Shown here piece by piece: positions 1 through 64,000 of a stretch of DNA of 64,000 nucleotides. The DNA lies in NCBI GenBank assembly GCA_965202585.1, contig OZ241828.1, forward strand, positions 79,050,001 through 79,114,000. Direction: 5' to 3'. A program made the position numbers and the translations under genes. The notes below the pieces were generated by a model. It did not search any database. It saw only the letters and a list, made by a program, of their open reading frames with translations, and was not told the DNA's origin. Source of the stretch: Thalia democratica. Lineage: Eukaryota. Every line of letters starts with the position of its first letter. Positions within the stretch are counted from its first letter, which is position 1.

Positions 1-689
1 TCAAAATATTTACATAATAATGAAATTGTTTAAATATTGTTATAATACGTAAATTACACTACTCTGAATTGTAGGAACTTGAAATGTTGTGGATTTCATT
101 TAATCAGTGGATGTAAATAAAATTCGATATGGAAATGAAACAATGAAGATGAATTAACACTACAGTAACGTTTTAAGATTTAAATATATTAAAATTCAAA
201 AAGAATTTAATTAATAAACAATACAATTTATAAACTCTAATGACAAGCTGAACTAATGAGTTGCCAGTAACTTAAAGTAATGATTTTTCTTAATGGTTAT
301 AAAATTATCTACTTTAGATAGCCAACATTTTTGGGTTCATCTTGGTTTTAACAAGTTGGTCTTATTTGATAGAGTTTTATCTGAACTATCAGACATTTTT
401 GATTGCTTGAAAAAATTTAAAGTAATTTTTGTGATCAAAGTTGGTGACCTCAATAGGTTCCAATGGAAAGGGCAAACTAAAAAAACTAAAAGACCATTTC
501 ACTAATAATTTATCTCCTCCTTCATTATCTGAGCAATCTTTTACAATTTTACACAGAAAGTCTATTATTAAATTTTAAAATGATTGACTGCAGGAATTTG
601 TTTTAATTTTGAAATATAAAACTTTTATTAATTAAAAACCACCTACTTTTTTGCTTTTTTTATTTAAAGTTTTTAGTTTTTAATATTTT

Positions 690-975
690 TAAAATTGCAA
701 TAATTAAAAACTATATAAAAAACGTTTCCTGAAAGTTTGAGGTCTCTAGTTAAATAAATGAAGGAGAAGATAGATTTTTAGTGATTTTTTTTTAATTTTA
801 GAGAAAGTGACACTAAAAAACTTGCAATTTTATTATAAATATTACAATATCTCAAAAGTAAAATAAGATTTTCTTTGTTCTAAATAAATTGGCTTGTAGT
901 ATGTACTTAAAGCTTACAATTAAGATCCAATGTTATTTTTATTTATAAAAATGTTGGACCCCTATCCCCTTAAGT
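690..975 (-). mobile_element. Possible terminus of a non-autonomous DNA transposon (Kolobok-like)
   Basis: Minus strand reads TTAA-GGGGATAGGGG... with subterminal GAGACCTCAAACTTTCAGGAAA; TTAA target plus RR start resembles Kolobok ends. Partner end not identified. Confidence 0.28.
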
Positions 976-1826
976 GACTTGATTAAATGAAACCCAATAA
1001 AAATATCTTAGATCTTTAATTTGAGGGACTCTTTTGTTACATTAAGGACTAGTAATTATTAGAGGGTTACTAAAGGTTTTCAGTAAGCTTTTCCAAGTTT
1101 TAAAAAATTTCTTCTAGGTTTTAAAATAAAATTTTCTGGGTCCATTTTTAGTATAATATCAAATTAGAAGTAAAAAAACATCTTAATTAGTATAAAAACA
1201 CTAAAAAGATATTGTAAAGCTAGGTTAAAAGTGTTTTGTAACAAAATAAAAAATTATACTTTCAAAATACTTAATCTTTATGACAGATTTTTTGTATCAA
1301 ACCAAAATTCCAAAACTTTACATATTGAATATTCAAATAATTGTTTTTTAGAATCAGAATAGTTTAAGTATATAAGTATATATTTTATAAACATTACTAT
1401 ACAAATTATTTAAAATCAAAATTTTGATTACTTTAAATTAGTAACTACAAAACTTCCAACCAGTAGAATAATAGTATCATTAATACTAAGCATTTAACAA
1501 CAATCTTGCAAAGTATTGCTTGTTTAAATGAAGTATAATTAAATCACATATAAAACTGTTTGCATACAATTTTTTTTAAATGCAGCTTTATGAGATACCA
1601 ATAAATAGTGTAAAACTTTTAAGGTAAGATCTTCCTTTTCACAAAAAGTAGCCTCTGATTTAAATAAAAATATTTTAATAGTCTTAGTTTTTTTATTCAA
1701 AGAAAAAAAAAGCCTGATTTAAGCATATAAGCTGTTTTATTTTAACTAATCTGAGTCTCAAACATAGTTCTCTAGCCTAAGTTAGCCTAAAGAATCTTCC
1801 TAAAATCTAAAAGGAGTTCTTGTAAA

Positions 1827-2187
1827 AGGGTGGCCACACTTTGAGTCACAAAAACAACTGTCTTGATTGGCTTAAAACTGTCCTGATTCATCCTGAGTTT
1901 TTTCCAAACCTTCATACCAAAAATAATAAGAATTTAAAATTGTTAAAAAACAAGTTCTTGAAAAAATTGGTTATAAAATAGCATAATTTTGACAATAATT
2001 CTCTTTTAAAATCTAGAAAATAATCTGGCCTTAGATTAATTACAAATTTAAACCTAAAATTATCTTTATTTTTAATTAAGAAACAGAGTCAGCCTAAGTT
2101 TAAAAATCAAATTCAAAAACCTGAGCTACCCTGAGTAATTCTGAGATTTAAAAATTCATCAAAATATTCTGAGTTAGTGGCAATATT
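1827..2187. mobile_element. MITE-like element (copies at ~22,714-23,072 and ~54,713-55,071)
   Basis: Starts agggtggccac, ends gtggcaatatt (degenerate inverted ends); clusters of cctga/ctgag motifs near both ends. Confidence 0.33.
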
Positions 2188-3081
2188 ATAATTTTCTCAA
2201 GTTTGTCTCACTTACATTAGAACACTGTACCTTAATTGTAAACACAATAAACAATATTATAAAAATTTTAAATCTTAATTTTTAACAACTTATTTTAGGT
2301 TTATGAAAATGATTATAGTTAGCTTAGTTACTTACAGATAAAGCATAACTCTTACCTTGAGGAGAACTTCTTTTTGATTGTTTATCTTTATCATTGTGGC
2401 TGAACAGGTTTTACATAAAATATTAGAGCATTGCGCGCGAAAGTAAGTATTAAGTAAATTTTTTAAATAGAAAACCAGGGACAAGTTCGTTTAATAAATA
2501 CCAGTGTTTTTTAAAGTGTTTCTTATTTAATTCACAACTCACAAGTTTATAAATATTTATACTTTTCATACTTAACATTTTTTTAAGTTTTCAACAATAG
2601 TTTTCCTAACTTTTTAAACAATTTAAACCGTACATTGTTTAATAAAAAAGATTCAATTTGTAGTTTACTATTAAACAAATACTACGAAAATAAAAAGTAC
2701 AAGTAGCTGTATACTTAAACTTCGCATTTTTTTATATTCGCTTTTTTAATTATTTTCAATCCATAAAGTAATAAAAAATTATAATTATCTCTAAATTAAA
2801 TTATTTTTCAAACTTTAAGATAATTAAACATTTTTTGACACTATAAAAAATTCTTTCAAACAATATTAAAAAGACTTAATTTTTCAGAAAAAAATATATT
2901 TCATGCTTTTTTCGTCAGATGTATACTAAGCAATAAAAATAAAATTTCAAATCTAGCTTATATAGTGAAAATGCAATCAACGTAGTTAATGATAAAGCAA
3001 AGAGTAACAAACAATACATAAGTACTTCTAATTACAATGCAACTAAAAAATTTAAAAAATTAGTAAAATATGAGCAACATC

Positions 3082-3450
3082 TTATAAAACAATTGAAGAA
3101 AACAACAAAACAGTATAATCCAACTTTTTATGTTTACACAACTTAGGTTTTTTTAACAAAATACAAATAGCCTCAAGTTTAATTAAATCAGAATTGTGAA
3201 AACAATTTTTAATAATTTTAAATCTTTTTAAGTTATAATTACTACCACATTCAAGGTTATTTACTAAGTGTTCAGCAATAGCAATTTTTGAAACATTTAT
3301 TACTCTAATAGATTTAATTTTCTTATTATTTATACAAAATTCATCGATATTTTTTGGAATATGTTCCTTTATTTTTTTGCCAAATTGTTTGACTTCGATG
3401 TACAAATTGATGTACTTCGAAATCTATATGAACTAAGCTCTGTATGTACA
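3082..3450 (-). mobile_element. 3' fragment of a Penelope-like element (GIY-YIG endonuclease C-terminus) in the GH1 intron, antisense to the gene
   Basis: ORF YIEVKQFGKKIKEHIPK...IAIAEHLVNNLECGSNYNLKRFKII...LIKLEAICILLKKPKLCKHKK matches the PLE endonuclease pattern YIG.T.R...RIKEH...AIAEHL..N..C...F.I.....L...E...I....P.LC.Q. Confidence 0.75.
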
Positions 3451-4532
3451 GTATTAAGATTCAAACTTTATAGTTTATTTTAAATTGTAATTCGCTTATC
3501 TTACTCATAATGTTTTGCATGTATAAAAAAATCAAGTTTCAAGTTTAAGAAAGTTTTTTTTTAATAAAATAAAAAAAATACAATTTAAATTTAAACAAAC
3601 TCTTCAAAAATTTAAGCTTCAAGTTATTGTGTGAACTAAACGTATTTTGTCATTTTTAAAGATTAATTTTTGTTGTTAAAATAAGATTGAAAGATAATTT
3701 ATAAAGTATATTATAAACTGATAACTATATATTTAATATAACCAACAATATAAAAATATAACTTATAGTAATAGAATTCGATAACTATACAAAAACGACA
3801 TAAATTGTAATATATTTTAATAAAAACTTTATTTTAAAACTTATAAACTATGAAATGTTTCATACAGACAATTAATACAAGGTAAGTTACGTATATTTAT
3901 TCTTTTTAGTATTTATAAACTTATAACTTTAATTTTTTAAGAAATTCAATTGAAAATTTACTAGTAACTACTCAATTGCCTGAATACAATGACTAATATT
4001 GTGTATAATATTTTTTATCTAAACATTTGTATTAGTGTGTAAATTTATTATTGTTTTTTTAAATTCGATAGCCGATAAACTGAATTTATAAATATTGTTG
4101 TCTTTTAGTCAGCTAAGTCAATATAGTACTTTTAACCATATTCACAATAACATTATTTTCCTATTTTTACACTGTCAACTGTCATGTATTTATATACTAA
4201 AAGTCTTTACCAAATTGCAAGTCAAACCTGAATTTTAAGACATTGATGGTACTATTTATCAGTAAAGTCAATACCGTAGTTTTAATAAAAATTATCATTA
4301 AACCGTTTTATTAATACTCAAGAGCCAAATGTCGATTATCGCTCAAGGAAATTATATTTAGTATTTTTTTCAAAATTAGTATTTTTTTATTTGATAACAA
4401 ACCTTTCTTCCAAGACACTGATCGGTGAAATGTAGTTTCAATAAAGTTTATCTTTAAACCGTTTTATTAATACTCGAGTGTCAAATATCGAAGATTGCTA
4501 AGGGAAATTATGTTTAGTAATTTTTTTCCAAG

Positions 4533-4781
4533 ACACTGATCGATGAAAGATCGGCCCAGCAGGGATTGTCGGAATCACGACTGCCCTCGTTCACCTCCGA
4601 AGAGAAGGACATGATAAGGGGATCTTCGGACTTCTTCGGTCTCAACCACTACACCACCAACCTCGCCTACAACACTTTCAAACCCGCCAGCGGTGACGTG
4701 GTTGGTTACTATGACGACAGGGAGTGCGGCAACCAGAACGATTACACGTGGCCCACAGCCAAATCCGTTTGGTTGTTCGAG
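4533..4781 (+). CDS. GH1 beta-glucosidase / lactase-phlorizin-hydrolase-like gene, first exon visible in the window (upstream exons not found here)
   Basis: Acceptor ttttttccaag|ACA and donor GAG|gtaact. Translates TLIDERSAQQGLSESRLPSFTSEEKDMIRGSSDFFGLNHYTT...WLFE; SRLPxFT and DFFGLNHYTT are typical GH1/LPH motifs. GC-rich against an AT-rich background. Confidence 0.92.
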
Positions 4782-5149
4782 GTAACTGTTTTTTTTTATG
4801 GAATTCACAGTAAATGATTTATATATGTTATAATTAATTAACTTATCTTATCTTTAAAAAAAGTACTGCATAGGTATGATTTATAAAAAATTAAACAACC
4901 TTGATAGTTTGATTATTTAATGTTTTTTATATCTGTTCAAACAAACAGCACATATACGCTTCTAAATTTTAAGGAAGTATGTACACTCACATCAATTTTT
5001 AAAACTTTTAGTTAACCTTATGTACATATTTATTTAATCCGATTTTAAAAAAATCAAAAGAGAAAAATATAATTTTGTTTAAAGTTATACCAGAGAACCA
5101 AAACAATCAGATACTATTTAAGAACACGTCTTAAACAATATTCAAAAAG

Positions 5150-5315
5150 GTCCCGTGGGGAGTGAGACGGCTGCTGAACTACATCAAAGAAAAATACAAC
5201 GACCCGGAAATTATAATCACCGAGAACGGAGTTTCTGAAGGGGGAGATTCCCATGAACTGGACGATTATTGGAGGAAGGAGTATTACGTCGGTTACCTCA
5301 ACGAAGTTCTTAAAG
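5150..5315 (+). CDS. GH1 gene exon containing the catalytic nucleophile motif ITENG
   Basis: caaaaag|GTC CCG TGG GGA...AAA G|gttttg; VPWGVRRLLNYIKEKYNDPEIIITENGVS...YLNEVLK; phase 0 in, phase 1 out, consistent with neighbours. Confidence 0.93.
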
Positions 5316-5630
5316 GTTTTGAAATAATTTCTTATTTAGGTATTGTATTAAAATATGTGTTGAAGGCTTTATGACATTTTTTTTCATTTGTTTTAAGTAT
5401 TTACCTTGTATTTAACTTGACAATTATTTATAACTATTTTGTTTATATTGTTCTAACTTAACGAATTGATGAATTTCTTTACTTTGTTTATACAAAATAT
5501 GCTATATTTTACTCTAGTTTGATTTATTTAAAGTTTAAACTCTGACTAGAATCATAATAGGTTTTAAAGAACTCTACAAAAATAAACAATACTAACTACT
5601 TAAACTTTGTTTACGACTAAGAACACATAG

Positions 5631-5804
<174 letters not shown>

Positions 5805-6130
5805 TAAATAAATAACAAATCACTTTTTTTAAAACATATCTTGTCTAGAACATTTATATTTTCATAATATTACAGACTTAATAAATTAATTTGTGATTTT
5901 ATATCGTTTTACAACTCGAATGTTTATACTATCTACTTCTTAGCTCAATTATAAAAAACTCGCTAAGCATTGTTAAATTACTTGTTGCTTTTACAAAAAA
6001 GTAAAAACTTGGTGTTCTTTGTTCATCAAGTTTTTTATTACTTTATGTTTTTATTTTTCATTGATTTTAAATTGTTTATGCTATTTAATCGTTGAATTAT
6101 TTTTATCAAAATCGATATTTCTTCCCAAAG

Positions 6131-6288
6131 GTTCGGCATGCACTGGTTGAACTTCAGCGACCCTCAGCTGACGAGGGTGGCGAAACAATCGGTTGAATGT
6201 TACAAGCAGATTGTGAGGGAAAACAAATTTCCGTCGGGTGGCGTCGAAGAGCTGCAATATTGCGAAAGAAACGTCAACCTCGACCCTG
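6131..6288 (+). CDS. GH1 gene exon (RFG motif, end of TIM barrel)
   Basis: cccaaag|G TTC GGC ATG CAC...CCT G|gttggt; (R)FGMHWLNFSDPQLTRVAKQSVECYKQIVRENKFP...LDP. Confidence 0.9.
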
Positions 6289-6644
6289 GTTGGTTATAGA
6301 CTTTGTTCAAGCATAGTTTGACTTTTAACAACCATTTTAACTAAGTAGCAAGTTTTTGTACAATCTTACAACAGTTTATTTTTTGTAATTTTGTTCTTAT
6401 AATATTTTATGGGTAAAATTTTAATCTATTTTTAGTGCTCAACTTGATTTTTAAGAAGCCAAACTGAGTTAAACGATTTAAATGATGCTTATGTTAGTGT
6501 ATTTTTGGTAAAAAATGATTTATAAACAACGTAAATTTCTCAAATTACCTTTGAAACAAGAACTTGGAACATTTGAAAATGAAAAAGTGCTGTATTTGGG
6601 ATCAATAATGTTATACTTAAAATCATTTCAACCTCATTTTACAG

Positions 6645-6809
6645 TACTTCCTCCTGAGAAACCTGACGGTGGCGAGGTCGGTGAGGTGTTTTCAGTGAAT
6701 TTCCTTGGCAACGAGCTTGATTCAGATTCAGCCCTGACCGCGTTGAACGCGTTGTTTGGTGTTTCTATTGCTCTCTTCTGCATGTTCATATTTGGATCAA
6801 TTTATTCAG
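6645..6809 (+). CDS. GH1 gene exon encoding stalk and transmembrane helix
   Basis: ttacag|TA CTT CCT...TCA G|gtaatt; ...FLGNELDSDSALTALNALFGVSIALFCMFIFGSIYS, a hydrophobic stretch resembling the LPH FLG..ALYVLF anchor. Confidence 0.85.
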
Positions 6810-7300
6810 GTAATTGTTACTGAATTTATTTTGAAAAATTTGTGATATAGTTTGATAATCAAAAAACAGATTTTGTCAGAAATACTTTATTAAAATATTT
6901 AAGTTAGTAGTTATTAAATAAACAAGAGTTACCTGATGTGTTGATACAATTTCAATTAACAAATTAGTTTTATAAAGTTTAAAACTTAATTGTAAGGTTT
7001 TATTAAACTTAATTTTACACGTATATTAAAAAAAGTATAACTGTAAACTTTGATAACATAAGTTTTTTAATGGTGTTTATATACGATAGAGAAACAGTTT
7101 GTACTGTCTATTAATAAAATAAAAATGATATGCTATTTGATTTATTGTTGAACAACTTATATTTTACTTCAATTTAATTTAACAAATTTATTCAGTAATT
7201 TATATATACAATAACTACTAGAAAAATTGAAGTTATGATGTTATTTGTTACTTATTAAACTTTTATACTACTTGTATGACAACAATTTGTTTATATTTAG

Positions 7301-7386
7301 GATACAAAATAAAGAAAGCAAAAAAGTCAAAGAGGTACAGAGAAGATCTTCACGGTAAAGAAAACGTCAGTATGTCTGCTATTTAA
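7301..7386 (+). CDS. GH1 gene terminal exon (basic stop-transfer cytoplasmic tail)
   Basis: atttag|GA TAC AAA ATA AAG...ATT TAA; (G)YKIKKAKKSKRYREDLHGKENVSMSAI*, phase-compatible, Lys/Arg cluster right after the TM helix. Confidence 0.8.
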
Positions 7387-7470
7387 AACCTTTATGACGT
7401 AATATTTCGCACAGTTTTTTTTTTATACTCTTTATTTGTTTACTTTTTTTTTTGTTGGTTTTTTGTCTTT

Positions 7471-7476
7471 AATAAA
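7471..7476 (+). promoter_or_regulatory. Probable polyadenylation signal of the GH1 gene
   Basis: AATAAA 85 nt after the stop codon, after a U-rich tract; the motif is common in AT-rich DNA. Confidence 0.4.
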
Positions 7477-8949
7477 CTTGTTATAAATTTTAGCCTTTCT
7501 ATTGTGATACATACAAAGACTTTTATATACAATATTTTAAATTAACATTGCATTTTACTAAGGAAGGGTGGCGTCGTTTCAGATGTGGTAAAAAATAGAT
7601 CCTTGCGGGCCAAATCATTTTAACCTTATTCTATTTATATAACATTTATAATAATTTCATAACTATTTAGTCGAAAATTGCTCAAAGTTCTTATTTCTTT
7701 AACAAATGAGAAAAAGAATTGAACTTTTTAATAATTTATCAAGTGTAATTTTTAGCTTCATTGAAACTGTACCGAGATCTTTCTTTTATCTATCCACATT
7801 AAGCCTAGAATGTCTAGTGTAAGTATTAGAGTTAACATAGCCAGGTTTACACGTTCTCTGGCTGCAGATTTACTTATTGCGGGCTGTGTTATCTGCAACT
7901 TTGTTAACATTTGCGGGCCTGTCATATATATTATGCAGTACTAGTTTAAAGCTTTAAACGAACACGTTTGAAAAATGATAACTTATATAACATTTTTTAC
8001 GTAAAAGTTGAAAGACTTTAGTTTTTGTTCAGTTTATCGTTTAAATACTACATTTAGGGTTATTTAAATTAAATAAATAAAATACTGAGCTTAGTAAACT
8101 TTCACTAATATGACTAGTTTGAACATTAGAGTTATGTTTTTCAAACATATTTTCAAAGGTATTAAAAATTTACTTTTTACATTCTAAAATTAAGTATTGC
8201 TACAAAATCTAGAGATGCAATATTTAAACTTATCATTTAATATGAGATTACTTAGTAAATAACAAAAAGGTGATTAATTCTTTACTTCTTAAAAATTAGA
8301 AAGTAAAACAAAATAAATAGGATAAAATCTTAAATAGTCTTACTTTGTATATAAGATTCACTCAAGCTTTTTACATCTTTATTTTCATAACATTGTTGTC
8401 TATTTCTTTTCAGCATATTGATAAACTTGTTGATATTAGCATGATATGTACTTGCTTTAAAAAAAAAAAACTAATTCAGAAAATTTCTATCTATTTATTT
8501 TATATGTGTTTCTTTCAAAGACTCATAACTAAAATATTTGTATTTATTTTGTTGTTTTTTCACTGGCTTACTTGTCTAAAATCATAATTGTTTGAATAAT
8601 AAAACCAGTGGTCGCCTTCTTTAGATATCATATCCATCAATAAATAAACAAGTTTCAGCACTCTTTGATAGAAATCAGATTTTAATATCATCAAAAAAAA
8701 GTATAGTTATTTAAAACGTTTACATTCAGTATTAAAATAATATTTTTAATCTAAGTGCGTACTTAACGCAAATGCGTACCTCTTAGTGTCCTTATCGATG
8801 TGCGTAGTGTAGTTGGTAAACAAATAAAGAGTATAAGATAGAAGTTAAGTAATGGTTTAAACAAGTAAATGTTATGAAAGAAGGTAGAAACATTTTTGAC
8901 TCTCTTGAGGTAGCCTTATACAAGTTTTTAAACACCAACATTTGAGCAT

Positions 8950-9585
8950 CATACGCGTATGCATAGTATTACACTATTAAGAGAGTGCTTTCACTCTGAA
9001 AAACGACAAGCTGACGACCTAGTCAGCTTAGGGATTTTATAATGCAAAGGTTATTGAAGAAAAGCCTAGACGTCGAGGCGGGTAGACGTCGTCAAGGCGG
9101 GTTAACTGGCAGTGTTTTTGCAGGCATATAGGTTATAGCTTGATTCGACGTGGCCGTCGACTCAAGCTGGCATCGAAAGAGCGCAGCTAAGCGTTAAAGG
9201 TCGTATAGCAGACCTCATTTAGTAAGTAGCGAGGGAAGGTGAAGCGAGAGCAAGGCAGGTACCGTCCTAAGCAAGCCATTGAGCATAAAAGCCGGTCTCT
9301 CGGAAGGCAGTTTATAAACGAGCTCTGACATGATTCAGCCCAGAAAAAAGTCTGTTTGAGTGCAGTATGATTGATTAAAGCATTTCTAGAGGTGAAGGTT
9401 CGGCCGGGGCGACTGAAGCAGAGTAGGCGAGATACTAGAAAATGCTAAGGCGAATCACTCAAAATGTAACAAGTAAAAAATCGGCTTAATCTCAATTAAG
9501 CTTTGAAAGTCAGAGGTCAGTAGAAGCGAAATGTTTTGCAAGGGAAGCAGGAGCTCCGAGAAAGCAATTGTAATAGAGGGGGGAG
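8950..9585 (+). other. GC-rich, purine-skewed, hairpin-rich non-coding block ending in polypurine tract AGAGGGGGGAG (copy 1)
   Basis: Stem-loops at 8982-8997, 9008-9029, 9137-9168 and 9379-9389/9435-9446; direct repeat tagacgtcg..aggcgggt x2; no ORF conserved across copies; PPT at 9575-9585 immediately followed by TGT. Confidence 0.7.
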
Positions 9586-9646
9586 TGTTTTTTAGAAAAA
9601 GTTGTTGAAAATGAAATGTTGGGTTGTAGGAAGGGTCAGTAGAATG

Positions 9647-9752
9647 TAGAAAGAAAAGTTGAAAAAAATTTGAGCAAAAAAGGCCTCCGAATTCGCCCGC
9701 GGGCGAATTCGGAGGCCTTTTTTGCTCAAATTTTTTTCAACTTTTCTTTCTA
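9647..9752. repeat. 106-bp perfect palindrome with no spacer (copy 1)
   Basis: TAGAAAGAAAAGTTGAAAAAAATTTGAGCAAAAAAGGCCTCCGAATTCGCCCG|CGGGCGAATTCGGAGGCC...TTTCTA; centre 9699/9700; checked base by base. Confidence 0.98.
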
Positions 9753-9762
9753 TGTTTTTTTC

Positions 9763-10000
9763 AAAGGCGTTCGACGAAAGTCGGATGCCTTTTTTTTACC
9801 CAAAGTTTTTTTCAATATTTTTTCAAAGGCGTTCGACGAAAGTCGGATGCCTTTTTTTTACCCAAAATTTTTTTCAATATTTTTCAAAGTCGTTCGACGA
9901 AAGTCGGATGCCTTTTTTTTTTACCCAAAATTTTTTGTTATATTTTTTCATAGGCGTTCGACGAAAGTCGGATGCCTTTTTTTTATCCAAAATTTTTTTT
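9763..10000 (+). repeat. Tandem array of 4 x ~62-bp units, each a 30-nt GAAA-tetraloop hairpin plus oligo-T
   Basis: AAAGGCGTTCGAC-GAAA-GTCGGATGCCTTT starting at 9763, 9825, 9886, 9950; spacers are near-identical T-rich sequence. Confidence 0.96.
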
Positions 10001-10160
10001 AAAGTATACCACAGTAATGACTTTTTTTCGATTATAATGATGTCTTAAGTTTTGAACGGTGCTGCCGAATAGTTAGCATCGTCTTTCTTACAAATTTTTA
10101 ATAAGGTTTGTTGGGGTTTCTAAATTTAATCTATCAATAGCCTTAACAGAAAAATATATT

Positions 10161-10680
10161 TAACTCTTGATACTTATAATAAGTTAAGATATATTCAAAA
10201 CAATGATAGTAGAAAGGGTTATTGTTTTTTGAAACATGTAATATAAAAATATTACAGACTTCAAAACCTTCTGTTATCATTTTCGGTTTTGAACTATAAA
10301 GATAATACTTTTCAACTAATTTTAATATGTTTAGGTATTTCTCTTTTCTATATAAACTATTTTTGAAGTTAAAAAATAAAAATATAATATTTATTGTAAA
10401 AATAAACCTTTAGTTAATTTAATTTCTATTTAATATTTTTATTTTTTTATATTATAACAAGTTAAGATATATTCAAAACTATGATAGTAGAAAGGTATAT
10501 TGTTTTTGAAACATGTAATATAAAAATATTACAGACTTCTAAACCTTCTGTTATCATTTTCGGTTTTGAATTATAAAGATAATACTTTTCACTAATTTTA
10601 ATATGTTAAGGTATTTCTTTTTTCTATATAAACTATTTTTGAAGTTAAAGAATAAAATTATAATATTTATTGTAAAAAAG
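10161..10680. repeat. 278-bp AT-rich tandem repeat, ~2 copies
   Basis: aagttaagatatattcaaaac recurs at 10,181 and 10,459. Confidence 0.92.
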
Positions 10681-12444
10681 ACCCAGAGCTAATTTTATTT
10701 CACAAATATGTGAGATTTTGTTACCAAGTACTGAAATTATTTATAACGGATAATTATAATAGAAAATCTAGAAGCTTAGGCAAGAAATATAGTTTCAAAA
10801 AATAAAACGAAACTAAATACCAAGTAAAAAATAAAATAAATATGAACCAGATACAATGCAGTTTTATTAGTAACATAGACAAAACGTTTCTTTTACATAA
10901 AATAAGTTATTTTCTGATTAGTTTCAAGTTTTAATATTGTTGAAAATAGCGATCAGTCATTTTACGCAATTTAATTATGTTATAGGCAGTATAAATATTT
11001 ACATTTTTCTACTATAAAACACTTCAACTAATTGTTTGCTTTTGCAACATTAGTATGTTGTTGTTTAGAAAATTATTACTGTGTTACTTTAGAAAGTTTA
11101 AAGAAAAGTTAGTTAGAAAGTTTTACTTGTTATACGTTACTTTTCTAGATTAACATTTTACTTTTTAGAATTAATTAAGTTCTACAAAAGTGTAAAACAT
11201 ATAAAACTTTTTATACATACTTTATTTCCTTTTTTCTAACTATTACAAACGGATAGTAATGTAGAACAACGTATTTGTTTTATTTTTAGAATTTTTTAAT
11301 TTCGATTAAACTTCATTCAGGACAAAAATGAGATTTTTGAATAATTTATAAACTAAATTTTACCCAATATTTACAACCTAATCGATACTACAACTAAATT
11401 AGCTTAGTACTGAAAAACATTTTATAACATAACTTTTAAAAACTAACAACTATTGACGTGAATAAACCTTTCAACTACAACTTATATAATTTGCAGTATA
11501 ACTTATATAAATACATGTTTTTATAATTAGTTGCATTAATAAACTCTTTTTATTAATATACGACATGAATGACTTAATTTCTAAACTAAGGCTCGAAACA
11601 ACTAACCTTGTAATGAATTAAAAGTAATTCTATCATAATTATAAGTAATTACATTAATAGTTTACTTTTATTACTATAAAATATCCATTTTTTAACTAAT
11701 TAGTCAACTTGTAGTGTAATTTAAGTAATTTTATTTTAAAGCGTAGTAATAATACTATCAAAAAGTCGAAACTTAAATCAGCGAATACATGTAGAATCAA
11801 GAATAATTAAATGCATTAAAACAATCAATTGCATTTAAAATTGGGATTTTATATTAATGAATAAACTTTAGATAACTACTCAAAATATAAATTTAAGTGT
11901 ATGTCAACAACAGATCCTGGTAAAACAACTTCATTGGAATATAAAATAAATAAAAATCTTACAGTAATCTAACTTTATTGTACCAAAATATGTTTCTGTG
12001 TGTTAACGGATTAACACACTTCAACTGGATTATGTAAAAATTAAATACTGTAATGAAAGAAATGAAAGAATAGAAGCTAAAGTAGGTCTAGATTAAATTA
12101 GACTTAATAATTACAATTAATATAAAGTTTTATAACAGTCGGATTTAACATTAAGTATTTTAGCTATTATTAACTATTAACCTCTAAAAATCTATAGAAA
12201 TTACTTTTATTTTAATGAATACATGTATACACCTACTTTAGCTTCTACTCGTAACTTTATTTAGATTACTGTATAATTTGTAGGCTTTAAATAAACATCG
12301 TAATACTTTTTTTTAAATATATTCTGTGAGAAGCATGAACTTTATTATTACAGTTTTAGATAAAAAATAGAACTATAGTTACACACAATCAATCTGTCAT
12401 ACTAGTTGTAATTTAATTTAGTAATTAATTAATTGTTTTTTAAT

Positions 12445-13340
12445 AGAACTATGTAACTGCAAAAACAAAAAACATCTTCTAGTTATGAACAAATGTAAAT
12501 CCATAATTTAATCTACAAAGCAATTGCCTCATCTGAGAAAAATTAAAATATGTCATTTATTGGATCCACTCGAAGACTTTTCAAGAACAGATTCTACGAA
12601 AGTCGAACATAGAGCATCATTTCCTAAACCAAGCAAGAAAAAGCCCTTCAACTGCCAAACTCGCCAACTACATATGAAAATTGTATGAAAAAGACGAAAA
12701 ATACACAATTAACTGGAAATGACTTAGACAAATCAACAGTATATTCAAACCAAACTTCAGTGCTCATTATGTAACCTACAAAGACTATACATAGCAAGTG
12801 CTAAATAATAATAATGAACTGGTTACACAGTGCCCTCATTACCCAAGGGAATATTTTTAGTTGATTCTTAATCGCATTAACTAAGTGCATTTTATTCTAT
12901 TTAATTAGTTGCTTCGTTATATTTATGTTTCAATTGGGTATATATGTTCGTTTTTAGATATACAACCTTTTCGTAAAAGACTATTTTTGGTTTTTAAAAT
13001 CCCCTATAAATCCTAATGTTTACAATTTTCAAAGCTTACTATGTAAAAAATATTGTTTTAATCTTGTACAAAACTAATTTTTTTTATAATGTACTTAGAT
13101 GATGTATAGTTAACAGAAGACAACAACTAAACTTACCTATATTTCGTTTTATTTTAATTTTTGTTAACTGCATGTTAATGGGCAGTCATATTTAAAACTT
13201 AAAATTATTTGTACGGGTGTATTATTTATAATTGCGTTATAATAATTCATGGCTATGCATTTTTTGTTTTTAAGCTTTTGTTTGCGTCTGACGAATTGCT
13301 CTGCAGAGAAACGGCGTAACGCAATAAGTTAAACAATAAA
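12445..13340 (+). mobile_element. 3' remnant of the Penelope-like element (about 2 kb deleted relative to unit 2 copies)
   Basis: From agaactatgtaactgc onward it matches 35,740 onward (Cys-rich linker, GIY-YIG relic, 3' region with hammerhead motif). Confidence 0.85.
13282..13324 (+). ncRNA. Minimal type I hammerhead ribozyme motif (best-preserved copy)
   Basis: Stem I TTGCGT/ACGCAA; core CTGACGA; stem II (T)TGC-tct-GCA(G) with A.A at 10.1/11.1; GAAA; short stem III AC-ggc-GT; predicted cleavage after GUA at 13,318. Confidence 0.72.
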
Positions 13341-14196
13341 TTAGTATATTATTATATCAAATTTAAAAACAAGTTTTAGTAATAAGTAATAAGTTTTCAA
13401 ATAGTTCTATGCTTTGTGTACATCTAAAAGCGTGCTGTTAAATTTTTTTAGTTATAACACAGAATAGGAAAAACAATTCATAACTTTTTTCAAGTACTTA
13501 TTTTCGTCAAAAAATGTTTTATATTTTTTTATTTTAACTTGCACTAAACAGTACGTTAAAGTTTAAATGTTTGTAAAAATATTCTATGTGCTCTTTTAAC
13601 TAGTAAAAAGTTAAATTGTTCAGCTTAAACTATACAAACAGCATACGATTATAAAGTATATACTTTCTTCGATATCCTTAATATTAACGCCTTTTAAAAA
13701 CATCTTAAAAACATTAAATGTCCAAAAAATTGCATTGAATATTGGGCAAGCAGTTTTATTATTTAAAAACCATTATAATGTACGTGTCGGATTTGCACGT
13801 TGCATCTTTTATTTCAGAAATTTATTATGGACTCTAAAAAAATAAAGCGTTTCATTTTCAAAATCCTTTACTACAGGGTTTTAGCAGCATTTATATTAAA
13901 TAAATATAAAAACCTATTAATTTTTATAACCATTGATTTTTTAAATATCTAAACAAAACATAATCTTTGACAATTTAATCGAATCACGGAATTTTTTTTT
14001 AAACTTAAAGGGCCACAACTCAAAAAGTATCTTTACATTAAAAATGCGTATGTGAGCTTTTTAATACCAAAAAAACTTTTTTTTTATTAAGTATTTGTTG
14101 AGATATGGATAAAATAAGTTTTGTAATATAGTAATTTTAAAATTTATATTAATAATTTTTTCTAAAATTAAAAAAAAAAATTCCAGGCATTTCTAA

Positions 14197-14565
14197 GACC
14201 AAGGGTCGGCAAATTGCGGCCGCAAGCAAATGTAGCCAACTAAACTAAACTATACTTTACGTTGATATTTTGTAGGATATTCAGTGTATTATGGTTAAAC
14301 CATGTTTAAAAGATTTCCATAAGTTTATTAAATTTAAGGTTTAGACTTAAAAACTTGGATAAGATTGATTAGAGTAGTGGTTTTTCCTTAAATGGCAATC
14401 TTAAATTTAGTCCAAAAAATATGTAGAGTTTTAACAGGCATTCCGTGTGTAGGTAAAAGTCATTTATAAGGACAAAATTAATGATACAAAACTTTTTTGT
14501 GTCTGACTAAAGCTAAAGCCAATACAATATTAAAGTACCACTAAAACTAAAACTGCGGCCCGCAA
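14197..14565. mobile_element. hAT-like MITE relic (copy at ~46,196-46,565; related gcgggcc motifs at ~7,600-7,920)
   Basis: ccaagggtcggcaaattgcggccgc resembles the CAGGGGTCGGCAAACTGCGGCCCGC end of hAT MITEs; internal aaactgcggcccgc. Confidence 0.33.
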
Positions 14566-15583
14566 AGATTTTAAACATTTAACTACTATAAGTTGAAAAC
14601 ATATTCTTAAAAGCGAAATGGTAATTTTACAAGCATTGATATAAAAATCTACAACCATAATAAAAAAAAAAGAGTATAGCTTGTTTATTAAAATGAATTA
14701 ACTTTTTTGGTTGAATCTTAGTTTAAGGCTAGAAACTGTGTTAAGTAGTATAACAACATTGTAAAGATATAGTAAATCTACGTTATTTTGTTTTTTAATT
14801 TAAAAAAGTTTTATGATGAAAAAAGTCTACATATATATGGTATATTTTTCGTGCCAAATTTAAACTTTACTACTTAAAATTATTTTTTTTTTAAATTCCA
14901 GGACTTTTAGTAATTTTCGTTCAAAATTCCACATATTTCTGAAGATTTCTCAAATTCAAGGTTTTTAAAGGATTCAAGGTTAAGTGGCCATCCTGCTATA
15001 TGTAAACAAACACTAGTTGAGAATATATAATAAAAACGAAAATTCTTTTTTATACAGGTTGAACTGTATCAGTGAAACACATTTTGTAAATGTTTTAATA
15101 ATGTTGAAATTCGATACAATAATTTAGATACTTAAACAGTTGTAACAGCGAAAATGCATACGACATTTGGTTAAGGAAAATAAAATTGAGTAACAGGGAT
15201 GCTGCTTTTTGAGTCAAAAAATTGTCCTGAGTGACCTTAAAGTGGGTAGGTGTCAAATTCGCACGAGCGGACAAACTTTTCATGAGGCTAAAACAAACGA
15301 AGGGAATAAACTGCACGAAAGCACTTTTGCACGAGGGGACGTAATTCCATAAATAGACATTTTTTCAGTTGAATTTTTCATTTGTTTATTTTTTATAACT
15401 TAACTTTTCTTTTAATTTTTACTATCACTGTTACCCCTAACCTTTACCATCGATCTGTAGCTTTCTTTTTTCTTCTTCTTAATTAATTTTTTTTTATTCA
15501 TTCATTTTTATTGTTTTTTGTTTAATAATTTTTTTTAGTATGAAATTTATCAAATTGAGTTGTTAAAGCAAACAATTATTTAC

Positions 15584-15793
15584 CTGACAAATATCCTTCA
15601 GATCGTTCAGCTGATCCACGATATCACTCCTCATCGTGTTTTGCTTGCCCTGCTCATCTTGATTTCGTTCAGCTTCCTCGCTGCTTCCACCTGGTTGGCG
15701 TCTGTTCCCTTCTCGAGTGAACTTCTTCTCGGGTTGCTTCACCTCGCCCTTCGCCGTCACCCGCGTCTAAACTTCATCCTTTGCTGCCTTCAC
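15584..15793 (-). pseudogene. Orphan 210-nt exon (phase 0-0), copy with in-frame TAG
   Basis: accag|GTG AAG GCA...TGT CAG|gtaaat; GC-rich; codon 9 is TAG where the paralogue has TGG. Also at 47,583-47,792. Confidence 0.7.
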
Positions 15794-17791
15794 CTGGTGT
15801 TTGAATTTATAATAAAATTTAAGAATTTTTGAAAGTATTATAGCTGCAAAGGTTTTAAGTTAGATCAATTAATTTCTATAGGCGTAGACTTCATCCTGTA
15901 GTGTAGCCAAAAATGTGTATTTGCTATTTTGAAATGCGTAAAATGACTGTTTATGCACGGTCTCAAAATAAAGTATTATTTATAATTATTACTTTGGGCT
16001 TCTTGTCTCTTTTCTTTTTCAAAAATTAAGTTTTATTGTACTGAAATCCCGAAATAATTAATTTAAATTCAACAAGAAAGCACAACATAGTTCGTATAAA
16101 CTCATGGTCTAATTAAATCTTAAAGGCGAGTGAATACATCAGAACACACTTTCTTCAGCAGCTTTACATTCAAAATCATTTAGTATGAATGATTGTGCTG
16201 TGAATTGTTTTAAAAAGAAGCTGTTATAAAAGTTTTTGTTTGAAGTACAGTTGTTTTTTTTTGGTGCTATCAGTCTTAATTTGTAAAGAGTAAGAAAAAA
16301 GATACGATTTACGAGAAATTTCGTGCTTACAATAGATGTTTTAGGGTTTGTGAATATTAGTGAAAAAAACTCAAGACACAATTTACGGACTATTTGAAAC
16401 TTAAACTAGATATTCTAGGATTTAAACCGAAAATTTGATAAAATGGAAAGTGATATAAACTCTTCGGGAAATAACTATAAAATGACACAAGAATTTTACA
16501 TTACACATTCTGGAGTTTTAAAGAAAAAAAAGTCTTAAGTAGAATTTACCAGATATTTAAAAATTACATTAGAAATCATTGGCTTGGCAATTTTAAAAGC
16601 TTACACCATACACCAGATATTTTCGGTATAAATATTATAACTAAAAACAAGTCGAGTTTTAAACATAAATTGTATACCTTAAGTTAAAGTGGCATTTTTT
16701 ATAAAAGAATATTGAATATAAAACTTTTAAGAATTATACATTAAACAACCTAACAAAAATACATAAACTAAAAAGCAGAATTTTAAAATTATAAGTACAA
16801 CAATTGCTAGAATACCTACACTAATACAATTTTACAAACAAAACAGAAAAAAGATTGTTAAACCAAACTTCCGTCTGTAATATACCACAAAAATTAAGTA
16901 GATAAATCTATCTTAAGTATAAAATCAAATTCTACATAATTAATTTCAAATTAACAAGAATCTAAATAACTGGCTAAAAAAATTACAAATTTAAACCGTG
17001 CTATAGACTTCTTAAGCTCGAAATGGTAAAATATTTACCAAGCATTGCCGAAAACGAATTAATAGAAGCATTAAAACTTGCAAAAAAACCTTACTGAAAA
17101 TATACAACTAAGTTAAGTTTGTTAAACATTATTGTGAAAAATAATTATAGTCTATTGTAACACGACCTGTAAAAAAAACAAATTCAGATAACCTTTTCAA
17201 TATAACAAGGTTGCCTTAGATCGAGCGGATAATTCTTAGCTAAAACCGATTCAAAAATATGTATCTAAAGACTTAAAAGACTTTAATTTATTGCGAAAAT
17301 TCAATTAGACCTTAAAAAGTGTAAAGTGAAAAGGCAAAACTTTATCAAAAATAAAATCAGATTAATGCATTCTGTGGTGATGACTAACTTTCTTATTAAA
17401 AGCGTGTTTATATTAATTTCCTGACTTTTTTTACCATCATTATTTCCTGAATTTCGTCTTTTTTAATCGCTTTTGTTTGGATTTCGTTAATTTTGGCATT
17501 TTTAAACCTTTTTTTGGACTTTAGTTTTTGTTTTGGCAATCTTAATACAAGCTTTAATTCCTACAATGTTGTGCTAAAGTCCACAATTTATTATACTTTT
17601 ATTTATCAAACGAAACAAGTTAAAAAAAATTTTATCGGCTTTGGTCTTTATAGGGATGACCGCTTAAGAACTTAAGATGCAAGATTAGCAAAAAAATTGC
17701 TCACACTGCCAGCCTGACGAATACCCTTCAGTTCGTTCAGATGATCCACGATACGAAAACTATTAAATAGTTAGAGCAAACAATTATTTAC

Positions 17792-18001
17792 CTGACAAAT
17801 ATCCTTCAGTTCGTTTAGCTGATCTACGATATTACTCCTCATCGTGTTTTGCTTGCCCTGCTCATCTTGATTTCGTTCAGCTTCCTCGCTGCTTCCACCT
17901 GGTAGGCGTCTGTTCCCTTCTCGAGAGAACTTCTTTTCGGGCTGCTTCACCTCGCCCTTCGCCGTCACCCGCGACCAAACTTCATCATTCGCTGCCTTCA
18001 C
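17792..18001 (-). pseudogene. Orphan 210-nt exon, open copy; charged, possibly helical, family not recognised
   Basis: accag|VKAANDEVWSRVTAKGEVKQPEKK...DQLNELKDICQ|gtaaat; no partner exons forming an intact gene. Also at 49,791-50,000. Confidence 0.65.
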
Positions 18002-19105
18002 CTGGTGTTTGAATTTATAATAAAATGTATGAACTTTTAAAAGTGTTTTAGCTGCAAAGGTTTTAATTTAGATCAATTAATTTCTATAGGCGTAGACTTC
18101 ATCCTGTAGTGTAGCCATAAAATATGTATTTGCTATTTTGTAATGCGTAAAATGTCATTTTATGCCTTCTTGAAACACAATTATGACATAATAAGTATAT
18201 TAGTTTATATATTTAGAATATACTGGTCATTAATATAATTTGTATTAGCTATAAATGGAACTGTTTTATTATATCAAAACTATTTGTAACACCAGGTTAT
18301 ATCAAAAAATTAATTAGTTACAAAATAATTGTTGTTCAAAGTCCTTTTTAGTTATAGTTTGCTAAATGTTTGTTATGAACTTTAATAACAAACGCATAAC
18401 AATACAATTAAAACAATGATTATTTTAAAGTTGAATAATCTTTAAACAAATGAAAAATAAAATTTTTTTACTATTATTTTTTTAATGCCACTACCACGTT
18501 ACTTGTCCATTAACTTACATATCCAATATATATTATTATTTTAAACCTTTCCATATAAATATAGTTTTAAGATAAAAATAATTAGCTTAGTTAGTTTTGT
18601 TATCTACAGTATTACCTTAATTATATGATTTTTACAGATTGAAAACCAAAGTAGTTTCTAAACAACAGTAATTTTTTGATATATTTCTAGACATGTAAAT
18701 TTACAAAGAAGATAAAACTGCTTGTAGATTTAAATTTAATTTAAATTCATACTACTTATTGAAACATAATAAAAGACTACATTAATCATAATTGTAGGAA
18801 TTTGAACTGATATGTACTTCATTTCATTAGTGAATGTAAGTAAGAACTCGATAAATAAAATAAATTTTACGACAAGCTGAATTAATGAGTTGCCAGTTTT
18901 AAAGCAACAAATTTTTCTATGCTTATATAATAATCTACTTTTATACAAACAAAAAATTGGTGCAAATTGTTAATATAATATACCAACTTGTATTTTTACA
19001 AACAAATAAATGTATTGATACTTACAAATAACAAAAACCACTTGCTATTTAGTTTACTTTATAATAACCTTATAAAGTATTCAATAAAAAAAAGAAACAG
19101 CAAAC

Positions 19106-19284
19106 CTTCGTCGCCAATATCAGAGTCTTAATCACTCGAAGACGGCCAGTCATGAAATTGCTGCCAGTACTTACTTCTGCACCTACTAGCTGGATGGCTT
19201 CTTAACTGGTTCGTTTTCGTCGCTCGAATCGTCAGTTGATTCCTTTTATCGATGAAGAGCTGGCAGTTGCTACCTTCTTGGTTG
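19106..19284 (-). pseudogene. Decayed 179-nt exon with Ser/Asp/Glu and Lys/Pro/Ala tracts
   Basis: tatatag|CA ACC AAG AAG GTA GCA...GAC GAA G|gtttg; pieces ATKKVATASSS, ESTDDSSDENEPVKKP, SSSD.DSDIGDE broken by stops and frameshifts. Also at 51,105-51,283. Confidence 0.55.
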
Positions 19285-20884
19285 CTATATAATATAATTG
19301 ATTCTTAATTTGGCCTTTATCACAACTGTTATTTTGCTTTTTACTTGTGGACCAAACGATTTTATTTCTGTGGCAATAAATATATTCAACTAAAATTAAT
19401 TTCTACACATTTCTTTTCAGGAGACCTTTCTGATTAAAAACAAGGGGTGCACGACTATTCAAATTTCAATTATTAAAATTTCTAAAAAGGTTTAAAGGGC
19501 AACAATTAAAAAAATAATGTTTTTAAGAAAAATATGAACAAGACATTTAAGTCTTATTAATATCTACAAGTCATTTTACCCTTTTTTGCAAAACTTTAAA
19601 TGTTTTTTGAAATACGGCTAACTTAAGTTTTAAAATTTACAAATTTATAGTAACTATTTAATATCTCAAAAGACTTTTCAAACTTTACAAACAAGATTAA
19701 ACAGCTTATTTATTTTAATAAGACCAACATACAGATTTTTATTTAATTTAAATATTTTTTACTTATTGAGCCATATTAATTGTCTTAATTTTACTTATTG
19801 TCTCTTAAATAACTATTTTAAGAATTTGACTTTAAACTTGAACTCTTATGTAACTAAAAACCAGAAACTTTTATTATTCAAAGTTACTGCACATAAAACA
19901 AAGCTATTTTAATTTGTATGTATAAATATCGAAATATTTAATAAGTTAAGAAGAGAATTTCCAAAGTTCTTTAGTAGTACAACAACAAAAAAAATTACTT
20001 AAACTATATGCAGTAACTTTTCCAAAGTCAAATATTTTATTGTAGATAAGACTTCATACTCACTAAATGTTTTGAGTAAAACATTATAAGAGATTTCAAA
20101 ATATCAAAAAATTATCTAGCATGTTGTTGCACCAATATAAAGCTGAAATTATATAGTTAGCCTTACATTCATTCATATTTATATTCTATGTCAGTTTTTT
20201 CCAGAAGTGTTTTAATTAATGAAAATGCCAAAAAATGCATAACACACTTTATAGCCTTTAGCAATTACGAAGTATACAATATAATTAATAATAATATATA
20301 TGTATCACTAAACAAAAAACTGTTTTTTCGCTTAATGTTCAATTATGGTAGGAATGAGCTTAATACATAAAACTTAAAGCGATGTGTTGTTAAACAAAAA
20401 CCATTGGATATAAGTTTTGTTGGTTTATATCAAATAAATCTTATATGTTTATGTATTTAAATAGCTAAGCTTGTTTACAAAAAAATATCTTTTTAGACTT
20501 TTAAAAACATTGATTTTTAATCTAAAATTATAGTTATAATTAATCTAATATGTTAACGAAGCTAATAATTAACTACTATCTATAACAAAGCTAACTATAA
20601 AGTTTCAGTTTGATATTGGTGTGACATCATGCTACGTATTTACAAAAATATATATATTATTAGAGAAATTCAACTTTAGATGATAGTTTTAACAGACCAT
20701 ATATTTAATTGATAAATTAGGATTTTTAAAAATGTACCTTAAGAAAAAATTATTATTTTATGTAGCTAAGAAATATTAAATCTACTTATGAAATGAGATT
20801 AAAAAAATTTTCTAGTAATTTTAAAAACCTCTTTGGACCAAACCTTAAAAATGTTTTAAACTTAATATAAAGGCTCTGTAGGTA

Positions 20885-23695
20885 AAAATATTTACATAAT
20901 AATGAAATTGTTTAAATATTGTTATAATACATAAATTACACGACTCTGAACTGTAGGAACTTGAAATGTTGTGGACTTCATTTAATCAGTGGATGTAAAT
21001 AAAATTCGATATGGAAATGAAACAATGAAAATGAATTGACACTACAGTAGCGTTTAAAGACTTGAATATATTAAAATTAAAAAAAAAAATTAATTAATAA
21101 ATAATAATATTTATAACTCTAATGATAAGCTGAAATAATGAGTTGCAAGTAATTTAAAGTAATGATTTTTCTTAATGGTTATAAAGTTATCTACTTTAGA
21201 TAGCCAACATTTTTGGGTTCACCTTGGTTTTAACAAGTTGATCTTATTTGATAAAGTTTTATCTGAACTATCAGAAATTTTTGAGCGCTTGAAAAAATTT
21301 GAAGTAATTTTTGAGATATGAGCGATCAAAGTTGGTGACCTCAATAGGTTCCAATGGAAAGGGCAAACTAAAAAAACTAAAAAAAAACATTTCACTAATA
21401 ATATATCTCCTCCTTTATTATCTGAGCAATCTTTTACAATTTTACACAGAAAGTCTATTATTAAATTTTAAAAAGATTGACTGCAGGAATTTGTTTTAAT
21501 TTTGAAATATAAAACTTTTATTGATTAAAAACCACCTACTTTTTTGCTTTTTTTGTTTAAAATTTTAGTTTATAATATTTTTAAAATTGCAATGCTAAAA
21601 AACTATATAAAAAACGTTTCCTGAAAGTCTGAGGTCTCTTATTAAACAAATGAAGGAGAAGATAGATTTTTAGTGATTTTTTTAATTTTACAGAAACTAA
21701 CAGTAAAAAACCTGCAAATTTTTTTATAAAAGTTACAATATCTCAAAAGTAAAATGAGATTTTCTTTGTTCTACAAAAAATGGCTTATAGTATGGACTTA
21801 ATGCTTACAATAAAGATCCAATGTTATTTTTATTTAAAAAAATGTTAGACCTCTATTCCCTTATGTGACTTGAGTATCTGAAACTCTATTAAAATATCTT
21901 AGATCTTTAATTTGAGGGGCTATTTTAATATTTTAAGGATTAGTCATTAGTAGAGGGTTACCAAAGTTTTTCAGTAAACTATTCAAGGTTTTTAAAAATT
22001 TCTTCTAGGTTTTAAAATAAAAATTTTCGGGTACATTTTTGAATAACATCAAATTAGAGATAAGAAATTGTCTTAATTAGTATAAAAACACTAAAAAGAT
22101 ATTGTAAAGCTAGTTTAAATGTGTTTTGTAACAAAATAAAAAATTTACTTTCAAAAAACTTAATCTTCATGACAGATTTTTTGTATCAAATCAAAATTCC
22201 AATACTTTACATGTTGAATATTCAAAGAATTGTTATTTAGAATCATAATAGTTTAAGTATATATTCTATAAACATTACTATACAAATTATTTAAAATTAA
22301 AATTTTAATTACTTTAAATTAGTAACTACAAAACTCCCAACCATTAGAATAATAGTATCATTAATACTAAGCATTTAACAACAATCTTGCAAAGTATTGC
22401 TTGTTTAAATAAAGTATATTTAAATCACATATAAAACTGTTTGCATACAATTTTTTTTAAATGCAGCTTTATGAGATACCAATAAATAGTGTAAAATTTT
22501 CAAGGTAAGATCTTCTTTTCACAAAAATCAGCCTCTGATTTAAATAAAAAATACTTAAATAGTCTTAGTTTTTTTATTCAAAGAAAAAAAAAAAACAAGC
22601 CTGATTTCAGCATATAAGCTGTTTTATTTTTACTAATCTGAGTCTCAAACATAACTCTCTAGCCTAAGTTAGTCTTAAGAATCTTCCTAAAACCTAAAAT
22701 GAGTTCTTGTAAAAGGGTGGCCACACTTTGAGTCACAAAAACAACTGTCCTGATTGGCTTAAAACTGTCCTGATTCATCCTGAGTTTTTTCCAAACCTTC
22801 ATACAAAAACTAATAAGAATTTAAAATTAATAAAAAACAAGTTCTTGAAAAAAATTGTTATAAAATAGCATCATTTTGAAAATAAATCTCTATTAAACCT
22901 AGAAAAATGGTCTGGCCTTAGATTATTTAAAAATAAAACCTAAAATTATCCTTATTTTTTAATTAAGAAACAGAGTCAGCCTAACTTTAAAAATCAAATT
23001 CAAAAACCTGAGCTACCCTGAGTAATTCTGAGAATTTAAAATTCTTCAAAATATCTGATTGAGTGGCAATATTATAATTTTCTCAAATTTGTGTTACTTA
23101 CATTAGAACACTATACTTTAATTGTAAACACAATATACAATATTATAAAAATTTTAACAACTCACATTAGGTTTATAAAAATGATTATAGTTAGCTTAGT
23201 TACTTACATATAAAGCATAACTCTTACCTTGAGGAGAACTTCTTTTTGATTGTTTATCTTATCATTGTGGCTCAAAAGGTTTTACAGAAAATATTAGAGC
23301 ATTGCGCGCGAAAGTAAGTATTAAGTAATTTTTTTAAATAGAAAACCAGGGACAAAATCGTTTAATAAATACCAATGTTTTTTAAAATGTTTCTAATTTA
23401 ACTCACAACTTACAAGTTAATAAAAATTTATACTTTTCATACTATATATTTTTTTAAAGTTTTCAACAATAGTTTTCACAAGTTGTTACAACAATTAAAA
23501 CCATACATTCTCTAATAACGAAGACTCAATTTGTAGTTTACTGTTAAACAAATACTACGAAAAAAAGTTAAGTACGAATAGCTGTGTACTTAAACATCAC
23601 ATTTTTATACTCGCTTTCTTAATTATTTTCAATCCGTAAACTAATAATTAATTTTAGTAATCTCTAAATTAAATTCTTTTTTAAAACCCTAAATA
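20885..23695 (+). repeat. Copy of the 1-2,815 segment inside array unit 1
   Basis: Direct colinear match to 1-2,815; essentially identical to 52,884-55,694. Confidence 0.92.
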
Positions 23696-26600
23696 AATTC
23701 GGAATAAAATAAATATTTTATACACTTCGTTTATAAATTAACGCAACGAACTATTACAATTATATTTATATTTTGTCTTAAAGTGTCTAATTGTTTTAAA
23801 TTACTTAGTCTATATCGTTTTTTCTATAGGTTTTTGTTTATAAATACAGTAAAATACTTTTTAAAAAGCTTTAATCAGTTTTCAACGTGCTAATAAAATT
23901 AAAAAATTATAATTACACAAAACAAAATTTATATAACATTGGTTGTACTTTATTTTTTTTACTTTAACTAACATTTTGCTGTTTCTTGAACTTTTTTATT
24001 TACTCAATACTATAATAAATAAACTTTAGATTAATAACAAATTCATATTGCAGTATATTACAGTCGTTTTTGTTTTTTTGTTCTAAAACATAAAATATAT
24101 GCTTGAATTTTATTTTTTAGGGGTTTCAGTTAGTCTGAGAAATTCAATTAGTATAATTTTGGGTTGAATTTAAAAAAACTGAAAAGATAATTAGTTTTAG
24201 TTTTTATAATATTATTACTCCATATATCTAGTTCGACCAGATTCTGACCCACTGTGTAATAATTGGTCAAAAAAATTTTAACCTAAAACTTGTAGTACTT
24301 GTAAAATCATTAAAGTATAATTATTACCATCGTTTTTTTATCATAATAAGTTGTAGTCCTCAATGCTTTGCTTCAAAGTTTATATGATAGTTTGTAAAAT
24401 ATAGCTCAATGTATTTATACAAATTTTAATAAAACTTGTATAACAGCTTAAGTTTATTTTATTGATGTGAAATGCCAGAGCTTTAGTAAAGTTTTAGTAT
24501 GAGACTAATTTCTAATTAAGCTTTATGTTTTATATGATTTACACAGTTTAATTTAAGCTATAAAATTAAGACTGAGTTTTTTAAATACTACTTTTAAACA
24601 ATTAACTTTTATAGAAAAAAAAGTTATTTTTAAGCATATTAATAGAAACTAATTAATATAAGTAATTGAACCTATCGATTTCAATGGTTCTTGACTATTA
24701 TTTTTTTTATTAATCCTAAACCGATTTTTGTAGAATTTTATATTTAATCAGTTAAATTGAAGTTTATTTACTGAAAACAATTTTAAACGTGGCAAATTAT
24801 TTAAGTGAAATTATTAGTACAAACTTGTAAAATAAGATAAAAACAGTCCTAAGAGTATAATTACGACTATAAATATTTGAAATTTTAAAAGAGCGAATAA
24901 GATAATGATTTGGAACAAAGTTTTATAAAAGTACACGCTTTAGACAATTTTTGTACTTTTAAAACTTAAACTTTATAATAAAAAAGAAAATTTATACACA
25001 AACTCATAACAAAATTTTTGATAATTTTACAAAGCATAGTTTTAATACATAATAAACATATATAACTATATTATATACTGGAAAACTAAACTGAAACGCA
25101 TTGGATAAGAAGCAAACTATTTAAAGCTGACTGTTTCGTAAAACTTTTGCTTTGCATTTTATCAGAAAACCAATTTGTAAAACAATAATACTATGTAAAC
25201 ATATGGCAATTAAAAAATTCCAATTGTTCAGATTTTGATAGTCAATCCCACAAGGTTTGTTGTATATATAAGTAAGCTGCAAACTATCCTAACTATAAAT
25301 AACGTAGTATATTTTTCTTCAATATTTCTTTTCTTTTAGTGTTTTAGTTCTAATGATTTGTAAGCAGTTAGTAAACAAACATCTTGCTGAAAATACAAAC
25401 AACTAAATATGCTAAAAGAAATACAATCCAAAAACTTTCATTTCTAACATGATACAGAGTTAACTCATTTGTTATAACTAAAATTTTTTCAATTGTTCAT
25501 TTTACATACTGTGATTGAAACGGTTAAGTGATGTTTTGATTTATTTCATCCACATAAACACAGCTTACCAGTTAGTATACTTTTTAAAACATATTAATCT
25601 TTGTTGAAGAACTACTTAGAAGAGGAGTTGTAAAAATGCGCCCTGCGAAAGATGATTGTACGGTTTTATTAATTTCATTATAAGTGCTCGCAAGCTAGTA
25701 AAACTTTCAAAAACTTTGGATTTTCAAGGTTTAGTATGAAGAGTTAAAAAAATAGTTCAACTTACGGGATGATTAACACTTACTAAAACTTGTAATACTA
25801 AGTTTCAAACGAGATACTTTACGATTTGTCATGAATGATTTAACAAAAAGTCTTTTTATAACTAAACTAAAAACTGTCTCCCGAGAACATTTCAATGTCG
25901 AAATTTTTCCTGCGACTATCAAGTCCCTGCTGACTCCTAATTTAAACGATATTTAATATAAAATTTCTAAGTTTTTTTTTTATCCTTCTATGTGTATTAA
26001 TTTAAAATATATATTTGATTACTTACAAAATTATAGAATCTGGTTTAAATTTAATTCATAACTCAGAAAATTTTAAACAGGGTTTTAAATATATTTTTTT
26101 ATTGATACTTAGATGGTAAGATTTGCTTTAAATAACCATAGATTTCAAAACGTTCAATATGAATTTACTAAATTATATTTTAATGCTGTTAAATAACTCT
26201 CAGACTGCAAGTACTTTAGTTTAAAAATATGCACGAAAAATATATACTAAGATTAACTTGTGTAGATAGTTTTGTATAAATTTAAAATGAATTTACACTA
26301 AATATAACTATAACTAAAATAAATCACTATTTTCACCTTGAAGGCTGTTAAATTTTTGGCTTTTAGTCACTATTTTATTCTTATACTTTTGGTCGGTTTA
26401 CTTATCGTGTAGTTAAAAACAATGACAACTCAGTATAAATTTTGCAAACACAGCTTGCAAACTAAAAAGAAAAGTAACAAGAGTTACAAAAAGACTTTTC
26501 AGGTTCAAAATAAAATTAAAACAAAAGCCTGCACTGCATCTAAAGAGGTGTTGTAATATTACATTTAATAAATATAGGTCGATAAAAAATGCAGTATAAT

Positions 26601-27619
26601 TATGAAGACAAAACAATTTTTTTTAATTTTAGTCATATGCTATATCTTTTGTTTAAGTTCAGAGTACATATGTTTTTTTAATTTTCTAGTAGTAAAAACT
26701 TAAAACTTACTATTAAATTTAGCTTACTTTGAAAATATTAACATGCCTAACTTATTTCGATAGAAAAAAAATTTGAAACCTAGTTTAAGGTAATTGTGTC
26801 AAAAAAATTAAGTAAGATGTTAAAACTACTTACTTTTTTATATAGTTTTTAGGCCATTAATGACTGGAATTTACAAAGTATATTTTAATGTAGTGTAAAG
26901 GAAGAATAAGCATGATTTCTTTTGAGATGGTGTAAAAATCTAAGGCTAAAAGTTTTTCAGGTCAACTATGATTGTCTCAGGTGTTTAATTTTAAGTAGCT
27001 AAGGCTAAAATTTTGAATTGTTAAAATTCACGCTAGTTGTTTCATATGTCTTAAAATCTAATTCAATAATTTGATAAGATAATTTGATGCTTATTTAAAT
27101 TCCTGTAGTTTAAAAAAAAAACAGATTTTACCCTAAAAAAAAAACTTATCAAAAAAAAAAAAAATCAATTAAAAAAAATTAGATAGAATAAATTAAACTA
27201 TAAATTATTATTTTCAAATATTTTTAATTCTATTAATAACAAACCGATCATTCGTAGTATTTAAGAACCATTTATTACGTAAAGTTTAATTTTTATTAAA
27301 CAGGAACAAAAAACTATTATATTTGATTTTAATCAGTTGTCTCCTGTAAAAAACCTTATTTTTTATTCATAAGTATTAGAAAATAGTTAAATTTTTAAAA
27401 CCTAATTAAGTTTTGTTTAAAAAAAAAATAAAACTTTAAAAACATCGCTATACTCGTATTATCAACTTAAAAGTGAACATTACATTTAAAACTATTAAGT
27501 TTATAAAATCAGCTATCATATTAAAATTACACATTTTTTTGCAATTAAAAATATACGTTCTAAACCTAAAAAAGTAAATTCACAACGACAATGATTTTGA
27601 GAAATAAAAACTTGTTTTC

Positions 27620-29083
27620 TTAGTTTTTTTGTTGTGAATTGACTTTTTTACACCAACTAGAAAGTTTTCTTTTAAACGAAGGTACCTTTACACAACAATA
27701 GTTTCTATAATCATATGTTTCGTCAATATCTTCGTATTTCCACAGACAATCTTCGTCAAGATCGTAGCAAAATACAGAATCTTCGTGCGGAAACAGATAA
27801 ATTTTCCTTTTAAAGCACAACACTTTGTTAATAGGAAAATCATCGTCGTTGGTGAAGAAAACAAATTCTTTAAAAGTGGTGTCGTACACCTCGCACGGTA
27901 TCGTGCAATCTCCAACTACAAACATTTTGTTGGTGGCAACAATCAGGCTGTGATCACTCCTTGCGTGTATCATGTCGGGCATTGCCGACCATTCATCGCC
28001 GAAAACGTCGTACGCCTCAACGCTTTTCAGCATGCGACCCGAAACACCACCCGAAACACCACCCGAAACCACCACCTTTCCCCGAAAAACCACGCAGGCG
28101 GAACGGCGTCTCGCGCTTTCCATTGCGCGCACTTCTTTGAACCCGTCGTCGTTGAAATAGCAGCAGGAGTTGGTGGCGTTTCCAAGCCAGCTGCCTCCTC
28201 CGACCACGAAGATTCTATCAATAAAGGAGCAAGCGCACGTTCCGATCCGGCCGTCGATCATGTCGAAGTTCAGCTCGCTCCACGTCCCGGTCGCGCGCGA
28301 GTACTTGTGAATTGACGTCGTGCGCCCGGAGCTGTCCTCACCGCCGATCAAGTAAACGTCGCCTTTCAAATACACGGCGATTGAACCGCACCGTCCCGCA
28401 ATCATCGAAGGCAGCCTTTTTGTTTTGTGCAAGTTGTGACGGCATTCGATTCGGTACGCGCACCTGAGAACTTCGTGACCGTTGCGTTTGTAACCTCCGC
28501 ACATTATGACGTCAAACTGGTCGTGGTCGCAACACCTTCTCGCGCGGTAACAGCTTGATTTTGTTAGAAGTACTTTTCTTCCGTTTACCTCTTTCAACGT
28601 TTCAACGAGCTCTTTAGTCACACCTAACGGTGACAGGCTGTTTACAAAATGCTGCATTTCGTATTGAGACAGTAGAGTCAGACGAACCTTGTGTAACAAT
28701 TGTTCTGCGAACTTGCTGCGTTCTTCATTGTTGTGTTTCAACCAAACTATTAACGAATTGGATACTTCAATTTCTGAGTGAATATTCAAGTTAGAACTTC
28801 CGAGTATTTTAACTAGCATATGGAAGTCTAGATTTAAAAAGTTTTCTGTTTCAACTACACTAGGGAAACAACTATCAATAAGGCGCAATGCGAGCTTTGC
28901 AAGGTACTGCAAGTCGTAAAATTTTGCTAAAGTGAAAACCAAAGTGACATTTTGAACATCAATATGTTTAATATGATCGTTTATTTCGTCCAAAATATCT
29001 TCTTCTAGCAATAACTTTTTAACTCTATATTATGAAACAATTTTTCTTTGTTTGATACTGGATTCATCTACAAAATATACCAT
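27620..29083 (-). CDS. BACK + Kelch-repeat protein (KLHL-like), copy 1; in-frame TAA at 29,032-29,030 suggests pseudogene or a downstream start
   Basis: BACK-like FLNLDFHMLVKILGSSNLNIHSEIEVSNSLIVWLKHN..ER...LLHKVRL; Kelch GG/Y/W motifs (VYLIGGED, IFVVGGG, VVVSGG, SVEAYDVFGDEWSAMPDM); 463 codons open from 29,011. Confidence 0.88.
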
Positions 29084-30052
29084 ATATAAAAGTTTTAAAA
29101 GACTAGTTTGAACATCTGAGTTATGTTTTTTAAACATATTTTAAAAGCTATTAAAACTTTACTTTTTTGAAGTCTACAAACATTCTAAATTTAAGTATTG
29201 CTACAAAATCTAGAGATGCAATATTTAAACTTATCGTTAAAAATGATATTACTTAGTAAATAACAAAAAGATGATTAATTCTTTACTTCTAAAAAACTAG
29301 AAACTAAAACAAAATAAATAGGATAAAATCTTAAATACTCTTACTTTGTTTGTAAGATTCACTCAAACTTTTTGCATCTTTATTTTCAGAAAATTGTTGT
29401 CTATTTCTTTTGAACATGTTGATAAACTTGTTGATAATAGCATGATATGTACTAGCTTAAAAAAAATAAAAGGTTAATTCAGAAAATATCTATCTGTTTA
29501 TTTTATATGTGTTTCTTTTAAAGACTCAAAACTTAAATATTTGTATTTATTTTGTTGTTTTTTCACTGGCTTAGTTGTCTGAAATCAAAATTATTTAAAT
29601 ACTAAAACCAGGGGTCGCCTTCTTTAGATATCATATCCTTCAATAAATAAATAAGTTTCAGCACTCTTTAATAGAAATGAGATATATATATATCATCAAT
29701 ATAAATACATTTTATTACTTGTATACTACAAATTATTAGAAACATACAAAAACTTGTAATATGTTAAACTGTAAGTTAGTGTGTAGAAAAGTTAAGACAA
29801 AGAGTATAGTTATACAAAACGTTTACATTCAGTATTTAAATAATATTTTTAATCTAAGTGCGTGCTTAACGCAAGTGCGTACCTCTTAGTGTCCTTATCG
29901 ATGTGCGTAGTGTAGTTGGTAAACAAATAAAGAGTATAAGATAGAAGTTAAGTAAAGGTATAAAAAAGTAAATGTTATGAAAGAAGATTGAAACATTTTT
30001 GACTCTCTTGAGGTAGCTTAATACAAGTTTTTAAACACCAACATTTGAGCAT

Positions 30053-30689
30053 CATACGCGTATGCATAATATTACACTATTAAGAGAGTGCTTTCACTCT
30101 GAAAAACGACAAGCTGACGACCTAGTCAGCTTAGGGATTTTATAATGCAAAGGTTATTGAAGAAAAGCCTAGACGTCGAGGCGGGTAGACGTCGTCAAGG
30201 CGGGTTAACTGGCAGTGTTTTTGCAGGCATATAGATTATAGCTTGAGTCGACGTGGCCGTCGACTCAAGCTGGCATCGAAAGAGCGCAGCTGAGCGTTAA
30301 AGGTCGTATAGCAGACCTCATTTAGTAGGTAGCGAGGGAAGGTGAAGCGAGAGCAAGGCAGGTACCGTCCTAAGCAAGCCATTGAGCATAAAAGCCGGTC
30401 TCTCGGAAGGCAGTTTATAAACGAGCTCTGACATGATTCAGCCCAGTAAAAAGTCGGTTTGAGTGCCAATATGATTGATTAAAGCATTTCTAGAGGTGAA
30501 GGTTCGGCCGGGGCGACTGAAGCAGAGTAGGCGAGGTACTAGAAAATGCTAAGGCGAAGCACTCAAAATGTAACAAGTAAAAAATCGGCAAAATCTCAAT
30601 TAAGCTTTGAAAGTCAGAGGTCAGTAGAAGCGAAATGTTTTGCGAGGGAAGCAGGAGCTCCGAGAAAGCAATTGTAATAGAGGGGGGAG
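30053..30689 (+). other. GC-rich hairpin block plus polypurine tract (copy 2)
   Basis: Homologous to 8,950-9,585; 14-bp stem agcttgagtcgacg/cgtcgactcaagct is perfect here. Confidence 0.7.
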
Positions 30690-30749
30690 TGTTTTTTCGA
30701 AAAAAATGTTGAAAATGAAATTTTGGGTAGTAGGAAGGGTCGGTAGAAT

Positions 30750-30857
30750 ATAGAAAGAAAAGTTGAAAAAAATTTGAGCAAAAAAGGCCTCCGAATTCGC
30801 CCGCGGGCGAATTCGGAGGCCTTTTTTGCTCAAATTTTTTTCAACTTTTCTTTCTAT
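30750..30857. repeat. Perfect palindrome (copy 2, 108 bp)
   Basis: Centre 30803/30804; the 106-bp core is identical to copy 1. Confidence 0.98.
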
Positions 30858-30866
30858 GTTTTTTTC

Positions 30867-31040
30867 AAAGGCGTTCGACGAAAGTCGGACGCCTTTTTTT
30901 TACCCAAAATTTTTTTCAATATTTTTTCAAAGGCGTTCGACGAAAGTCGGATGCCTTTTTTTTTACCCAAACTTTTTTTCAATACTTTTCAAAGGCGTTC
31001 GACGAAAGTCGGATGCCTTTTTTTTTACCCAAAATGTTTT
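30867..31040 (+). repeat. Tandem array of 3 x 62-bp hairpin units
   Basis: Hairpins start at 30867, 30929, 30991; the first has GGACGCC (G.U pair replaced by G-C). Confidence 0.96.
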
Positions 31041-31203
31041 TGAAGTATAACTCAGTAATGACTTTTTTTCGATTATAATGATGTGTTAAGTTTTGAACGG
31101 TGCTGCCGAAAGGTTAGCATCGTCTTTTTTTTTCAAATTTTTAATAAGGTTTGTTAGGGTTTCTAATTTTAAGCTATCAATAGCCTTAACAGAAAAATAT
31201 ATT

Positions 31204-32000
31204 TAACTCTCGATACTTATCATAAGTTAAGATATATTCAAAACAATGATATTAAAAAGGCTTATTGTTTTTTGAAACATGTAATATAAAAATATTACAA
31301 ACTTCAAAACCTTCTGTTATCATTTTCGGTTTTGAACTATAAAGATAATACTTTTCAACTAACTTTAATATGTTAAGGTATTTCTCTTTTCTATATAAAC
31401 TATTTTTGAAGTTAAAGAATAAAATTATAATATTTTTTGTAAAAATAAACCTTTAGTTAATTTAATTTTGATTTAATATATTAAACTCTTGATACTTATA
31501 ATAAGTTAAGATATATTTAAAATAAAGATAGTAGAAAGGCTTATTGTTTTTGAAACATGTAATATAAAAATATTACAAACTTCAAAACCTTCTGTTATCA
31601 TTTTCGGTTTTGAACTATAAAGATAATACTTTTCAACTAACTTTAATATGTTAAGGTATTTCTCTTTTCTATATAAACTATTTTTGAAGTTAAAGAATAA
31701 AATTATAATATTTTTTGTAAAAATAAACCTTTAGTTAATTTAATTTTGATTTAATATATTAAACTCTTGATACTTATAATAAGTTAAGATATATTCAAAA
31801 CAATGATAGTAGAAAGGGTTATTGTTTTTTGAAACATGTAATATAAAAATATCACAGACTTCAAAACCTTCTGTTATCATTTTCGGTTTTGAATTATAAA
31901 GATAATACTTTTTAACTAATTTTAATATGTTTAGGTTTTTTTTTTGTATAAACTATTTATGAAATTAAAGAATAAAATTATAATATTTATTGTAAAAAAA
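31204..32000. repeat. 278-bp AT-rich tandem repeat, ~3 copies
   Basis: aactctt...gatacttat recurs at ~31,205, 31,484 and 31,762. Confidence 0.92.
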
Positions 32001-33733
32001 GACCCAGAGCTAATTTTATTTCACAAATATGTGAGATTTTGTTACCAAGTACTAAAATTATTTATAGCAGATAATTATAATAGAAAATCTAGAAGCTTAG
32101 GCAAGCAATATAGTTTCAAAAAAATGAACGAAACTAAACACCAAGTAAAAAATATGAACCAGATACAATGCAGTTTTATTAGTAACATAGACAAAATTTT
32201 CTTTTACATAAAATCATTTATTTTCTGATTAGTTTCAAGTTTTGGTATTGTTGAAAATAGTGATCAGTCATTTTACGCAATTTAATTATGTTATAGGCAG
32301 TATAAGTATTTACATTTTTTCTATTATAAAACACTTTAACTAATTGTTTGCTTTTACAACATTAGTATGTTGTTGTTTAGAAAATTATTACTGTGTTACT
32401 TTAGAAAGTTTAAAGAAAAGTTAGTTAGAAAGTTTACTTGACAACATGTTATACGTTACTTTTGTAGATTAACATTTTACTTTTTAGAACTAATTAAGTT
32501 TTACAAAAGTGTAAAACATATAAAACTTTTTATACATACTTTATTTCCTTTTATCTAACTATTACAAACGGATAGTAAGGTAGAACAACGTATTTGTTTT
32601 AATTTTAGAATTTTTTAATTTCGATTAAACTTCATTCAGGACAAAAATGAGATTTTTGAATAATTTATAAACTATATTTTACCCAATATTTATAACCTAA
32701 TTGATACTACAACTAAATTAGCTTAGTACTGAAAAACTTTTTATAACATAACTTTTAAAAACTAACAACTATTGACGTGAATAAACCTTTCAACTACAAC
32801 TTATATAATTTGCAGTATAACTTATATACATACATGTTTTTATAATTAGTTGGATTAATAAACTCTTTTTATTATTAACGACATGAATGATTTAATTTCT
32901 AAATTAAGGCTTAAAATAAATAACCTTGTAATGAATTAAAAGTAATTCTATCATAATTATAAGTAGTTACATTCATAGTCTACTTTTATTACTATAAAAT
33001 ATCCATTTTTTAATTTATTAGTCAACTTGTAGTGTAATTTAAGTTATTTTATTTTAAAGCGTAGTAATAATACTATCAAAAAGTCGAAACTTAAATCAGC
33101 GAACACATGTAGAATCAAAAATAATTAAATGCATTAAAACAATCAATTGCATTTAAAATTGGGCTTTTATAATTATAAATAAACTTTAGATAACTACTCA
33201 AAATATAAATTTAAGTGTATGTCAACATCAGATCCTTGTAAAAAAACTTCACTAGAATATAAAATAAAAAAAAGATCTTACAGTAATCTATTTTATTGTA
33301 CCAAAATATGTTTCTGTGTGTCAACGGATTAACACACTCCAACTGGGTTCTGTAAAAATTAAATACTATAAGGAAAGAAATGAAAGAATATAAGCTAAAG
33401 TAGGTCTAGCTTAAGTTAGACTTAATAATTACAATTAATATAAAGTTTTATAACAGTCGGATTTAACATTAACTATTTTACCTATTATTAACTATTAACA
33501 TCTAAAAATCTATAGAAATTACTTTTATTTTAATGAATACATGTATACACCTACTTTAGCTTCTACTCGTTACTTTATTTAGATTACTGTGTTATTTATT
33601 AGCTTTAAATAAACATCGTAATACTTTTTTTTTAAATATATTCTGTGAGAAGCATGAAATTTTTTATTACAGTTTTAGAAAAAAAATAGAACTATAGTTA
33701 CACACAATCAATCTGTCATACTAGTTGTAATTT

Positions 33734-36620
33734 CAACTGCTTTACACAGGCACTATTCATTAACAAGTGGCTGGTCCGGCTAGCGAGCTGTTATTTACCA
33801 ACCCCTAAATTTGAAATTTAGATATAAGATTATGCAGAGGTACTTTATTAAAAATCTACTAAAAAGGTTAAACAGAATAGCTTTCTCAAAGTGTGTATAT
33901 TCGTGACATATAGTTGATAGTACAATTAATTACGGAATTAAGCTTCACGCAACAGCTAATGGTCACCTTATTTACCTTACACGTCTGAAAGCAATGCGAA
34001 ATATTAAGATTATCACGTGACATTCTTTACTGACAATGCTGCACTCTGCTGAAGACCTGTATACACTACTGAGTCAGTTATAATCGGCAGCCTCAGATTT
34101 CGACCTTAGAACAAGTCTTGAAAAAACTAAAGTCTTAATAAAAAGAACATGTGTTCTACCTTCAATCAAGATCAATGGCAAGGATATCAAAAATGTAAAA
34201 ACGTCTGTATACCTTGGTAACGCATCATTTCTTATATTTACACCAGTCGAAGATCAGCGCCTGAATTAGACAATCAGGCAAGAACTTAAGCCATTTGAAA
34301 GTGACCTATACTTAATAATCAGAAACCTCAAGTTTTCAAATTTCAGATCAAAGTACCAAAAGACCTTAAACAAAAATATAAAAAACTTACTGAGTAAGAA
34401 AATTAATATAGTACTTTTAGATAAAATTATACTATATAAACACAAATAAATACAAGCAGCTACTAAAAAATAGCATAACGAGCGAATATCTAACTGAGAA
34501 AGAAAATAGTATTAATGCTATTAATAACGAGGCAGCCCAGATTCTAAATAAACAAAAAGTTTAAAGAACAAAATAATACCAAAGTATGAAATCAACGAAG
34601 CATTCCTTTCTGTCAAATACCACAAACCGAATTTTCCACATGATATTAGCTTTAATACAATTAATTCATTGAAAACTTACTTAGGTATAATATCCAGAAC
34701 CATTCTACAAAAATACATCGCAATCATAAGAAACAAATCCAACCTTAGGCAATGGAAAAACTTTGACGAAGTGATTTGTTGATTCGAAAAAATCAACAAC
34801 AGAAATCGGAAGAGCTTCGCTTCGACATAAAAAATTTAAACCGAACCATTAGAAAAAAAATTTACTGGATGCAATCCATTTCTCTAATTCTTATTCAAAA
34901 CTAACAGCATTTGAATTAAATTAACTTATGCACACATGTAAATCAATTATGTTCTAAGATAAAACTATGTGGAAAAAAACCAACAGCAATGAAAACTTCA
35001 ACGTCCCAATAAGCTCATTCCACGGCGCTGAAGTGTGTGACCTCGTAGGTTTATATCTCTTGAACCCTTTTGCCATCAATATAGTCGATACCAAGTCAGT
35101 TGGTCTCTATAAAGGTGATGGACTTGCCGTCATTAAACAAAAAAGTAAACGTAATTTTTGCAAAATAAAAACCAAATCACAAGAAAGCTATCAGACATTG
35201 AATTCAATATTACAACCAGCGCAAGTGAAACCTCTACTAACTTCTTGGACATTCAATTAACCTTTCTAACCGATGACTACTGCCCTTACATCAAACCAAA
35301 TGCAAAAACTATTTATATTAACAAAGACTCAAACCACCCTTGAAAGATTAAGGAAAATAATCTAAAAATGATTGAAAAATAATTTCAAAACTAACGAAAA
35401 GCCAGGCCTCATTTGATAACGCAAAACACATTTATCAAAACGCTTTAAATAAAAGCAATTTCAATTATAAGCTCGAACACAATCCAACAATTGATAGAAC
35501 AAAACTAATAATCAGAAAAGGAAAGTGCATATTTTACAACCCACCTTTTTCGAATCAGTGAAAACAAAATTCGGAAGTCTATTCGTAAAACTGTTGGACA
35601 AACACTTCCCGAAATCAACTGAACTCTACAAAATATTTGATAGAAATTCAATCAAGATCTTATGTAGTTGTTGGCCAAACTTAAAAGCAATCATAAGTGT
35701 GCACAACAAAAAGCTACTCAAAAAACTACCAACAGAGTCAGAACTATGTAACTGCAAAAACAAAAACCAACTTCCAGTCATGAACAAATTTAAATCCATA
35801 ATTTAATCTACAAAGCAATTGCCTCATCTGAGAAAAATGAAAATATGTCATTTATTTGAACCACTCGAACACCTTTTAACAACAGATTATACGAACGTCG
35901 AACATAGAGCATCATTTCCTAAACCCAACAAGAAGAAGCCCACCAACTGCACAATTATACTAAAAAGACGAAAAATACACAATTAACTGGAAATGACTTA
36001 GACAAATCAACAGTATATTCAAACCAAACTTCATGCGCTCATTATGTAACCTGAAAGACTACACATAGCAAGTGCTAAATAATAGAAATGAACTGGTTAC
36101 ACAGTGCCCTCATTACCCAAGGGAATATTTTTAGTTGATTCTTAATCGCATTAATTAAGTGCATTTTATTCTATTTAATTAGTTGTTTCGTTATATTTAT
36201 GTTTCTATTGTGTATATATTTTCGGTTTTAGATACAACCTTGTCGTAAAAAGACTATTTTTTTTTTTTAAATACCCTATAAATCCTAATATTTTCAAATT
36301 TAAAAGCTTACTTTATTAAAAATACTGTTTAAATCTTGTACAAAACGAATTTTATCTTTCTTCAATATAATGGACTTAAATAATGTTTAATTAACATAAG
36401 ACAACAATTCTATATTTCGTTTTTATTTAATTTTTGTTAACAGCATGTTAATGGTAAGTCATATTTTAAACTTAAATTTATTTTTACGGGTGTATTATTT
36501 ATAGTTGTGTTATATTAATTCATCGCTTTGCATTTATTGTTTTTCAGCTTTTGTTTGCGCCTGATGAATTGCTGTGCTGAGAAACGGCGTAACGCAATAA
36601 GTTAAACAATAAATTAGTAT
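33734..36620 (+). mobile_element. Decayed Penelope-like retroelement (Neptune-like RT + Cys linker + GIY-YIG), copy 1
   Basis: ORF pieces: SFHGAEVCDLVGLYLL (family motif GSFDGAEVCELVGLYIL), GLYKGDGL (family GLYRDDGL, catalytic motif altered), NFLDIQL, YINKDSNHP, FGSLFVKLLDKHFPK, CNCKNKNQ.P...K; many stops and frameshifts; boundaries approximate. Confidence 0.9.
36555..36597 (+). ncRNA. Hammerhead motif, degenerate copy
   Basis: ttgcgc CTGATGA attgctgtgctga GAAA cggc GTA acgcaa; stems I and II carry mismatches. Confidence 0.55.
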
Positions 36621-38077
36621 ATTATTATATCAAATTTAAAAAAAAGTTTTAGTAATAAGTAATAAGTTTTCAAATAGTTCTATGCTTTATGTACATCTAA
36701 AAGCGTGCTGTTAAACTGTTTTTTAGTTATAACACAGCATAGAAATAACAATTTATATATTTTTTCAAGTACTTATTTTCGTCGAATTTTTTTTTATATA
36801 TTTCTTTATTTTAACTTGCACCAAACAGTACGTTAAAGTTCAAATGTTAGTAAAAATATTCTATGTGCTCTTTTAACTAGTAAGAAGTTAAATTGTTCAG
36901 TTTAAACTATACAAACAGCATACGATTATAAAATATATACTTTCTAGGATATCCTTAATATTAACGCCTTTAGAATTTTTTAATTTCGATTAAACTTAAT
37001 TCAGGACAAAAATGAGATTTTTGAATAATTTATAAACTATATTTTACCCAATATTTATAACCTAATCGATACTACAACTAAATTAGCTTAGTACTGAAAA
37101 ACTTTTTATAACATAACTTTTAAAAACTAACAACTATTGACGTGAATAAACCTTTCATCTACAACTTATATAATTTGCAGTATAACTTATATAAATACAT
37201 GTTTTTATAATTAGTTGCATTAATAAACTCTTTTTATTATTATACGACATGAATGATTTAATTTCTAAACTAAGGCTCGAAATAACTAAACTTGTAATGA
37301 ATTAAAAGTAATTCTATGATAATTATAAGTAGTTACATTAATAGTTTACTTTTATTACTACACAATATCCATTTTTTAATTAATTAGTCAACTTGCAGTG
37401 TATTTTAAGTAATTTTATTTTAAAGCGTAGTAATAATACTATCAAAAAGTCAAAACTTAAATCAACGAAAACATGTAGAATCAAGAATAATTAAATGCAT
37501 AAAAGCAATCAATTGCATTTAAAACTGGACTTTAATAATTATGAATAAACTTTAGATAACTACTCAAAATATAAATTTAAGTGTATGTCAACAACGGATC
37601 CTAGTAAAACAACTTCATTGAAATATAAAATAAAAAAAAATCTAACTTTATTGTACCAAAATATGTTTCCGTGTGTTAATAGACTAACAAACGTTCTGTA
37701 AAAATTAAATACTGTAATGAAAGAATAGAAGCTAAAGTAAGTCTAGATTAAACATGACTTAATAATTACAATTATTATAAAGTTTTATATCAGTCGGATT
37801 TAACATTAATTATTTTACCTATTATTAACTATTAACATCTAAAAATTTGTAGAAATTATTTTTATTTTAATGAATACATGTATACACCTACTTTAGCTTC
37901 TACTCGTTCTTTTATTCAGATTACTGTATAATTTGTTAGCCTTAAATAAACATCGTAATACTTTTTTTTAAATATATTCTGTGAGAAGCATGAACTTTAT
38001 TATTACAGTTTTAGATAAAAAATAGAACTATAGTTACACACAATCAATCTGTCATACTAGTTGTAATTTTTACTTTT

Positions 38078-40975
38078 AACTGCTTTACACAAGCACTATT
38101 CATTAACAAGTGGCTGGTCCGGCTAGCGAGCTGTTATTTACCAACCCCTAAATTTGAAGTTTAGACTTAAGATTATGCAGAGGTACTTTATTAAAAATCT
38201 ACTAAAAAAGTTTTAACAGAATAGCTTTCTCAAAGTGTGTATATTTTAAAAGTACTTCGTGACATATAGTTGATAGTACAATTAATTACGGAATTAAGCT
38301 TCACACAAGAGCTAATGGTCACCTTATTTACCTTACACGTCTGAAAGCAAAGTGAAATATTAAGATTATCACGTGACATTTTTTTTACTGACAATGCTGC
38401 ACTCTGCTGAAGACCTGTATAAACTATTGAGTCAGTTATAATCGGCAGTCTCAGATTTCGACCTTAGATCAAGTCTTGAAAAAATAAAGTCTTAATAAAA
38501 AGAACATGTGTTCTACCTTCAATCATGATCAATTTCAAGGATAACAAAATTGTAAAAACGTCTGTATACCTTGGTAACGCATCATGTCTTATATTTACAC
38601 CAGTCGGAGATCAGCGCCTGAATTAGACAAACTTAAACCATTTGAAAGTGACCTATACTTAACAATCAGAAACCTCAAATTTTCAAATTTCAGATTAAAG
38701 TACCAAAAGACCTTAAACAAAAACATAAAAAACTTACTGAGTAAGAAAATCAATATAGTACTTTCAGATAAAACATTAAATTAATACTATATAAACACAC
38801 ATAAATACAAGCAGCTACTAAAGAATAGCGTAACGGCGGAATATAAAACTGACAATGAAAATATCATTAATGCTATTAATAACGAGGCAGCCCAGATTCT
38901 AAATAAACAAAAAGTTTAAAGAACAAAAGAACAACAAAGTATGAAATCAACGAAGCATTACTTTCTGTCAAATACCACAAACCGAACTTTCCACATGACA
39001 TTAGCTTTAGAACAATTAATTCATTGAAAACTTACTTAGGTATAATATCCAGAACCATTCTACAAAAATACATCGCAATCATAAGAAACAAATCCAACCT
39101 TAGGCAATGTAAAAACTTTGACGAAGTAATTTGTTGATTCGAAAAAATCAACAACAAAAATCGCAAGAGCTTCGCTTCGACATAAAAAAAGTTATACCCA
39201 ACCATTGAAAAAAAATATTTACTAGATGCCATCAACTTCTCTAACTCTTATTTAAAACTAACAGAATTTGAATTAAATTAACTTATGCACACATGTAGAT
39301 CAATTATGTTCTAAGATAAAACTATGTGGAAAAAAACCAACAGCAATGACAACTTCAACGTCCGAATGGGCTCATTCCACGGCGCTGAAGTGTGTGACCT
39401 CGTAGGTTTATACCTCTTGAACCCTTTTGCCAACGATAATCGATACCGAGTCAGTTGGGCTCTATAAAGGTGATGGACTTGCCGTCATTAAACAAAAAAA
39501 TAAATGTAATATTTGCAAAATAAATAACCAAATCACAAGAAAGCTATCAGACATTGCATTCAATATTACAACCAACGCAGGTGAAACCTCTACTAACTTC
39601 TCGGACATTCAATCAAACTTTCTAACCGATGACTACTGCACGTACATCAAACCAAACGCAAAAACTATTTATATTAACAAAGACTCAAACCACCCTTGAA
39701 AGATTAAGGAAAATAATCTAAAAATGATTGAAAAATAATTTCAAAACTAACAAAAAACCAGGCCTCATTTGATAACGCAAAACACATTTATCAAAACGCT
39801 TTAAATAAAAGCAACTTCAATTATAAGCTCGAACACAATCCAACAATTGATCAAACAAAACTAATAATCAGAAAAGGAAAGTGCATATTTTACAACCCAC
39901 CTTTTTCGAATCAGTGAAAACAAAATTCGGAAGTCTATTCGTAAAACTGTTGGACAAACACTTCCCGAAATCAACTGAACTCTACAAAAACTTTGATAGA
40001 ACTTCTATCAAGATCTTATGTAGTTGTTGGCCAAACTTAAAAGCAATCATAAGTGTGCACAACAAAAAGCTACTCAAAAAACTACCAACAGAGTCAGAAC
40101 TATGTAACTGCAAAAACAAAAACCAACTTCCAGTCATGAACAAATTTAAATCCATAATTTAATCTACAAAGCAATTGCCTCATCTGAGAAAAATGAAAAT
40201 ATGTCATTTATTTGAACCACTCGAACACCTTTTAACAACAGATTATACGAACGTCGAACATAGAGCATCATTTCCTAAACCCAACAAGAAGAAGCCCACT
40301 AACTGCACAATTATACTAAAAAGACGAAAAATACACAATTAACTGGAAATGACTTAGACAAATCAACAGTATATTCAAACCAAACTTCATGCGCTCATTA
40401 TGTAACCTGAAAGACTACACATAGCAAGTGCTAAATAATAGAAATGAACTGGTTACACAGTGCCCTCATTACCCAAGGGAATATTTTTAGTTGATTCTTA
40501 ATCGCATTAATTAAGTGCATTTTATTCTATTTAATTAGTTGTTTCGTTAAACTTATGTTTCTATTGTGTATATATTTTTGTTTTTAGATACAACCTTGTC
40601 GTAAAAAGACTATTTTTTTTTTTAAATACCCTATAAATCCTAATATTTTCAAATTTAAAAGCTTACTTTATTAAAAATACTGTTTAAATCTTGTACAAAA
40701 CGAATTTTATCTTTCTTCAATATAATGGACTTAAATAATGTTTAATTAACATAAGACAACAATTCTATATTTCGTTTTTATTTAATTTTTGTTAACAGCA
40801 TGTTAATGGTAAGTCATATTTTAAACTTAAATTTATTTTTACGGGTGTATTATTTATAGTTGTGTTATATTAATTCATCGCTTTGCATTTATTGTTTTTC
40901 AGCTTTTGTTTGCGCCTGATGAATTGCTGTGCTGAGAAACGGCGTAACGCAATAAGTTAAACAATAAATTAGTAT
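38078..40975 (+). mobile_element. Decayed Penelope-like retroelement, copy 2
   Basis: ORFs 38584-38784, 39427-39699 and 39881-40162 are paralogous to copy 1. Confidence 0.9.
40910..40952 (+). ncRNA. Hammerhead motif, degenerate copy
   Basis: Identical to 36,555-36,597. Confidence 0.55.
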
Positions 40976-42431
40976 ATTATTATATCAAATTTAAAAAAAA
41001 GTTTTAGTAATAAGTAATAAGTTTTCAAATAGTTCTATGCTTTATGTACATCTAAAAGCGTGCTGTTAAACTGTTTTTTAGTTATAACACAGCATAGAAA
41101 TAACAATTTATATATTTTTTCAAGTACTTATTTTCGTCGAATTTTTTTTTATATATTTCTTTATTTTAACTTGCACCAAACAGTACGTTAAAGTTCAAAT
41201 GTTAGTAAAAATATTCTATGTGCTCTTTTAACTAGTAAGAAGTTAAATTGTTCAGTTTAAACTATACAAACAGCATACGATTATAAAATATATACTTTCT
41301 AGGATATCCTTAATATTAACGCCTTTAGAATTTTTTAATTTCGATTAAACTTAATTCAGGACAAAAATGAGATTTTTGAATAATTTATAAACTATATTTT
41401 ACCCAATATTTATAACCTAATCGATACTACAACTAAATTAGCTTAGTACTGAAAAACTTTTTATAACATAACTTTTAAAAACTAACAACTATTGACGTGA
41501 ATAAACCTTTCATCTACAACTTATATAATTTGCAGTATAACTTATATAAATACATGTTTTTATAATTAGTTGCATTAATAAACTCTTTTTATTATTATAC
41601 GACATGAATGATTTAATTTCTAAACTAAGGCTCGAAATAACTAAACTTGTAATGAATTAAAAGTAATTCTATGATAATTATAAGTAGTTACATTAATAGT
41701 TTACTTTTATTACTACACAATATCCATTTTTTAATTAATTAGTCAACTTGCAGTGTATTTTAAGTAATTTTATTTTAAAGCGTAGTAATAATACTATCAA
41801 AAAGTCAAAACTTAAATCAACGAAAACATGTAGAATCAAGAATAATTAAATGCATAAAAGCAATCAATTGCATTTAAAACTGGACTTTAATAATTATGAA
41901 TAAACTTTAGATAACTACTCAAAATATAAATTTAAGTGTATGTCAACAACGGATCCTAGTAAAACAACTTCATTGAAATATAAAATAAAAAAAAATCTAA
42001 CTTTATTGTACCAAAATATGTTTCCGTGTGTTAATAGACTAACAAACGTTCTGTAAAAATTAAATACTGTAATGAAAGAATAGAAGCTAAAGTAAGTCTA
42101 GATTAAACATGACTTAATAATTACAATTATTATAAAGTTTTATATCAGTCGGATTTAACATTAATTATTTTACCTATTATTAACTATTAACATCTAAAAA
42201 TTTGTAGAAATTATTTTTATTTTAATGAATACATGTATACACCTACTTTAGCTTCTACTCGTTCTTTTATTCAGATTACTGTATAATTTGTTAGCCTTAA
42301 ATAAACATCGTAATACTTTTTTTAAATATATTCTGTGAGAAGCATGAACTTTATTATTACAGTTTTAGATAAAAAATAGAACTATAGTTACACACAATCA
42401 ATCTGTCATACTAGTTGTAATTTTTACTTTT

Positions 42432-45335
42432 AACTGCTTTACACAAGCACTATTCATTAACAAGTGGCTGGTCCGGCTAGCGAGCTGTTATTTACCAACC
42501 CCTAAATTTGAAGTTTAGACTTAAGATTATGCAGAGGTACTTTATTAAAAATCTACTAAAAAATTTTAAACAGAATAGCTTTCTAAAAGTGTGTATATTT
42601 TAAAAGTTTTTCGTGACATATAGTTGATAGTACAATTAATTACGGAATTAAGCTTCACGCAACAGCTAATGGTCACCTTATTTACCTTACACGTCTGAAA
42701 GCAAAGTGAAATATTAAGATTATCACGTGACATTCTTTTTACTGACAATGCTGCACTCGTTGCTCACTCTGCTGAAGACCTGTATACACTATTGAGTCAG
42801 TTATAATCGGCAGCCTCAGATTTCGACCTTAGATCAAGTCTTAAAAAAACTAAAGTTTTAATCCAAAGAACATGTGTTCTACCTTCAATCAAGATCAATT
42901 TCAAGGATATCAAAGTTGTAAAAACGTCTGTATACCTTGGTAACGCATCATTTATTTATTTACACCATTCGAAGATCAGCGCCTGAATTAGACAATCTTA
43001 AGGCATTTGAAAGTGACCTATACGTAATAATGAGAAACCTCAAGTTTTCAAATTTCAGACCAAAGTACCAAATAACCTTAAAGAAAAACATAAAAAACTT
43101 ACTGAGTAAGAAAATAAGTATAGTACTTTCAGATAAAACATCAAATTTATACTATATAAACACAAATAAATACAAGCAGCTTCTAAAGAATAGCATAACG
43201 AGCGAAGATAAAACTGACAATGAAAATATCATTAATGCTATCAATAACGAGGCAGCCCAGATTCTAAACTAAATAAACAAAAAGTTTAAAGAACTAAATA
43301 ATACCAAAGTATGAAATCAACGAAGCATTACTTTCTGTCAAATACCACAAACCGAACTTTCCACATGATATTAGCTTTAGAACAATTAATTCATTGAAAA
43401 CTTACTTAGGTATAATATCCAGAACAATTCTACAAAAATACATCGCAATCATAAAAAAACAAATCCTACCTTAAGCAATGGAAAAACTTTGACGAAGTGA
43501 TTGGTTGATTCGAAAAAATCAACAACAAAAATCGCAAGAGCTTCGCTTCGACATAAAAAATCTATACCGAAACATTAAAAAAAAATTTACTGGATGCAAT
43601 CAATTTCTTTATTTCTTATTTAAAACTAACAGAATTTGAAATAAATTCGCTTATGCACACATGTAAATCAATTATGTTCTAAGATAAAACTATGTGGATA
43701 AAAACCAACAGCAATGACAACTTCAACGTCCGAATGGGTTCATTCCACGGCGCTGAAGTGTGTGACCTCGTAGGTTTATATCTCTTGAACCCTTTTGCCA
43801 ACAATATAATCGATACCGAGTCAATTGGTCTCTATAAAGGTTATGGACTTGCCGTCATTAAGCAAAAAAGTAAATGTAATGTTTGCAAAATAAATAACCA
43901 AATCGTAAGAAAGCTATCAGACATTGGATTCAATATTACAATCAACGCAGGTGAAACCTCTACTAACTTCTTGGACATTCAATTAACCTTTCTAACCGAT
44001 GACTTACATCAAACCAAATGCAAAAACTATTTATATTAACAAAGACTCAAACCACCCTTGGAATATTAAGAAAAATAATCTAAAAATTATTGAAAAATAA
44101 TTTCAAAACTAACAAAAAGCCAGACCTCATTTAATAACGCAAAACACATTTATCAAAACGCTTTAAATAAAAGCAACTTAAATTATAAGCTCGAACACAA
44201 TCCAACAATTGATAAAACAAAACTAAAAATCAGAAAAGGAAAGTGCATATTATACAAACCACCTTTTTATAATCGGTGAAAACAAAATTCGGAAGTCTAT
44301 TCGTAAAACTGCTAGACAAACACTTCCCGAAACAAACTGAACTCTACAAAATCTTTGATAGAAATTCCATCAAGATCTTATGTAGTTGTTGGCCAAACAT
44401 AAAAGCAATCATAAGTGTACACACCAAAAAGCTACTTTTAAAACCACCAACAGAGTCAGAACTACGTAACTGCAAAAACAAAAACCAACTTCCAGTCATG
44501 AACAAATGTAAATCCATAATCTAATCTACAAAGCAATTGCCTCATCTGAGAAAAATTAAAATATGTCATTTATTTGATCCACTCGAACACCTTTTATCAA
44601 CAGATTATACGAACGTCGAACATAGAGCATCATTTCTTAAACCAAACAAGAAGAAGCCCACCAACTGCACAATTATACAAAAAAGACGAAAAATACACAA
44701 TAAACTGGAAATGACTTGGACTAATCAACAGTTTATTCAAACCAAACTTCATGTGCTCATTATGTAACCTACAAAGACTATACATAGCAAGTGCTAAATA
44801 ATAGAAATGAACTGGTTACACAGTGCCCTCATTACCCAAGGGAATATTTTTAGTTGATTCTTAATCGCATTAACTAAGTGCATTTTATTCTATTTAAATA
44901 GTTGCTTCGTTATACTTATGTTTCTATTGTGTATATATTAATGTTTTGAGATACAACCTTTTCGTAAAAAGACTATTCTCGTTTTTTATAATCCCTTATA
45001 AATCCTAATATTTTCAATTTTAAAAGCTTATTATATTTAAAATACTGTTTAAATCTTGTACAAAGCGAATTTTATCTTTCTTTATTATAATGGACTTAAA
45101 TAATGTTTAATTAACAGAAGACAACAATTCTATATTTCGTTTTTCTTTAATTTTTGTTAACAGCATGTTAATGGTAAGTCATGTTTTAAACTTAAATTTA
45201 TTTTTACGGATGTATTATTTATAATTGTGTTATATTAGTTCATCGCTCTGCATTTTTTTTGTCAGCTTTTGTTTGCGCTTGATGAATTGCTCTGCTGAGA
45301 AACGGCGTAACGCAATAAGTTGAACAATAAATTAG
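42432..45335 (+). mobile_element. Decayed Penelope-like retroelement, copy 3
   Basis: ORFs 42937-43272, 43692-44039 (MGSFHGAEVCDLVGLYLL...YKGY) and 44276-44524. Confidence 0.9.
45273..45315 (+). ncRNA. Hammerhead motif with mutated core (TTGATGA)
   Basis: C3 to U change in CUGANGA; probably inactive. Confidence 0.45.
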
Positions 45336-47582
45336 TGTATTAACATATTATATTAAATGTAAAAACAAGTTTTAGTAATAAGTAATAAGTTTTCAAATAG
45401 TTCTATGCTTTGTGTACATTTAAAAGCGTGCTGTTAAATTGTTTTTAGTTATAACACAGAATAGGAAAAACAATTCATAACTTTTTTCAAGTACTTATTT
45501 TCGTCAAAAAATGTTTTCTATTTTTTCTATTTTAACTTGCACTAAACAGTACGTTAAAGTTCAAATGTTAGTAAAAATATTCTATGTGCTCTTTTAACCA
45601 GTAAGAAGTTAAATTGTTCAGCTTAAACTATACAAACAGCTTACGATTATAAAATATATACTTTCTTCGATAGCCTTAATATTAACGCCTTTTTAAAACA
45701 CCTTAAAAACATTGAACATCCAAATAATTGCATTGAATATTTGGCAAGCAGTTTTATTACTTAAAAACCATTATAATGTACGTGTCGGATTTGCACGTTG
45801 CATTTTTTATTTCAGAAATTTATTATGGACTCTAAAAAAATAAAGCGTTTCATTTTCAAAATCCTTTACTACAGGGTTTTAGCAGCATTTATATTAAATA
45901 AATATAAAAATCCTATTAATTTTTATAACCATTGATTTTTTAAATATCTAAACAAAACATAATCTTTGACAATTTAATCGAATCACGGAACTTTTTTTAA
46001 ACTTAAAGGGCCACAACTCAAAAAGTATCTTTACATTAAAAATGCGTATGTGAGCTTTTTAATACCAAAAAAACTTTTTTTTTATTAAATATTTGTTGAG
46101 GTATGGATAAAATAAGTTTTGTAATATAGTAATTTTAAAATTTATATTAATAATTTTTTCTAAAATTAAAAAAAAAAATTCCAGGCATTTCTTAGACCAA
46201 GGGTCGGCAAATTGCGGCCGCAAGCAAATGTAGCCCACTGAACTAAACTATACTTTACGTTGATATTTTGTAGGGTATTCAGTGTATTATGGTTAAACCA
46301 TGTTTAACAGGATTTCCATAAGTTTATTAAATTTAAGGTTTAGACTTAAAAACTTGGATAAGATTGATTAGAGTAGTGGTTTTTTCTTAAATCGCAATCT
46401 TAAATTTAGTCCAAAAAATATGTAGAGTTTAAACAGGCATTCCGTGTGTAGGTAAAAGTCATTTATAAGGACAAAATTAATGATACAAAACTTTTTTGTG
46501 TCTGACTAAAGCTAAAGCCAATATAATATTAAAGTACCACAAAAACTAAAACTGCGGCCCGCAAAGATTTTAAACATTTAACTACTATAAGTTGAAAACA
46601 TATTCTTAAAAGCGAAATGGTAATTTTACAAGCATTGATATAAAAATCTACAACCATAATAAAAAAAAAAGAGTATAGCTTGTTTATTAAAATGAATTAA
46701 CTTTTTTGGTTGAATCTTAGTTTAAGGCTAGAAACTGTGTTAAGTAGTATAACAACATTGTAAAGATATAGTAAATCTACGTTATTTTGTTTTTTAATTT
46801 AAAAAAGTTTTATGATGAAAAAAGTCTACATATATATGGTATATTTTTCGTGCCAAATTTAAACTTTACTACTTAAAATTATTTTTTTTTTAAATTCCAG
46901 GACTTTTAGTAATTTTCGTTCAAAATTCCACATATTTCTGAAGATTTCTCAAATTCAAGGTTTTTAAAGGATTCAAGGTTAAGTGGCCATCCTGCTATAT
47001 GTAAACAAACACTAGTTGAGAATATATAATAAAAACGAAAATTCTTTTTTATACAGGTTGAACTGTATCAGTGAAACACATTTTGTAAATGTTTTAATAA
47101 TGTTGAAATTCGATACAATAATTTAGATACTTAAACAGTTGTAACAGCGAAAATGCATACGACATTTGGTTAAGGAAAATAAAATTGAGTAACAGGGATG
47201 CTGCTTTTTGAGTCAAAAAATTGTCCTGAGTGACCTTAAAGTGGGTAGGTGTCAAATTCGCACGAGCGGACAAACTTTTCATGAGGCTAAAACAAACGAA
47301 GGGAATAAACTGCACGAAAGCACTTTTGCACGAGGGGACGTAATTCCATAAATAGACATTTTTTCAGTTGAATTTTTCATTTGTTTATTTTTTATAACTT
47401 AACTTTTCTTTTAATTTTTACTATCACTGTTACCCCTAACCTTTACCATCGATCTGTAGCTTTCTTTTTTCTTCTTCTTAATTAATTTTTTTTTATTCAT
47501 TCATTTTTATTGTTTTTTGTTTAATAATTTTTTTTAGTATGAAATTTATCAAATTGAGTTGTTAAAGCAAACAATTATTTAC

Positions 47583-47792
47583 CTGACAAATATCCTTCAG
47601 ATCGTTCAGCTGATCCACGATATCACTCCTCATCGTGTTTTGCTTGCCCTGCTCATCTTGATTTCGTTCAGCTTCCTCGCTGCTTCCACCTGGTTGGCGT
47701 CTGTTCCCTTCTCGAGTGAACTTCTTCTCGGGTTGCTTCACCTCGCCCTTCGCCGTCACCCGCGTCTAAACTTCATCCTTTGCTGCCTTCAC
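47583..47792 (-). pseudogene. Orphan exon with TAG, unit 2 copy
   Basis: Offset 31,999 from 15,584-15,793. Confidence 0.7.
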
Positions 47793-49790
47793 CTGGTGTT
47801 TGAATTTATAATAAAATTTAAGAATTTTTGAAAGTATTATAGCTGCAAAGGTTTTAAGTTAGATCAATTAATTTCTATAGGCGTAGACTTCATCCTGTAG
47901 TGTAGCCAAAAATGTGTATTTGCTATTTTGAAATGCGTAAAATGACTGTTTATGCACGGTCTCAAAATAAAGTATTATTTATAATTATTACTTTGGGCTT
48001 CTTGTCTCTTTTCTTTTTCAAAAATTAAGTTTTATTGTACTGAAATCCCGAAATAATTAATTTAAATTCAACAAGAAAGCACAACATAGTTCGTATAAAC
48101 TCATGGTCTAATTAAATCTTAAAGGCGAGTGAATACATCAGAACACACTTTCTTCAGCAGCTTTACATTCAAAATCATTTAGTATGAATGATTGTGCTGT
48201 GAATTGTTTTAAAAAGAAGCTGTTATAAAAGTTTTTGTTTGAAGTACAGTTGTTTTTTTTTGGTGCTATCAGTCTTAATTTGTAAAGAGTAAGAAAAAAG
48301 ATACGATTTACGAGAAATTTCGTGCTTACAATAGATGTTTTAGGGTTTGTGAATATTAGTGAAAAAAACTCAAGACACAATTTACGGACTATTTGAAACT
48401 TAAACTAGATATTCTAGGATTTAAACCGAAAATTTGATAAAATGGAAAGTGATATAAACTCTTCGGGAAATAACTATAAAATGACACAAGAATTTTACAT
48501 TACACATTCTGGAGTTTTAAAGAAAAAAAAGTCTTAAGTAGAATTTACCAGATATTTAAAAATTACATTAGAAATCATTGGCTTGGCAATTTTAAAAGCT
48601 TACACCATACACCAGATATTTTCGGTATAAATATTATAACTAAAAACAAGTCGAGTTTTAAACATAAATTGTATACCTTAAGTTAAAGTGGCATTTTTTA
48701 TAAAAGAATATTGAATATAAAACTTTTAAGAATTATACATTAAACAACCTAACAAAAATACATAAACTAAAAAGCAGAATTTTAAAATTATAAGTACAAC
48801 AATTGCTAGAATACCTACACTAATACAATTTTACAAACAAAACAGAAAAAAGATTGTTAAACCAAACTTCCGTCTGTAATATACCACAAAAATTAAGTAG
48901 ATAAATCTATCTTAAGTATAAAATCAAATTCTACATAATTAATTTCAAATTAACAAGAATCTAAATAACTGGCTAAAAAAATTACAAATTTAAACCGTGC
49001 TATAGACTTCTTAAGCTCGAAATGGTAAAATATTTACCAAGCATTGCCGAAAACGAATTAATAGAAGCATTAAAACTTGCAAAAAAACCTTACTGAAAAT
49101 ATACAACTAAGTTAAGTTTGTTAAACATTATTGTGAAAAATAATTATAGTCTATTGTAACACGACCTGTAAAAAAAACAAATTCAGATAACCTTTTCAAT
49201 ATAACAAGGTTGCCTTAGATCGAGCGGATAATTCTTAGCTAAAACCGATTCAAAAATATGTATCTAAAGACTTAAAAGACTTTAATTTATTGCGAAAATT
49301 CAATTAGACCTTAAAAAGTGTAAAGTGAAAAGGCAAAACTTTATCAAAAATAAAATCAGATTAATGCATTCTGTGGTGATGACTAACTTTCTTATTAAAA
49401 GCGTGTTTATATTAATTTCCTGACTTTTTTTACCATCATTATTTCCTGAATTTCGTCTTTTTTAATCGCTTTTGTTTGGATTTCGTTAATTTTGGCATTT
49501 TTAAACCTTTTTTTGGACTTTAGTTTTTGTTTTGGCAATCTTAATACAAGCTTTAATTCCTACAATGTTGTGCTAAAGTCCACAATTTATTATACTTTTA
49601 TTTATCAAACGAAACAAGTTAAAAAAAATTTTATCGGCTTTGGTCTTTATAGGGATGACCGCTTAAGAACTTAAGATGCAAGATTAGCAAAAAAATTGCT
49701 CACACTGCCAGCCTGACGAATACCCTTCAGTTCGTTCAGATGATCCACGATACGAAAACTATTAAATAGTTAGAGCAAACAATTATTTAC

Positions 49791-50000
49791 CTGACAAATA
49801 TCCTTCAGTTCGTTTAGCTGATCTACGATATTACTCCTCATCGTGTTTTGCTTGCCCTGCTCATCTTGATTTCGTTCAGCTTCCTCGCTGCTTCCACCTG
49901 GTAGGCGTCTGTTCCCTTCTCGAGAGAACTTCTTTTCGGGCTGCTTCACCTCGCCCTTCGCCGTCACCCGCGACCAAACTTCATCATTCGCTGCCTTCAC
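49791..50000 (-). pseudogene. Orphan open exon, unit 2 copy
   Basis: Offset 31,999 from 17,792-18,001. Confidence 0.65.
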
Positions 50001-51104
50001 CTGGTGTTTGAATTTATAATAAAATGTATGAACTTTTAAAAGTGTTTTAGCTGCAAAGGTTTTAATTTAGATCAATTAATTTCTATAGGCGTAGACTTCA
50101 TCCTGTAGTGTAGCCATAAAATATGTATTTGCTATTTTGTAATGCGTAAAATGTCATTTTATGCCTTCTTGAAACACAATTATGACATAATAAGTATATT
50201 AGTTTATATATTTAGAATATACTGGTCATTAATATAATTTGTATTAGCTATAAATGGAACTGTTTTATTATATCAAAACTATTTGTAACACCAGGTTATA
50301 TCAAAAAATTAATTAGTTACAAAATAATTGTTGTTCAAAGTCCTTTTTAGTTATAGTTTGCTAAATGTTTGTTATGAACTTTAATAACAAACGCATAACA
50401 ATACAATTAAAACAATGATTATTTTAAAGTTGAATAATCTTTAAACAAATGAAAAATAAAATTTTTTTACTATTATTTTTTTAATGCCACTACCACGTTA
50501 CTTGTCCATTAACTTACATATCCAATATATATTATTATTTTAAACCTTTCCATATAAATATAGTTTTAAGATAAAAATAATTAGCTTAGTTAGTTTTGTT
50601 ATCTACAGTATTACCTTAATTATATGATTTTTACAGATTGAAAACCAAAGTAGTTTCTAAACAACAGTAATTTTTTGATATATTTCTAGACATGTAAATT
50701 TACAAAGAAGATAAAACTGCTTGTAGATTTAAATTTAATTTAAATTCATACTACTTATTGAAACATAATAAAAGACTACATTAATCATAATTGTAGGAAT
50801 TTGAACTGATATGTACTTCATTTCATTAGTGAATGTAAGTAAGAACTCGATAAATAAAATAAATTTTACGACAAGCTGAATTAATGAGTTGCCAGTTTTA
50901 AAGCAACAAATTTTTCTATGCTTATATAATAATCTACTTTTATACAAACAAAAAATTGGTGCAAATTGTTAATATAATATACCAACTTGTATTTTTACAA
51001 ACAAATAAATGTATTGATACTTACAAATAACAAAAACCACTTGCTATTTAGTTTACTTTATAATAACCTTATAAAGTATTCAATAAAAAAAAGAAACAGC
51101 AAAC

Positions 51105-51283
51105 CTTCGTCGCCAATATCAGAGTCTTAATCACTCGAAGACGGCCAGTCATGAAATTGCTGCCAGTACTTACTTCTGCACCTACTAGCTGGATGGCTTC
51201 TTAACTGGTTCGTTTTCGTCGCTCGAATCGTCAGTTGATTCCTTTTATCGATGAAGAGCTGGCAGTTGCTACCTTCTTGGTTG
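51105..51283 (-). pseudogene. Decayed low-complexity exon, unit 2 copy
   Basis: Offset 31,999 from 19,106-19,284. Confidence 0.55.
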
Positions 51284-52883
51284 CTATATAATATAATTGA
51301 TTCTTAATTTGGCCTTTATCACAACTGTTATTTTGCTTTTTACTTGTGGACCAAACGATTTTATTTCTGTGGCAATAAATATATTCAACTAAAATTAATT
51401 TCTACACATTTCTTTTCAGGAGACCTTTCTGATTAAAAACAAGGGGTGCACGACTATTCAAATTTCAATTATTAAAATTTCTAAAAAGGTTTAAAGGGCA
51501 ACAATTAAAAAAATAATGTTTTTAAGAAAAATATGAACAAGACATTTAAGTCTTATTAATATCTACAAGTCATTTTACCCTTTTTTGCAAAACTTTAAAT
51601 GTTTTTTGAAATACGGCTAACTTAAGTTTTAAAATTTACAAATTTATAGTAACTATTTAATATCTCAAAAGACTTTTCAAACTTTACAAACAAGATTAAA
51701 CAGCTTATTTATTTTAATAAGACCAACATACAGATTTTTATTTAATTTAAATATTTTTTACTTATTGAGCCATATTAATTGTCTTAATTTTACTTATTGT
51801 CTCTTAAATAACTATTTTAAGAATTTGACTTTAAACTTGAACTCTTATGTAACTAAAAACCAGAAACTTTTATTATTCAAAGTTACTGCACATAAAACAA
51901 AGCTATTTTAATTTGTATGTATAAATATCGAAATATTTAATAAGTTAAGAAGAGAATTTCCAAAGTTCTTTAGTAGTACAACAACAAAAAAAATTACTTA
52001 AACTATATGCAGTAACTTTTCCAAAGTCAAATATTTTATTGTAGATAAGACTTCATACTCACTAAATGTTTTGAGTAAAACATTATAAGAGATTTCAAAA
52101 TATCAAAAAATTATCTAGCATGTTGTTGCACCAATATAAAGCTGAAATTATATAGTTAGCCTTACATTCATTCATATTTATATTCTATGTCAGTTTTTTC
52201 CAGAAGTGTTTTAATTAATGAAAATGCCAAAAAATGCATAACACACTTTATAGCCTTTAGCAATTACGAAGTATACAATATAATTAATAATAATATATAT
52301 GTATCACTAAACAAAAAACTGTTTTTTCGCTTAATGTTCAATTATGGTAGGAATGAGCTTAATACATAAAACTTAAAGCGATGTGTTGTTAAACAAAAAC
52401 CATTGGATATAAGTTTTGTTGGTTTATATCAAATAAATCTTATATGTTTATGTATTTAAATAGCTAAGCTTGTTTACAAAAAAATATCTTTTTAGACTTT
52501 TAAAAACATTGATTTTTAATCTAAAATTATAGTTATAATTAATCTAATATGTTAACGAAGCTAATAATTAACTACTATCTATAACAAAGCTAACTATAAA
52601 GTTTCAGTTTGATATTGGTGTGACATCATGCTACGTATTTACAAAAATATATATATTATTAGAGAAATTCAACTTTAGATGATAGTTTTAACAGACCATA
52701 TATTTAATTGATAAATTAGGATTTTTAAAAATGTACCTTAAGAAAAAATTATTATTTTATGTAGCTAAGAAATATTAAATCTACTTATGAAATGAGATTA
52801 AAAAAATTTTCTAGTAATTTTAAAAACCTCTTTGGACCAAACCTTAAAAATGTTTTAAACTTAATATAAAGGCTCTGTAGGTA

Positions 52884-55694
52884 AAAATATTTACATAATA
52901 ATGAAATTGTTTAAATATTGTTATAATACATAAATTACACGACTCTGAACTGTAGGAACTTGAAATGTTGTGGACTTCATTTAATCAGTGGATGTAAATA
53001 AAATTCGATATGGAAATGAAACAATGAAAATGAATTGACACTACAGTAGCGTTTAAAGACTTGAATATATTAAAATTAAAAAAAAAAATTAATTAATAAA
53101 TAATAATATTTATAACTCTAATGATAAGCTGAAATAATGAGTTGCAAGTAATTTAAAGTAATGATTTTTCTTAATGGTTATAAAGTTATCTACTTTAGAT
53201 AGCCAACATTTTTGGGTTCACCTTGGTTTTAACAAGTTGATCTTATTTGATAAAGTTTTATCTGAACTATCAGAAATTTTTGAGCGCTTGAAAAAATTTG
53301 AAGTAATTTTTGAGATATGAGCGATCAAAGTTGGTGACCTCAATAGGTTCCAATGGAAAGGGCAAACTAAAAAAACTAAAAAAAAACATTTCACTAATAA
53401 TATATCTCCTCCTTTATTATCTGAGCAATCTTTTACAATTTTACACAGAAAGTCTATTATTAAATTTTAAAAAGATTGACTGCAGGAATTTGTTTTAATT
53501 TTGAAATATAAAACTTTTATTGATTAAAAACCACCTACTTTTTTGCTTTTTTTGTTTAAAATTTTAGTTTATAATATTTTTAAAATTGCAATGCTAAAAA
53601 ACTATATAAAAAACGTTTCCTGAAAGTCTGAGGTCTCTTATTAAACAAATGAAGGAGAAGATAGATTTTTAGTGATTTTTTTAATTTTACAGAAACTAAC
53701 AGTAAAAAACCTGCAAATTTTTTTATAAAAGTTACAATATCTCAAAAGTAAAATGAGATTTTCTTTGTTCTACAAAAAATGGCTTATAGTATGGACTTAA
53801 TGCTTACAATAAAGATCCAATGTTATTTTTATTTAAAAAAATGTTAGACCTCTATTCCCTTATGTGACTTGAGTATCTGAAACTCTATTAAAATATCTTA
53901 GATCTTTAATTTGAGGGGCTATTTTAATATTTTAAGGATTAGTCATTAGTAGAGGGTTACCAAAGTTTTTCAGTAAACTATTCAAGGTTTTTAAAAATTT
54001 CTTCTAGGTTTTAAAATAAAAATTTTCGGGTACATTTTTGAATAACATCAAATTAGAGATAAGAAATTGTCTTAATTAGTATAAAAACACTAAAAAGATA
54101 TTGTAAAGCTAGTTTAAATGTGTTTTGTAACAAAATAAAAAATTTACTTTCAAAAAACTTAATCTTCATGACAGATTTTTTGTATCAAATCAAAATTCCA
54201 ATACTTTACATGTTGAATATTCAAAGAATTGTTATTTAGAATCATAATAGTTTAAGTATATATTCTATAAACATTACTATACAAATTATTTAAAATTAAA
54301 ATTTTAATTACTTTAAATTAGTAACTACAAAACTCCCAACCATTAGAATAATAGTATCATTAATACTAAGCATTTAACAACAATCTTGCAAAGTATTGCT
54401 TGTTTAAATAAAGTATATTTAAATCACATATAAAACTGTTTGCATACAATTTTTTTTAAATGCAGCTTTATGAGATACCAATAAATAGTGTAAAATTTTC
54501 AAGGTAAGATCTTCTTTTCACAAAAATCAGCCTCTGATTTAAATAAAAAATACTTAAATAGTCTTAGTTTTTTTATTCAAAGAAAAAAAAAAAACAAGCC
54601 TGATTTCAGCATATAAGCTGTTTTATTTTTACTAATCTGAGTCTCAAACATAACTCTCTAGCCTAAGTTAGTCTTAAGAATCTTCCTAAAACCTAAAATG
54701 AGTTCTTGTAAAAGGGTGGCCACACTTTGAGTCACAAAAACAACTGTCCTGATTGGCTTAAAACTGTCCTGATTCATCCTGAGTTTTTTCCAAACCTTCA
54801 TACAAAAACTAATAAGAATTTAAAATTAATAAAAAACAAGTTCTTGAAAAAAATTGTTATAAAATAGCATCATTTTGAAAATAAATCTCTATTAAACCTA
54901 GAAAAATGGTCTGGCCTTAGATTATTTAAAAATAAAACCTAAAATTATCCTTATTTTTTAATTAAGAAACAGAGTCAGCCTAACTTTAAAAATCAAATTC
55001 AAAAACCTGAGCTACCCTGAGTAATTCTGAGAATTTAAAATTCTTCAAAATATCTGATTGAGTGGCAATATTATAATTTTCTCAAATTTGTGTTACTTAC
55101 ATTAGAACACTATACTTTAATTGTAAACACAATATACAATATTATAAAAATTTTAACAACTCACATTAGGTTTATAAAAATGATTATAGTTAGCTTAGTT
55201 ACTTACATATAAAGCATAACTCTTACCTTGAGGAGAACTTCTTTTTGATTGTTTATCTTATCATTGTGGCTCAAAAGGTTTTACAGAAAATATTAGAGCA
55301 TTGCGCGCGAAAGTAAGTATTAAGTAATTTTTTTAAATAGAAAACCAGGGACAAAATCGTTTAATAAATACCAATGTTTTTTAAAATGTTTCTAATTTAA
55401 CTCACAACTTACAAGTTAATAAAAATTTATACTTTTCATACTATATATTTTTTTAAAGTTTTCAACAATAGTTTTCACAAGTTGTTACAACAATTAAAAC
55501 CATACATTCTCTAATAACGAAGACTCAATTTGTAGTTTACTGTTAAACAAATACTACGAAAAAAAGTTAAGTACGAATAGCTGTGTACTTAAACATCACA
55601 TTTTTATACTCGCTTTCTTAATTATTTTCAATCCGTAAACTAATAATTAATTTTAGTAATCTCTAAATTAAATTCTTTTTTAAAACCCTAAATA
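52884..55694 (+). repeat. Copy of the 1-2,815 segment inside array unit 2
   Basis: Offset 31,999 from 20,885-23,695. Confidence 0.92.
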
Positions 55695-58600
55695 AATTCG
55701 GAATAAAATAAATATTTTATACACTTCGTTTATAAATTAACGCAACGAACTATTACAATTATATTTATATTTTGTCTTAAAGTGTCTAATTGTTTTAAAT
55801 TACTTAGTCTATATCGTTTTTTCTATAGGTTTTTGTTTATAAATACAGTAAAATACTTTTTAAAAAGCTTTAATCAGTTTTCAACGTGCTAATAAAATTA
55901 AAAAATTATAATTACACAAAACAAAATTTATATAACATTGGTTGTACTTTATTTTTTTTACTTTAACTAACATTTTGCTGTTTCTTGAACTTTTTTATTT
56001 ACTCAATGCTATAATAAATAAACTTTAGATTAATAACAAATTCATATTGCAGTATATTACAGTCGTTTTTGTTTTTTTGTTCTAAAACATAAAATATATG
56101 CTTGAATTTTATTTTTTACGGGTTTCAGTTAGTCTGAGAAATTCAATTAGTATAATTTTGGGTTGAATTTAAAAAAACTGAAAAGATAATTAGTTTTAGT
56201 TTTTATAATATTATTACTCCATATATCTAGTTCGACCAGATTCTGACCCACTGTGTAATAATTGGTCAAAAAAATTATAACCTAAAACTTGTAGTACTTG
56301 TAAAATCATTAAAGTATAATTATTACCATCGTTTTTTTATCATAATAAGTTGTAGTCCTCAATGCTTTGCTTCAAAGTTTATATGATAGTTTGTAAAATA
56401 TAGCTCAATGTATTTATACAAATTTTAATAAAACTTGTATAACAGCTTAAGTTTATTTTATTGATGTGAAATGCCAGAGCTTTAGTAAAGTTTTAGTATG
56501 AGACTAATTTCTAATTAAGCTTTATGTTTTATATGATTTACACAGTTTAATTTAAGCTATAAAATTAAGACTGAGTTTTTTAAATACTACTTTTAAACAA
56601 TTAACTTTTATAGAAAAAAAAGTTATTTTTAAGCATATTAATAGAAACTAATTAATATAAGTAATTGAACCTATCGATTTCAATGGTTCTTGACTATTAT
56701 TTTTTTTATTAATCCTAAACCGATTTTTGTAGAATTTTATATTTAATCAGTTAAATTGAAGTTTATTTACTGAAAACAATTTTAAACGTGGCAAATTATT
56801 TAAGTGAAATTATTAGTACAAACTTGTAAAATAAGATAAAAACAGTCCTAAGAGTATAATTACGACTATAAATATTTGAAATTTTAAAAGAGCGAATAAG
56901 ATAATAATTTGGAACAAAGTTTTATAAAAGTACACGCTTTAGACAATTTTTGTACTTTTAAAACTTAAACTTTATAATAAAAAAGAAAATTTATACACAA
57001 ACTCATAACAAAATTTTTGATAATTTTACAAAGCATAGTTTTAATACATAATAAACATATATAACTATATTATATACTGGAAAACTAAACTGAAACGCAT
57101 TGGATAAGAAGCAAACTATTTAAAGCTGACTGTTTCGTAAAACTTTTGCTTTGCATTTTATCAGAAAACCAATTTGTAAAACAATAATACTATGTAAACA
57201 TATGGCAATTAAAAAATTCCAATTGTTCAGATTTTGATAGTCAATCCCACAAGGTTTGTTGTATATATAAGTAAGCTGCAAACTATCCTAACTATAAATA
57301 ACGTAGTATATTTTTCTTCAATATTTCTTTTCTTTTAGTGTTTTAGTTCTAATGATTTGTAAGCAGTTAGTAAACAAACATCTTGCTGAAAATACAAACA
57401 ACTAAATATGCTAAAAGAAATACAATCCAAAAACTTTCATTTCTAACATGATACAGAGTTAACTCATTTGTTATAACTAAAATTTTTTCAATTGTTCATT
57501 TTACATACTGTGATTGAAACGGTTAAGTGATGTTTTGATTTATTTCATCCACATAAACACAGCTTACCAGTTAGTATACTTTTTAAAACATATTAATCTT
57601 TGTTGAAGAACTACTTAGAAGAGGAGTTGTAAAAATGCGCCCTGCGAAAGATGATTGTACGGTTTTATTAATTTCATTATAAGTGCTCGCAAGCTAGTAA
57701 AACTTTCAAAAACTTTGGATTTTCAAGGTTTAGTATGAAGAGTTAAAAAAATAGTTCAACTTACGGGATGATTAACACTTACTAAAACTTGTAATACTAA
57801 GTTTCAAACGAGATACTTTACGATTTGTCATGAATGATTTAACAAAAAGTCTTTTTATAACTAAACTAAAAACTGTCTCCCGAGAACATTTCAATGTCGA
57901 AATTTTTCCTGCGACTATCAAGTCCCTGCTGACTCCTAATTTAAACGATATTTAATATAAAATTTCTAAGTTTTTTTTTTATCCTTCTATGTGTATTAAT
58001 TTAAAATATATATTTGATTACTTACAAAATTATAGAATCTGGTTTAAATTTAATTCATAACTCAGAAAATTTTAAACAGGGTTTTAAATATATTTTTTTA
58101 TTGATACTTAGATGGTAAGATTTGCTTTAAATAACCATAGATTTCAAAACGTTCAATATGAATTTACTAAATTATATTTTAATGCTGTTAAATAACTCTC
58201 AGACTGCAAGTACTTTAGTTTAAAAATATGCACGAAAAATATATACTAAGATTAACTTGTGTAGATAGTTTTGTATAAATTTAAAATGAATTTACACTAA
58301 ATATAACTATAACTAAAATAAATCACTATTTTCACCTTGAAGGCTGTTAAATTTTTGGCTTTTAGTCACTATTTTATTCTTATACTTTTGGTCGGTTTAC
58401 TTATCGTGTAGTTAAAAACAATGACAACTCAGTATAAATTTTGCAAACACAGCTTGCAAACTAAAAAGAAAAGTAACAAGAGTTACAAAAAGACTTTTCA
58501 GGTTCAAAATAAAATTAAAACAAAAGCCTGCACTGCATCTAAAGAGGTGTTGTAATATTACATTTAATAAATATAGGTCGATAAAAAATGCAGTATAATT

Positions 58601-59618
58601 ATGAAGACAAAACAATTTTTTTTAATTTTAGTCATATGCTATATCTTTTGTTTAAGTTCAGAGTACATATGTTTTTTTAATTTTCTAGTAGTAAAAACTT
58701 AAAACTTACTATTAAATTTAGCTTACTTTGAAAATATTAACATGCCTAACTTATTTCGATAGAAAAAAAATTTGAAACCTAGTTTAAGGTAATTGTGTCA
58801 AAAAAATTAAGTAAGATGTTAAAACTACTTACTTTTTTATATAGTTTTTAGGCCATTAATGACTGGAATTTACAAAGTATATTTTAATGTAGTGTAAAGG
58901 AAGAATAAGCATGATTTCTTTTGAGATGGTGTAAAAATCTAAGGCTAAAAGTTTTTCAGGTCAACTATGATTGTCTCAGGTGTTTAATTTTAAGTAGCTA
59001 AGGCTAAAATTTTGAATTGTTAAAATTCACGCTAGTTGTTTCATATGTCTTAAAATCTAATTCAATAATTTGATAAGATAATTTGATGCTTATTTAAATT
59101 CCTGTAGTTTAAAAAAAAAACAGATTTTACCCTAAAAAAAAAACTTATCAAAAAAAAAAAAAATCAATTAAAAAAAATTAGATAGAATAAATTAAACTAT
59201 AAATTATTATTTTCAAATATTTTTAATTCTATTAATAACAAACCGATCATTCGTAGTATTTAAGAACCATTTATTACGTAAAGTTTAATTTTTATTAAAC
59301 AGGAACAAAAAACTATTATATTTGATTTTAATCAGTTGTCTCCTGTAAAAAACCTTATTTTTTATTCATAAGTATTAGAAAATAGTTAAATTTTTAAAAC
59401 CTAATTAAGTTTTGTTTAAAAAAAAAATAAAACTTTAAAAACATCGCTATACTCGTATTATCAACTTAAAAGTGAACATTACATTTAAAACTATTAAGTT
59501 TATAAAATCAGCTATCATATTAAAATTACACATTTTTTTGCAATTAAAAATATACGTTCTAAACCTAAAAAAGTAAATTCACAACGACAATGATTTTGAG
59601 AAATAAAAACTTGTTTTC

Positions 59619-61070
59619 TTAGTTTTTTTGTTGTGAATTGACTTTTTTACACCAACTAGAAAGTTTTCTTTTAAACGAAGGTACCTTTACACAACAATAG
59701 TTTCTATAATCATATGTTTCGTCAATATCTTCGTATTTCCACAGACAATCTTCGTCAAGATCGTAGCAAAATACAGAATCTTCGTGCGGAAACAGATAAA
59801 TTTTCCTTTTAAAGCACAACACTTTGTTAATAGGAAAATCATCGTCGTTGGTGAAGAAAACAAATTCTTTAAAAGTGATGTCGTAGACCTCGCACGGTAT
59901 CGTGCAATCTCCAACTACAAACATTTTGTTGGTGGCAACAATCAGGCTGTGATCACTTCTTGCGTGTATCATGTCGGGCATTGCCGACCATTCATCGCCG
60001 AAAACGTCGTACGCCTCAACGCTTTTCAGCATGCGACCCGAAACACCACCCGAAACTACCACCTTTCCCCGAAAAACCACGCAAGCGGAACGGCGTCTCG
60101 CGCTTTCCATTGCGCGCACTTCTTTGAACCCGTCGTCGTTGAAATAGCAGCAGGAGTTGGTGGCGTTTCCAAGCCAGCTGCCTCCTCCGACCACGAAGAT
60201 TCTATCAATAAAGGAGCAAGCGCACGTTCCGATCCGGCCGTCGATCATGTCGAAGTTCAGCTCGCTCCACGTCCCGGTCGCGCGCGAGTACTTGTGAATT
60301 GACGTCGTGCGCCCGGAGCTGTCCTCACCGCCGATCAAGTAAACGTCGCCTTTCAAATACACGGCGATTGAACCGCACCGTCCCGCAATCATCGAAGGCA
60401 GCCTTTTTGTTTTGTGCAAGTTGTGACGGCATTCGATTCGGTACGCGCACCTGAGAACTTCGTGACCGTTGCGTTTGTAACCTCCGCACATTATGACGTC
60501 AAACTGGTCGTGGTCGCAACACCTTCTCGTGCGGTAACAGCTTGGTTTTTTTAGAAGAACTTTTCTGCCGTTTACCTCTTTCAACGTTTCAACGAGCTCT
60601 TTAGTCACACCTAACGGTGACAGGCTGTTTACAAAATGCTGCATTTCGTATTGAGACAGTAGAGTCAGACGAACCTTGTGTAACAATTGTTCTGCGAACT
60701 TGCTGCGTTCTTCATTGTTGTGTTTCAACCAAACTATTAACGAATTGGATACTTCAATTTCTGAGTGAATATTCAAGTTAGAACTTCCGAGTATTTTAAC
60801 TAGCATATGGAAGTCTAGATTTAAAAAGTTTTCTGTTTCAACTACACTAGGGAAACAACTATCAATAAGGCGCAATGCGAGCTTTGCAAGGTACCGCAAG
60901 TCGTAAAATTTTGCTAAAGTGTAAACCAAAGTGACATTTTGAACATCAATATGTTTAATATGATCGTTTATTTCGTCCAAAATATCTTCTTCTAGCAATA
61001 ACTTTTTAACTCTATATTCTGAAACAATTTTTCTTTGTTTGATACTGGATTCATCTAAAAAATATACCAT
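59619..61070 (-). CDS. BACK + Kelch-repeat protein (KLHL-like), copy 2, uninterrupted 483-codon ORF
   Basis: Same domains; GAA at 61,019-61,017 where copy 1 has TAA; no BTB domain recognisable in the ORF; true start uncertain (possible acceptor ttttag| at 61,055/61,054). Confidence 0.92.
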   Translation of the reverse strand: MVYFLDESSIKQRKIVSEYRVKKLLLEEDILDEINDHIKHIDVQNVTLVYTLAKFYDLRYLAKLALRLIDSCFPSVVETENFLNLDFHMLVKILGSSNLNIHSEIEVSNSLIVWLKHNNEERSKFAEQLLHKVRLTLLSQYEMQHFVNSLSPLGVTKELVETLKEVNGRKVLLKKPSCYRTRRCCDHDQFDVIMCGGYKRNGHEVLRCAYRIECRHNLHKTKRLPSMIAGRCGSIAVYLKGDVYLIGGEDSSGRTTSIHKYSRATGTWSELNFDMIDGRIGTCACSFIDRIFVVGGGSWLGNATNSCCYFNDDGFKEVRAMESARRRSACVVFRGKVVVSGGVSGRMLKSVEAYDVFGDEWSAMPDMIHARSDHSLIVATNKMFVVGDCTIPCEVYDITFKEFVFFTNDDDFPINKVLCFKRKIYLFPHEDSVFCYDLDEDCLWKYEDIDETYDYRNYCCVKVPSFKRKLSSWCKKVNSQQKN

Positions 61071-61938
61071 ATATAAAAGTTTTAAAGACTAGTTTGAACA
61101 TTTGATTTTTGTTTTTTAAACATGTTTTAAAAGCTATTAAAACTTTACTTTTTTGAAATCTAAAAACATTCTAAATTTAAGTATTGCTACAAAATCTAGA
61201 GGTGCAATATTTAAACTTATCATTTAAAATGAGATTATTTAGCAAATACCAAAAAGATGATTAATTCTTTACTTCTAAAATAATTAGAAACTAAAACAAA
61301 ATAAATAGGATAAAATCTTAAATAGTCTTACTTTGTTTATAAGATTCACTCAAACTTTTTGCATCTTTATTTTCAGAACATTGTTGTCTATTTCTTTTTA
61401 ACATATTGATAAACTTGTTGATATTAGCATGATATGTACTTGCTTTAAAAAAAAAAAACTAATTCAGAAAATTTCTATCTATTTATTTTATATGTGTTTC
61501 TTTCAAAGACTCATAACTAAAATATTTGTATTTATTTTGTTGTTTTTTCACTGGCTTACTTGTCTAAAATCATAATTGTTTGAATAATAAAACCAGTGGT
61601 CGCCTTCTTTAGATATCATATCCATCAATAAATAAACAAGTTTCAGCACTCTTTGATAGAAATCAGATTTTAATATCATCAAAAAAAAGTATAGTTATTT
61701 AAAACGTTTACATTCAGTATTAAAATAATATTTTTAATCTAAGTGCGTACTTAACGCAAATGCGTACCTCTTAGTGTCCTTATCGATGTGCGTAGTGTAG
61801 TTGGTAAACAAATAAAGAGTATAAGATAGAAGTTAAGTAATGGTTTAAACAAGTAAATGTTATGAAAGAAGGTAGAAACATTTTTGACTCTCTTGAGGTA
61901 GCTTAATACAAGTTTTTAAACACCAACATTTGAGCATC

Positions 61939-62570
61939 ATACGCGTATGCATAGTATTACACTATTAAGAGAGTGCTTTCACTCTGAAAAACGACAAGCT
62001 GACGACCTAGTCAGCTTAGGGATTTTATAATGCAAAGGTTATTGAAGAAAAGCCTAGACGTCGAGGCGGGTAGACGTCGTCAAGGCGGGTTAACTGGCAG
62101 TGTTTTTGCAGGCATATAGATTATAGCTTGAGTCGACGTGGCCGTCGACTCAAGCTGGCATCGAAAGACCGCAGCTGAGATAAGGTCGTATAGCAGACCT
62201 CATTTAGTAAGTAGCGAGGGAAGGTGAAGCGAGAGCAAGGCAGGTACCGTCCTAAGCAAGCCATTGAGCATAAAAGCCGGTCTCTCGGAAGGCAGTTTAT
62301 AAACGAGCTCTGACATGATTCAGCCCAGAAAAAAGTCTGTTTGAGTGCAGTATGATTGATTAAAGCATTTCTAGAGGTGAAGGTTCGGCCGGGGCGACTG
62401 AAGCAGAGTAGGCGAGATACTAGAAAATGCTAAGGCGAATCACTCAAAATGTAACAAGTAAAAAATCGGCTTTATCTCAATTAAGCTTTGAAAGTCAGAG
62501 GTCAGTAGAAGCGAAATGTTTTGCAAGGGAAGCAGGAGCTCCGAGAAAGCAATTGTAATAGAGGGGGGAG
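61939..62570 (+). other. GC-rich hairpin block plus polypurine tract (copy 3)
   Basis: Homologous to 8,950-9,585; PPT at 62,560-62,570. Confidence 0.7.
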
Positions 62571-62631
62571 TGTTTTTTAGAAAAAGTTGTTGAAAATGAA
62601 ATGTTGGGTTGTAGGAAGGGTCAGTAGAATG

Positions 62632-62737
62632 TAGAAAGAAAAGTTGAAAAAAATTTGAGCAAAAAAGGCCTCCGAATTCGCCCGCGGGCGAATTCGGAGG
62701 CCTTTTTTGCTCAAATTTTTTTCAACTTTTCTTTCTA
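62632..62737. repeat. 106-bp perfect palindrome (copy 3)
   Basis: Identical to copy 1. Confidence 0.98.
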
Positions 62738-62747
62738 TGTTTTTTTC

Positions 62748-63050
62748 AAAGGCGTTCGACGAAAGTCGGATGCCTTTTTTTTACCCAAAGTTTTTTTCAA
62801 TATTTTTTCAAAGGCGTTCGACGAAAGTCGGATGCCTTTTTTTTACCCAAAGTTTTTTTCAATATTTTTTCAAAGGCGTTCGACGAAAGTCGGATGCCTT
62901 TTTTTTACCCAAAATTTTTTTCAATATTTTTCAAAGTCGTTCGACGAAAGTCGGATGCCTTTTTTTTTTACCCAAAATTTTTTGTTATATTTTTTCATAG
63001 GCGTTCGACGAAAGTCGGATGCCTTTTTTTTATCCAAAATTTTTTTTAAA
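62748..63050 (+). repeat. Tandem array of 5 x ~62-bp hairpin units
   Basis: Hairpins start at 62748, 62810, 62872, 62933, 62997. Confidence 0.96.
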
Positions 63051-63207
63051 GTATACCACAGTAATGACTTTTTTTCGATTATAATGATGTCTTAAGTTTT
63101 GAACGGTGCTGCCGAATAGTTAGCATCGTCTTTCTTACAAATTTTTAATAAGGTTTGTTGGGGTTGCTAAATTTAATCTATCAATAGCCTTAACAGAAAA
63201 ATATATT

Positions 63208-63725
63208 TAACTCTTGATACTTATAATAAGTTAAGATATATTCAAAACAATGATAGTAGAAAGGGTTATTGTTTTTTGAAACATGTAATATAAAAATATT
63301 ACAGACTTCAAAACCTTCTGTTATCATTTTCGGTTTTGAACTATAAAGATAATACTTTTCAACTAATTTTAATATGTTTAGGTATTTCTCTTTTCTATAT
63401 AAACTATTTTTGAAGTTAAAAAATAAAAATATAATATTTATTGTAAAAATAAACCTTTAGTTAATTTAATTTCTATTTAATATTTTTATTTTTTTATATT
63501 ATAACAAGTTAAGATATATTCAAAACTATGATAGTAGAAAGGTATATTGTTTTTGAAACATGTAATATAAAAATATTACAGACTTCTAAACCTTCTGTTA
63601 TCATTTTCGGTTTTGAATTATAAAGATAATACTTTTCACTAATTTTAATATGTTAAGGTATTTCTTTTTTCTATATAAACTATTTTTGAAGTTAAAGAAT
63701 AAAATTATAATATTTATTGTAAAAA
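63208..63725. repeat. 278-bp AT-rich tandem repeat, ~2 copies
   Basis: Matches 10,161-10,680. Confidence 0.92.
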
Positions 63726-64000
63726 AGACCCAGAGCTAATTTTATTTCACAAATATGTGAGATTTTGTTACCAAGTACTGAAATTATTTATAACGGATAA
63801 TTATAATAGAAAATCTAGAAGCTTAGGCAAGAAATATAGTTTCAAAAAATAAAACGAAACTAAATACCAAGTAAAAAATAAAATAAATATGAACCAGATA
63901 CAATGCAGTTTTATTAGTAACATAGACAAAACGTTTCTTTTACATAAAATAAGTTATTTTCTGATTAGTTTCAAGTTTTAATATTGTTGAAAATAGCGAT

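What the first reader, a model, noticed from the sequence alone, without database searches (positions are those of the whole stretch)
8950..10680. Recurring non-coding module: structured GC block, PPT|TG, perfect palindrome, GNRA-hairpin array, 278-bp repeat
Seen: the same ordered ~1.7 kb module opens each array unit (also 30,053-32,000 and 61,939-63,725), has no conserved ORF, and is the most structured DNA in the window. Several cues favour the + strand: purine skew, PPT followed by TG, G.U-compatible hairpins, oligo-T after hairpins. Established: LTR retroelements have a polypurine tract abutting a TG-initiated 3' LTR; baculovirus hr regions (tandem repeats with ~30-bp imperfect palindromes) and HSV-1 oriL (144-bp perfect palindrome) act as origins or enhancers. 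Inference: this may be the 3' end of an uncharacterised non-autonomous LTR-type element, or an origin/enhancer- or terminator-like cis module. I cannot match it to a named family.
Basis: partly seen in the sequence, partly recalled or inferred. Interest (0 to 1): 0.8.

Follow-up and report, generated by a model that had tools for sequence, protein, structure and literature searches.

The report
Dispersed non-coding cassette with 28S patches
The recurring 1.5-kb non-coding module is real. It is one copy of a genome-wide cassette family: a conserved GC-rich body, a perfect palindrome and stacked terminator-like RNA hairpins, tagged with a 19-base copy of the animal's own 28S rRNA gene at the site that rDNA-specific elements cut. 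It is not the end of an LTR element.

Summary
**Observation confirmed.** All five described parts are present at about 8696-10700, 29749-32022 and 61684-63750.

**Distribution.** This is not a local oddity. One 27-mer from the GC block occurs 133 times and a 22-mer from its 5' end 462 times in the 800-Mb genome, with 0 hits for reversed controls. Nearly all copies sit one per unit in arrays of 17-60 kb period on at least six chromosomes. Arrays on C7 and at C4:34.8 Mb share only about 8750-10256 with this window, so the module is the conserved entity.

**New here.**
- Window 8897-8915 is identical to the genome's own 28S rDNA at the R2/I-PpoI site. Most other lineages carry an inverted second copy after the hairpins.
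- The palindrome is perfect in every array lineage, but its sequence differs between lineages.
- The GAAA hairpins covary and have G.U pairs only on the + strand.

**Interpretation.**
- LTR reading rejected. It is also not a Penelope-like element part, no Rfam family matches, and no bacterial or viral match was found.
- Best reading (0.45): a gene-less promoter-leader-terminator cassette linked to rDNA and read on the + strand.
- An earlier follow-up calls it a copy of the rDNA promoter and terminator. I could not verify that.
- The scan had found this family before on other DNA.

The parts
8750..8896 (+). Upstream AT-rich region, weakly conserved in all lineages, with two TGCGTAC(C) boxes. 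Possible promoter or upstream element.
   Evidence: Homology with the C7 and C4:34.8 lineages starts at 8750-8759. Mean pairwise identity is 0.59-0.60 against 0.33 further upstream. Boxes seen in the alignment.
8897..8915 (+). M: TGACTCTCTTGAGGTAGCC, a 19-nt patch identical to this genome's own 28S rDNA across the R2 / I-PpoI (L1925) cleavage site.
   Evidence: 3 matches in the window against 0 in shuffles. It is the best conserved block, 0.96. The same 19-mer continues as 28S sequence in 252 rDNA copies. There are 545 exact copies genome-wide and 0 for the control.
8935..9592 (+). Conserved GC-rich, G-skewed body ('leader'), ending in a G-run plus T6 (9574-9592). It contains local hairpins, a cUUCGg-type loop in most lineages, and several loop-less 6-10-bp palindromes.
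   Evidence: Mean pairwise identity is 0.86-0.89 among 7 lineages. Alifold gives 144 pairs, 7 with double changes. Covariation is slightly above shuffles. MFE z = +0.22 on + and -3.05 on -. The + strand is more stable in all 12 copies.
9647..9752 (.). Spacer-less perfect palindrome (53-nt arms) with A6 on the left and T6 on the right. It looks like a terminator on both strands.
   Evidence: 100% complementary here. It is 98-100% complementary in the C1, C7, C779 and C4:34.8 lineages, each with a different sequence. It is degenerate only in the isolated C6:11.89 Mb copy.
9763..10000 (+). Four tandem 62-bp units, each a 10-13-bp hairpin with a GAAA loop followed by T8 and ACCCAAA. These look like stacked intrinsic terminators.
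   Evidence: Terminator scan. Across 12 distinct variants 97.5% of cells are paired against 86.7 +/- 2.1 in shuffles (0/500), with 3 pairs changed on both sides and many G-C to G.U changes. G.U 28 against A.C 2, and 1 hit on the opposite strand.
10056..10095 (+). A further conserved hairpin (GAAA loop in most lineages, GAAT here) followed by a T-rich run, still inside the part shared with the C7 lineages.
   Evidence: Alignment columns 1751-1800. Homology with C7 runs to 10256-10283.
10084..10700 (+). 278-bp tandem repeat (2.2 copies here, more in copy 2). Only its first 100-170 bp belong to the part shared with C7. The tandem duplication is specific to the C4/C6/C1 context.
   Evidence: Family D1..
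29749..32022 (+). Second copy of the whole module (palindrome at 30751-30856; 3 hairpin units).
61684..63750 (+). Third copy of the whole module (palindrome at 62632-62737; 5 hairpin units).

Best explanation
The module is one member of a dispersed family of gene-less, non-coding cassettes. There are at least 133 full copies, and about 460 places carry its 5' block.

**Layout, read on the + strand:**
- a weakly conserved upstream region;
- a 19-nt patch of the animal's own 28S rDNA at the R2/I-PpoI site;
- a strongly conserved, roughly 0.65-kb G-rich body;
- a perfect palindrome that looks like a terminator in both directions;
- one to five GAAA-loop hairpins, each followed by a T8 tract;
- in most lineages, a second 28S patch.

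**Proposed working.** I read it as a self-contained transcription unit (promoter-like 5' part, structured leader RNA, stacked terminators) that derives from, or is functionally tied to, the ribosomal DNA system. In this window it simply rides along, one copy per unit of a 21-32-kb macrosatellite.

**Shown:** the anatomy, copy number, boundaries, 28S identity, covariation of the hairpins and palindrome, and the + strand polarity of the hairpins.

**Inferred:** that it is transcribed, that the hairpin/T-tracts stop transcription, and which polymerase reads it.

that the 5' part and the hairpins are copies of the rDNA promoter and terminator.
For: - **Copy number.**, all with 0 control hits.
- **Only the module is shared between otherwise unrelated array units.** Window 8750-10256 against C7, and 8759-9936 against C4:34.8.
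- **Conservation profile.** It peaks on M (0.96) and the GC block (0.86-0.89), against about 0.6 for alignable flanks.
- **M matches the 28S.** It equals the genome-specific 28S variant (TTGAGG), found in 252 rDNA copies.
- **Hairpins.** The GAAA loop is kept while the stems covary. 97.5% of cells are paired (0/500 shuffles reach this). G.U pairs occur only on the + strand.
- **T8 follows every hairpin in all lineages**.
- **Palindrome.** Perfect, but different in sequence in each lineage.
- **RNA-library contigs.** Contigs from two marine metatranscriptomes tile 8894-9576 and 9964-10212 at 85-95% identity (table 8).
- **Earlier follow-up.** s1-311131 reports the rDNA promoter and terminator identity.
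Against: - **rDNA homology not checked.** No rDNA contig is among the 40 best matches to the whole cassette (down to 81%) or to its 5' block (down to 93%).
- **The GC block is not more stable than shuffles on the + strand**, and its covariation is weak. Several of its palindromes have no loop, which suggests protein-binding DNA sites and not RNA hairpins.
- **The RNA evidence is weak.** It is contigs only, from mixed samples, and DNA carry-over is not excluded. A few such contigs also lie outside the module.
- **Possible premature stop.** A T5 run sits inside the body in the C4/C6/C1 lineages. It would stop RNA polymerase III early.
- **The palindrome has no G.U pairs.** This points to maintenance at the DNA level, not selection on the RNA.
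Confidence: 0.45

Rival explanations
1. Non-autonomous retroelement moved by the genome's R2 elements (SIDE-like). An RNA that carries 28S target sequence at its ends is copied into nicked target-like sites. The GC block would hold the 5' ribozyme and the protein-binding structures.
For: - R2 RNAs of many animals carry 9-36 nt of 28S, or 21-26-bp 28S duplications, at their 5' end, and these propagate (PMC3774820).
- SIDEs are short, non-coding derivatives with only the R2 ends (PMC3414825).
- M is exactly this site.
- The cassette has sharp boundaries in unrelated contexts.
- The C1 lineage has direct M repeats.
- Earlier first-stage notes place such a hairpin array directly upstream of an R2 ORF (untested).
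Against: - Copies are not in 28S genes.
- M spans both sides of the R2 nick, not one side.
- The second patch is inverted in most lineages.
- Homology extends about 150 bp beyond M and about 400 bp beyond M'.
- No HDV-like ribozyme or R2 RNA element at E<=10.
- No R2 ORF lies next to any of the 8 lineages held.
- Searches for interrupted GAGG|TAGC sites gave only 1 hit each (the second pattern sampled only about a quarter of possible junctions).
- The earlier follow-up s1-311131 rejected R2 mobilisation.
Confidence: 0.15
2. The cassette is a cis-acting DNA element that provokes local recombination or re-replication and so seeds the 17-60-kb macrosatellites. It would work like the yeast rDNA hotspot HOT1, or through nicking of M by the R2 endonuclease.
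For: - At least 14 separate arrays on six chromosomes each carry one cassette per unit, while their units share nothing else.
- About half of the independent loci are arrays.
- The 15-kb segment shared by the C4, C6 and C1 arrays and by C6:11.89 Mb always starts within about 100 bp of the cassette's 5' edge.
- Arrays contain orientation flips (C2 92.6-94.0 Mb, C1 93.2-93.4 Mb).
- The cassette combines a long perfect palindrome with an endonuclease target.
Against: - Other macrosatellites without any known link to the cassette are common in this genome (first-stage notes), so hitch-hiking is not excluded.
- The baseline share of the genome in such arrays was not measured.
- At least a dozen copies are isolated.
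- The + strand polarity of the hairpins is not needed for a DNA-level element.
Confidence: 0.15
3. A lineage-specific multicopy gene for a structured non-coding RNA of about 0.7-1.1 kb with its own promoter and terminators, unrelated to rDNA apart from the short 28S-like box.
For: The body is highly conserved compared with its flanks. GNRA and UUCG-type loops, + strand G.U pairs and T-tract ends are present. RNA-library contigs lie over the body.
Against: - A 19-nt exact identity to the most famous rDNA target site, plus a second copy, is unlikely to be a chance promoter box.
- The body's fold is not better than shuffles on the + strand.
- No Rfam family matches.
- Constraint measured against co-duplicated flanks is modest: 83% against 75-81% for C1.
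Confidence: 0.15
4. One reading: the 3' end of a non-autonomous LTR-type retroelement (polypurine tract abutting a TG-initiated LTR).
For: A purine run AGAGGGGGGAG followed by TG exists at 9574-9590.
Against: - Homology in every lineage runs through this point.
- No direct repeat of the downstream part exists at element-scale distance. The next copies are a whole array unit away.
- No PBS or gag-pol.
- The G-run differs between lineages.
Confidence: 0.02

Closest known systems
rDNA orphons and spacer-derived dispersed repeats (promoter/terminator pieces of the ribosomal intergenic spacer outside the nucleolar organiser)
   Same: Gene-less and non-coding. Repeated terminator-like units next to a promoter-like block. 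GC-richer than the host genome. Carries an exact piece of the host 28S. Dispersed and locally amplified.
   Different: The 28S piece is 19 nt from the middle of the gene, at the R2/I-PpoI site, and is duplicated at both ends, usually inverted. There is a perfect 106-118-bp palindrome. Similarity to the spacer itself was not verified here.
R2 retrotransposon 5' ends with 28S extensions, and R2 SIDEs (PMC3774820, PMC3414825)
   Same: A short 28S patch from exactly this site at the 5' end. About 1 kb, non-coding, structured RNA. Propagated as many copies.
   Different: Copies are not inserted in 28S. The patch crosses the nick. The 3' patch is inverted. No ribozyme or R2 3' UTR was detected. No R2 ORF is adjacent.
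Intrinsic (hairpin plus U-tract) terminators of bacteria and T7-type polymerases, and T-tract termination by RNA polymerase III
   Same: A GC-rich stem, a stable GNRA loop and an immediate T8 tract, stacked in tandem. The palindrome has A6/T6 on its two sides, like a bidirectional terminator.
   Different: The host is an animal nuclear genome. No bacterial or viral relative was found. Function is untested.
Yeast HOT1 (rDNA promoter plus enhancer/terminator fragment that stimulates recombination when placed elsewhere; from my own knowledge)
   Same: If the rDNA origin holds, the same two kinds of component lie side by side outside rDNA, and the flanking DNA is tandemly amplified.
   Different: A functional analogy only. 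No evidence here for polymerase I activity or recombination stimulation.
Penelope-like element pseudo-LTRs and retrozymes (PMC8557442, PMC4209133)
   Same: The cassette lies directly 5' of a tandem Penelope-like element in the C4/C6/C1/C779 context.
   Different: No hammerhead motif. No similarity to an intact Hydra-clade element of the same genome. The C7 and C4:34.8 copies have no such neighbour.

Membership tests
LTR retrotransposon (3' end: PPT + LTR) | Two direct long terminal repeats flanking an internal region | tested here: not met
   The only other copies of the sequence downstream of 9588 are one array unit (21-32 kb) away, together with the whole module.
LTR retrotransposon (3' end: PPT + LTR) | The element or LTR boundary lies at the PPT|TG junction | tested here: not met
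   Homology in 8 lineages runs from about 8750 to about 10256, straight across 9588.
LTR retrotransposon (3' end: PPT + LTR) | gag-pol or its remnants, and a PBS | tested here: not met
   No such ORFs or Pfam hits. The neighbouring RT is of the Penelope-like Hydra clade.
Penelope-like element pLTR / retrozyme | Hammerhead ribozyme motif and sequence identity to the element's own 3' part | tested here: not met
   No hammerhead at E<=10. No similarity to the intact element L021.
R2 SIDE | Located in the 28S gene at the R2 site | tested here: not met
   Copies lie in non-rDNA arrays on C1-C7. Only 19 nt of 28S flank them.
R2 SIDE | HDV-like self-cleaving ribozyme at the 5' end | tested here: inconclusive
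   No HDV-type family at E<=10, but Rfam models detect R2 ribozymes poorly. No dedicated fold search was run.
R2 SIDE | 3' end identical to the 3' UTR of a resident R2 | not tested
rDNA spacer-derived unit (mini-rDNA / orphon) | Exact sequence of the host's rRNA gene | tested here: met
   M equals the 28S R2-site sequence, including the genome-specific G.
rDNA spacer-derived unit (mini-rDNA / orphon) | Homology to the rDNA promoter region and to the terminators downstream of 28S | not testable with these tools
rDNA could not be fetched. rDNA contigs are absent from the 40 best matches.
Intrinsic-terminator-type hairpins | Stable GC-rich stem-loop followed at once by a T/U tract on the transcribed strand | tested here: met
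   4 sites on the + strand at 9763-9977, against 1.1 expected. Covariation and + strand G.U pairs.
Intrinsic-terminator-type hairpins | Transcripts end there | not testable with these tools
   Only contigs of mixed RNA libraries were available. These cannot show ends.
TIR DNA transposon / MITE | Terminal inverted repeats at the very ends, plus a target-site duplication | tested here: not met
   M and M' are inverted in the C7, C779 and C4:34.8 lineages. However, homology extends beyond both, M' is direct in C1 and absent here, and no duplication is seen at the edges.
Viral or plasmid origin palindromes (baculovirus hr, HSV oriL) | Sequence relation to a virus, or an origin function | tested here: not met
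   No exact motif match in viral contigs. Origin function is not testable here.

The most novel reading that the evidence does not exclude
A 28S-site-tagged, rDNA-like cassette (promoter-like block, palindrome, terminator stack) acts as a portable amplification hotspot. Wherever it lands, breaks or stalled forks at the palindrome or at the R2-cleavable patch drive unequal exchange. This would build the gene-bearing 17-60-kb macrosatellites that are so frequent in this genome.
Probability: 0.15. Interest if true: 0.85.

Novelty: new variant of a known kind. Interest (0 to 1): 0.6.

Why it matters
If the cassette is a displaced piece of the ribosomal DNA control region, this genome holds hundreds of natural 'promoter plus terminator, no gene' units outside the nucleolar organisers, each still carrying an intact target for rDNA-specific endonucleases.

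That would make three questions directly testable:
- whether such units are transcribed and by which polymerase;
- whether R2 uses them as landing sites outside rDNA;
- whether they help create the large gene-carrying tandem arrays (Kelch, glycosidase and others) that mark this fast-evolving marine animal genome.

The palindrome is also unusual. It stays perfect while its sequence changes, so some DNA-level mechanism must keep a long spacer-less palindrome symmetric in an animal genome.

Tried and rejected
- **Rfam.** Nothing at gathering score in the window or in 13 related loci. At E<=10 there were only generic long-hairpin microRNA hits on the palindrome, and no hammerhead, HDV, rRNA or snRNA family. 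No tRNA.
- **Public collections.** Exact-motif scans of metagenome contigs (2), viral contigs (2) and bacterial/archaeal genomes (1) all gave 0 hits.
- **Penelope-like element link.** The 4.36-kb tandem next to the module is a decayed Hydra-clade element (RWK, DKT, YRDD, CxCX5C, GIY-YIG seen in an intact relative). It shares nothing with the module and is absent beside the C7 and C4:34.8 copies.
- **Kelch link.** The BACK-Kelch ORF lies beside the module only in some C4 units.
- **rDNA homology.** Two DNA searches with a singleton lineage did not bring up rDNA contigs.
- **R2 junctions.** Patterns for interrupted GAGG|TAGC sites gave only 1 hit each. My second pattern was badly designed: a trailing G samples only a quarter of possible junctions.
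- **Sensitive BLAST.** A very permissive BLAST scoring scheme gave only AT-rich junk alignments at about 53% identity and was discarded.
- **Edges of shared segments.** The 3' edge of the 15-kb segment shared by C4, C6 and C1, and the edges of the C7 shared segment, show no terminal signature of a transposon.
- **CpG.** The observed/expected ratio is about 1 everywhere and says nothing.
- **Depth.** Depth figures from read laying are per contig and were not used to rank expression.
Full report
**Observation.** The window is AT-rich (about 24-27% GC) and consists of a large tandem array. The module recurs at about 8696-10700, 29749-32022 and 61684-63750, spaced 21.1 and 31.9 kb.
- a GC-richer, G-skewed block at 8935-9592 (45% GC);
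- a G-run plus T6 at 9574-9592;
- a spacer-less 106-bp perfect palindrome at 9647-9752;
- a 62-bp-period array of GAAA-loop hairpins, each followed by T8 (4, 3 and 5 units in the three copies);
- a 278-bp tandem repeat.

No ORF is conserved. The ORFs listed inside it run over the palindrome and hairpin repeats, and the lineages differ by 1-, 5- and 11-nt indels.

One claim is only partly right. The GC block as a whole folds no better than dinucleotide shuffles on the + strand (z = +0.22; - strand z = -3.05). It is the palindrome and the hairpins that are exceptional.

**Surroundings.** The window is G000:C4:79.05-79.11 Mb of an 800-Mb genome. Each unit also holds:
- exons of a glycoside hydrolase family 1 gene (4566-5374, +);
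- in two of three units, a BACK-Kelch ORF on the - strand (27620-29011, 59619-61070);
- one to three copies of a 4.36-kb tandem repeat (11285, 32604, 36969, 41324).

The 4.36-kb repeat carries a decayed ORF. Intact relatives of that ORF elsewhere in the genome (687-733 aa, in 2735-bp tandems) show the RWK, DKT, YRDD, CxCX5C and GIY-YIG marks of the Hydra clade of Penelope-like elements (PMC8557442). The intact element has a hammerhead-like CUGAUGA...GAAAC stretch and shares nothing with the module. The module is therefore not part of that retroelement.

**Distribution.**
- The invariant 27-mer of the GC block occurs 133 times at up to 3 mismatches.
- A 22-mer of its 5' end occurs 462 times at up to 2 mismatches.
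- Reversed controls give 0 in both cases.
- DNA searches raise 468-556 candidate places.

Copies lie in clusters with 17-60-kb spacing:
- C1: 93.2-93.4 Mb
- C2: 21.6, 22.15-22.2 and 92.6-94.0 Mb (with orientation flips)
- C4: 78.5-79.2 Mb
- C5: 0.72-0.78, 64.7-64.9 and 65.7-66.1 Mb
- C6: 2.07-2.55, 19.6-19.7, 64.6-65.5 and 65.8-66.1 Mb
- C7: 9.43-9.53, 36.5-36.6 and 41.6-41.8 Mb

There are also a dozen or more isolated copies.

Two whole-genome runs give about 4-8 times more summed contig depth over 8800-10000 than over the flanks. This fits a copy number well above that of this array alone. This is a depth-based estimate and should be read only as a rough indication.

**What is shared.**
- The C6 and C1 arrays, the isolated C6:11.89-Mb copy and contig C779 share a longer collinear segment with the window. 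It always begins within about 100 bp of 8696-8750 and, in C1 and C6, ends near 23,500-23,700.
- The C7 arrays (76% identity) share only 8750-10256/10283. The C4:34.78-Mb/C476 lineage shares only 8759-9936. Their flanks are unrelated at standard BLAST sensitivity.
- Mean pairwise identity among seven lineages is 0.96 for M, 0.86-0.89 for the GC block, 0.81 for the palindrome, about 0.6 for the alignable AT-rich parts and 0.33 beyond 8750.

The module, not the macro-unit, is therefore the conserved or mobile entity.

**The 28S patch.** The invariant 19-mer TGACTCTCTTGAGGTAGCC (8897-8915) has an inverted second copy after the first hairpin(s) in the C7, C779 and C4:34.78 lineages, about 880-900 bp downstream. 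In C1 the same roughly 25 bp stands in direct orientation. In the C4 and C6 arrays it is missing.

An earlier follow-up of this scan (s1-280115) said that the ends of a 1.08-kb cassette in an intron are copies of a 28S site. I tested this. The genome holds 252 copies of TGACTCTCTTGAGGTAGCCAAATGCCTCGTCATC at 15.1-15.8-kb spacing on rDNA contigs and at the starts of C9 and C10. The patch is therefore identical to the animal's own 28S, including its G where other animals have A in TTAAGG (from my own knowledge of the R2 and I-PpoI sites). It spans the R2 nick (GAGG|TAGC).

The 19-mer has 545 exact copies, of which about 293 lie outside rDNA. M' drifts without compensating change in M. M is therefore held to the 28S sequence, not to pairing with M'.

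**Palindrome and hairpins.** In each array lineage the palindrome is 98-100% self-complementary over 53-59-nt arms, yet the lineages differ:
- in the GC centre (GGCCTCC..., GCCCTCC..., GCCGTCC..., and an unrelated GCCCCCGACGAGACGCCG...);
- in the A/T-run lengths of the outer arms.

Only the isolated C6:11.89-Mb copy has unmatched changes. There is not a single G.U-type pair, so the symmetry is kept at the DNA level or is needed on both strands.

The small hairpins behave differently. Across 12 distinct variants:
- the GAAA loop and the T8 tract are kept;
- 97.5% of cells pair, against 86.7 +/- 2.1 in shuffles (0/500) and at most 49% when the partner is slid;
- three pairs change on both sides;
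- most variation is G-C to G.U;
- G.U cells outnumber A.C by 28 to 2, and the mirror scan of the other strand finds one hit.

This is the signature of selection on a single-stranded + strand copy, most simply RNA. The right arm of the palindrome and the hairpin units have the same tail (T-run, ACCCAAA-like box, T-run). The palindrome is therefore the first unit of the array, with an inverted tail on its left.

**GC block.** It has local hairpins with a few compensatory changes. One example is GCTTGAGTCGACG...CGTCGACTCAAGC, which becomes GCTCGAATCGACG...CGTCGATTCGAGC in C779. Most lineages have a cUUCGg-type loop. The + strand is more stable by 19-47 kcal/mol in all 12 copies. Against this:
- covariation is only slightly above shuffles (0.062 against 0.051);
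- G.U and A.C counts are similar for structures predicted on either strand;
- several palindromes have no loop (ATACGCGTAT, GACGTC twice, GAGCTC, GGAGCTCC), as expected for protein-binding DNA.

Whether this part works as RNA or as DNA remains open.

**Transcription.** Only assembled contigs of two marine metatranscriptomes were available. They lie at 8894-8982, 8969-9103, 9098-9269, 9135-9301, 9273-9445, 9403-9576, 9964-10119 and 9970-10212 at 85-95% identity. A few more lie downstream (10967-11149, 11390-11566) and on a very high-copy repeat at 11800-12400. This is compatible with transcription in related animals but does not prove it. Contigs show neither strand nor ends, and DNA carry-over is possible.

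**What it is not.**
- Not the 3' end of an LTR element (see the membership rows).
- Not a Penelope-like pLTR or retrozyme.
- Not a TIR transposon with M/M' as termini, because homology extends beyond both.
- Not a known RNA family.
- Not of recognisable bacterial or viral origin.

**Most likely working.** I commit to a self-contained, gene-less transcription cassette tied to the rDNA system and read on the + strand. It has a promoter-like 5' part (8750 to about 8990, including M), a conserved leader of about 0.65 kb, then a bidirectional palindromic stop and a fail-safe stack of hairpin/T-tract stops. Confidence is 0.45.

A second earlier follow-up (s1-311131) states that such 1.1-kb elements are about 200 dispersed copies of this animal's rDNA promoter and terminator, bordered by 28S patches. 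It adds that they are neither disguised targets nor R2-mobilised. I could confirm only the 28S patch. The rDNA itself could no longer be fetched, and rDNA contigs are not among the 40 best matches to the cassette. Any similarity must therefore be partial, or below 81% for the whole cassette and below 93% for the 5' block.

**Rivals.**
- An R2-dependent SIDE-like retroelement (0.15). R2 RNAs of many animals carry and propagate 28S extensions of this size (PMC3774820).
- A recombination or amplification hotspot that seeds the arrays (0.15). This is not exclusive of the main reading.
- An independent non-coding RNA gene family (0.15).
- The LTR reading (0.02).

**Novelty.** The scan has met this family before on other DNA (s1-280115, s1-311131, s1-311143, s1-311364 and probably s1-311485). 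New here are:
- its systematic one-per-unit presence in many unrelated macrosatellites;
- the lineage comparison showing that only the cassette is shared;
- the lineage-specific yet perfect palindromes;
- the + strand polarity and covariation of the hairpins;
- the conservation peak on the 28S patch.

I know of no description of such a cassette in the literature I could search. It is best filed as a new variant of rDNA-derived or rDNA-site-associated dispersed elements.

Noticed in passing
window 11285-15600, 32604-45700: A 4.36-kb tandem repeat (1 or 3 copies per unit) carries a decayed Hydra-clade Penelope-like element ORF. Intact relatives of 687-733 aa stand in 2735-bp tandems, e.g. L021:3315-5378 and 5930-8113, with a hammerhead-like CUGAUGA...GAAAC stretch between ORFs that Rfam does not score above gathering.
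   Followed up: partly
window 27620-29011 and 59619-61070 (-): BTB-less BACK-Kelch ORFs (463 and 483 aa), divergent from the module and about 740 bp away. Absent upstream of the first module copy and beside all non-C4 lineages.
   Followed up: partly
window 4566-4817 and 5162-5374 (+): Two exon-like ORFs matching glycoside hydrolase family 1 (profile positions 270-393 of 453). Part of the C4-specific portion of the array unit.
   Followed up: no
window 11800-12400: A very high-copy short repeat. Summed contig depth is about 50-100 times that of neighbouring sequence in two genomic runs, with many junctions and opposite-strand joints. Probably a SINE- or MITE-like element.
   Followed up: no
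G000 rDNA contigs (e.g. C26, C37, C79; starts of C9 and C10): All 252 assembled 28S copies read CTCTTGAGGTAGC at the R2/I-PpoI site, G in place of the usual A, which removes the TTAA. Only one assembled copy has anything other than TAGCC after GAGG. Unit spacing is 15.1-15.8 kb with some irregular gaps.
   Followed up: partly
L010:5315-5345 versus L029:5180-5215: In the C1 lineage the 3' copy of the 28S patch, together with about 3 nt on each side, is the exact in-place inversion of the copy in the C7 lineage.
   Followed up: partly
G000:C2:92.58-94.01 Mb: The largest cluster, about 37 cassette copies over 1.4 Mb, changes orientation twice (+ block, - block, + block). This suggests large inverted duplications inside the array.
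   Followed up: no
G000:C1:82330186/82330213, C1:82373584/82373611, C5:15880268/15880295, C5:16030009/16030036: Pairs of exact 28S patches 27 bp apart on one strand, recurring 43-150 kb apart, at places that did not appear among the listed GC-block motif hits. They may be another cassette type using the same patch.
   Followed up: no
L013:3900-4145 (G000:C338): This copy of the module is 5'-truncated at window position 9034 and preceded by unrelated sequence with its own hairpin plus T-run (TTTCGCCGGCTCCGCCGGCGAAA).
   Followed up: no

Follow-up and report, generated by a model that had tools for sequence, protein, structure and literature searches.

How can a perfect palindrome of more than 100 bp, with no spacer between its arms, persist in many copies in a nuclear genome while its sequence drifts? 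Instability, and decay through central deletion, would be expected of a long palindrome without a loop. The question is raised by a 64,000-nucleotide stretch of the genome of the salp Thalia democratica (C4:79,050,001-79,114,000, in the following "the window"; the genome amounts to 800 Mb in 1833 contigs), which has a G+C content of about 25% and contains three copies of a large repeat unit. Each of them carries a palindrome (copy 1, 9647-9752; copy 2, 30751-30856; copy 3, 62632-62737), formed in copies 1 and 3 by two perfect arms of 53 nt, with no spacer. An earlier note, made from the letters of the window, had reported an identical 106-bp core at 9647, 30751 and 62632; this is borne out, all three 106-mers being the same. 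In copy 2, the symmetry continues to 57+57 nt with one mismatch (30747-30860, 98% complementary). The nested sites reported within the arms, AGGCCT and CGAATTCG, and the CCGCGG centre were also found as described, the arms meeting at CCCG/CGGG. The palindrome is real: a perfect 53-nt arm is excluded as a chance product of 64 kb (4^-53 per site).

The 62 nt at the left of the palindrome differ at 7 positions between units 1 and 2, exactly as the earlier note had counted, while units 1 and 3 are identical there. For units 1 and 2, the count is 25 over the left 300 nt and 2 over the right 62 nt; at the left-flank rate, about 9 differences would be expected per 106 nt, and 0 are seen in the palindrome. 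The ability to fold was evaluated for both nucleic acids. As single-stranded DNA, the palindrome forms one hairpin of -61 kcal/mol, compared with -14.2 +/- 2.7 for shuffled sequences (z = -17.5). As RNA, the region is predicted to form a long hairpin together with hairpins closed by GAAA loops (z = -17).

Copies were then collected genome-wide. A BLAST search with the 106-mer gave 40 scored places among 147 candidates, while the 26-bp centre has 95 matches in the genome at up to 2 mismatches, and its reversed control 0. Out of the 95 centre matches, 55 intact copies were read, together with 1.5-kb flanks. They correspond to about 20 distinct variants of 102-116 bp, mostly perfect, with 52-58 nt per arm. 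The palindrome is unchanged in the three copies of the window; genome-wide, both length and sequence vary, each variant being itself palindromic.

Regularly spaced runs of copies are found on C4 (78.53-79.20 Mb, repeating every 17-51 kb or so), C6 (65.84-66.07 Mb, every 29-46 kb), C1 (93.22-93.42 Mb, every 34 kb or so), C7 (36.47-36.60 Mb, every 12.9-51 kb; 41.62-41.67 Mb, every 22.5 kb; and 9.45 Mb) and C2 (21.64-21.69 Mb), as well as on several unplaced contigs. Most located copies belong to tandem arrays, of 13-63 kb in period, where they appear one to a unit; the remaining unit sequence can be unrelated. In the C1 array, the end units are inverted relative to the inner ones. Copies appearing singly are located on C5 (two), at 41.9 Mb on C1 and at 81.9 Mb on C2; solitary or array status was judged from match lists which give lower bounds. 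A pattern joining flank to flank produced 47 matches at a gap of 110-140 nt and 0 at 0-118 nt; where precisely these flank motifs are kept, shortened derivatives are thus rare. The surroundings of all 55 read copies are non-coding and oriented alike, the left flank reading ...GGGTTGTAGGAAGGGTCGGTAGAATA and the right flank T7-CAAAGGCGTTCGACGAAAGTCGGATGCC-T8... in each. Since these oriented flanks accompany every read copy, the palindrome is not an autonomous mobile unit.

The context is a non-coding module of about 1.2-1.5 kb, composed of a conserved structured block, the palindrome and a hairpin array. The first motif common to all lineages marks its left edge (8751-8782, + strand; CTAAGTGCGTAC..GCAAGTGCGTACC, with a 9-mer repeated twice), about 900 nt from the palindrome. 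The block in common with the copies on other chromosomes starts at window positions 8691-8750 in most lineages, and elsewhere at about 8895 (two lineages), 9034 (one) or about 9395-9417 (two units); it ends at about 10,180-10,280 in the C7 and C2 copies and beyond 13.9 kb in C1. The left border was also considered as an LTR-type PPT/TG junction, for which there was no support, no LTR features being seen. Directly left of the palindrome lies a conserved, GC-richer non-coding block (8901-9646, + strand), which recurs at 30005-30750 and 61886-62631. At the other side, hairpin/T-run arrays made of 62-nt units are found on the + strand, with 3.9 copies in unit 1 (9756-9999), 2.9 in unit 2 (30860-31041) and 4.9 in unit 3 (62741-63046). 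The 62-nt unit consists of a GC hairpin of 10-13 bp with a GAAA loop and G.U pairs on the + strand, followed by T8, ACCCAAAA, T7 and CAATA.

Evolutionary rates were compared along this module. Nucleotide diversity, computed over 39 unique copies, is 0.30-0.41 at 8701-8850 and 0.08-0.19 at 8901-9650; it falls to 0.06 in the palindrome, is 0.07 in the first hairpin after it, and reaches 0.2-0.33 beyond that hairpin. Against the 0.06 of the palindrome, the flanks stand at 0.12-0.41. Counted by parsimony, the arms have taken 0.58 and 0.57 steps per site, the 100 nt adjacent on the left 1.38, the GC-richer block 1.0 and more distant sequence 2.8-3.2. Units 1 and 2 are identical at 89-91% of the flank positions, at 96.6% across the module (8696-9936) and at 100% within the palindrome. 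Nothing else in the module evolves as slowly as the palindrome. Gene conversion between copies, and not constraint, could be behind part of this low rate.

The changes which have occurred in the palindrome are almost always found in both arms. Over the inner 50 nt or so of each arm, 50 of the 55 copies show no asymmetry, 3 show one and 2 show two. Copies carry up to 6 arm edits with respect to the window copy, and for 51 of 55 the count in the left arm equals that in the right. Mirrored substitutions include GGCC to GCCC or GCCG, TCC to ACC and GAATTC to GATTTC. TAGAAAG is replaced by CAGAAAG, TGGAAGG, TAGATAG or TAGGAAG, with the mirrored change in the opposite arm, and several changes in the length of A/T runs have their reverse-complement counterpart in the other arm. 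Transversions and 1-bp indels are present among the lineage-specific mirrored changes, and a mirrored GATTG vs GTTTG difference occurs inside a single array.

These changes were placed, by parsimony, on a maximum-likelihood tree of the left flank alone (window 8760-9640), in which 37 tips remained once two rows, with rearranged flanks, had been dropped. Symmetric-to-symmetric column changes amount to 52, a figure inflated, like all column counts, by indel shifts, of which the qualitative pattern is independent; 28 of them map to internal branches, and all of these older changes (28/28) are mirrored. Changes from a symmetric to an asymmetric state (n=17) are all on terminal branches, about half of them due to one copy that slipped by 1 nt. 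Transversions predominate among the unpaired changes listed. Pair counting was limited to a gap-free core of 28 pairs in 20 distinct sequences, MAFFT gaps in the outer arms being unmirrored; the outer arms were analyzed through a joint alignment of both arms. Within the core, 22 pairs are invariant, 4 show two-sided swaps (GC/CG, UA/AU) and 0 show one-sided changes, with 99.5% of the cells paired, values unmatched by any shuffle or slid control. The centre, which cannot pair, also stays symmetric across variants.

The earlier note had asked for a count of substitutions in palindrome and flank over all genomic copies, and for a look at paired arm changes: paired changes prevail, and the palindrome is slower than the flank. 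The note had proposed arm-to-arm repair or selection as what keeps the palindrome perfect, and this finds strong support in the mirrored changes, in the confinement of asymmetries to terminal branches and in an evolution 2-5 times slower than that of the flanks. With spacer-less, reverse-complementary arms whose differences are mirrored and whose asymmetries are young, the family appears, from sequence comparison, to be a clear nuclear example of an actively maintained sequence with a predicted hairpin.

The relation between the palindrome and the adjacent array was analyzed by alignment. The right arm and its tail align to the 62-nt unit with a score of 50, while shuffled sequences score 13.4 +/- 4.4, with a maximum of 32. 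In the C1 lineage, the array units are 74 nt long and have the same CCAACTTTTCTTTCTGTA tail as the palindrome arm. The homology of the right arm to the unit and the common tail in C1 identify the palindrome as unit 0 of the hairpin array. The left arm is the reverse complement of the tail homologous to the neighbouring array unit, as in a template-switch product; loop, 3' stem and tail of the palindrome are thus present again, reverse-complemented, on the 5' side.

The other structured parts of the module change in a different way. The upstream block gives alifold z-scores of -6.4 and -4.6 on the + strand and of -3.5 and -2.6 on the - strand, and its stems show many one-sided changes of the G.U type. 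In the GAAA hairpin adjacent to the palindrome, 5 of 10 pairs vary on one side via G.U and 3 on both sides; between a C2 copy (L025) and the C4 hairpin, 3 double and 4 single pairing-preserving changes can be read from the sequence. The GAAA hairpin evolves in the manner of an RNA stem; the palindrome and the neighbouring hairpins, a few nucleotides apart, thus change under two distinct regimes. Terminator-like sites number 5 in a simple scan, compared with 1.1 expected. Runs of T5-T6 are also present upstream of the palindrome, so that a Pol III-type reading of the T-runs misfits a single long transcript.

The units which carry the module differ in their remaining content. On C4, an intronless BACK-Kelch ORF of 483 aa lies on the - strand of unit 3 (59619-61070), outside the module, with its start codon 1.56 kb left of palindrome copy 3; the corresponding ORF of unit 2 (27620-29011, - strand) is of 463 aa. 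This BACK-Kelch subfamily is found in the C4 array and in related unplaced contigs only. The nearest Kelch relative is located on a 2.6-kb metagenome contig, which is uninformative on transcript ends. The other gene of the C4 unit is of glycosyl hydrolase family 1 (GH1), with two of its exons at 4566-5374 (+ strand). GH1 exons form a cluster at 78.37-78.51 Mb on C4, with in-array copies up to 79.24 Mb, and are found elsewhere only in related unplaced contigs and at unrelated loci on C6 (38.15 Mb) and C7 (19.74 Mb). A Pfam search on 20 further ORFs retrieved GH1 exons only; transposases, reverse transcriptases and viral proteins were not among the matches. In a complete C7 unit, of 12.9 kb, the 9.8-kb interior is free of ORFs reaching 70 aa, and the module is all that this unit has in common with that of C4. 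Two units of the C4 array are devoid of the module, switching to unrelated DNA at window-equivalent position 8615.

Occurrences outside the assembly were looked for in public data. Words of the palindrome are present in contigs of four public runs, under three organism codes and a marine metagenome label; two runs, labelled as different organisms, contain them at high depth, and one of these two also contains a variant matching that of C2. Studies containing part of an 801-bp stretch around the palindrome are 13. The right arm and the hairpins are found in marine metatranscriptome contigs, which may reflect DNA carry-over. None of the k-mer contigs crosses the palindrome centre, as expected of de Bruijn graphs at a perfect palindrome. 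One contig from an RNA library departs from the window sequence exactly at the centre (9699). In two runs with contigs exactly or nearly exactly matching the window, word depth is 800-1500, which could correspond to expression or to a higher copy number.

Known families and collections were searched as well. Neither Rfam, at gathering threshold, nor a tRNA scan gave a match in the whole window. An Rfam scan by E-value produced sub-threshold long-hairpin look-alikes on the palindrome only, the best being MIR821 (71 bits, threshold 249); the GC block was left without any match. The palindrome centre has 0 matches in IMG/VR and in JGI metagenome contigs, and the hairpin motif has 0 matches in JGI metagenome contigs. 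The Helitron Rep domain (PF14214) has no match in the genome; control genomes gave likewise none, so that this result is uninformative.

A few copies are rearranged or decayed. At 78.646-78.655 Mb of C4, a tandem re-duplication involves about 2 kb (window-equivalent 9634-11613), from a point 13 nt to the left of the palindrome onwards; each junction contains a 19-nt filler, copied from the palindrome centre (-6 to +13). At 41.9 Mb of C1, a second sub-copy lies 279 nt downstream, made of sequence resembling the left flank and of the right arm, without left arm and centre. The module copy at 28.2 Mb of C4 breaks off some 17 nt into the left arm, behind an intact left flank, and unrelated DNA follows. 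A copy at 11.89 Mb of C6 (L062) carries at least 4 unpaired substitutions, the centre CCCGTGGG included. At least two copies which appear singly in the searches, outside the mapped arrays, are decayed or interrupted; symmetry is, thus, not automatic and self-maintaining.

The reading which we favour, with a probability of about 0.6, is that the palindrome is unit 0 of the hairpin array with an extended stem, that its arms evolve in concert by templated copying and selection, and that it probably has a role at a transcript end. Originally, a short hairpin would have been present; by fold-back or template switching, the 3' tail of the unit would have been copied, reverse-complemented, onto its 5' side, extending the stem to 52-58 bp. 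Since then, a change in one arm would be either lost or copied into the other, most likely by intrastrand templated synthesis or repair on the extruded hairpin, that is, by quasi-palindrome correction; asymmetric variants do not persist in array copies. Selection alone is unlikely, because it would require an exactly mirrored second hit more than 20 times, transversions and indels among them, and because intermediates of the G.U type are not seen. Templated correction alone leaves the four unpaired changes of L062 unexplained; because of these, and because the palindrome evolves more slowly than its flanks, whereas arm-to-arm copying by itself leaves the substitution rate unlowered, selection would act in addition. 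It may be exerted on a function of the predicted hairpin for the organism, or via the propagation of units with a perfect palindrome. The G.U pairing specific to the + strand, in the short hairpins and in the upstream block, suggests that the module is probably transcribed from left to right. The weakest step of this proposal is the last one, in which palindrome and hairpin/T-run array might form, by resemblance only, a structural or terminator-like transcript end or boundary.

The same observations may be read in other ways. The palindrome could be a selfish driver of amplification, stalling or breaking replication forks, and thereby seeding and expanding the large-unit arrays; perfect units would be duplicated or converted more often, with no benefit to the organism. 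We consider this possible, although unlikely. Amplification driven by inverted repeats, through template switching, is known (PMC10766183), and in the salp most located copies are in tandem arrays, on C1, C2, C4, C6, C7 and unplaced contigs, while the copies found decayed or interrupted are two of those appearing singly. The module is all that the ORF-poor C7 unit has in common with the genic C4 unit, and the inversion of the end units of the C1 array is also in line with such a process. Three single cases of derivative structures (the re-duplication with filler, the sub-copy lacking left arm and centre, and the copy cut in its left arm) have breakpoints in or next to the palindrome. Against this reading, the differences in unit length within the window stem from a 4.36-kb sub-repeat and other sub-repeats, and not from the palindrome, module-less units persist in the C4 array, and the left edge of the module is about 900 nt away from the palindrome; moreover, all arrays could derive from one old array, the unconstrained parts of which diverged past recognition. 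The idea, put forward in the earlier note, of a fragile site driving the surrounding amplification is partly supported, by the three local breakpoints and by the prevalence of arrays; the other sub-repeats, through which array periods differ, and the module-less units in the same array speak against it. Its support is local only, and a causal role of the palindrome in building the arrays is unproven. A broader formulation is equally tentative: the module would be an undescribed cis-acting element of salp genomes, either a selfish "array seeder", producing the 13-63-kb arrays by fork breakage or template switching, with unit-level selection preserving its perfection, or a new multicopy structured non-coding RNA gene of an animal nucleus, ending in a long perfect hairpin and a terminator-like hairpin array.

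A purely RNA-level element, in which the palindrome would be a long and perfect hairpin in RNA (for instance in a precursor of small RNAs, or at a transcript end) and undergo ordinary compensatory evolution under selection for RNA structure, appears improbable. It would agree with the behaviour of the neighbouring hairpins and of the upstream block, which resembles that of + strand RNA structures, with the RNA fold predicted for the region, with the metatranscriptome contigs and with the sub-threshold Rfam matches, solely to long-hairpin miRNA precursor models. What speaks against it is the mode of change of the palindrome: no one-sided states of the G.U type are seen in 28 core pairs of 20 sequences, whereas the adjacent hairpin is full of them, the unpaired changes are mostly transversions, 1-bp indels are mirrored and the symmetry includes an unpairable centre; in addition, no Rfam family reaches threshold. 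High copy number and perfect symmetry might also suggest an independent mobile palindrome, of the MITE or foldback type, or the relic of a replicated hairpin telomere or viral concatemer junction, a form which, as the earlier note pointed out, hairpin telomeres take upon replication. Both are very improbable. A MITE or foldback transposon was rejected, since unrelated contexts with target-site duplications are lacking and 55/55 read copies have the same oriented flanks; one arm is, furthermore, homologous to the adjacent repeat unit. The telomere or concatemer junction fails, as the symmetry ends after 52-58 nt in each arm, no inverted repetition links the two flanks past 58 nt, the units are direct repeats in one oriented context, no viral-type Pfam domain was found in the 20 ORFs tested and IMG/VR gave no match. 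The searches of JGI contigs and, weakly, in view of the equally negative control genomes, that for Helitron Rep point in the same direction, as do the 20 other ORFs, among which, the Kelch gene and the GH1 exons apart, no match to a Pfam family was obtained. Finally, chimeric fold-back reads can yield perfect palindromes, and the GC core is built of nested restriction-site palindromes and resembles vector polylinker words. With 95 copies and about 20 lineage-specific variants in diverged natural flanks, an assembly, polishing or cloning-linker artefact is excluded for practical purposes; the words are found at depth in separate public runs, parts of the 801-bp stretch in 13 studies, and decayed and rearranged derivatives exist. 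In view of the natural variants and of the occurrences in wild metagenomes, a polylinker origin was rejected.

The favoured reading, of a hairpin-array unit with an extended stem and arms evolving in concert, has precedents for its single steps. Template switching can create perfect stems and maintain their pairing (PMC8794818), and extends arm identity in yeast quasi-palindromes (PMC3820800). In quasi-palindrome correction, or Ripley-type template switching, one event copies an arm from the other, producing perfect stems, multi-base "compensatory" changes, mirrored indels and stem extension (PMC8794818, PMC3820800); these features fit both the pattern described here and the putative origin from a short hairpin. 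That process is known mainly from short stems, from microbes and from rRNA genes, whereas here it would act in a spacer-less, multicopy nuclear family of 102-116 bp in an animal. For the perfect inverted repeats of Nematomorpha mitochondrial DNA, concerted evolution of the arms was described, and the same mechanism proposed (PMC6649704). Like these, and like the inverted repeats of C. elegans (PMC1803023), the salp palindrome is long and free of mismatches, its perfection being preserved by paired substitutions. The Nematomorpha repeats, however, lie in mitochondrial coding genes, and those of C. elegans are kb-scale gene pairs with spacers; the salp palindrome is a loop-less, non-coding element with many nuclear copies, linked to a hairpin/T-run array. 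The human PATRRs (PMC1851657; reviewed in PMC7999016) are similarly spacer-less, with AT-rich outer arms, a high hairpin potential and breakpoints at or near the centre. They differ in being polymorphic, longer and not conserved as functional units, whereas the salp palindrome has a GC-rich core and is the most conserved part of its module.

The arrangement of a GC-rich stem between A6 and T6, followed by repeated GC hairpins, each with T8, resembles intrinsic terminators, including bidirectional ones, and the likeness is one of resemblance only. Termination at a hairpin followed by a U-run belongs to bacterial and phage RNA polymerases; to our knowledge, it is not established for the nuclear polymerases of animals. 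The 2023 Salpa genome paper makes no mention of palindromes, hairpins or tandem arrays.

The behaviour of the family is already known in kind, as that of maintained perfect inverted repeats and of quasi-palindrome correction. In the literature searched, its form is undescribed: a nuclear, non-coding, loop-less palindrome of 102-116 bp in about 95 copies, located once per large tandem unit as the stem-extended head of a hairpin/T-run array. A family of this size, which stays perfect despite sequence drift, provides more than 20 natural mirrored changes, including transversions and 1-bp indels, and thereby a clean natural data set on the persistence of perfect palindromes. With RNA-type hairpins placed beside a strict, DNA-style symmetry, the module is a natural test bed for the creation and maintenance of hairpins by template switching, and the near-constant association of module and arrays makes the formation of macro-repeats driven by a palindrome testable in an animal germ line.

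The 62-nt array of GAAA-loop hairpins that lies to the right of the palindrome (window 9756-9999, 30860-31041 and 62741-63046) shows a mode of evolution resembling that of RNA stems, and G.U pairs are found within its hairpins on the + strand only. In L025, the copy of the module located on contig C2, the counterpart of the array (L025:1615-1700) contains a hairpin whose stem has been recast through three double changes and four single ones, all of which preserve pairing; neither the GAAA loop nor the T8 run is altered.

To the left of the palindrome, the conserved GC-richer block (8901-9646, repeated at 30005-30750 and 61886-62631) was also evaluated for folding. The consensus folding signal of the 8901-9646 block is stronger on the + strand than on the other one, and includes a 14-bp hairpin, AGCTTGAGTCGAC...GTCGACTCAAGCT. 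No match to this block was found among Rfam families, and it may represent an undescribed structured RNA. A second inverted repeat able to form a hairpin, GGCTACCTCAAGAGAGTC ... GACTCTCTTGAGGTAGCC, is placed after the hairpin array in some lineages (positions 1660-1710 of the genomic stretch L024 and 1706-1752 of L025); in the C4 lineage a single half of it is found, 750 nt left of the palindrome (window 8898-8915).

Contigs assembled from k-mers of public sequencing runs, exactly or nearly matching the module, reach a word depth of 800-1500 in runs X1 and X6 (about 1 Gb each, library type unspecified), and of 24 in a third run; the high values mean that some samples either express the module strongly or carry far more copies of it. 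A metatranscriptome contig from run X15 matches window 9699-9785 exactly and continues into 109 nt of unrelated sequence, the switch falling exactly at the palindrome centre, 9699. This switch may be genuine, marking an alternative junction, or may have been produced by the assembly graph.

The whole module is missing from two units within the C4 array, L060 (C4:79223000-79226000) and L061 (C4:78827500-78830500), where homology to the window ends at the equivalent of 8615/61603 and is followed by 2.4 kb of unrelated DNA. The array on contig C1 (C1:93216614-93416751) is composed of seven units, the first and the last carrying the module inverted relative to the five inner ones. Unit 2 in the window owes much of its surplus length to a 4.36-kb sub-repeat that is present three times in tandem (34400-46000) and is strongly strand-asymmetric (AT skew reaching +0.24, GC skew near -0.2); the ORFs tested from these copies gave no Pfam match.

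BACK-Kelch genes that lack both introns and a BTB domain, found on the - strand at window 27620-29011 and 59619-61070, have undergone a massive genome-wide expansion (5371 first-look candidates), large clusters being exemplified by C1 114.5-115.8 Mb. Since glycosyl hydrolase family 1 (GH1) genes are clustered beside the C4 array (C4:78.37-78.51 Mb), and recurring GH1 exons are held by the units themselves (window 4566-5374), the C4 array is an amplified pair of GH1 and Kelch genes.

Follow-up and report, generated by a model that had tools for sequence, protein, structure and literature searches.

Terminator-like GAAA hairpins in Thalia democratica appear to form a copy-number-variable minisatellite derived from an adjacent palindrome, with a conserved core

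Intrinsic (Rho-independent) terminators of bacteria consist of a G+C-rich stem capped by a GNRA-type loop, with a T run immediately behind the stem on the same strand. Termination by Pol III relies on a run of at least 4-5 T and needs no hairpin. The spacers of rDNA contain Pol I terminator/enhancer repeats, among them the TTF-I-bound Sal-box arrays and, in Xenopus, repeats of 60/81 bp. Bacterial REP/BIME elements are clustered, intergenic imperfect palindromes of 20-40 nt, one strand of which is better paired, and for long palindromes the deletion of the centre ("revision") is a stabilising outcome. Long palindromes threaten genome stability (PMC3315005, PMC4255720); palindromic AT-rich repeats are described behind recurrent human translocations (PMC4255720), and SbcCD processes palindromes in E. 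coli (PMC3315005).

Here we analyzed a window (the whole stretch of DNA under study, 64 kb, C4:79,050,001-79,114,000) from a chromosome-scale contig of the salp T. democratica, whose genome comprises 800 Mb in 1,833 contigs. The window has a G+C content of about 25% and few long ORFs, and is made up of large segmental duplications (12445-29699 and 44458-61682 are 98.6% identical). It contains three hairpin arrays, and every array sits in a roughly 3-kb non-coding module, always abutting the right arm of a palindrome, with the order GC-richer block, 106-bp palindrome, array, conserved segment of ~160 bp and 277/278-bp tandem repeat. The features, in window coordinates, are the following.

8750-9646, no strand: GC-richer, CpG-rich, ORF-free block of the module, with several short local palindromes
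9647-9752, no strand: perfect palindrome of 106 bp without a spacer, immediately left of array 1; its right arm served as template for the unit
9756-9999, + strand: array copy 1, 4 stem-loops (9763-9792, 9825-9854, 9886-9915, 9950-9979)
10003-10160, no strand: post-array segment of the module, conserved, about 87% identical between clusters
10175-10723, no strand: 277/278-bp tandem repeat, behind the array in every module copy
30750-30857, no strand: same palindrome with 54-nt arms, left of array 2
30860-31041, + strand: array copy 2, 3 stem-loops (30867-30896 with pair 7 as G-C, 30929-30958, 30991-31020)
59619-61070, - strand: BACK-Kelch ORF of 483 aa, adjoining module copy 3 on its left; a functional link is not implied
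62632-62737, no strand: same palindrome, left of array 3
62741-63046, + strand: array copy 3, 5 units, equal to copy 1 with its first unit duplicated

The first-pass annotation had described a terminator-like hairpin array in three copies of 4, 3 and 5 units, and this anatomy was borne out. We found 12 matches to the core motif in the 64-kb window, all on the + strand, where shuffled sequence was expected to give 0, and they fell into the claimed numbers of 4 units (9769-9976), 3 units (30873-31017) and 5 units (62754-63023). TRF returned a period of 62 bp with 3.9, 2.9 and 4.9 copies in the three arrays, and the start-to-start spacing that we measured, 61-64 bp, agreed with the period given before. 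The unit core is 24 nt long, with GAAA at its centre and two G.T positions, and the T run said to follow the stem is present behind every core as T8-T10. As had also been stated, the 30-nt stem-loop has to admit pair 7 as G.T and pair 9 as T.G to reach 13 pairs, and on the - strand these two pairs are mismatches, so that the fold splits into two short helices of 6 and 4 pairs; the T to C change noted in the unit at 30867-30896 is there and turns pair 7 into G-C. The 13-bp stem itself stood in 8 of the 12 window units and failed in 4, each of which carries one pair-breaking transversion (G to T at pair 5 in the units at 9886 and 62933, A to T at pair 2 in those at 9950 and 62997); therefore, the 13-pair stem describes the consensus and not every unit. 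A coding reading of the array was rejected: ORFs of 89-146 aa cross it merely since T-rich frames lack stops, and the unit lengths of 61-64 are not multiples of three.

One reading of this anatomy is that the units act as hairpins of a + strand RNA, either terminating transcription in series (at the T runs in the manner of Pol III, or assisted by the hairpins) or serving as an RNA array that binds protein. The + strand gives a clean 13-pair, GAAA-capped fold with an RNA energy of -20.0 kcal/mol, against -12.0 kcal/mol for the - strand (as DNA, -10.1 and -7.6), every stem is followed by its 8-10 T, and a terminator consensus scan of 8000-12000 scored 5 sites where 1.0 was expected, 4 of them being array units. 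The units thus share the G+C-rich stem, the GNRA-type loop and the T run on the same strand with intrinsic terminators, but they lie in tandem on a eukaryotic nuclear chromosome with no fixed upstream gene, nuclear polymerases do not use this mechanism, and, on an animal chromosome whose + strand neighbours vary, the units do not close a transcription unit of a bacterial-type RNA polymerase. With Pol III terminators they share one-strand runs of 8-10 T, which exceed the 4-5 T of that class, but the array has no Pol III gene upstream, runs of 5-6 T in the upstream GC block would stop Pol III earlier, and one T run would be enough, making a series unnecessary. Searching the whole 64-kb window, we found no Rfam family at the gathering score and no upstream tRNA, 5S, U6, 7SK, SINE or other family for such an RNA, and ARAGORN found no tRNA; an Rfam search of 8400-10300 by E-value threshold gave only generic, sub-threshold hairpin matches on the palindrome. 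The GC-rich block (8750-9646) held no known RNA family in Rfam, and a structured RNA gene within it gained no support, as there is no net covariation for a long-range fold (in RNAalifold the covariation term was +3.93, a penalty, and double changes occurred in 4 of 185 pairs). The same block has local palindromes, for example at 9137-9168, some of them with a GTCGAC-like core.

The Pol I repeats of rDNA spacers resemble the array in their short conserved core, T-rich flanks, tandem arrangement at tens of bp and variable copy number, and protein binding of the core is known for the rDNA system; unlike them, the array has no rRNA gene in the 64-kb window and no sequence likeness to those repeats. 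REP/BIME elements share the clustering of short imperfect palindromes and the better pairing on one strand, but they are bacterial, alternate in orientation and are tied to the RAYT transposase, none of which was seen in the salp array. Outside the salp, an exact-pattern scan of a metagenome collection gave one match only, in the GC-rich bacterial contig OCZU010130197.1 (L061, 455-487), where the same 24-nt hairpin (C variant) stands just behind an ORF in the manner of a terminator-like stem at a gene end, and this is best read as chance or convergence; exact-pattern scans of viral and prokaryote genome collections gave zero matches. Likenesses of the motif to a B box, a heat-shock element and an IRF site were rejected as poor matches.

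The module is present on at least five chromosomes. Across the genome we counted 309 core matches at up to 2 mismatches (284 forward, 25 reverse), in clusters on C4 (78.53-79.20 Mb, with a spacing of about 30 kb), C6, C1, C2 and C5, with further matches on unplaced contigs whose sequence duplicates C4. In a search of the same genome with a covariance model built on the unit (R1), each of the best 150 candidates, which were the ones scored, was near-consensus. The stretch is contained in 3 sequencing runs of 2 studies, with a recorded type of DNA or unknown and none of RNA, which shows that more than one data set contains the sequence. The + strand upstream neighbours of the module vary among copies, which also speaks against a + strand transcript ending in the array. 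Upstream of module copy 1 are glycosyl hydrolase family 1 exons (4566-4817 and 5162-5374, + strand, profile positions 270-336 and 340-393), while module copies 2 and 3 have a Kelch ORF, on the opposite strand, in that place, the one left of copy 2 (27620-29083) being a 97.5% identical copy of the BACK-Kelch ORF left of copy 3; the solo module copies on C5 and C6 are flanked by same-strand Kelch-coding fragments. A fixed link of the module to a Kelch gene was nevertheless ruled out, since both orientation and neighbour vary among copies. The Kelch fragments that flank the solo copies at C5:13.52 Mb (L054-L056) and C6:11.87 Mb (L051-L053) share a duplicated stretch of roughly 40 nt, which looks like a duplication breakpoint inside a Kelch gene, and an exact-protein look-up of the Kelch ORF in other assemblies has no match on record.

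The dispersal of the module over at least five chromosomes is what a mobile element would give, with the units as subterminal repeats bound by a transposase or as stacked hairpin stop signals at the end of a rolling-circle (Helitron-like) element; hairpins on one strand are what HUH-type enzymes use, and ends made of a palindrome plus subrepeats are known in foldback-type elements. However, the module has no sharp common boundary, its left edge being ragged among copies (8112, 8230, 8620, 8696, 8722, 8823 and 9034), we found no terminal inverted repeats, LTRs or target duplications in it, and its apparent right edge coincides with the end of an unrelated, abundant MITE, which suggests that it spread mostly by segmental duplication and not as a clean mobile element; most copies were indeed spread through a roughly 30-kb segmental duplication. 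Further, no CTRR (CTAA, CTAG, CTGA or CTGG) of a Helitron 3' end occurs anywhere in the unit, to the left of the palindrome stands the GC block and not the mirrored, inverted array of a foldback-type element, and the window has no transposase-sized ORF. We therefore consider a mobile-element end very unlikely.

Other repeats accompany the module. The terminal inverted repeat of a MITE-like family lies at 12068-12090 (-) and 12228-12250 (+) and again near 33389, 33550, 37726, 37887, 42081 and 42242, and its 23-nt end motif has 932 genome matches with an even strand split. A 4.36-kb tandem repeat at 32604-45692 has three copies that are 92-95% identical, with strong GC and AT skew. In the C1 copies (L043/L044, about 2395-2420, C1:93.25-93.28 Mb), a 19-nt piece directly after the last unit matches the start of the GC block (window 8898-8917).

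The palindrome, rather than a gene, is the constant partner of the array: in every array sampled, the array starts directly behind the right arm of the palindrome and in the same orientation. When we set the two side by side, the 3' arm, T run and spacer of the unit matched the inner right arm, T run and outer right arm of the palindrome, and in C1 an alignment of the unit 3' arm and spacer with the palindrome right arm and junction gave 58 matches (shuffle mean 31, maximum 53). The unit of C1 is 73-74 bp long and still has an 11-nt piece of the arm, which is absent from the units of 61-64 bp in all other clusters, the 62-bp unit being the 73-bp unit minus 11 nt; moreover, an arm change specific to C1 recurs in the spacers of C1. 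These results indicate that the array is a minisatellite grown out of the right arm of the adjacent palindrome, and its units, head to tail and within 10-100 bp, have the form of one. The unit core reads as the core of the palindrome in which 6 nt stand in place of the central 18 nt and a few bases are substituted. We propose that the unit arose as a centre-shortened, imperfect miniature of the palindrome core (an inverted repeat of 24-30 nt around GAAA) joined to the T-rich outer right arm, and that the 61-64-bp unit is the product of an 11-nt loss from the 73-74-bp form. Since the array is built from the T-rich right arm only, the T run and the T-richness of the + strand are inherited, and with an inherited T run the main architectural argument for a terminator falls; the terminator look (stem, GAAA loop and T run on the + strand only) may be a by-product of descent from a palindrome arm.

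The large palindrome itself appears to behave as a DNA structure, as its arms change together in the C1 copy and its centre is a recurrent breakpoint in three kinds of case. Fragments on C2 (C2:18.44 and 18.46 Mb; L045, 2081-2331, and L046) have only the right arm and 3 units, embedded in a TA microsatellite, and start exactly at the centre of the palindrome. One C5 copy of the palindrome lacks the 2 central bp. In a higher-order tandem repeat of 1.93-2.0 kb on C4 (C4:78645150-78656700; L015-L030), made of the palindrome right arm, the array, the 278-bp repeat and a tail, the junction, which carries a 7-nt duplication, connects the equivalent of window position 11613 with a point 7 nt to the left of the centre of the palindrome. 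Breakage at the centre, or no more than 7 nt away from it, is a feature shared with unstable long palindromes, and the repeat core is like a centre-shortened derivative of one; but the shortened derivative was here amplified in tandem and then conserved, which is outside the known picture of palindrome instability.

The number of units is indeed unstable, as claimed: copies 1 and 3 have 4 and 5 units between flanks that are 99.5% identical, and the 30 sampled arrays had 2-8 units each. Gain and loss of units is ordinary minisatellite behaviour, and single units may have been gained or lost via slippage or unequal exchange, which would leave 3, 4 or 5 units in near-identical segmental copies. 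Such instability would also suit a minisatellite without any function, in which the conservation of the core would be apparent only, resulting from mutation-rate differences (a slippery T/A spacer against a complex core), from GC-biased conversion or from the arrays being young. The most degenerate units are at the edges, as in arrays shaped by unequal exchange (8 of the 10 carriers of the C.A break and 8 of the 8 carriers of the A to T change are last units), and the array is without a known motif or a fixed gene partner.

The conservation of the core bears on this directly. We sampled 127 units from 30 arrays, 73 of which had the consensus 30-mer, and compared six lineages (C4, C6, the two solo copies, C5a and C1), with the GC-rich block at 8750-9646 as the neutral yardstick. 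Based on per-array consensus hairpins, 1 of the 30 hairpin columns was variable (3%) against 215 of 814 ungapped columns of the GC block (26%; binomial p = 0.0012); with first units only, 2 of the 30 columns were variable by a hand count (p about 0.007). Within units, we counted 17 cluster-wise events over 27 columns of the core and 61 over 27 columns of the spacer, the spacer changing about 3.6 times as much as the core, and distinct alleles alone, counted by hand from the same table, gave 13 and 35; the low-complexity T/A spacer may mutate faster and inflate this contrast, from which the comparison with the GC block is free. The GAAA loop was intact in 126 of the 127 units, and the central 13 nt of the core were almost invariant. 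The idea of the first-pass annotation that the hairpin matters is supported, since the hairpin evolved at least 3 times slower than its flanks. Substitutions between clusters amounted to 9-13% in the flanks and 2-6% in the palindrome, and the spacer differences that are fixed between clusters lie within 10-25 nt of cores without any change, so the conservation cannot be put down to homogenisation between clusters. Nor is it an effect of low mutation, since the core has four CpGs, normally the fastest-decaying sites. For the functionless minisatellite, then, the core is far steadier than its complex, GC-rich neighbour, its A/T positions are also conserved, which GC-biased conversion leaves unexplained, its CpGs persist, and the 9-13% difference in all flanks between clusters means that the arrays are not young; we regard that reading as unlikely. 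Judged from these alignments, the miniature-palindrome core appears to be under purifying constraint.

A constrained hairpin could be constrained as RNA, and core conservation counts in favour of the + strand RNA hairpins introduced above. The strand-specific G.U pairing that the first-pass annotation relied on did not hold up, however. Transitions at Watson-Crick pairs that are tolerated only on the + strand numbered 7 and those tolerated only on the - strand 4, so that substitutions have no + strand bias; short hairpins of the GC block, tallied by hand from the pair table in the same manner, gave 9 (+) and 7 (-). That two wobbles lie on one strand is uninformative, as an imperfect palindrome gives this by chance about half the time, and so is the G.U to G-C change in the unit at 30867, because any transition at G.T yields a Watson-Crick pair.

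Among 34 distinct units, 97.3% of the cells were paired, with changes on both sides at 1 of the 13 pairs, and a covariation score as high was obtained in 17 of 500 shuffles. Compensation is seen at pair 10, which went from C-G to T-A (U-A in RNA) in two clusters. In C6 the T-A was preceded by a C.A form, a broken state in which the pair persists in 10 units, whereas in C2 it arose through T.G, two paralogues of C2 differing in T-A and T.G, and this U.G intermediate counts in favour of an RNA hairpin. However, pair 10 joins the C of one CpG to the G of the CpG facing it, and plain CpG decay on both strands gives the same double change without selection. Overall, the substitutions give no strand-specific evidence for a folded + strand, and the results neither demonstrate nor favour termination on a + strand RNA; with the varying neighbours, the early T runs, the inherited T run and the C.A-broken units also against them, we consider + strand RNA hairpins unlikely.

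The reading that we prefer, tentatively and as a possibility somewhat short of an even chance, is a copy-number-unstable, palindrome-derived minisatellite whose conserved core is read at the DNA level. From the anatomy, ancestry, copy-number change, constraint and lack of strand bias found here, we infer that something reads the miniature-palindrome core, because a core under purifying constraint implies a reader, most likely at the DNA level. The reader might be the same factor or process that handles the large palindrome, a sequence-specific protein on the duplex inverted repeat, or a process acting on a hairpin extruded from the T-rich strand while it is single-stranded in replication. Against a DNA-level reading, the G.T positions are kept in about 90% of units, which speaks against efficient hairpin-templated correction on this scale and would suit an RNA hairpin, and the + strand fold is clearly the better one. 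Phased duplex binding sites are mildly favoured by the difference between the unit lengths of 62 and 73-74 bp, about one helical turn, although about 3 in 10 random indels would give the same.

Further, we consider a bolder form of this reading, which is distinctly unlikely: the palindrome and its train of miniatures would be one maintained DNA-structure element, recognised by a putative salp factor as a hairpin/cruciform or as duplex at helically phased sites, with the train serving as boundary, origin or recombination organiser of the rapidly turning-over Kelch macro-repeat arrays. If true, it would amount to a hairpin system in the nucleus that selection maintains and that has no described counterpart; in the literature we found no description of this palindrome-derived hairpin element.

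Minisatellites are usually treated as neutral, yet in this salp the hairpin core has hardly changed between chromosomes even though their flanks are 9-13% diverged, and it appears to derive from a palindrome that maintains its own perfect symmetry. Should the constraint be functional, the core would mark a DNA- or RNA-reading activity, as yet undescribed, in a chordate relative, and it offers a compact sequence for pull-down or reporter work. If the constraint is not functional, the array would be a clean example of a terminator look-alike descended from a palindrome arm, and a caution for motif-based terminator calls in eukaryote genomes.
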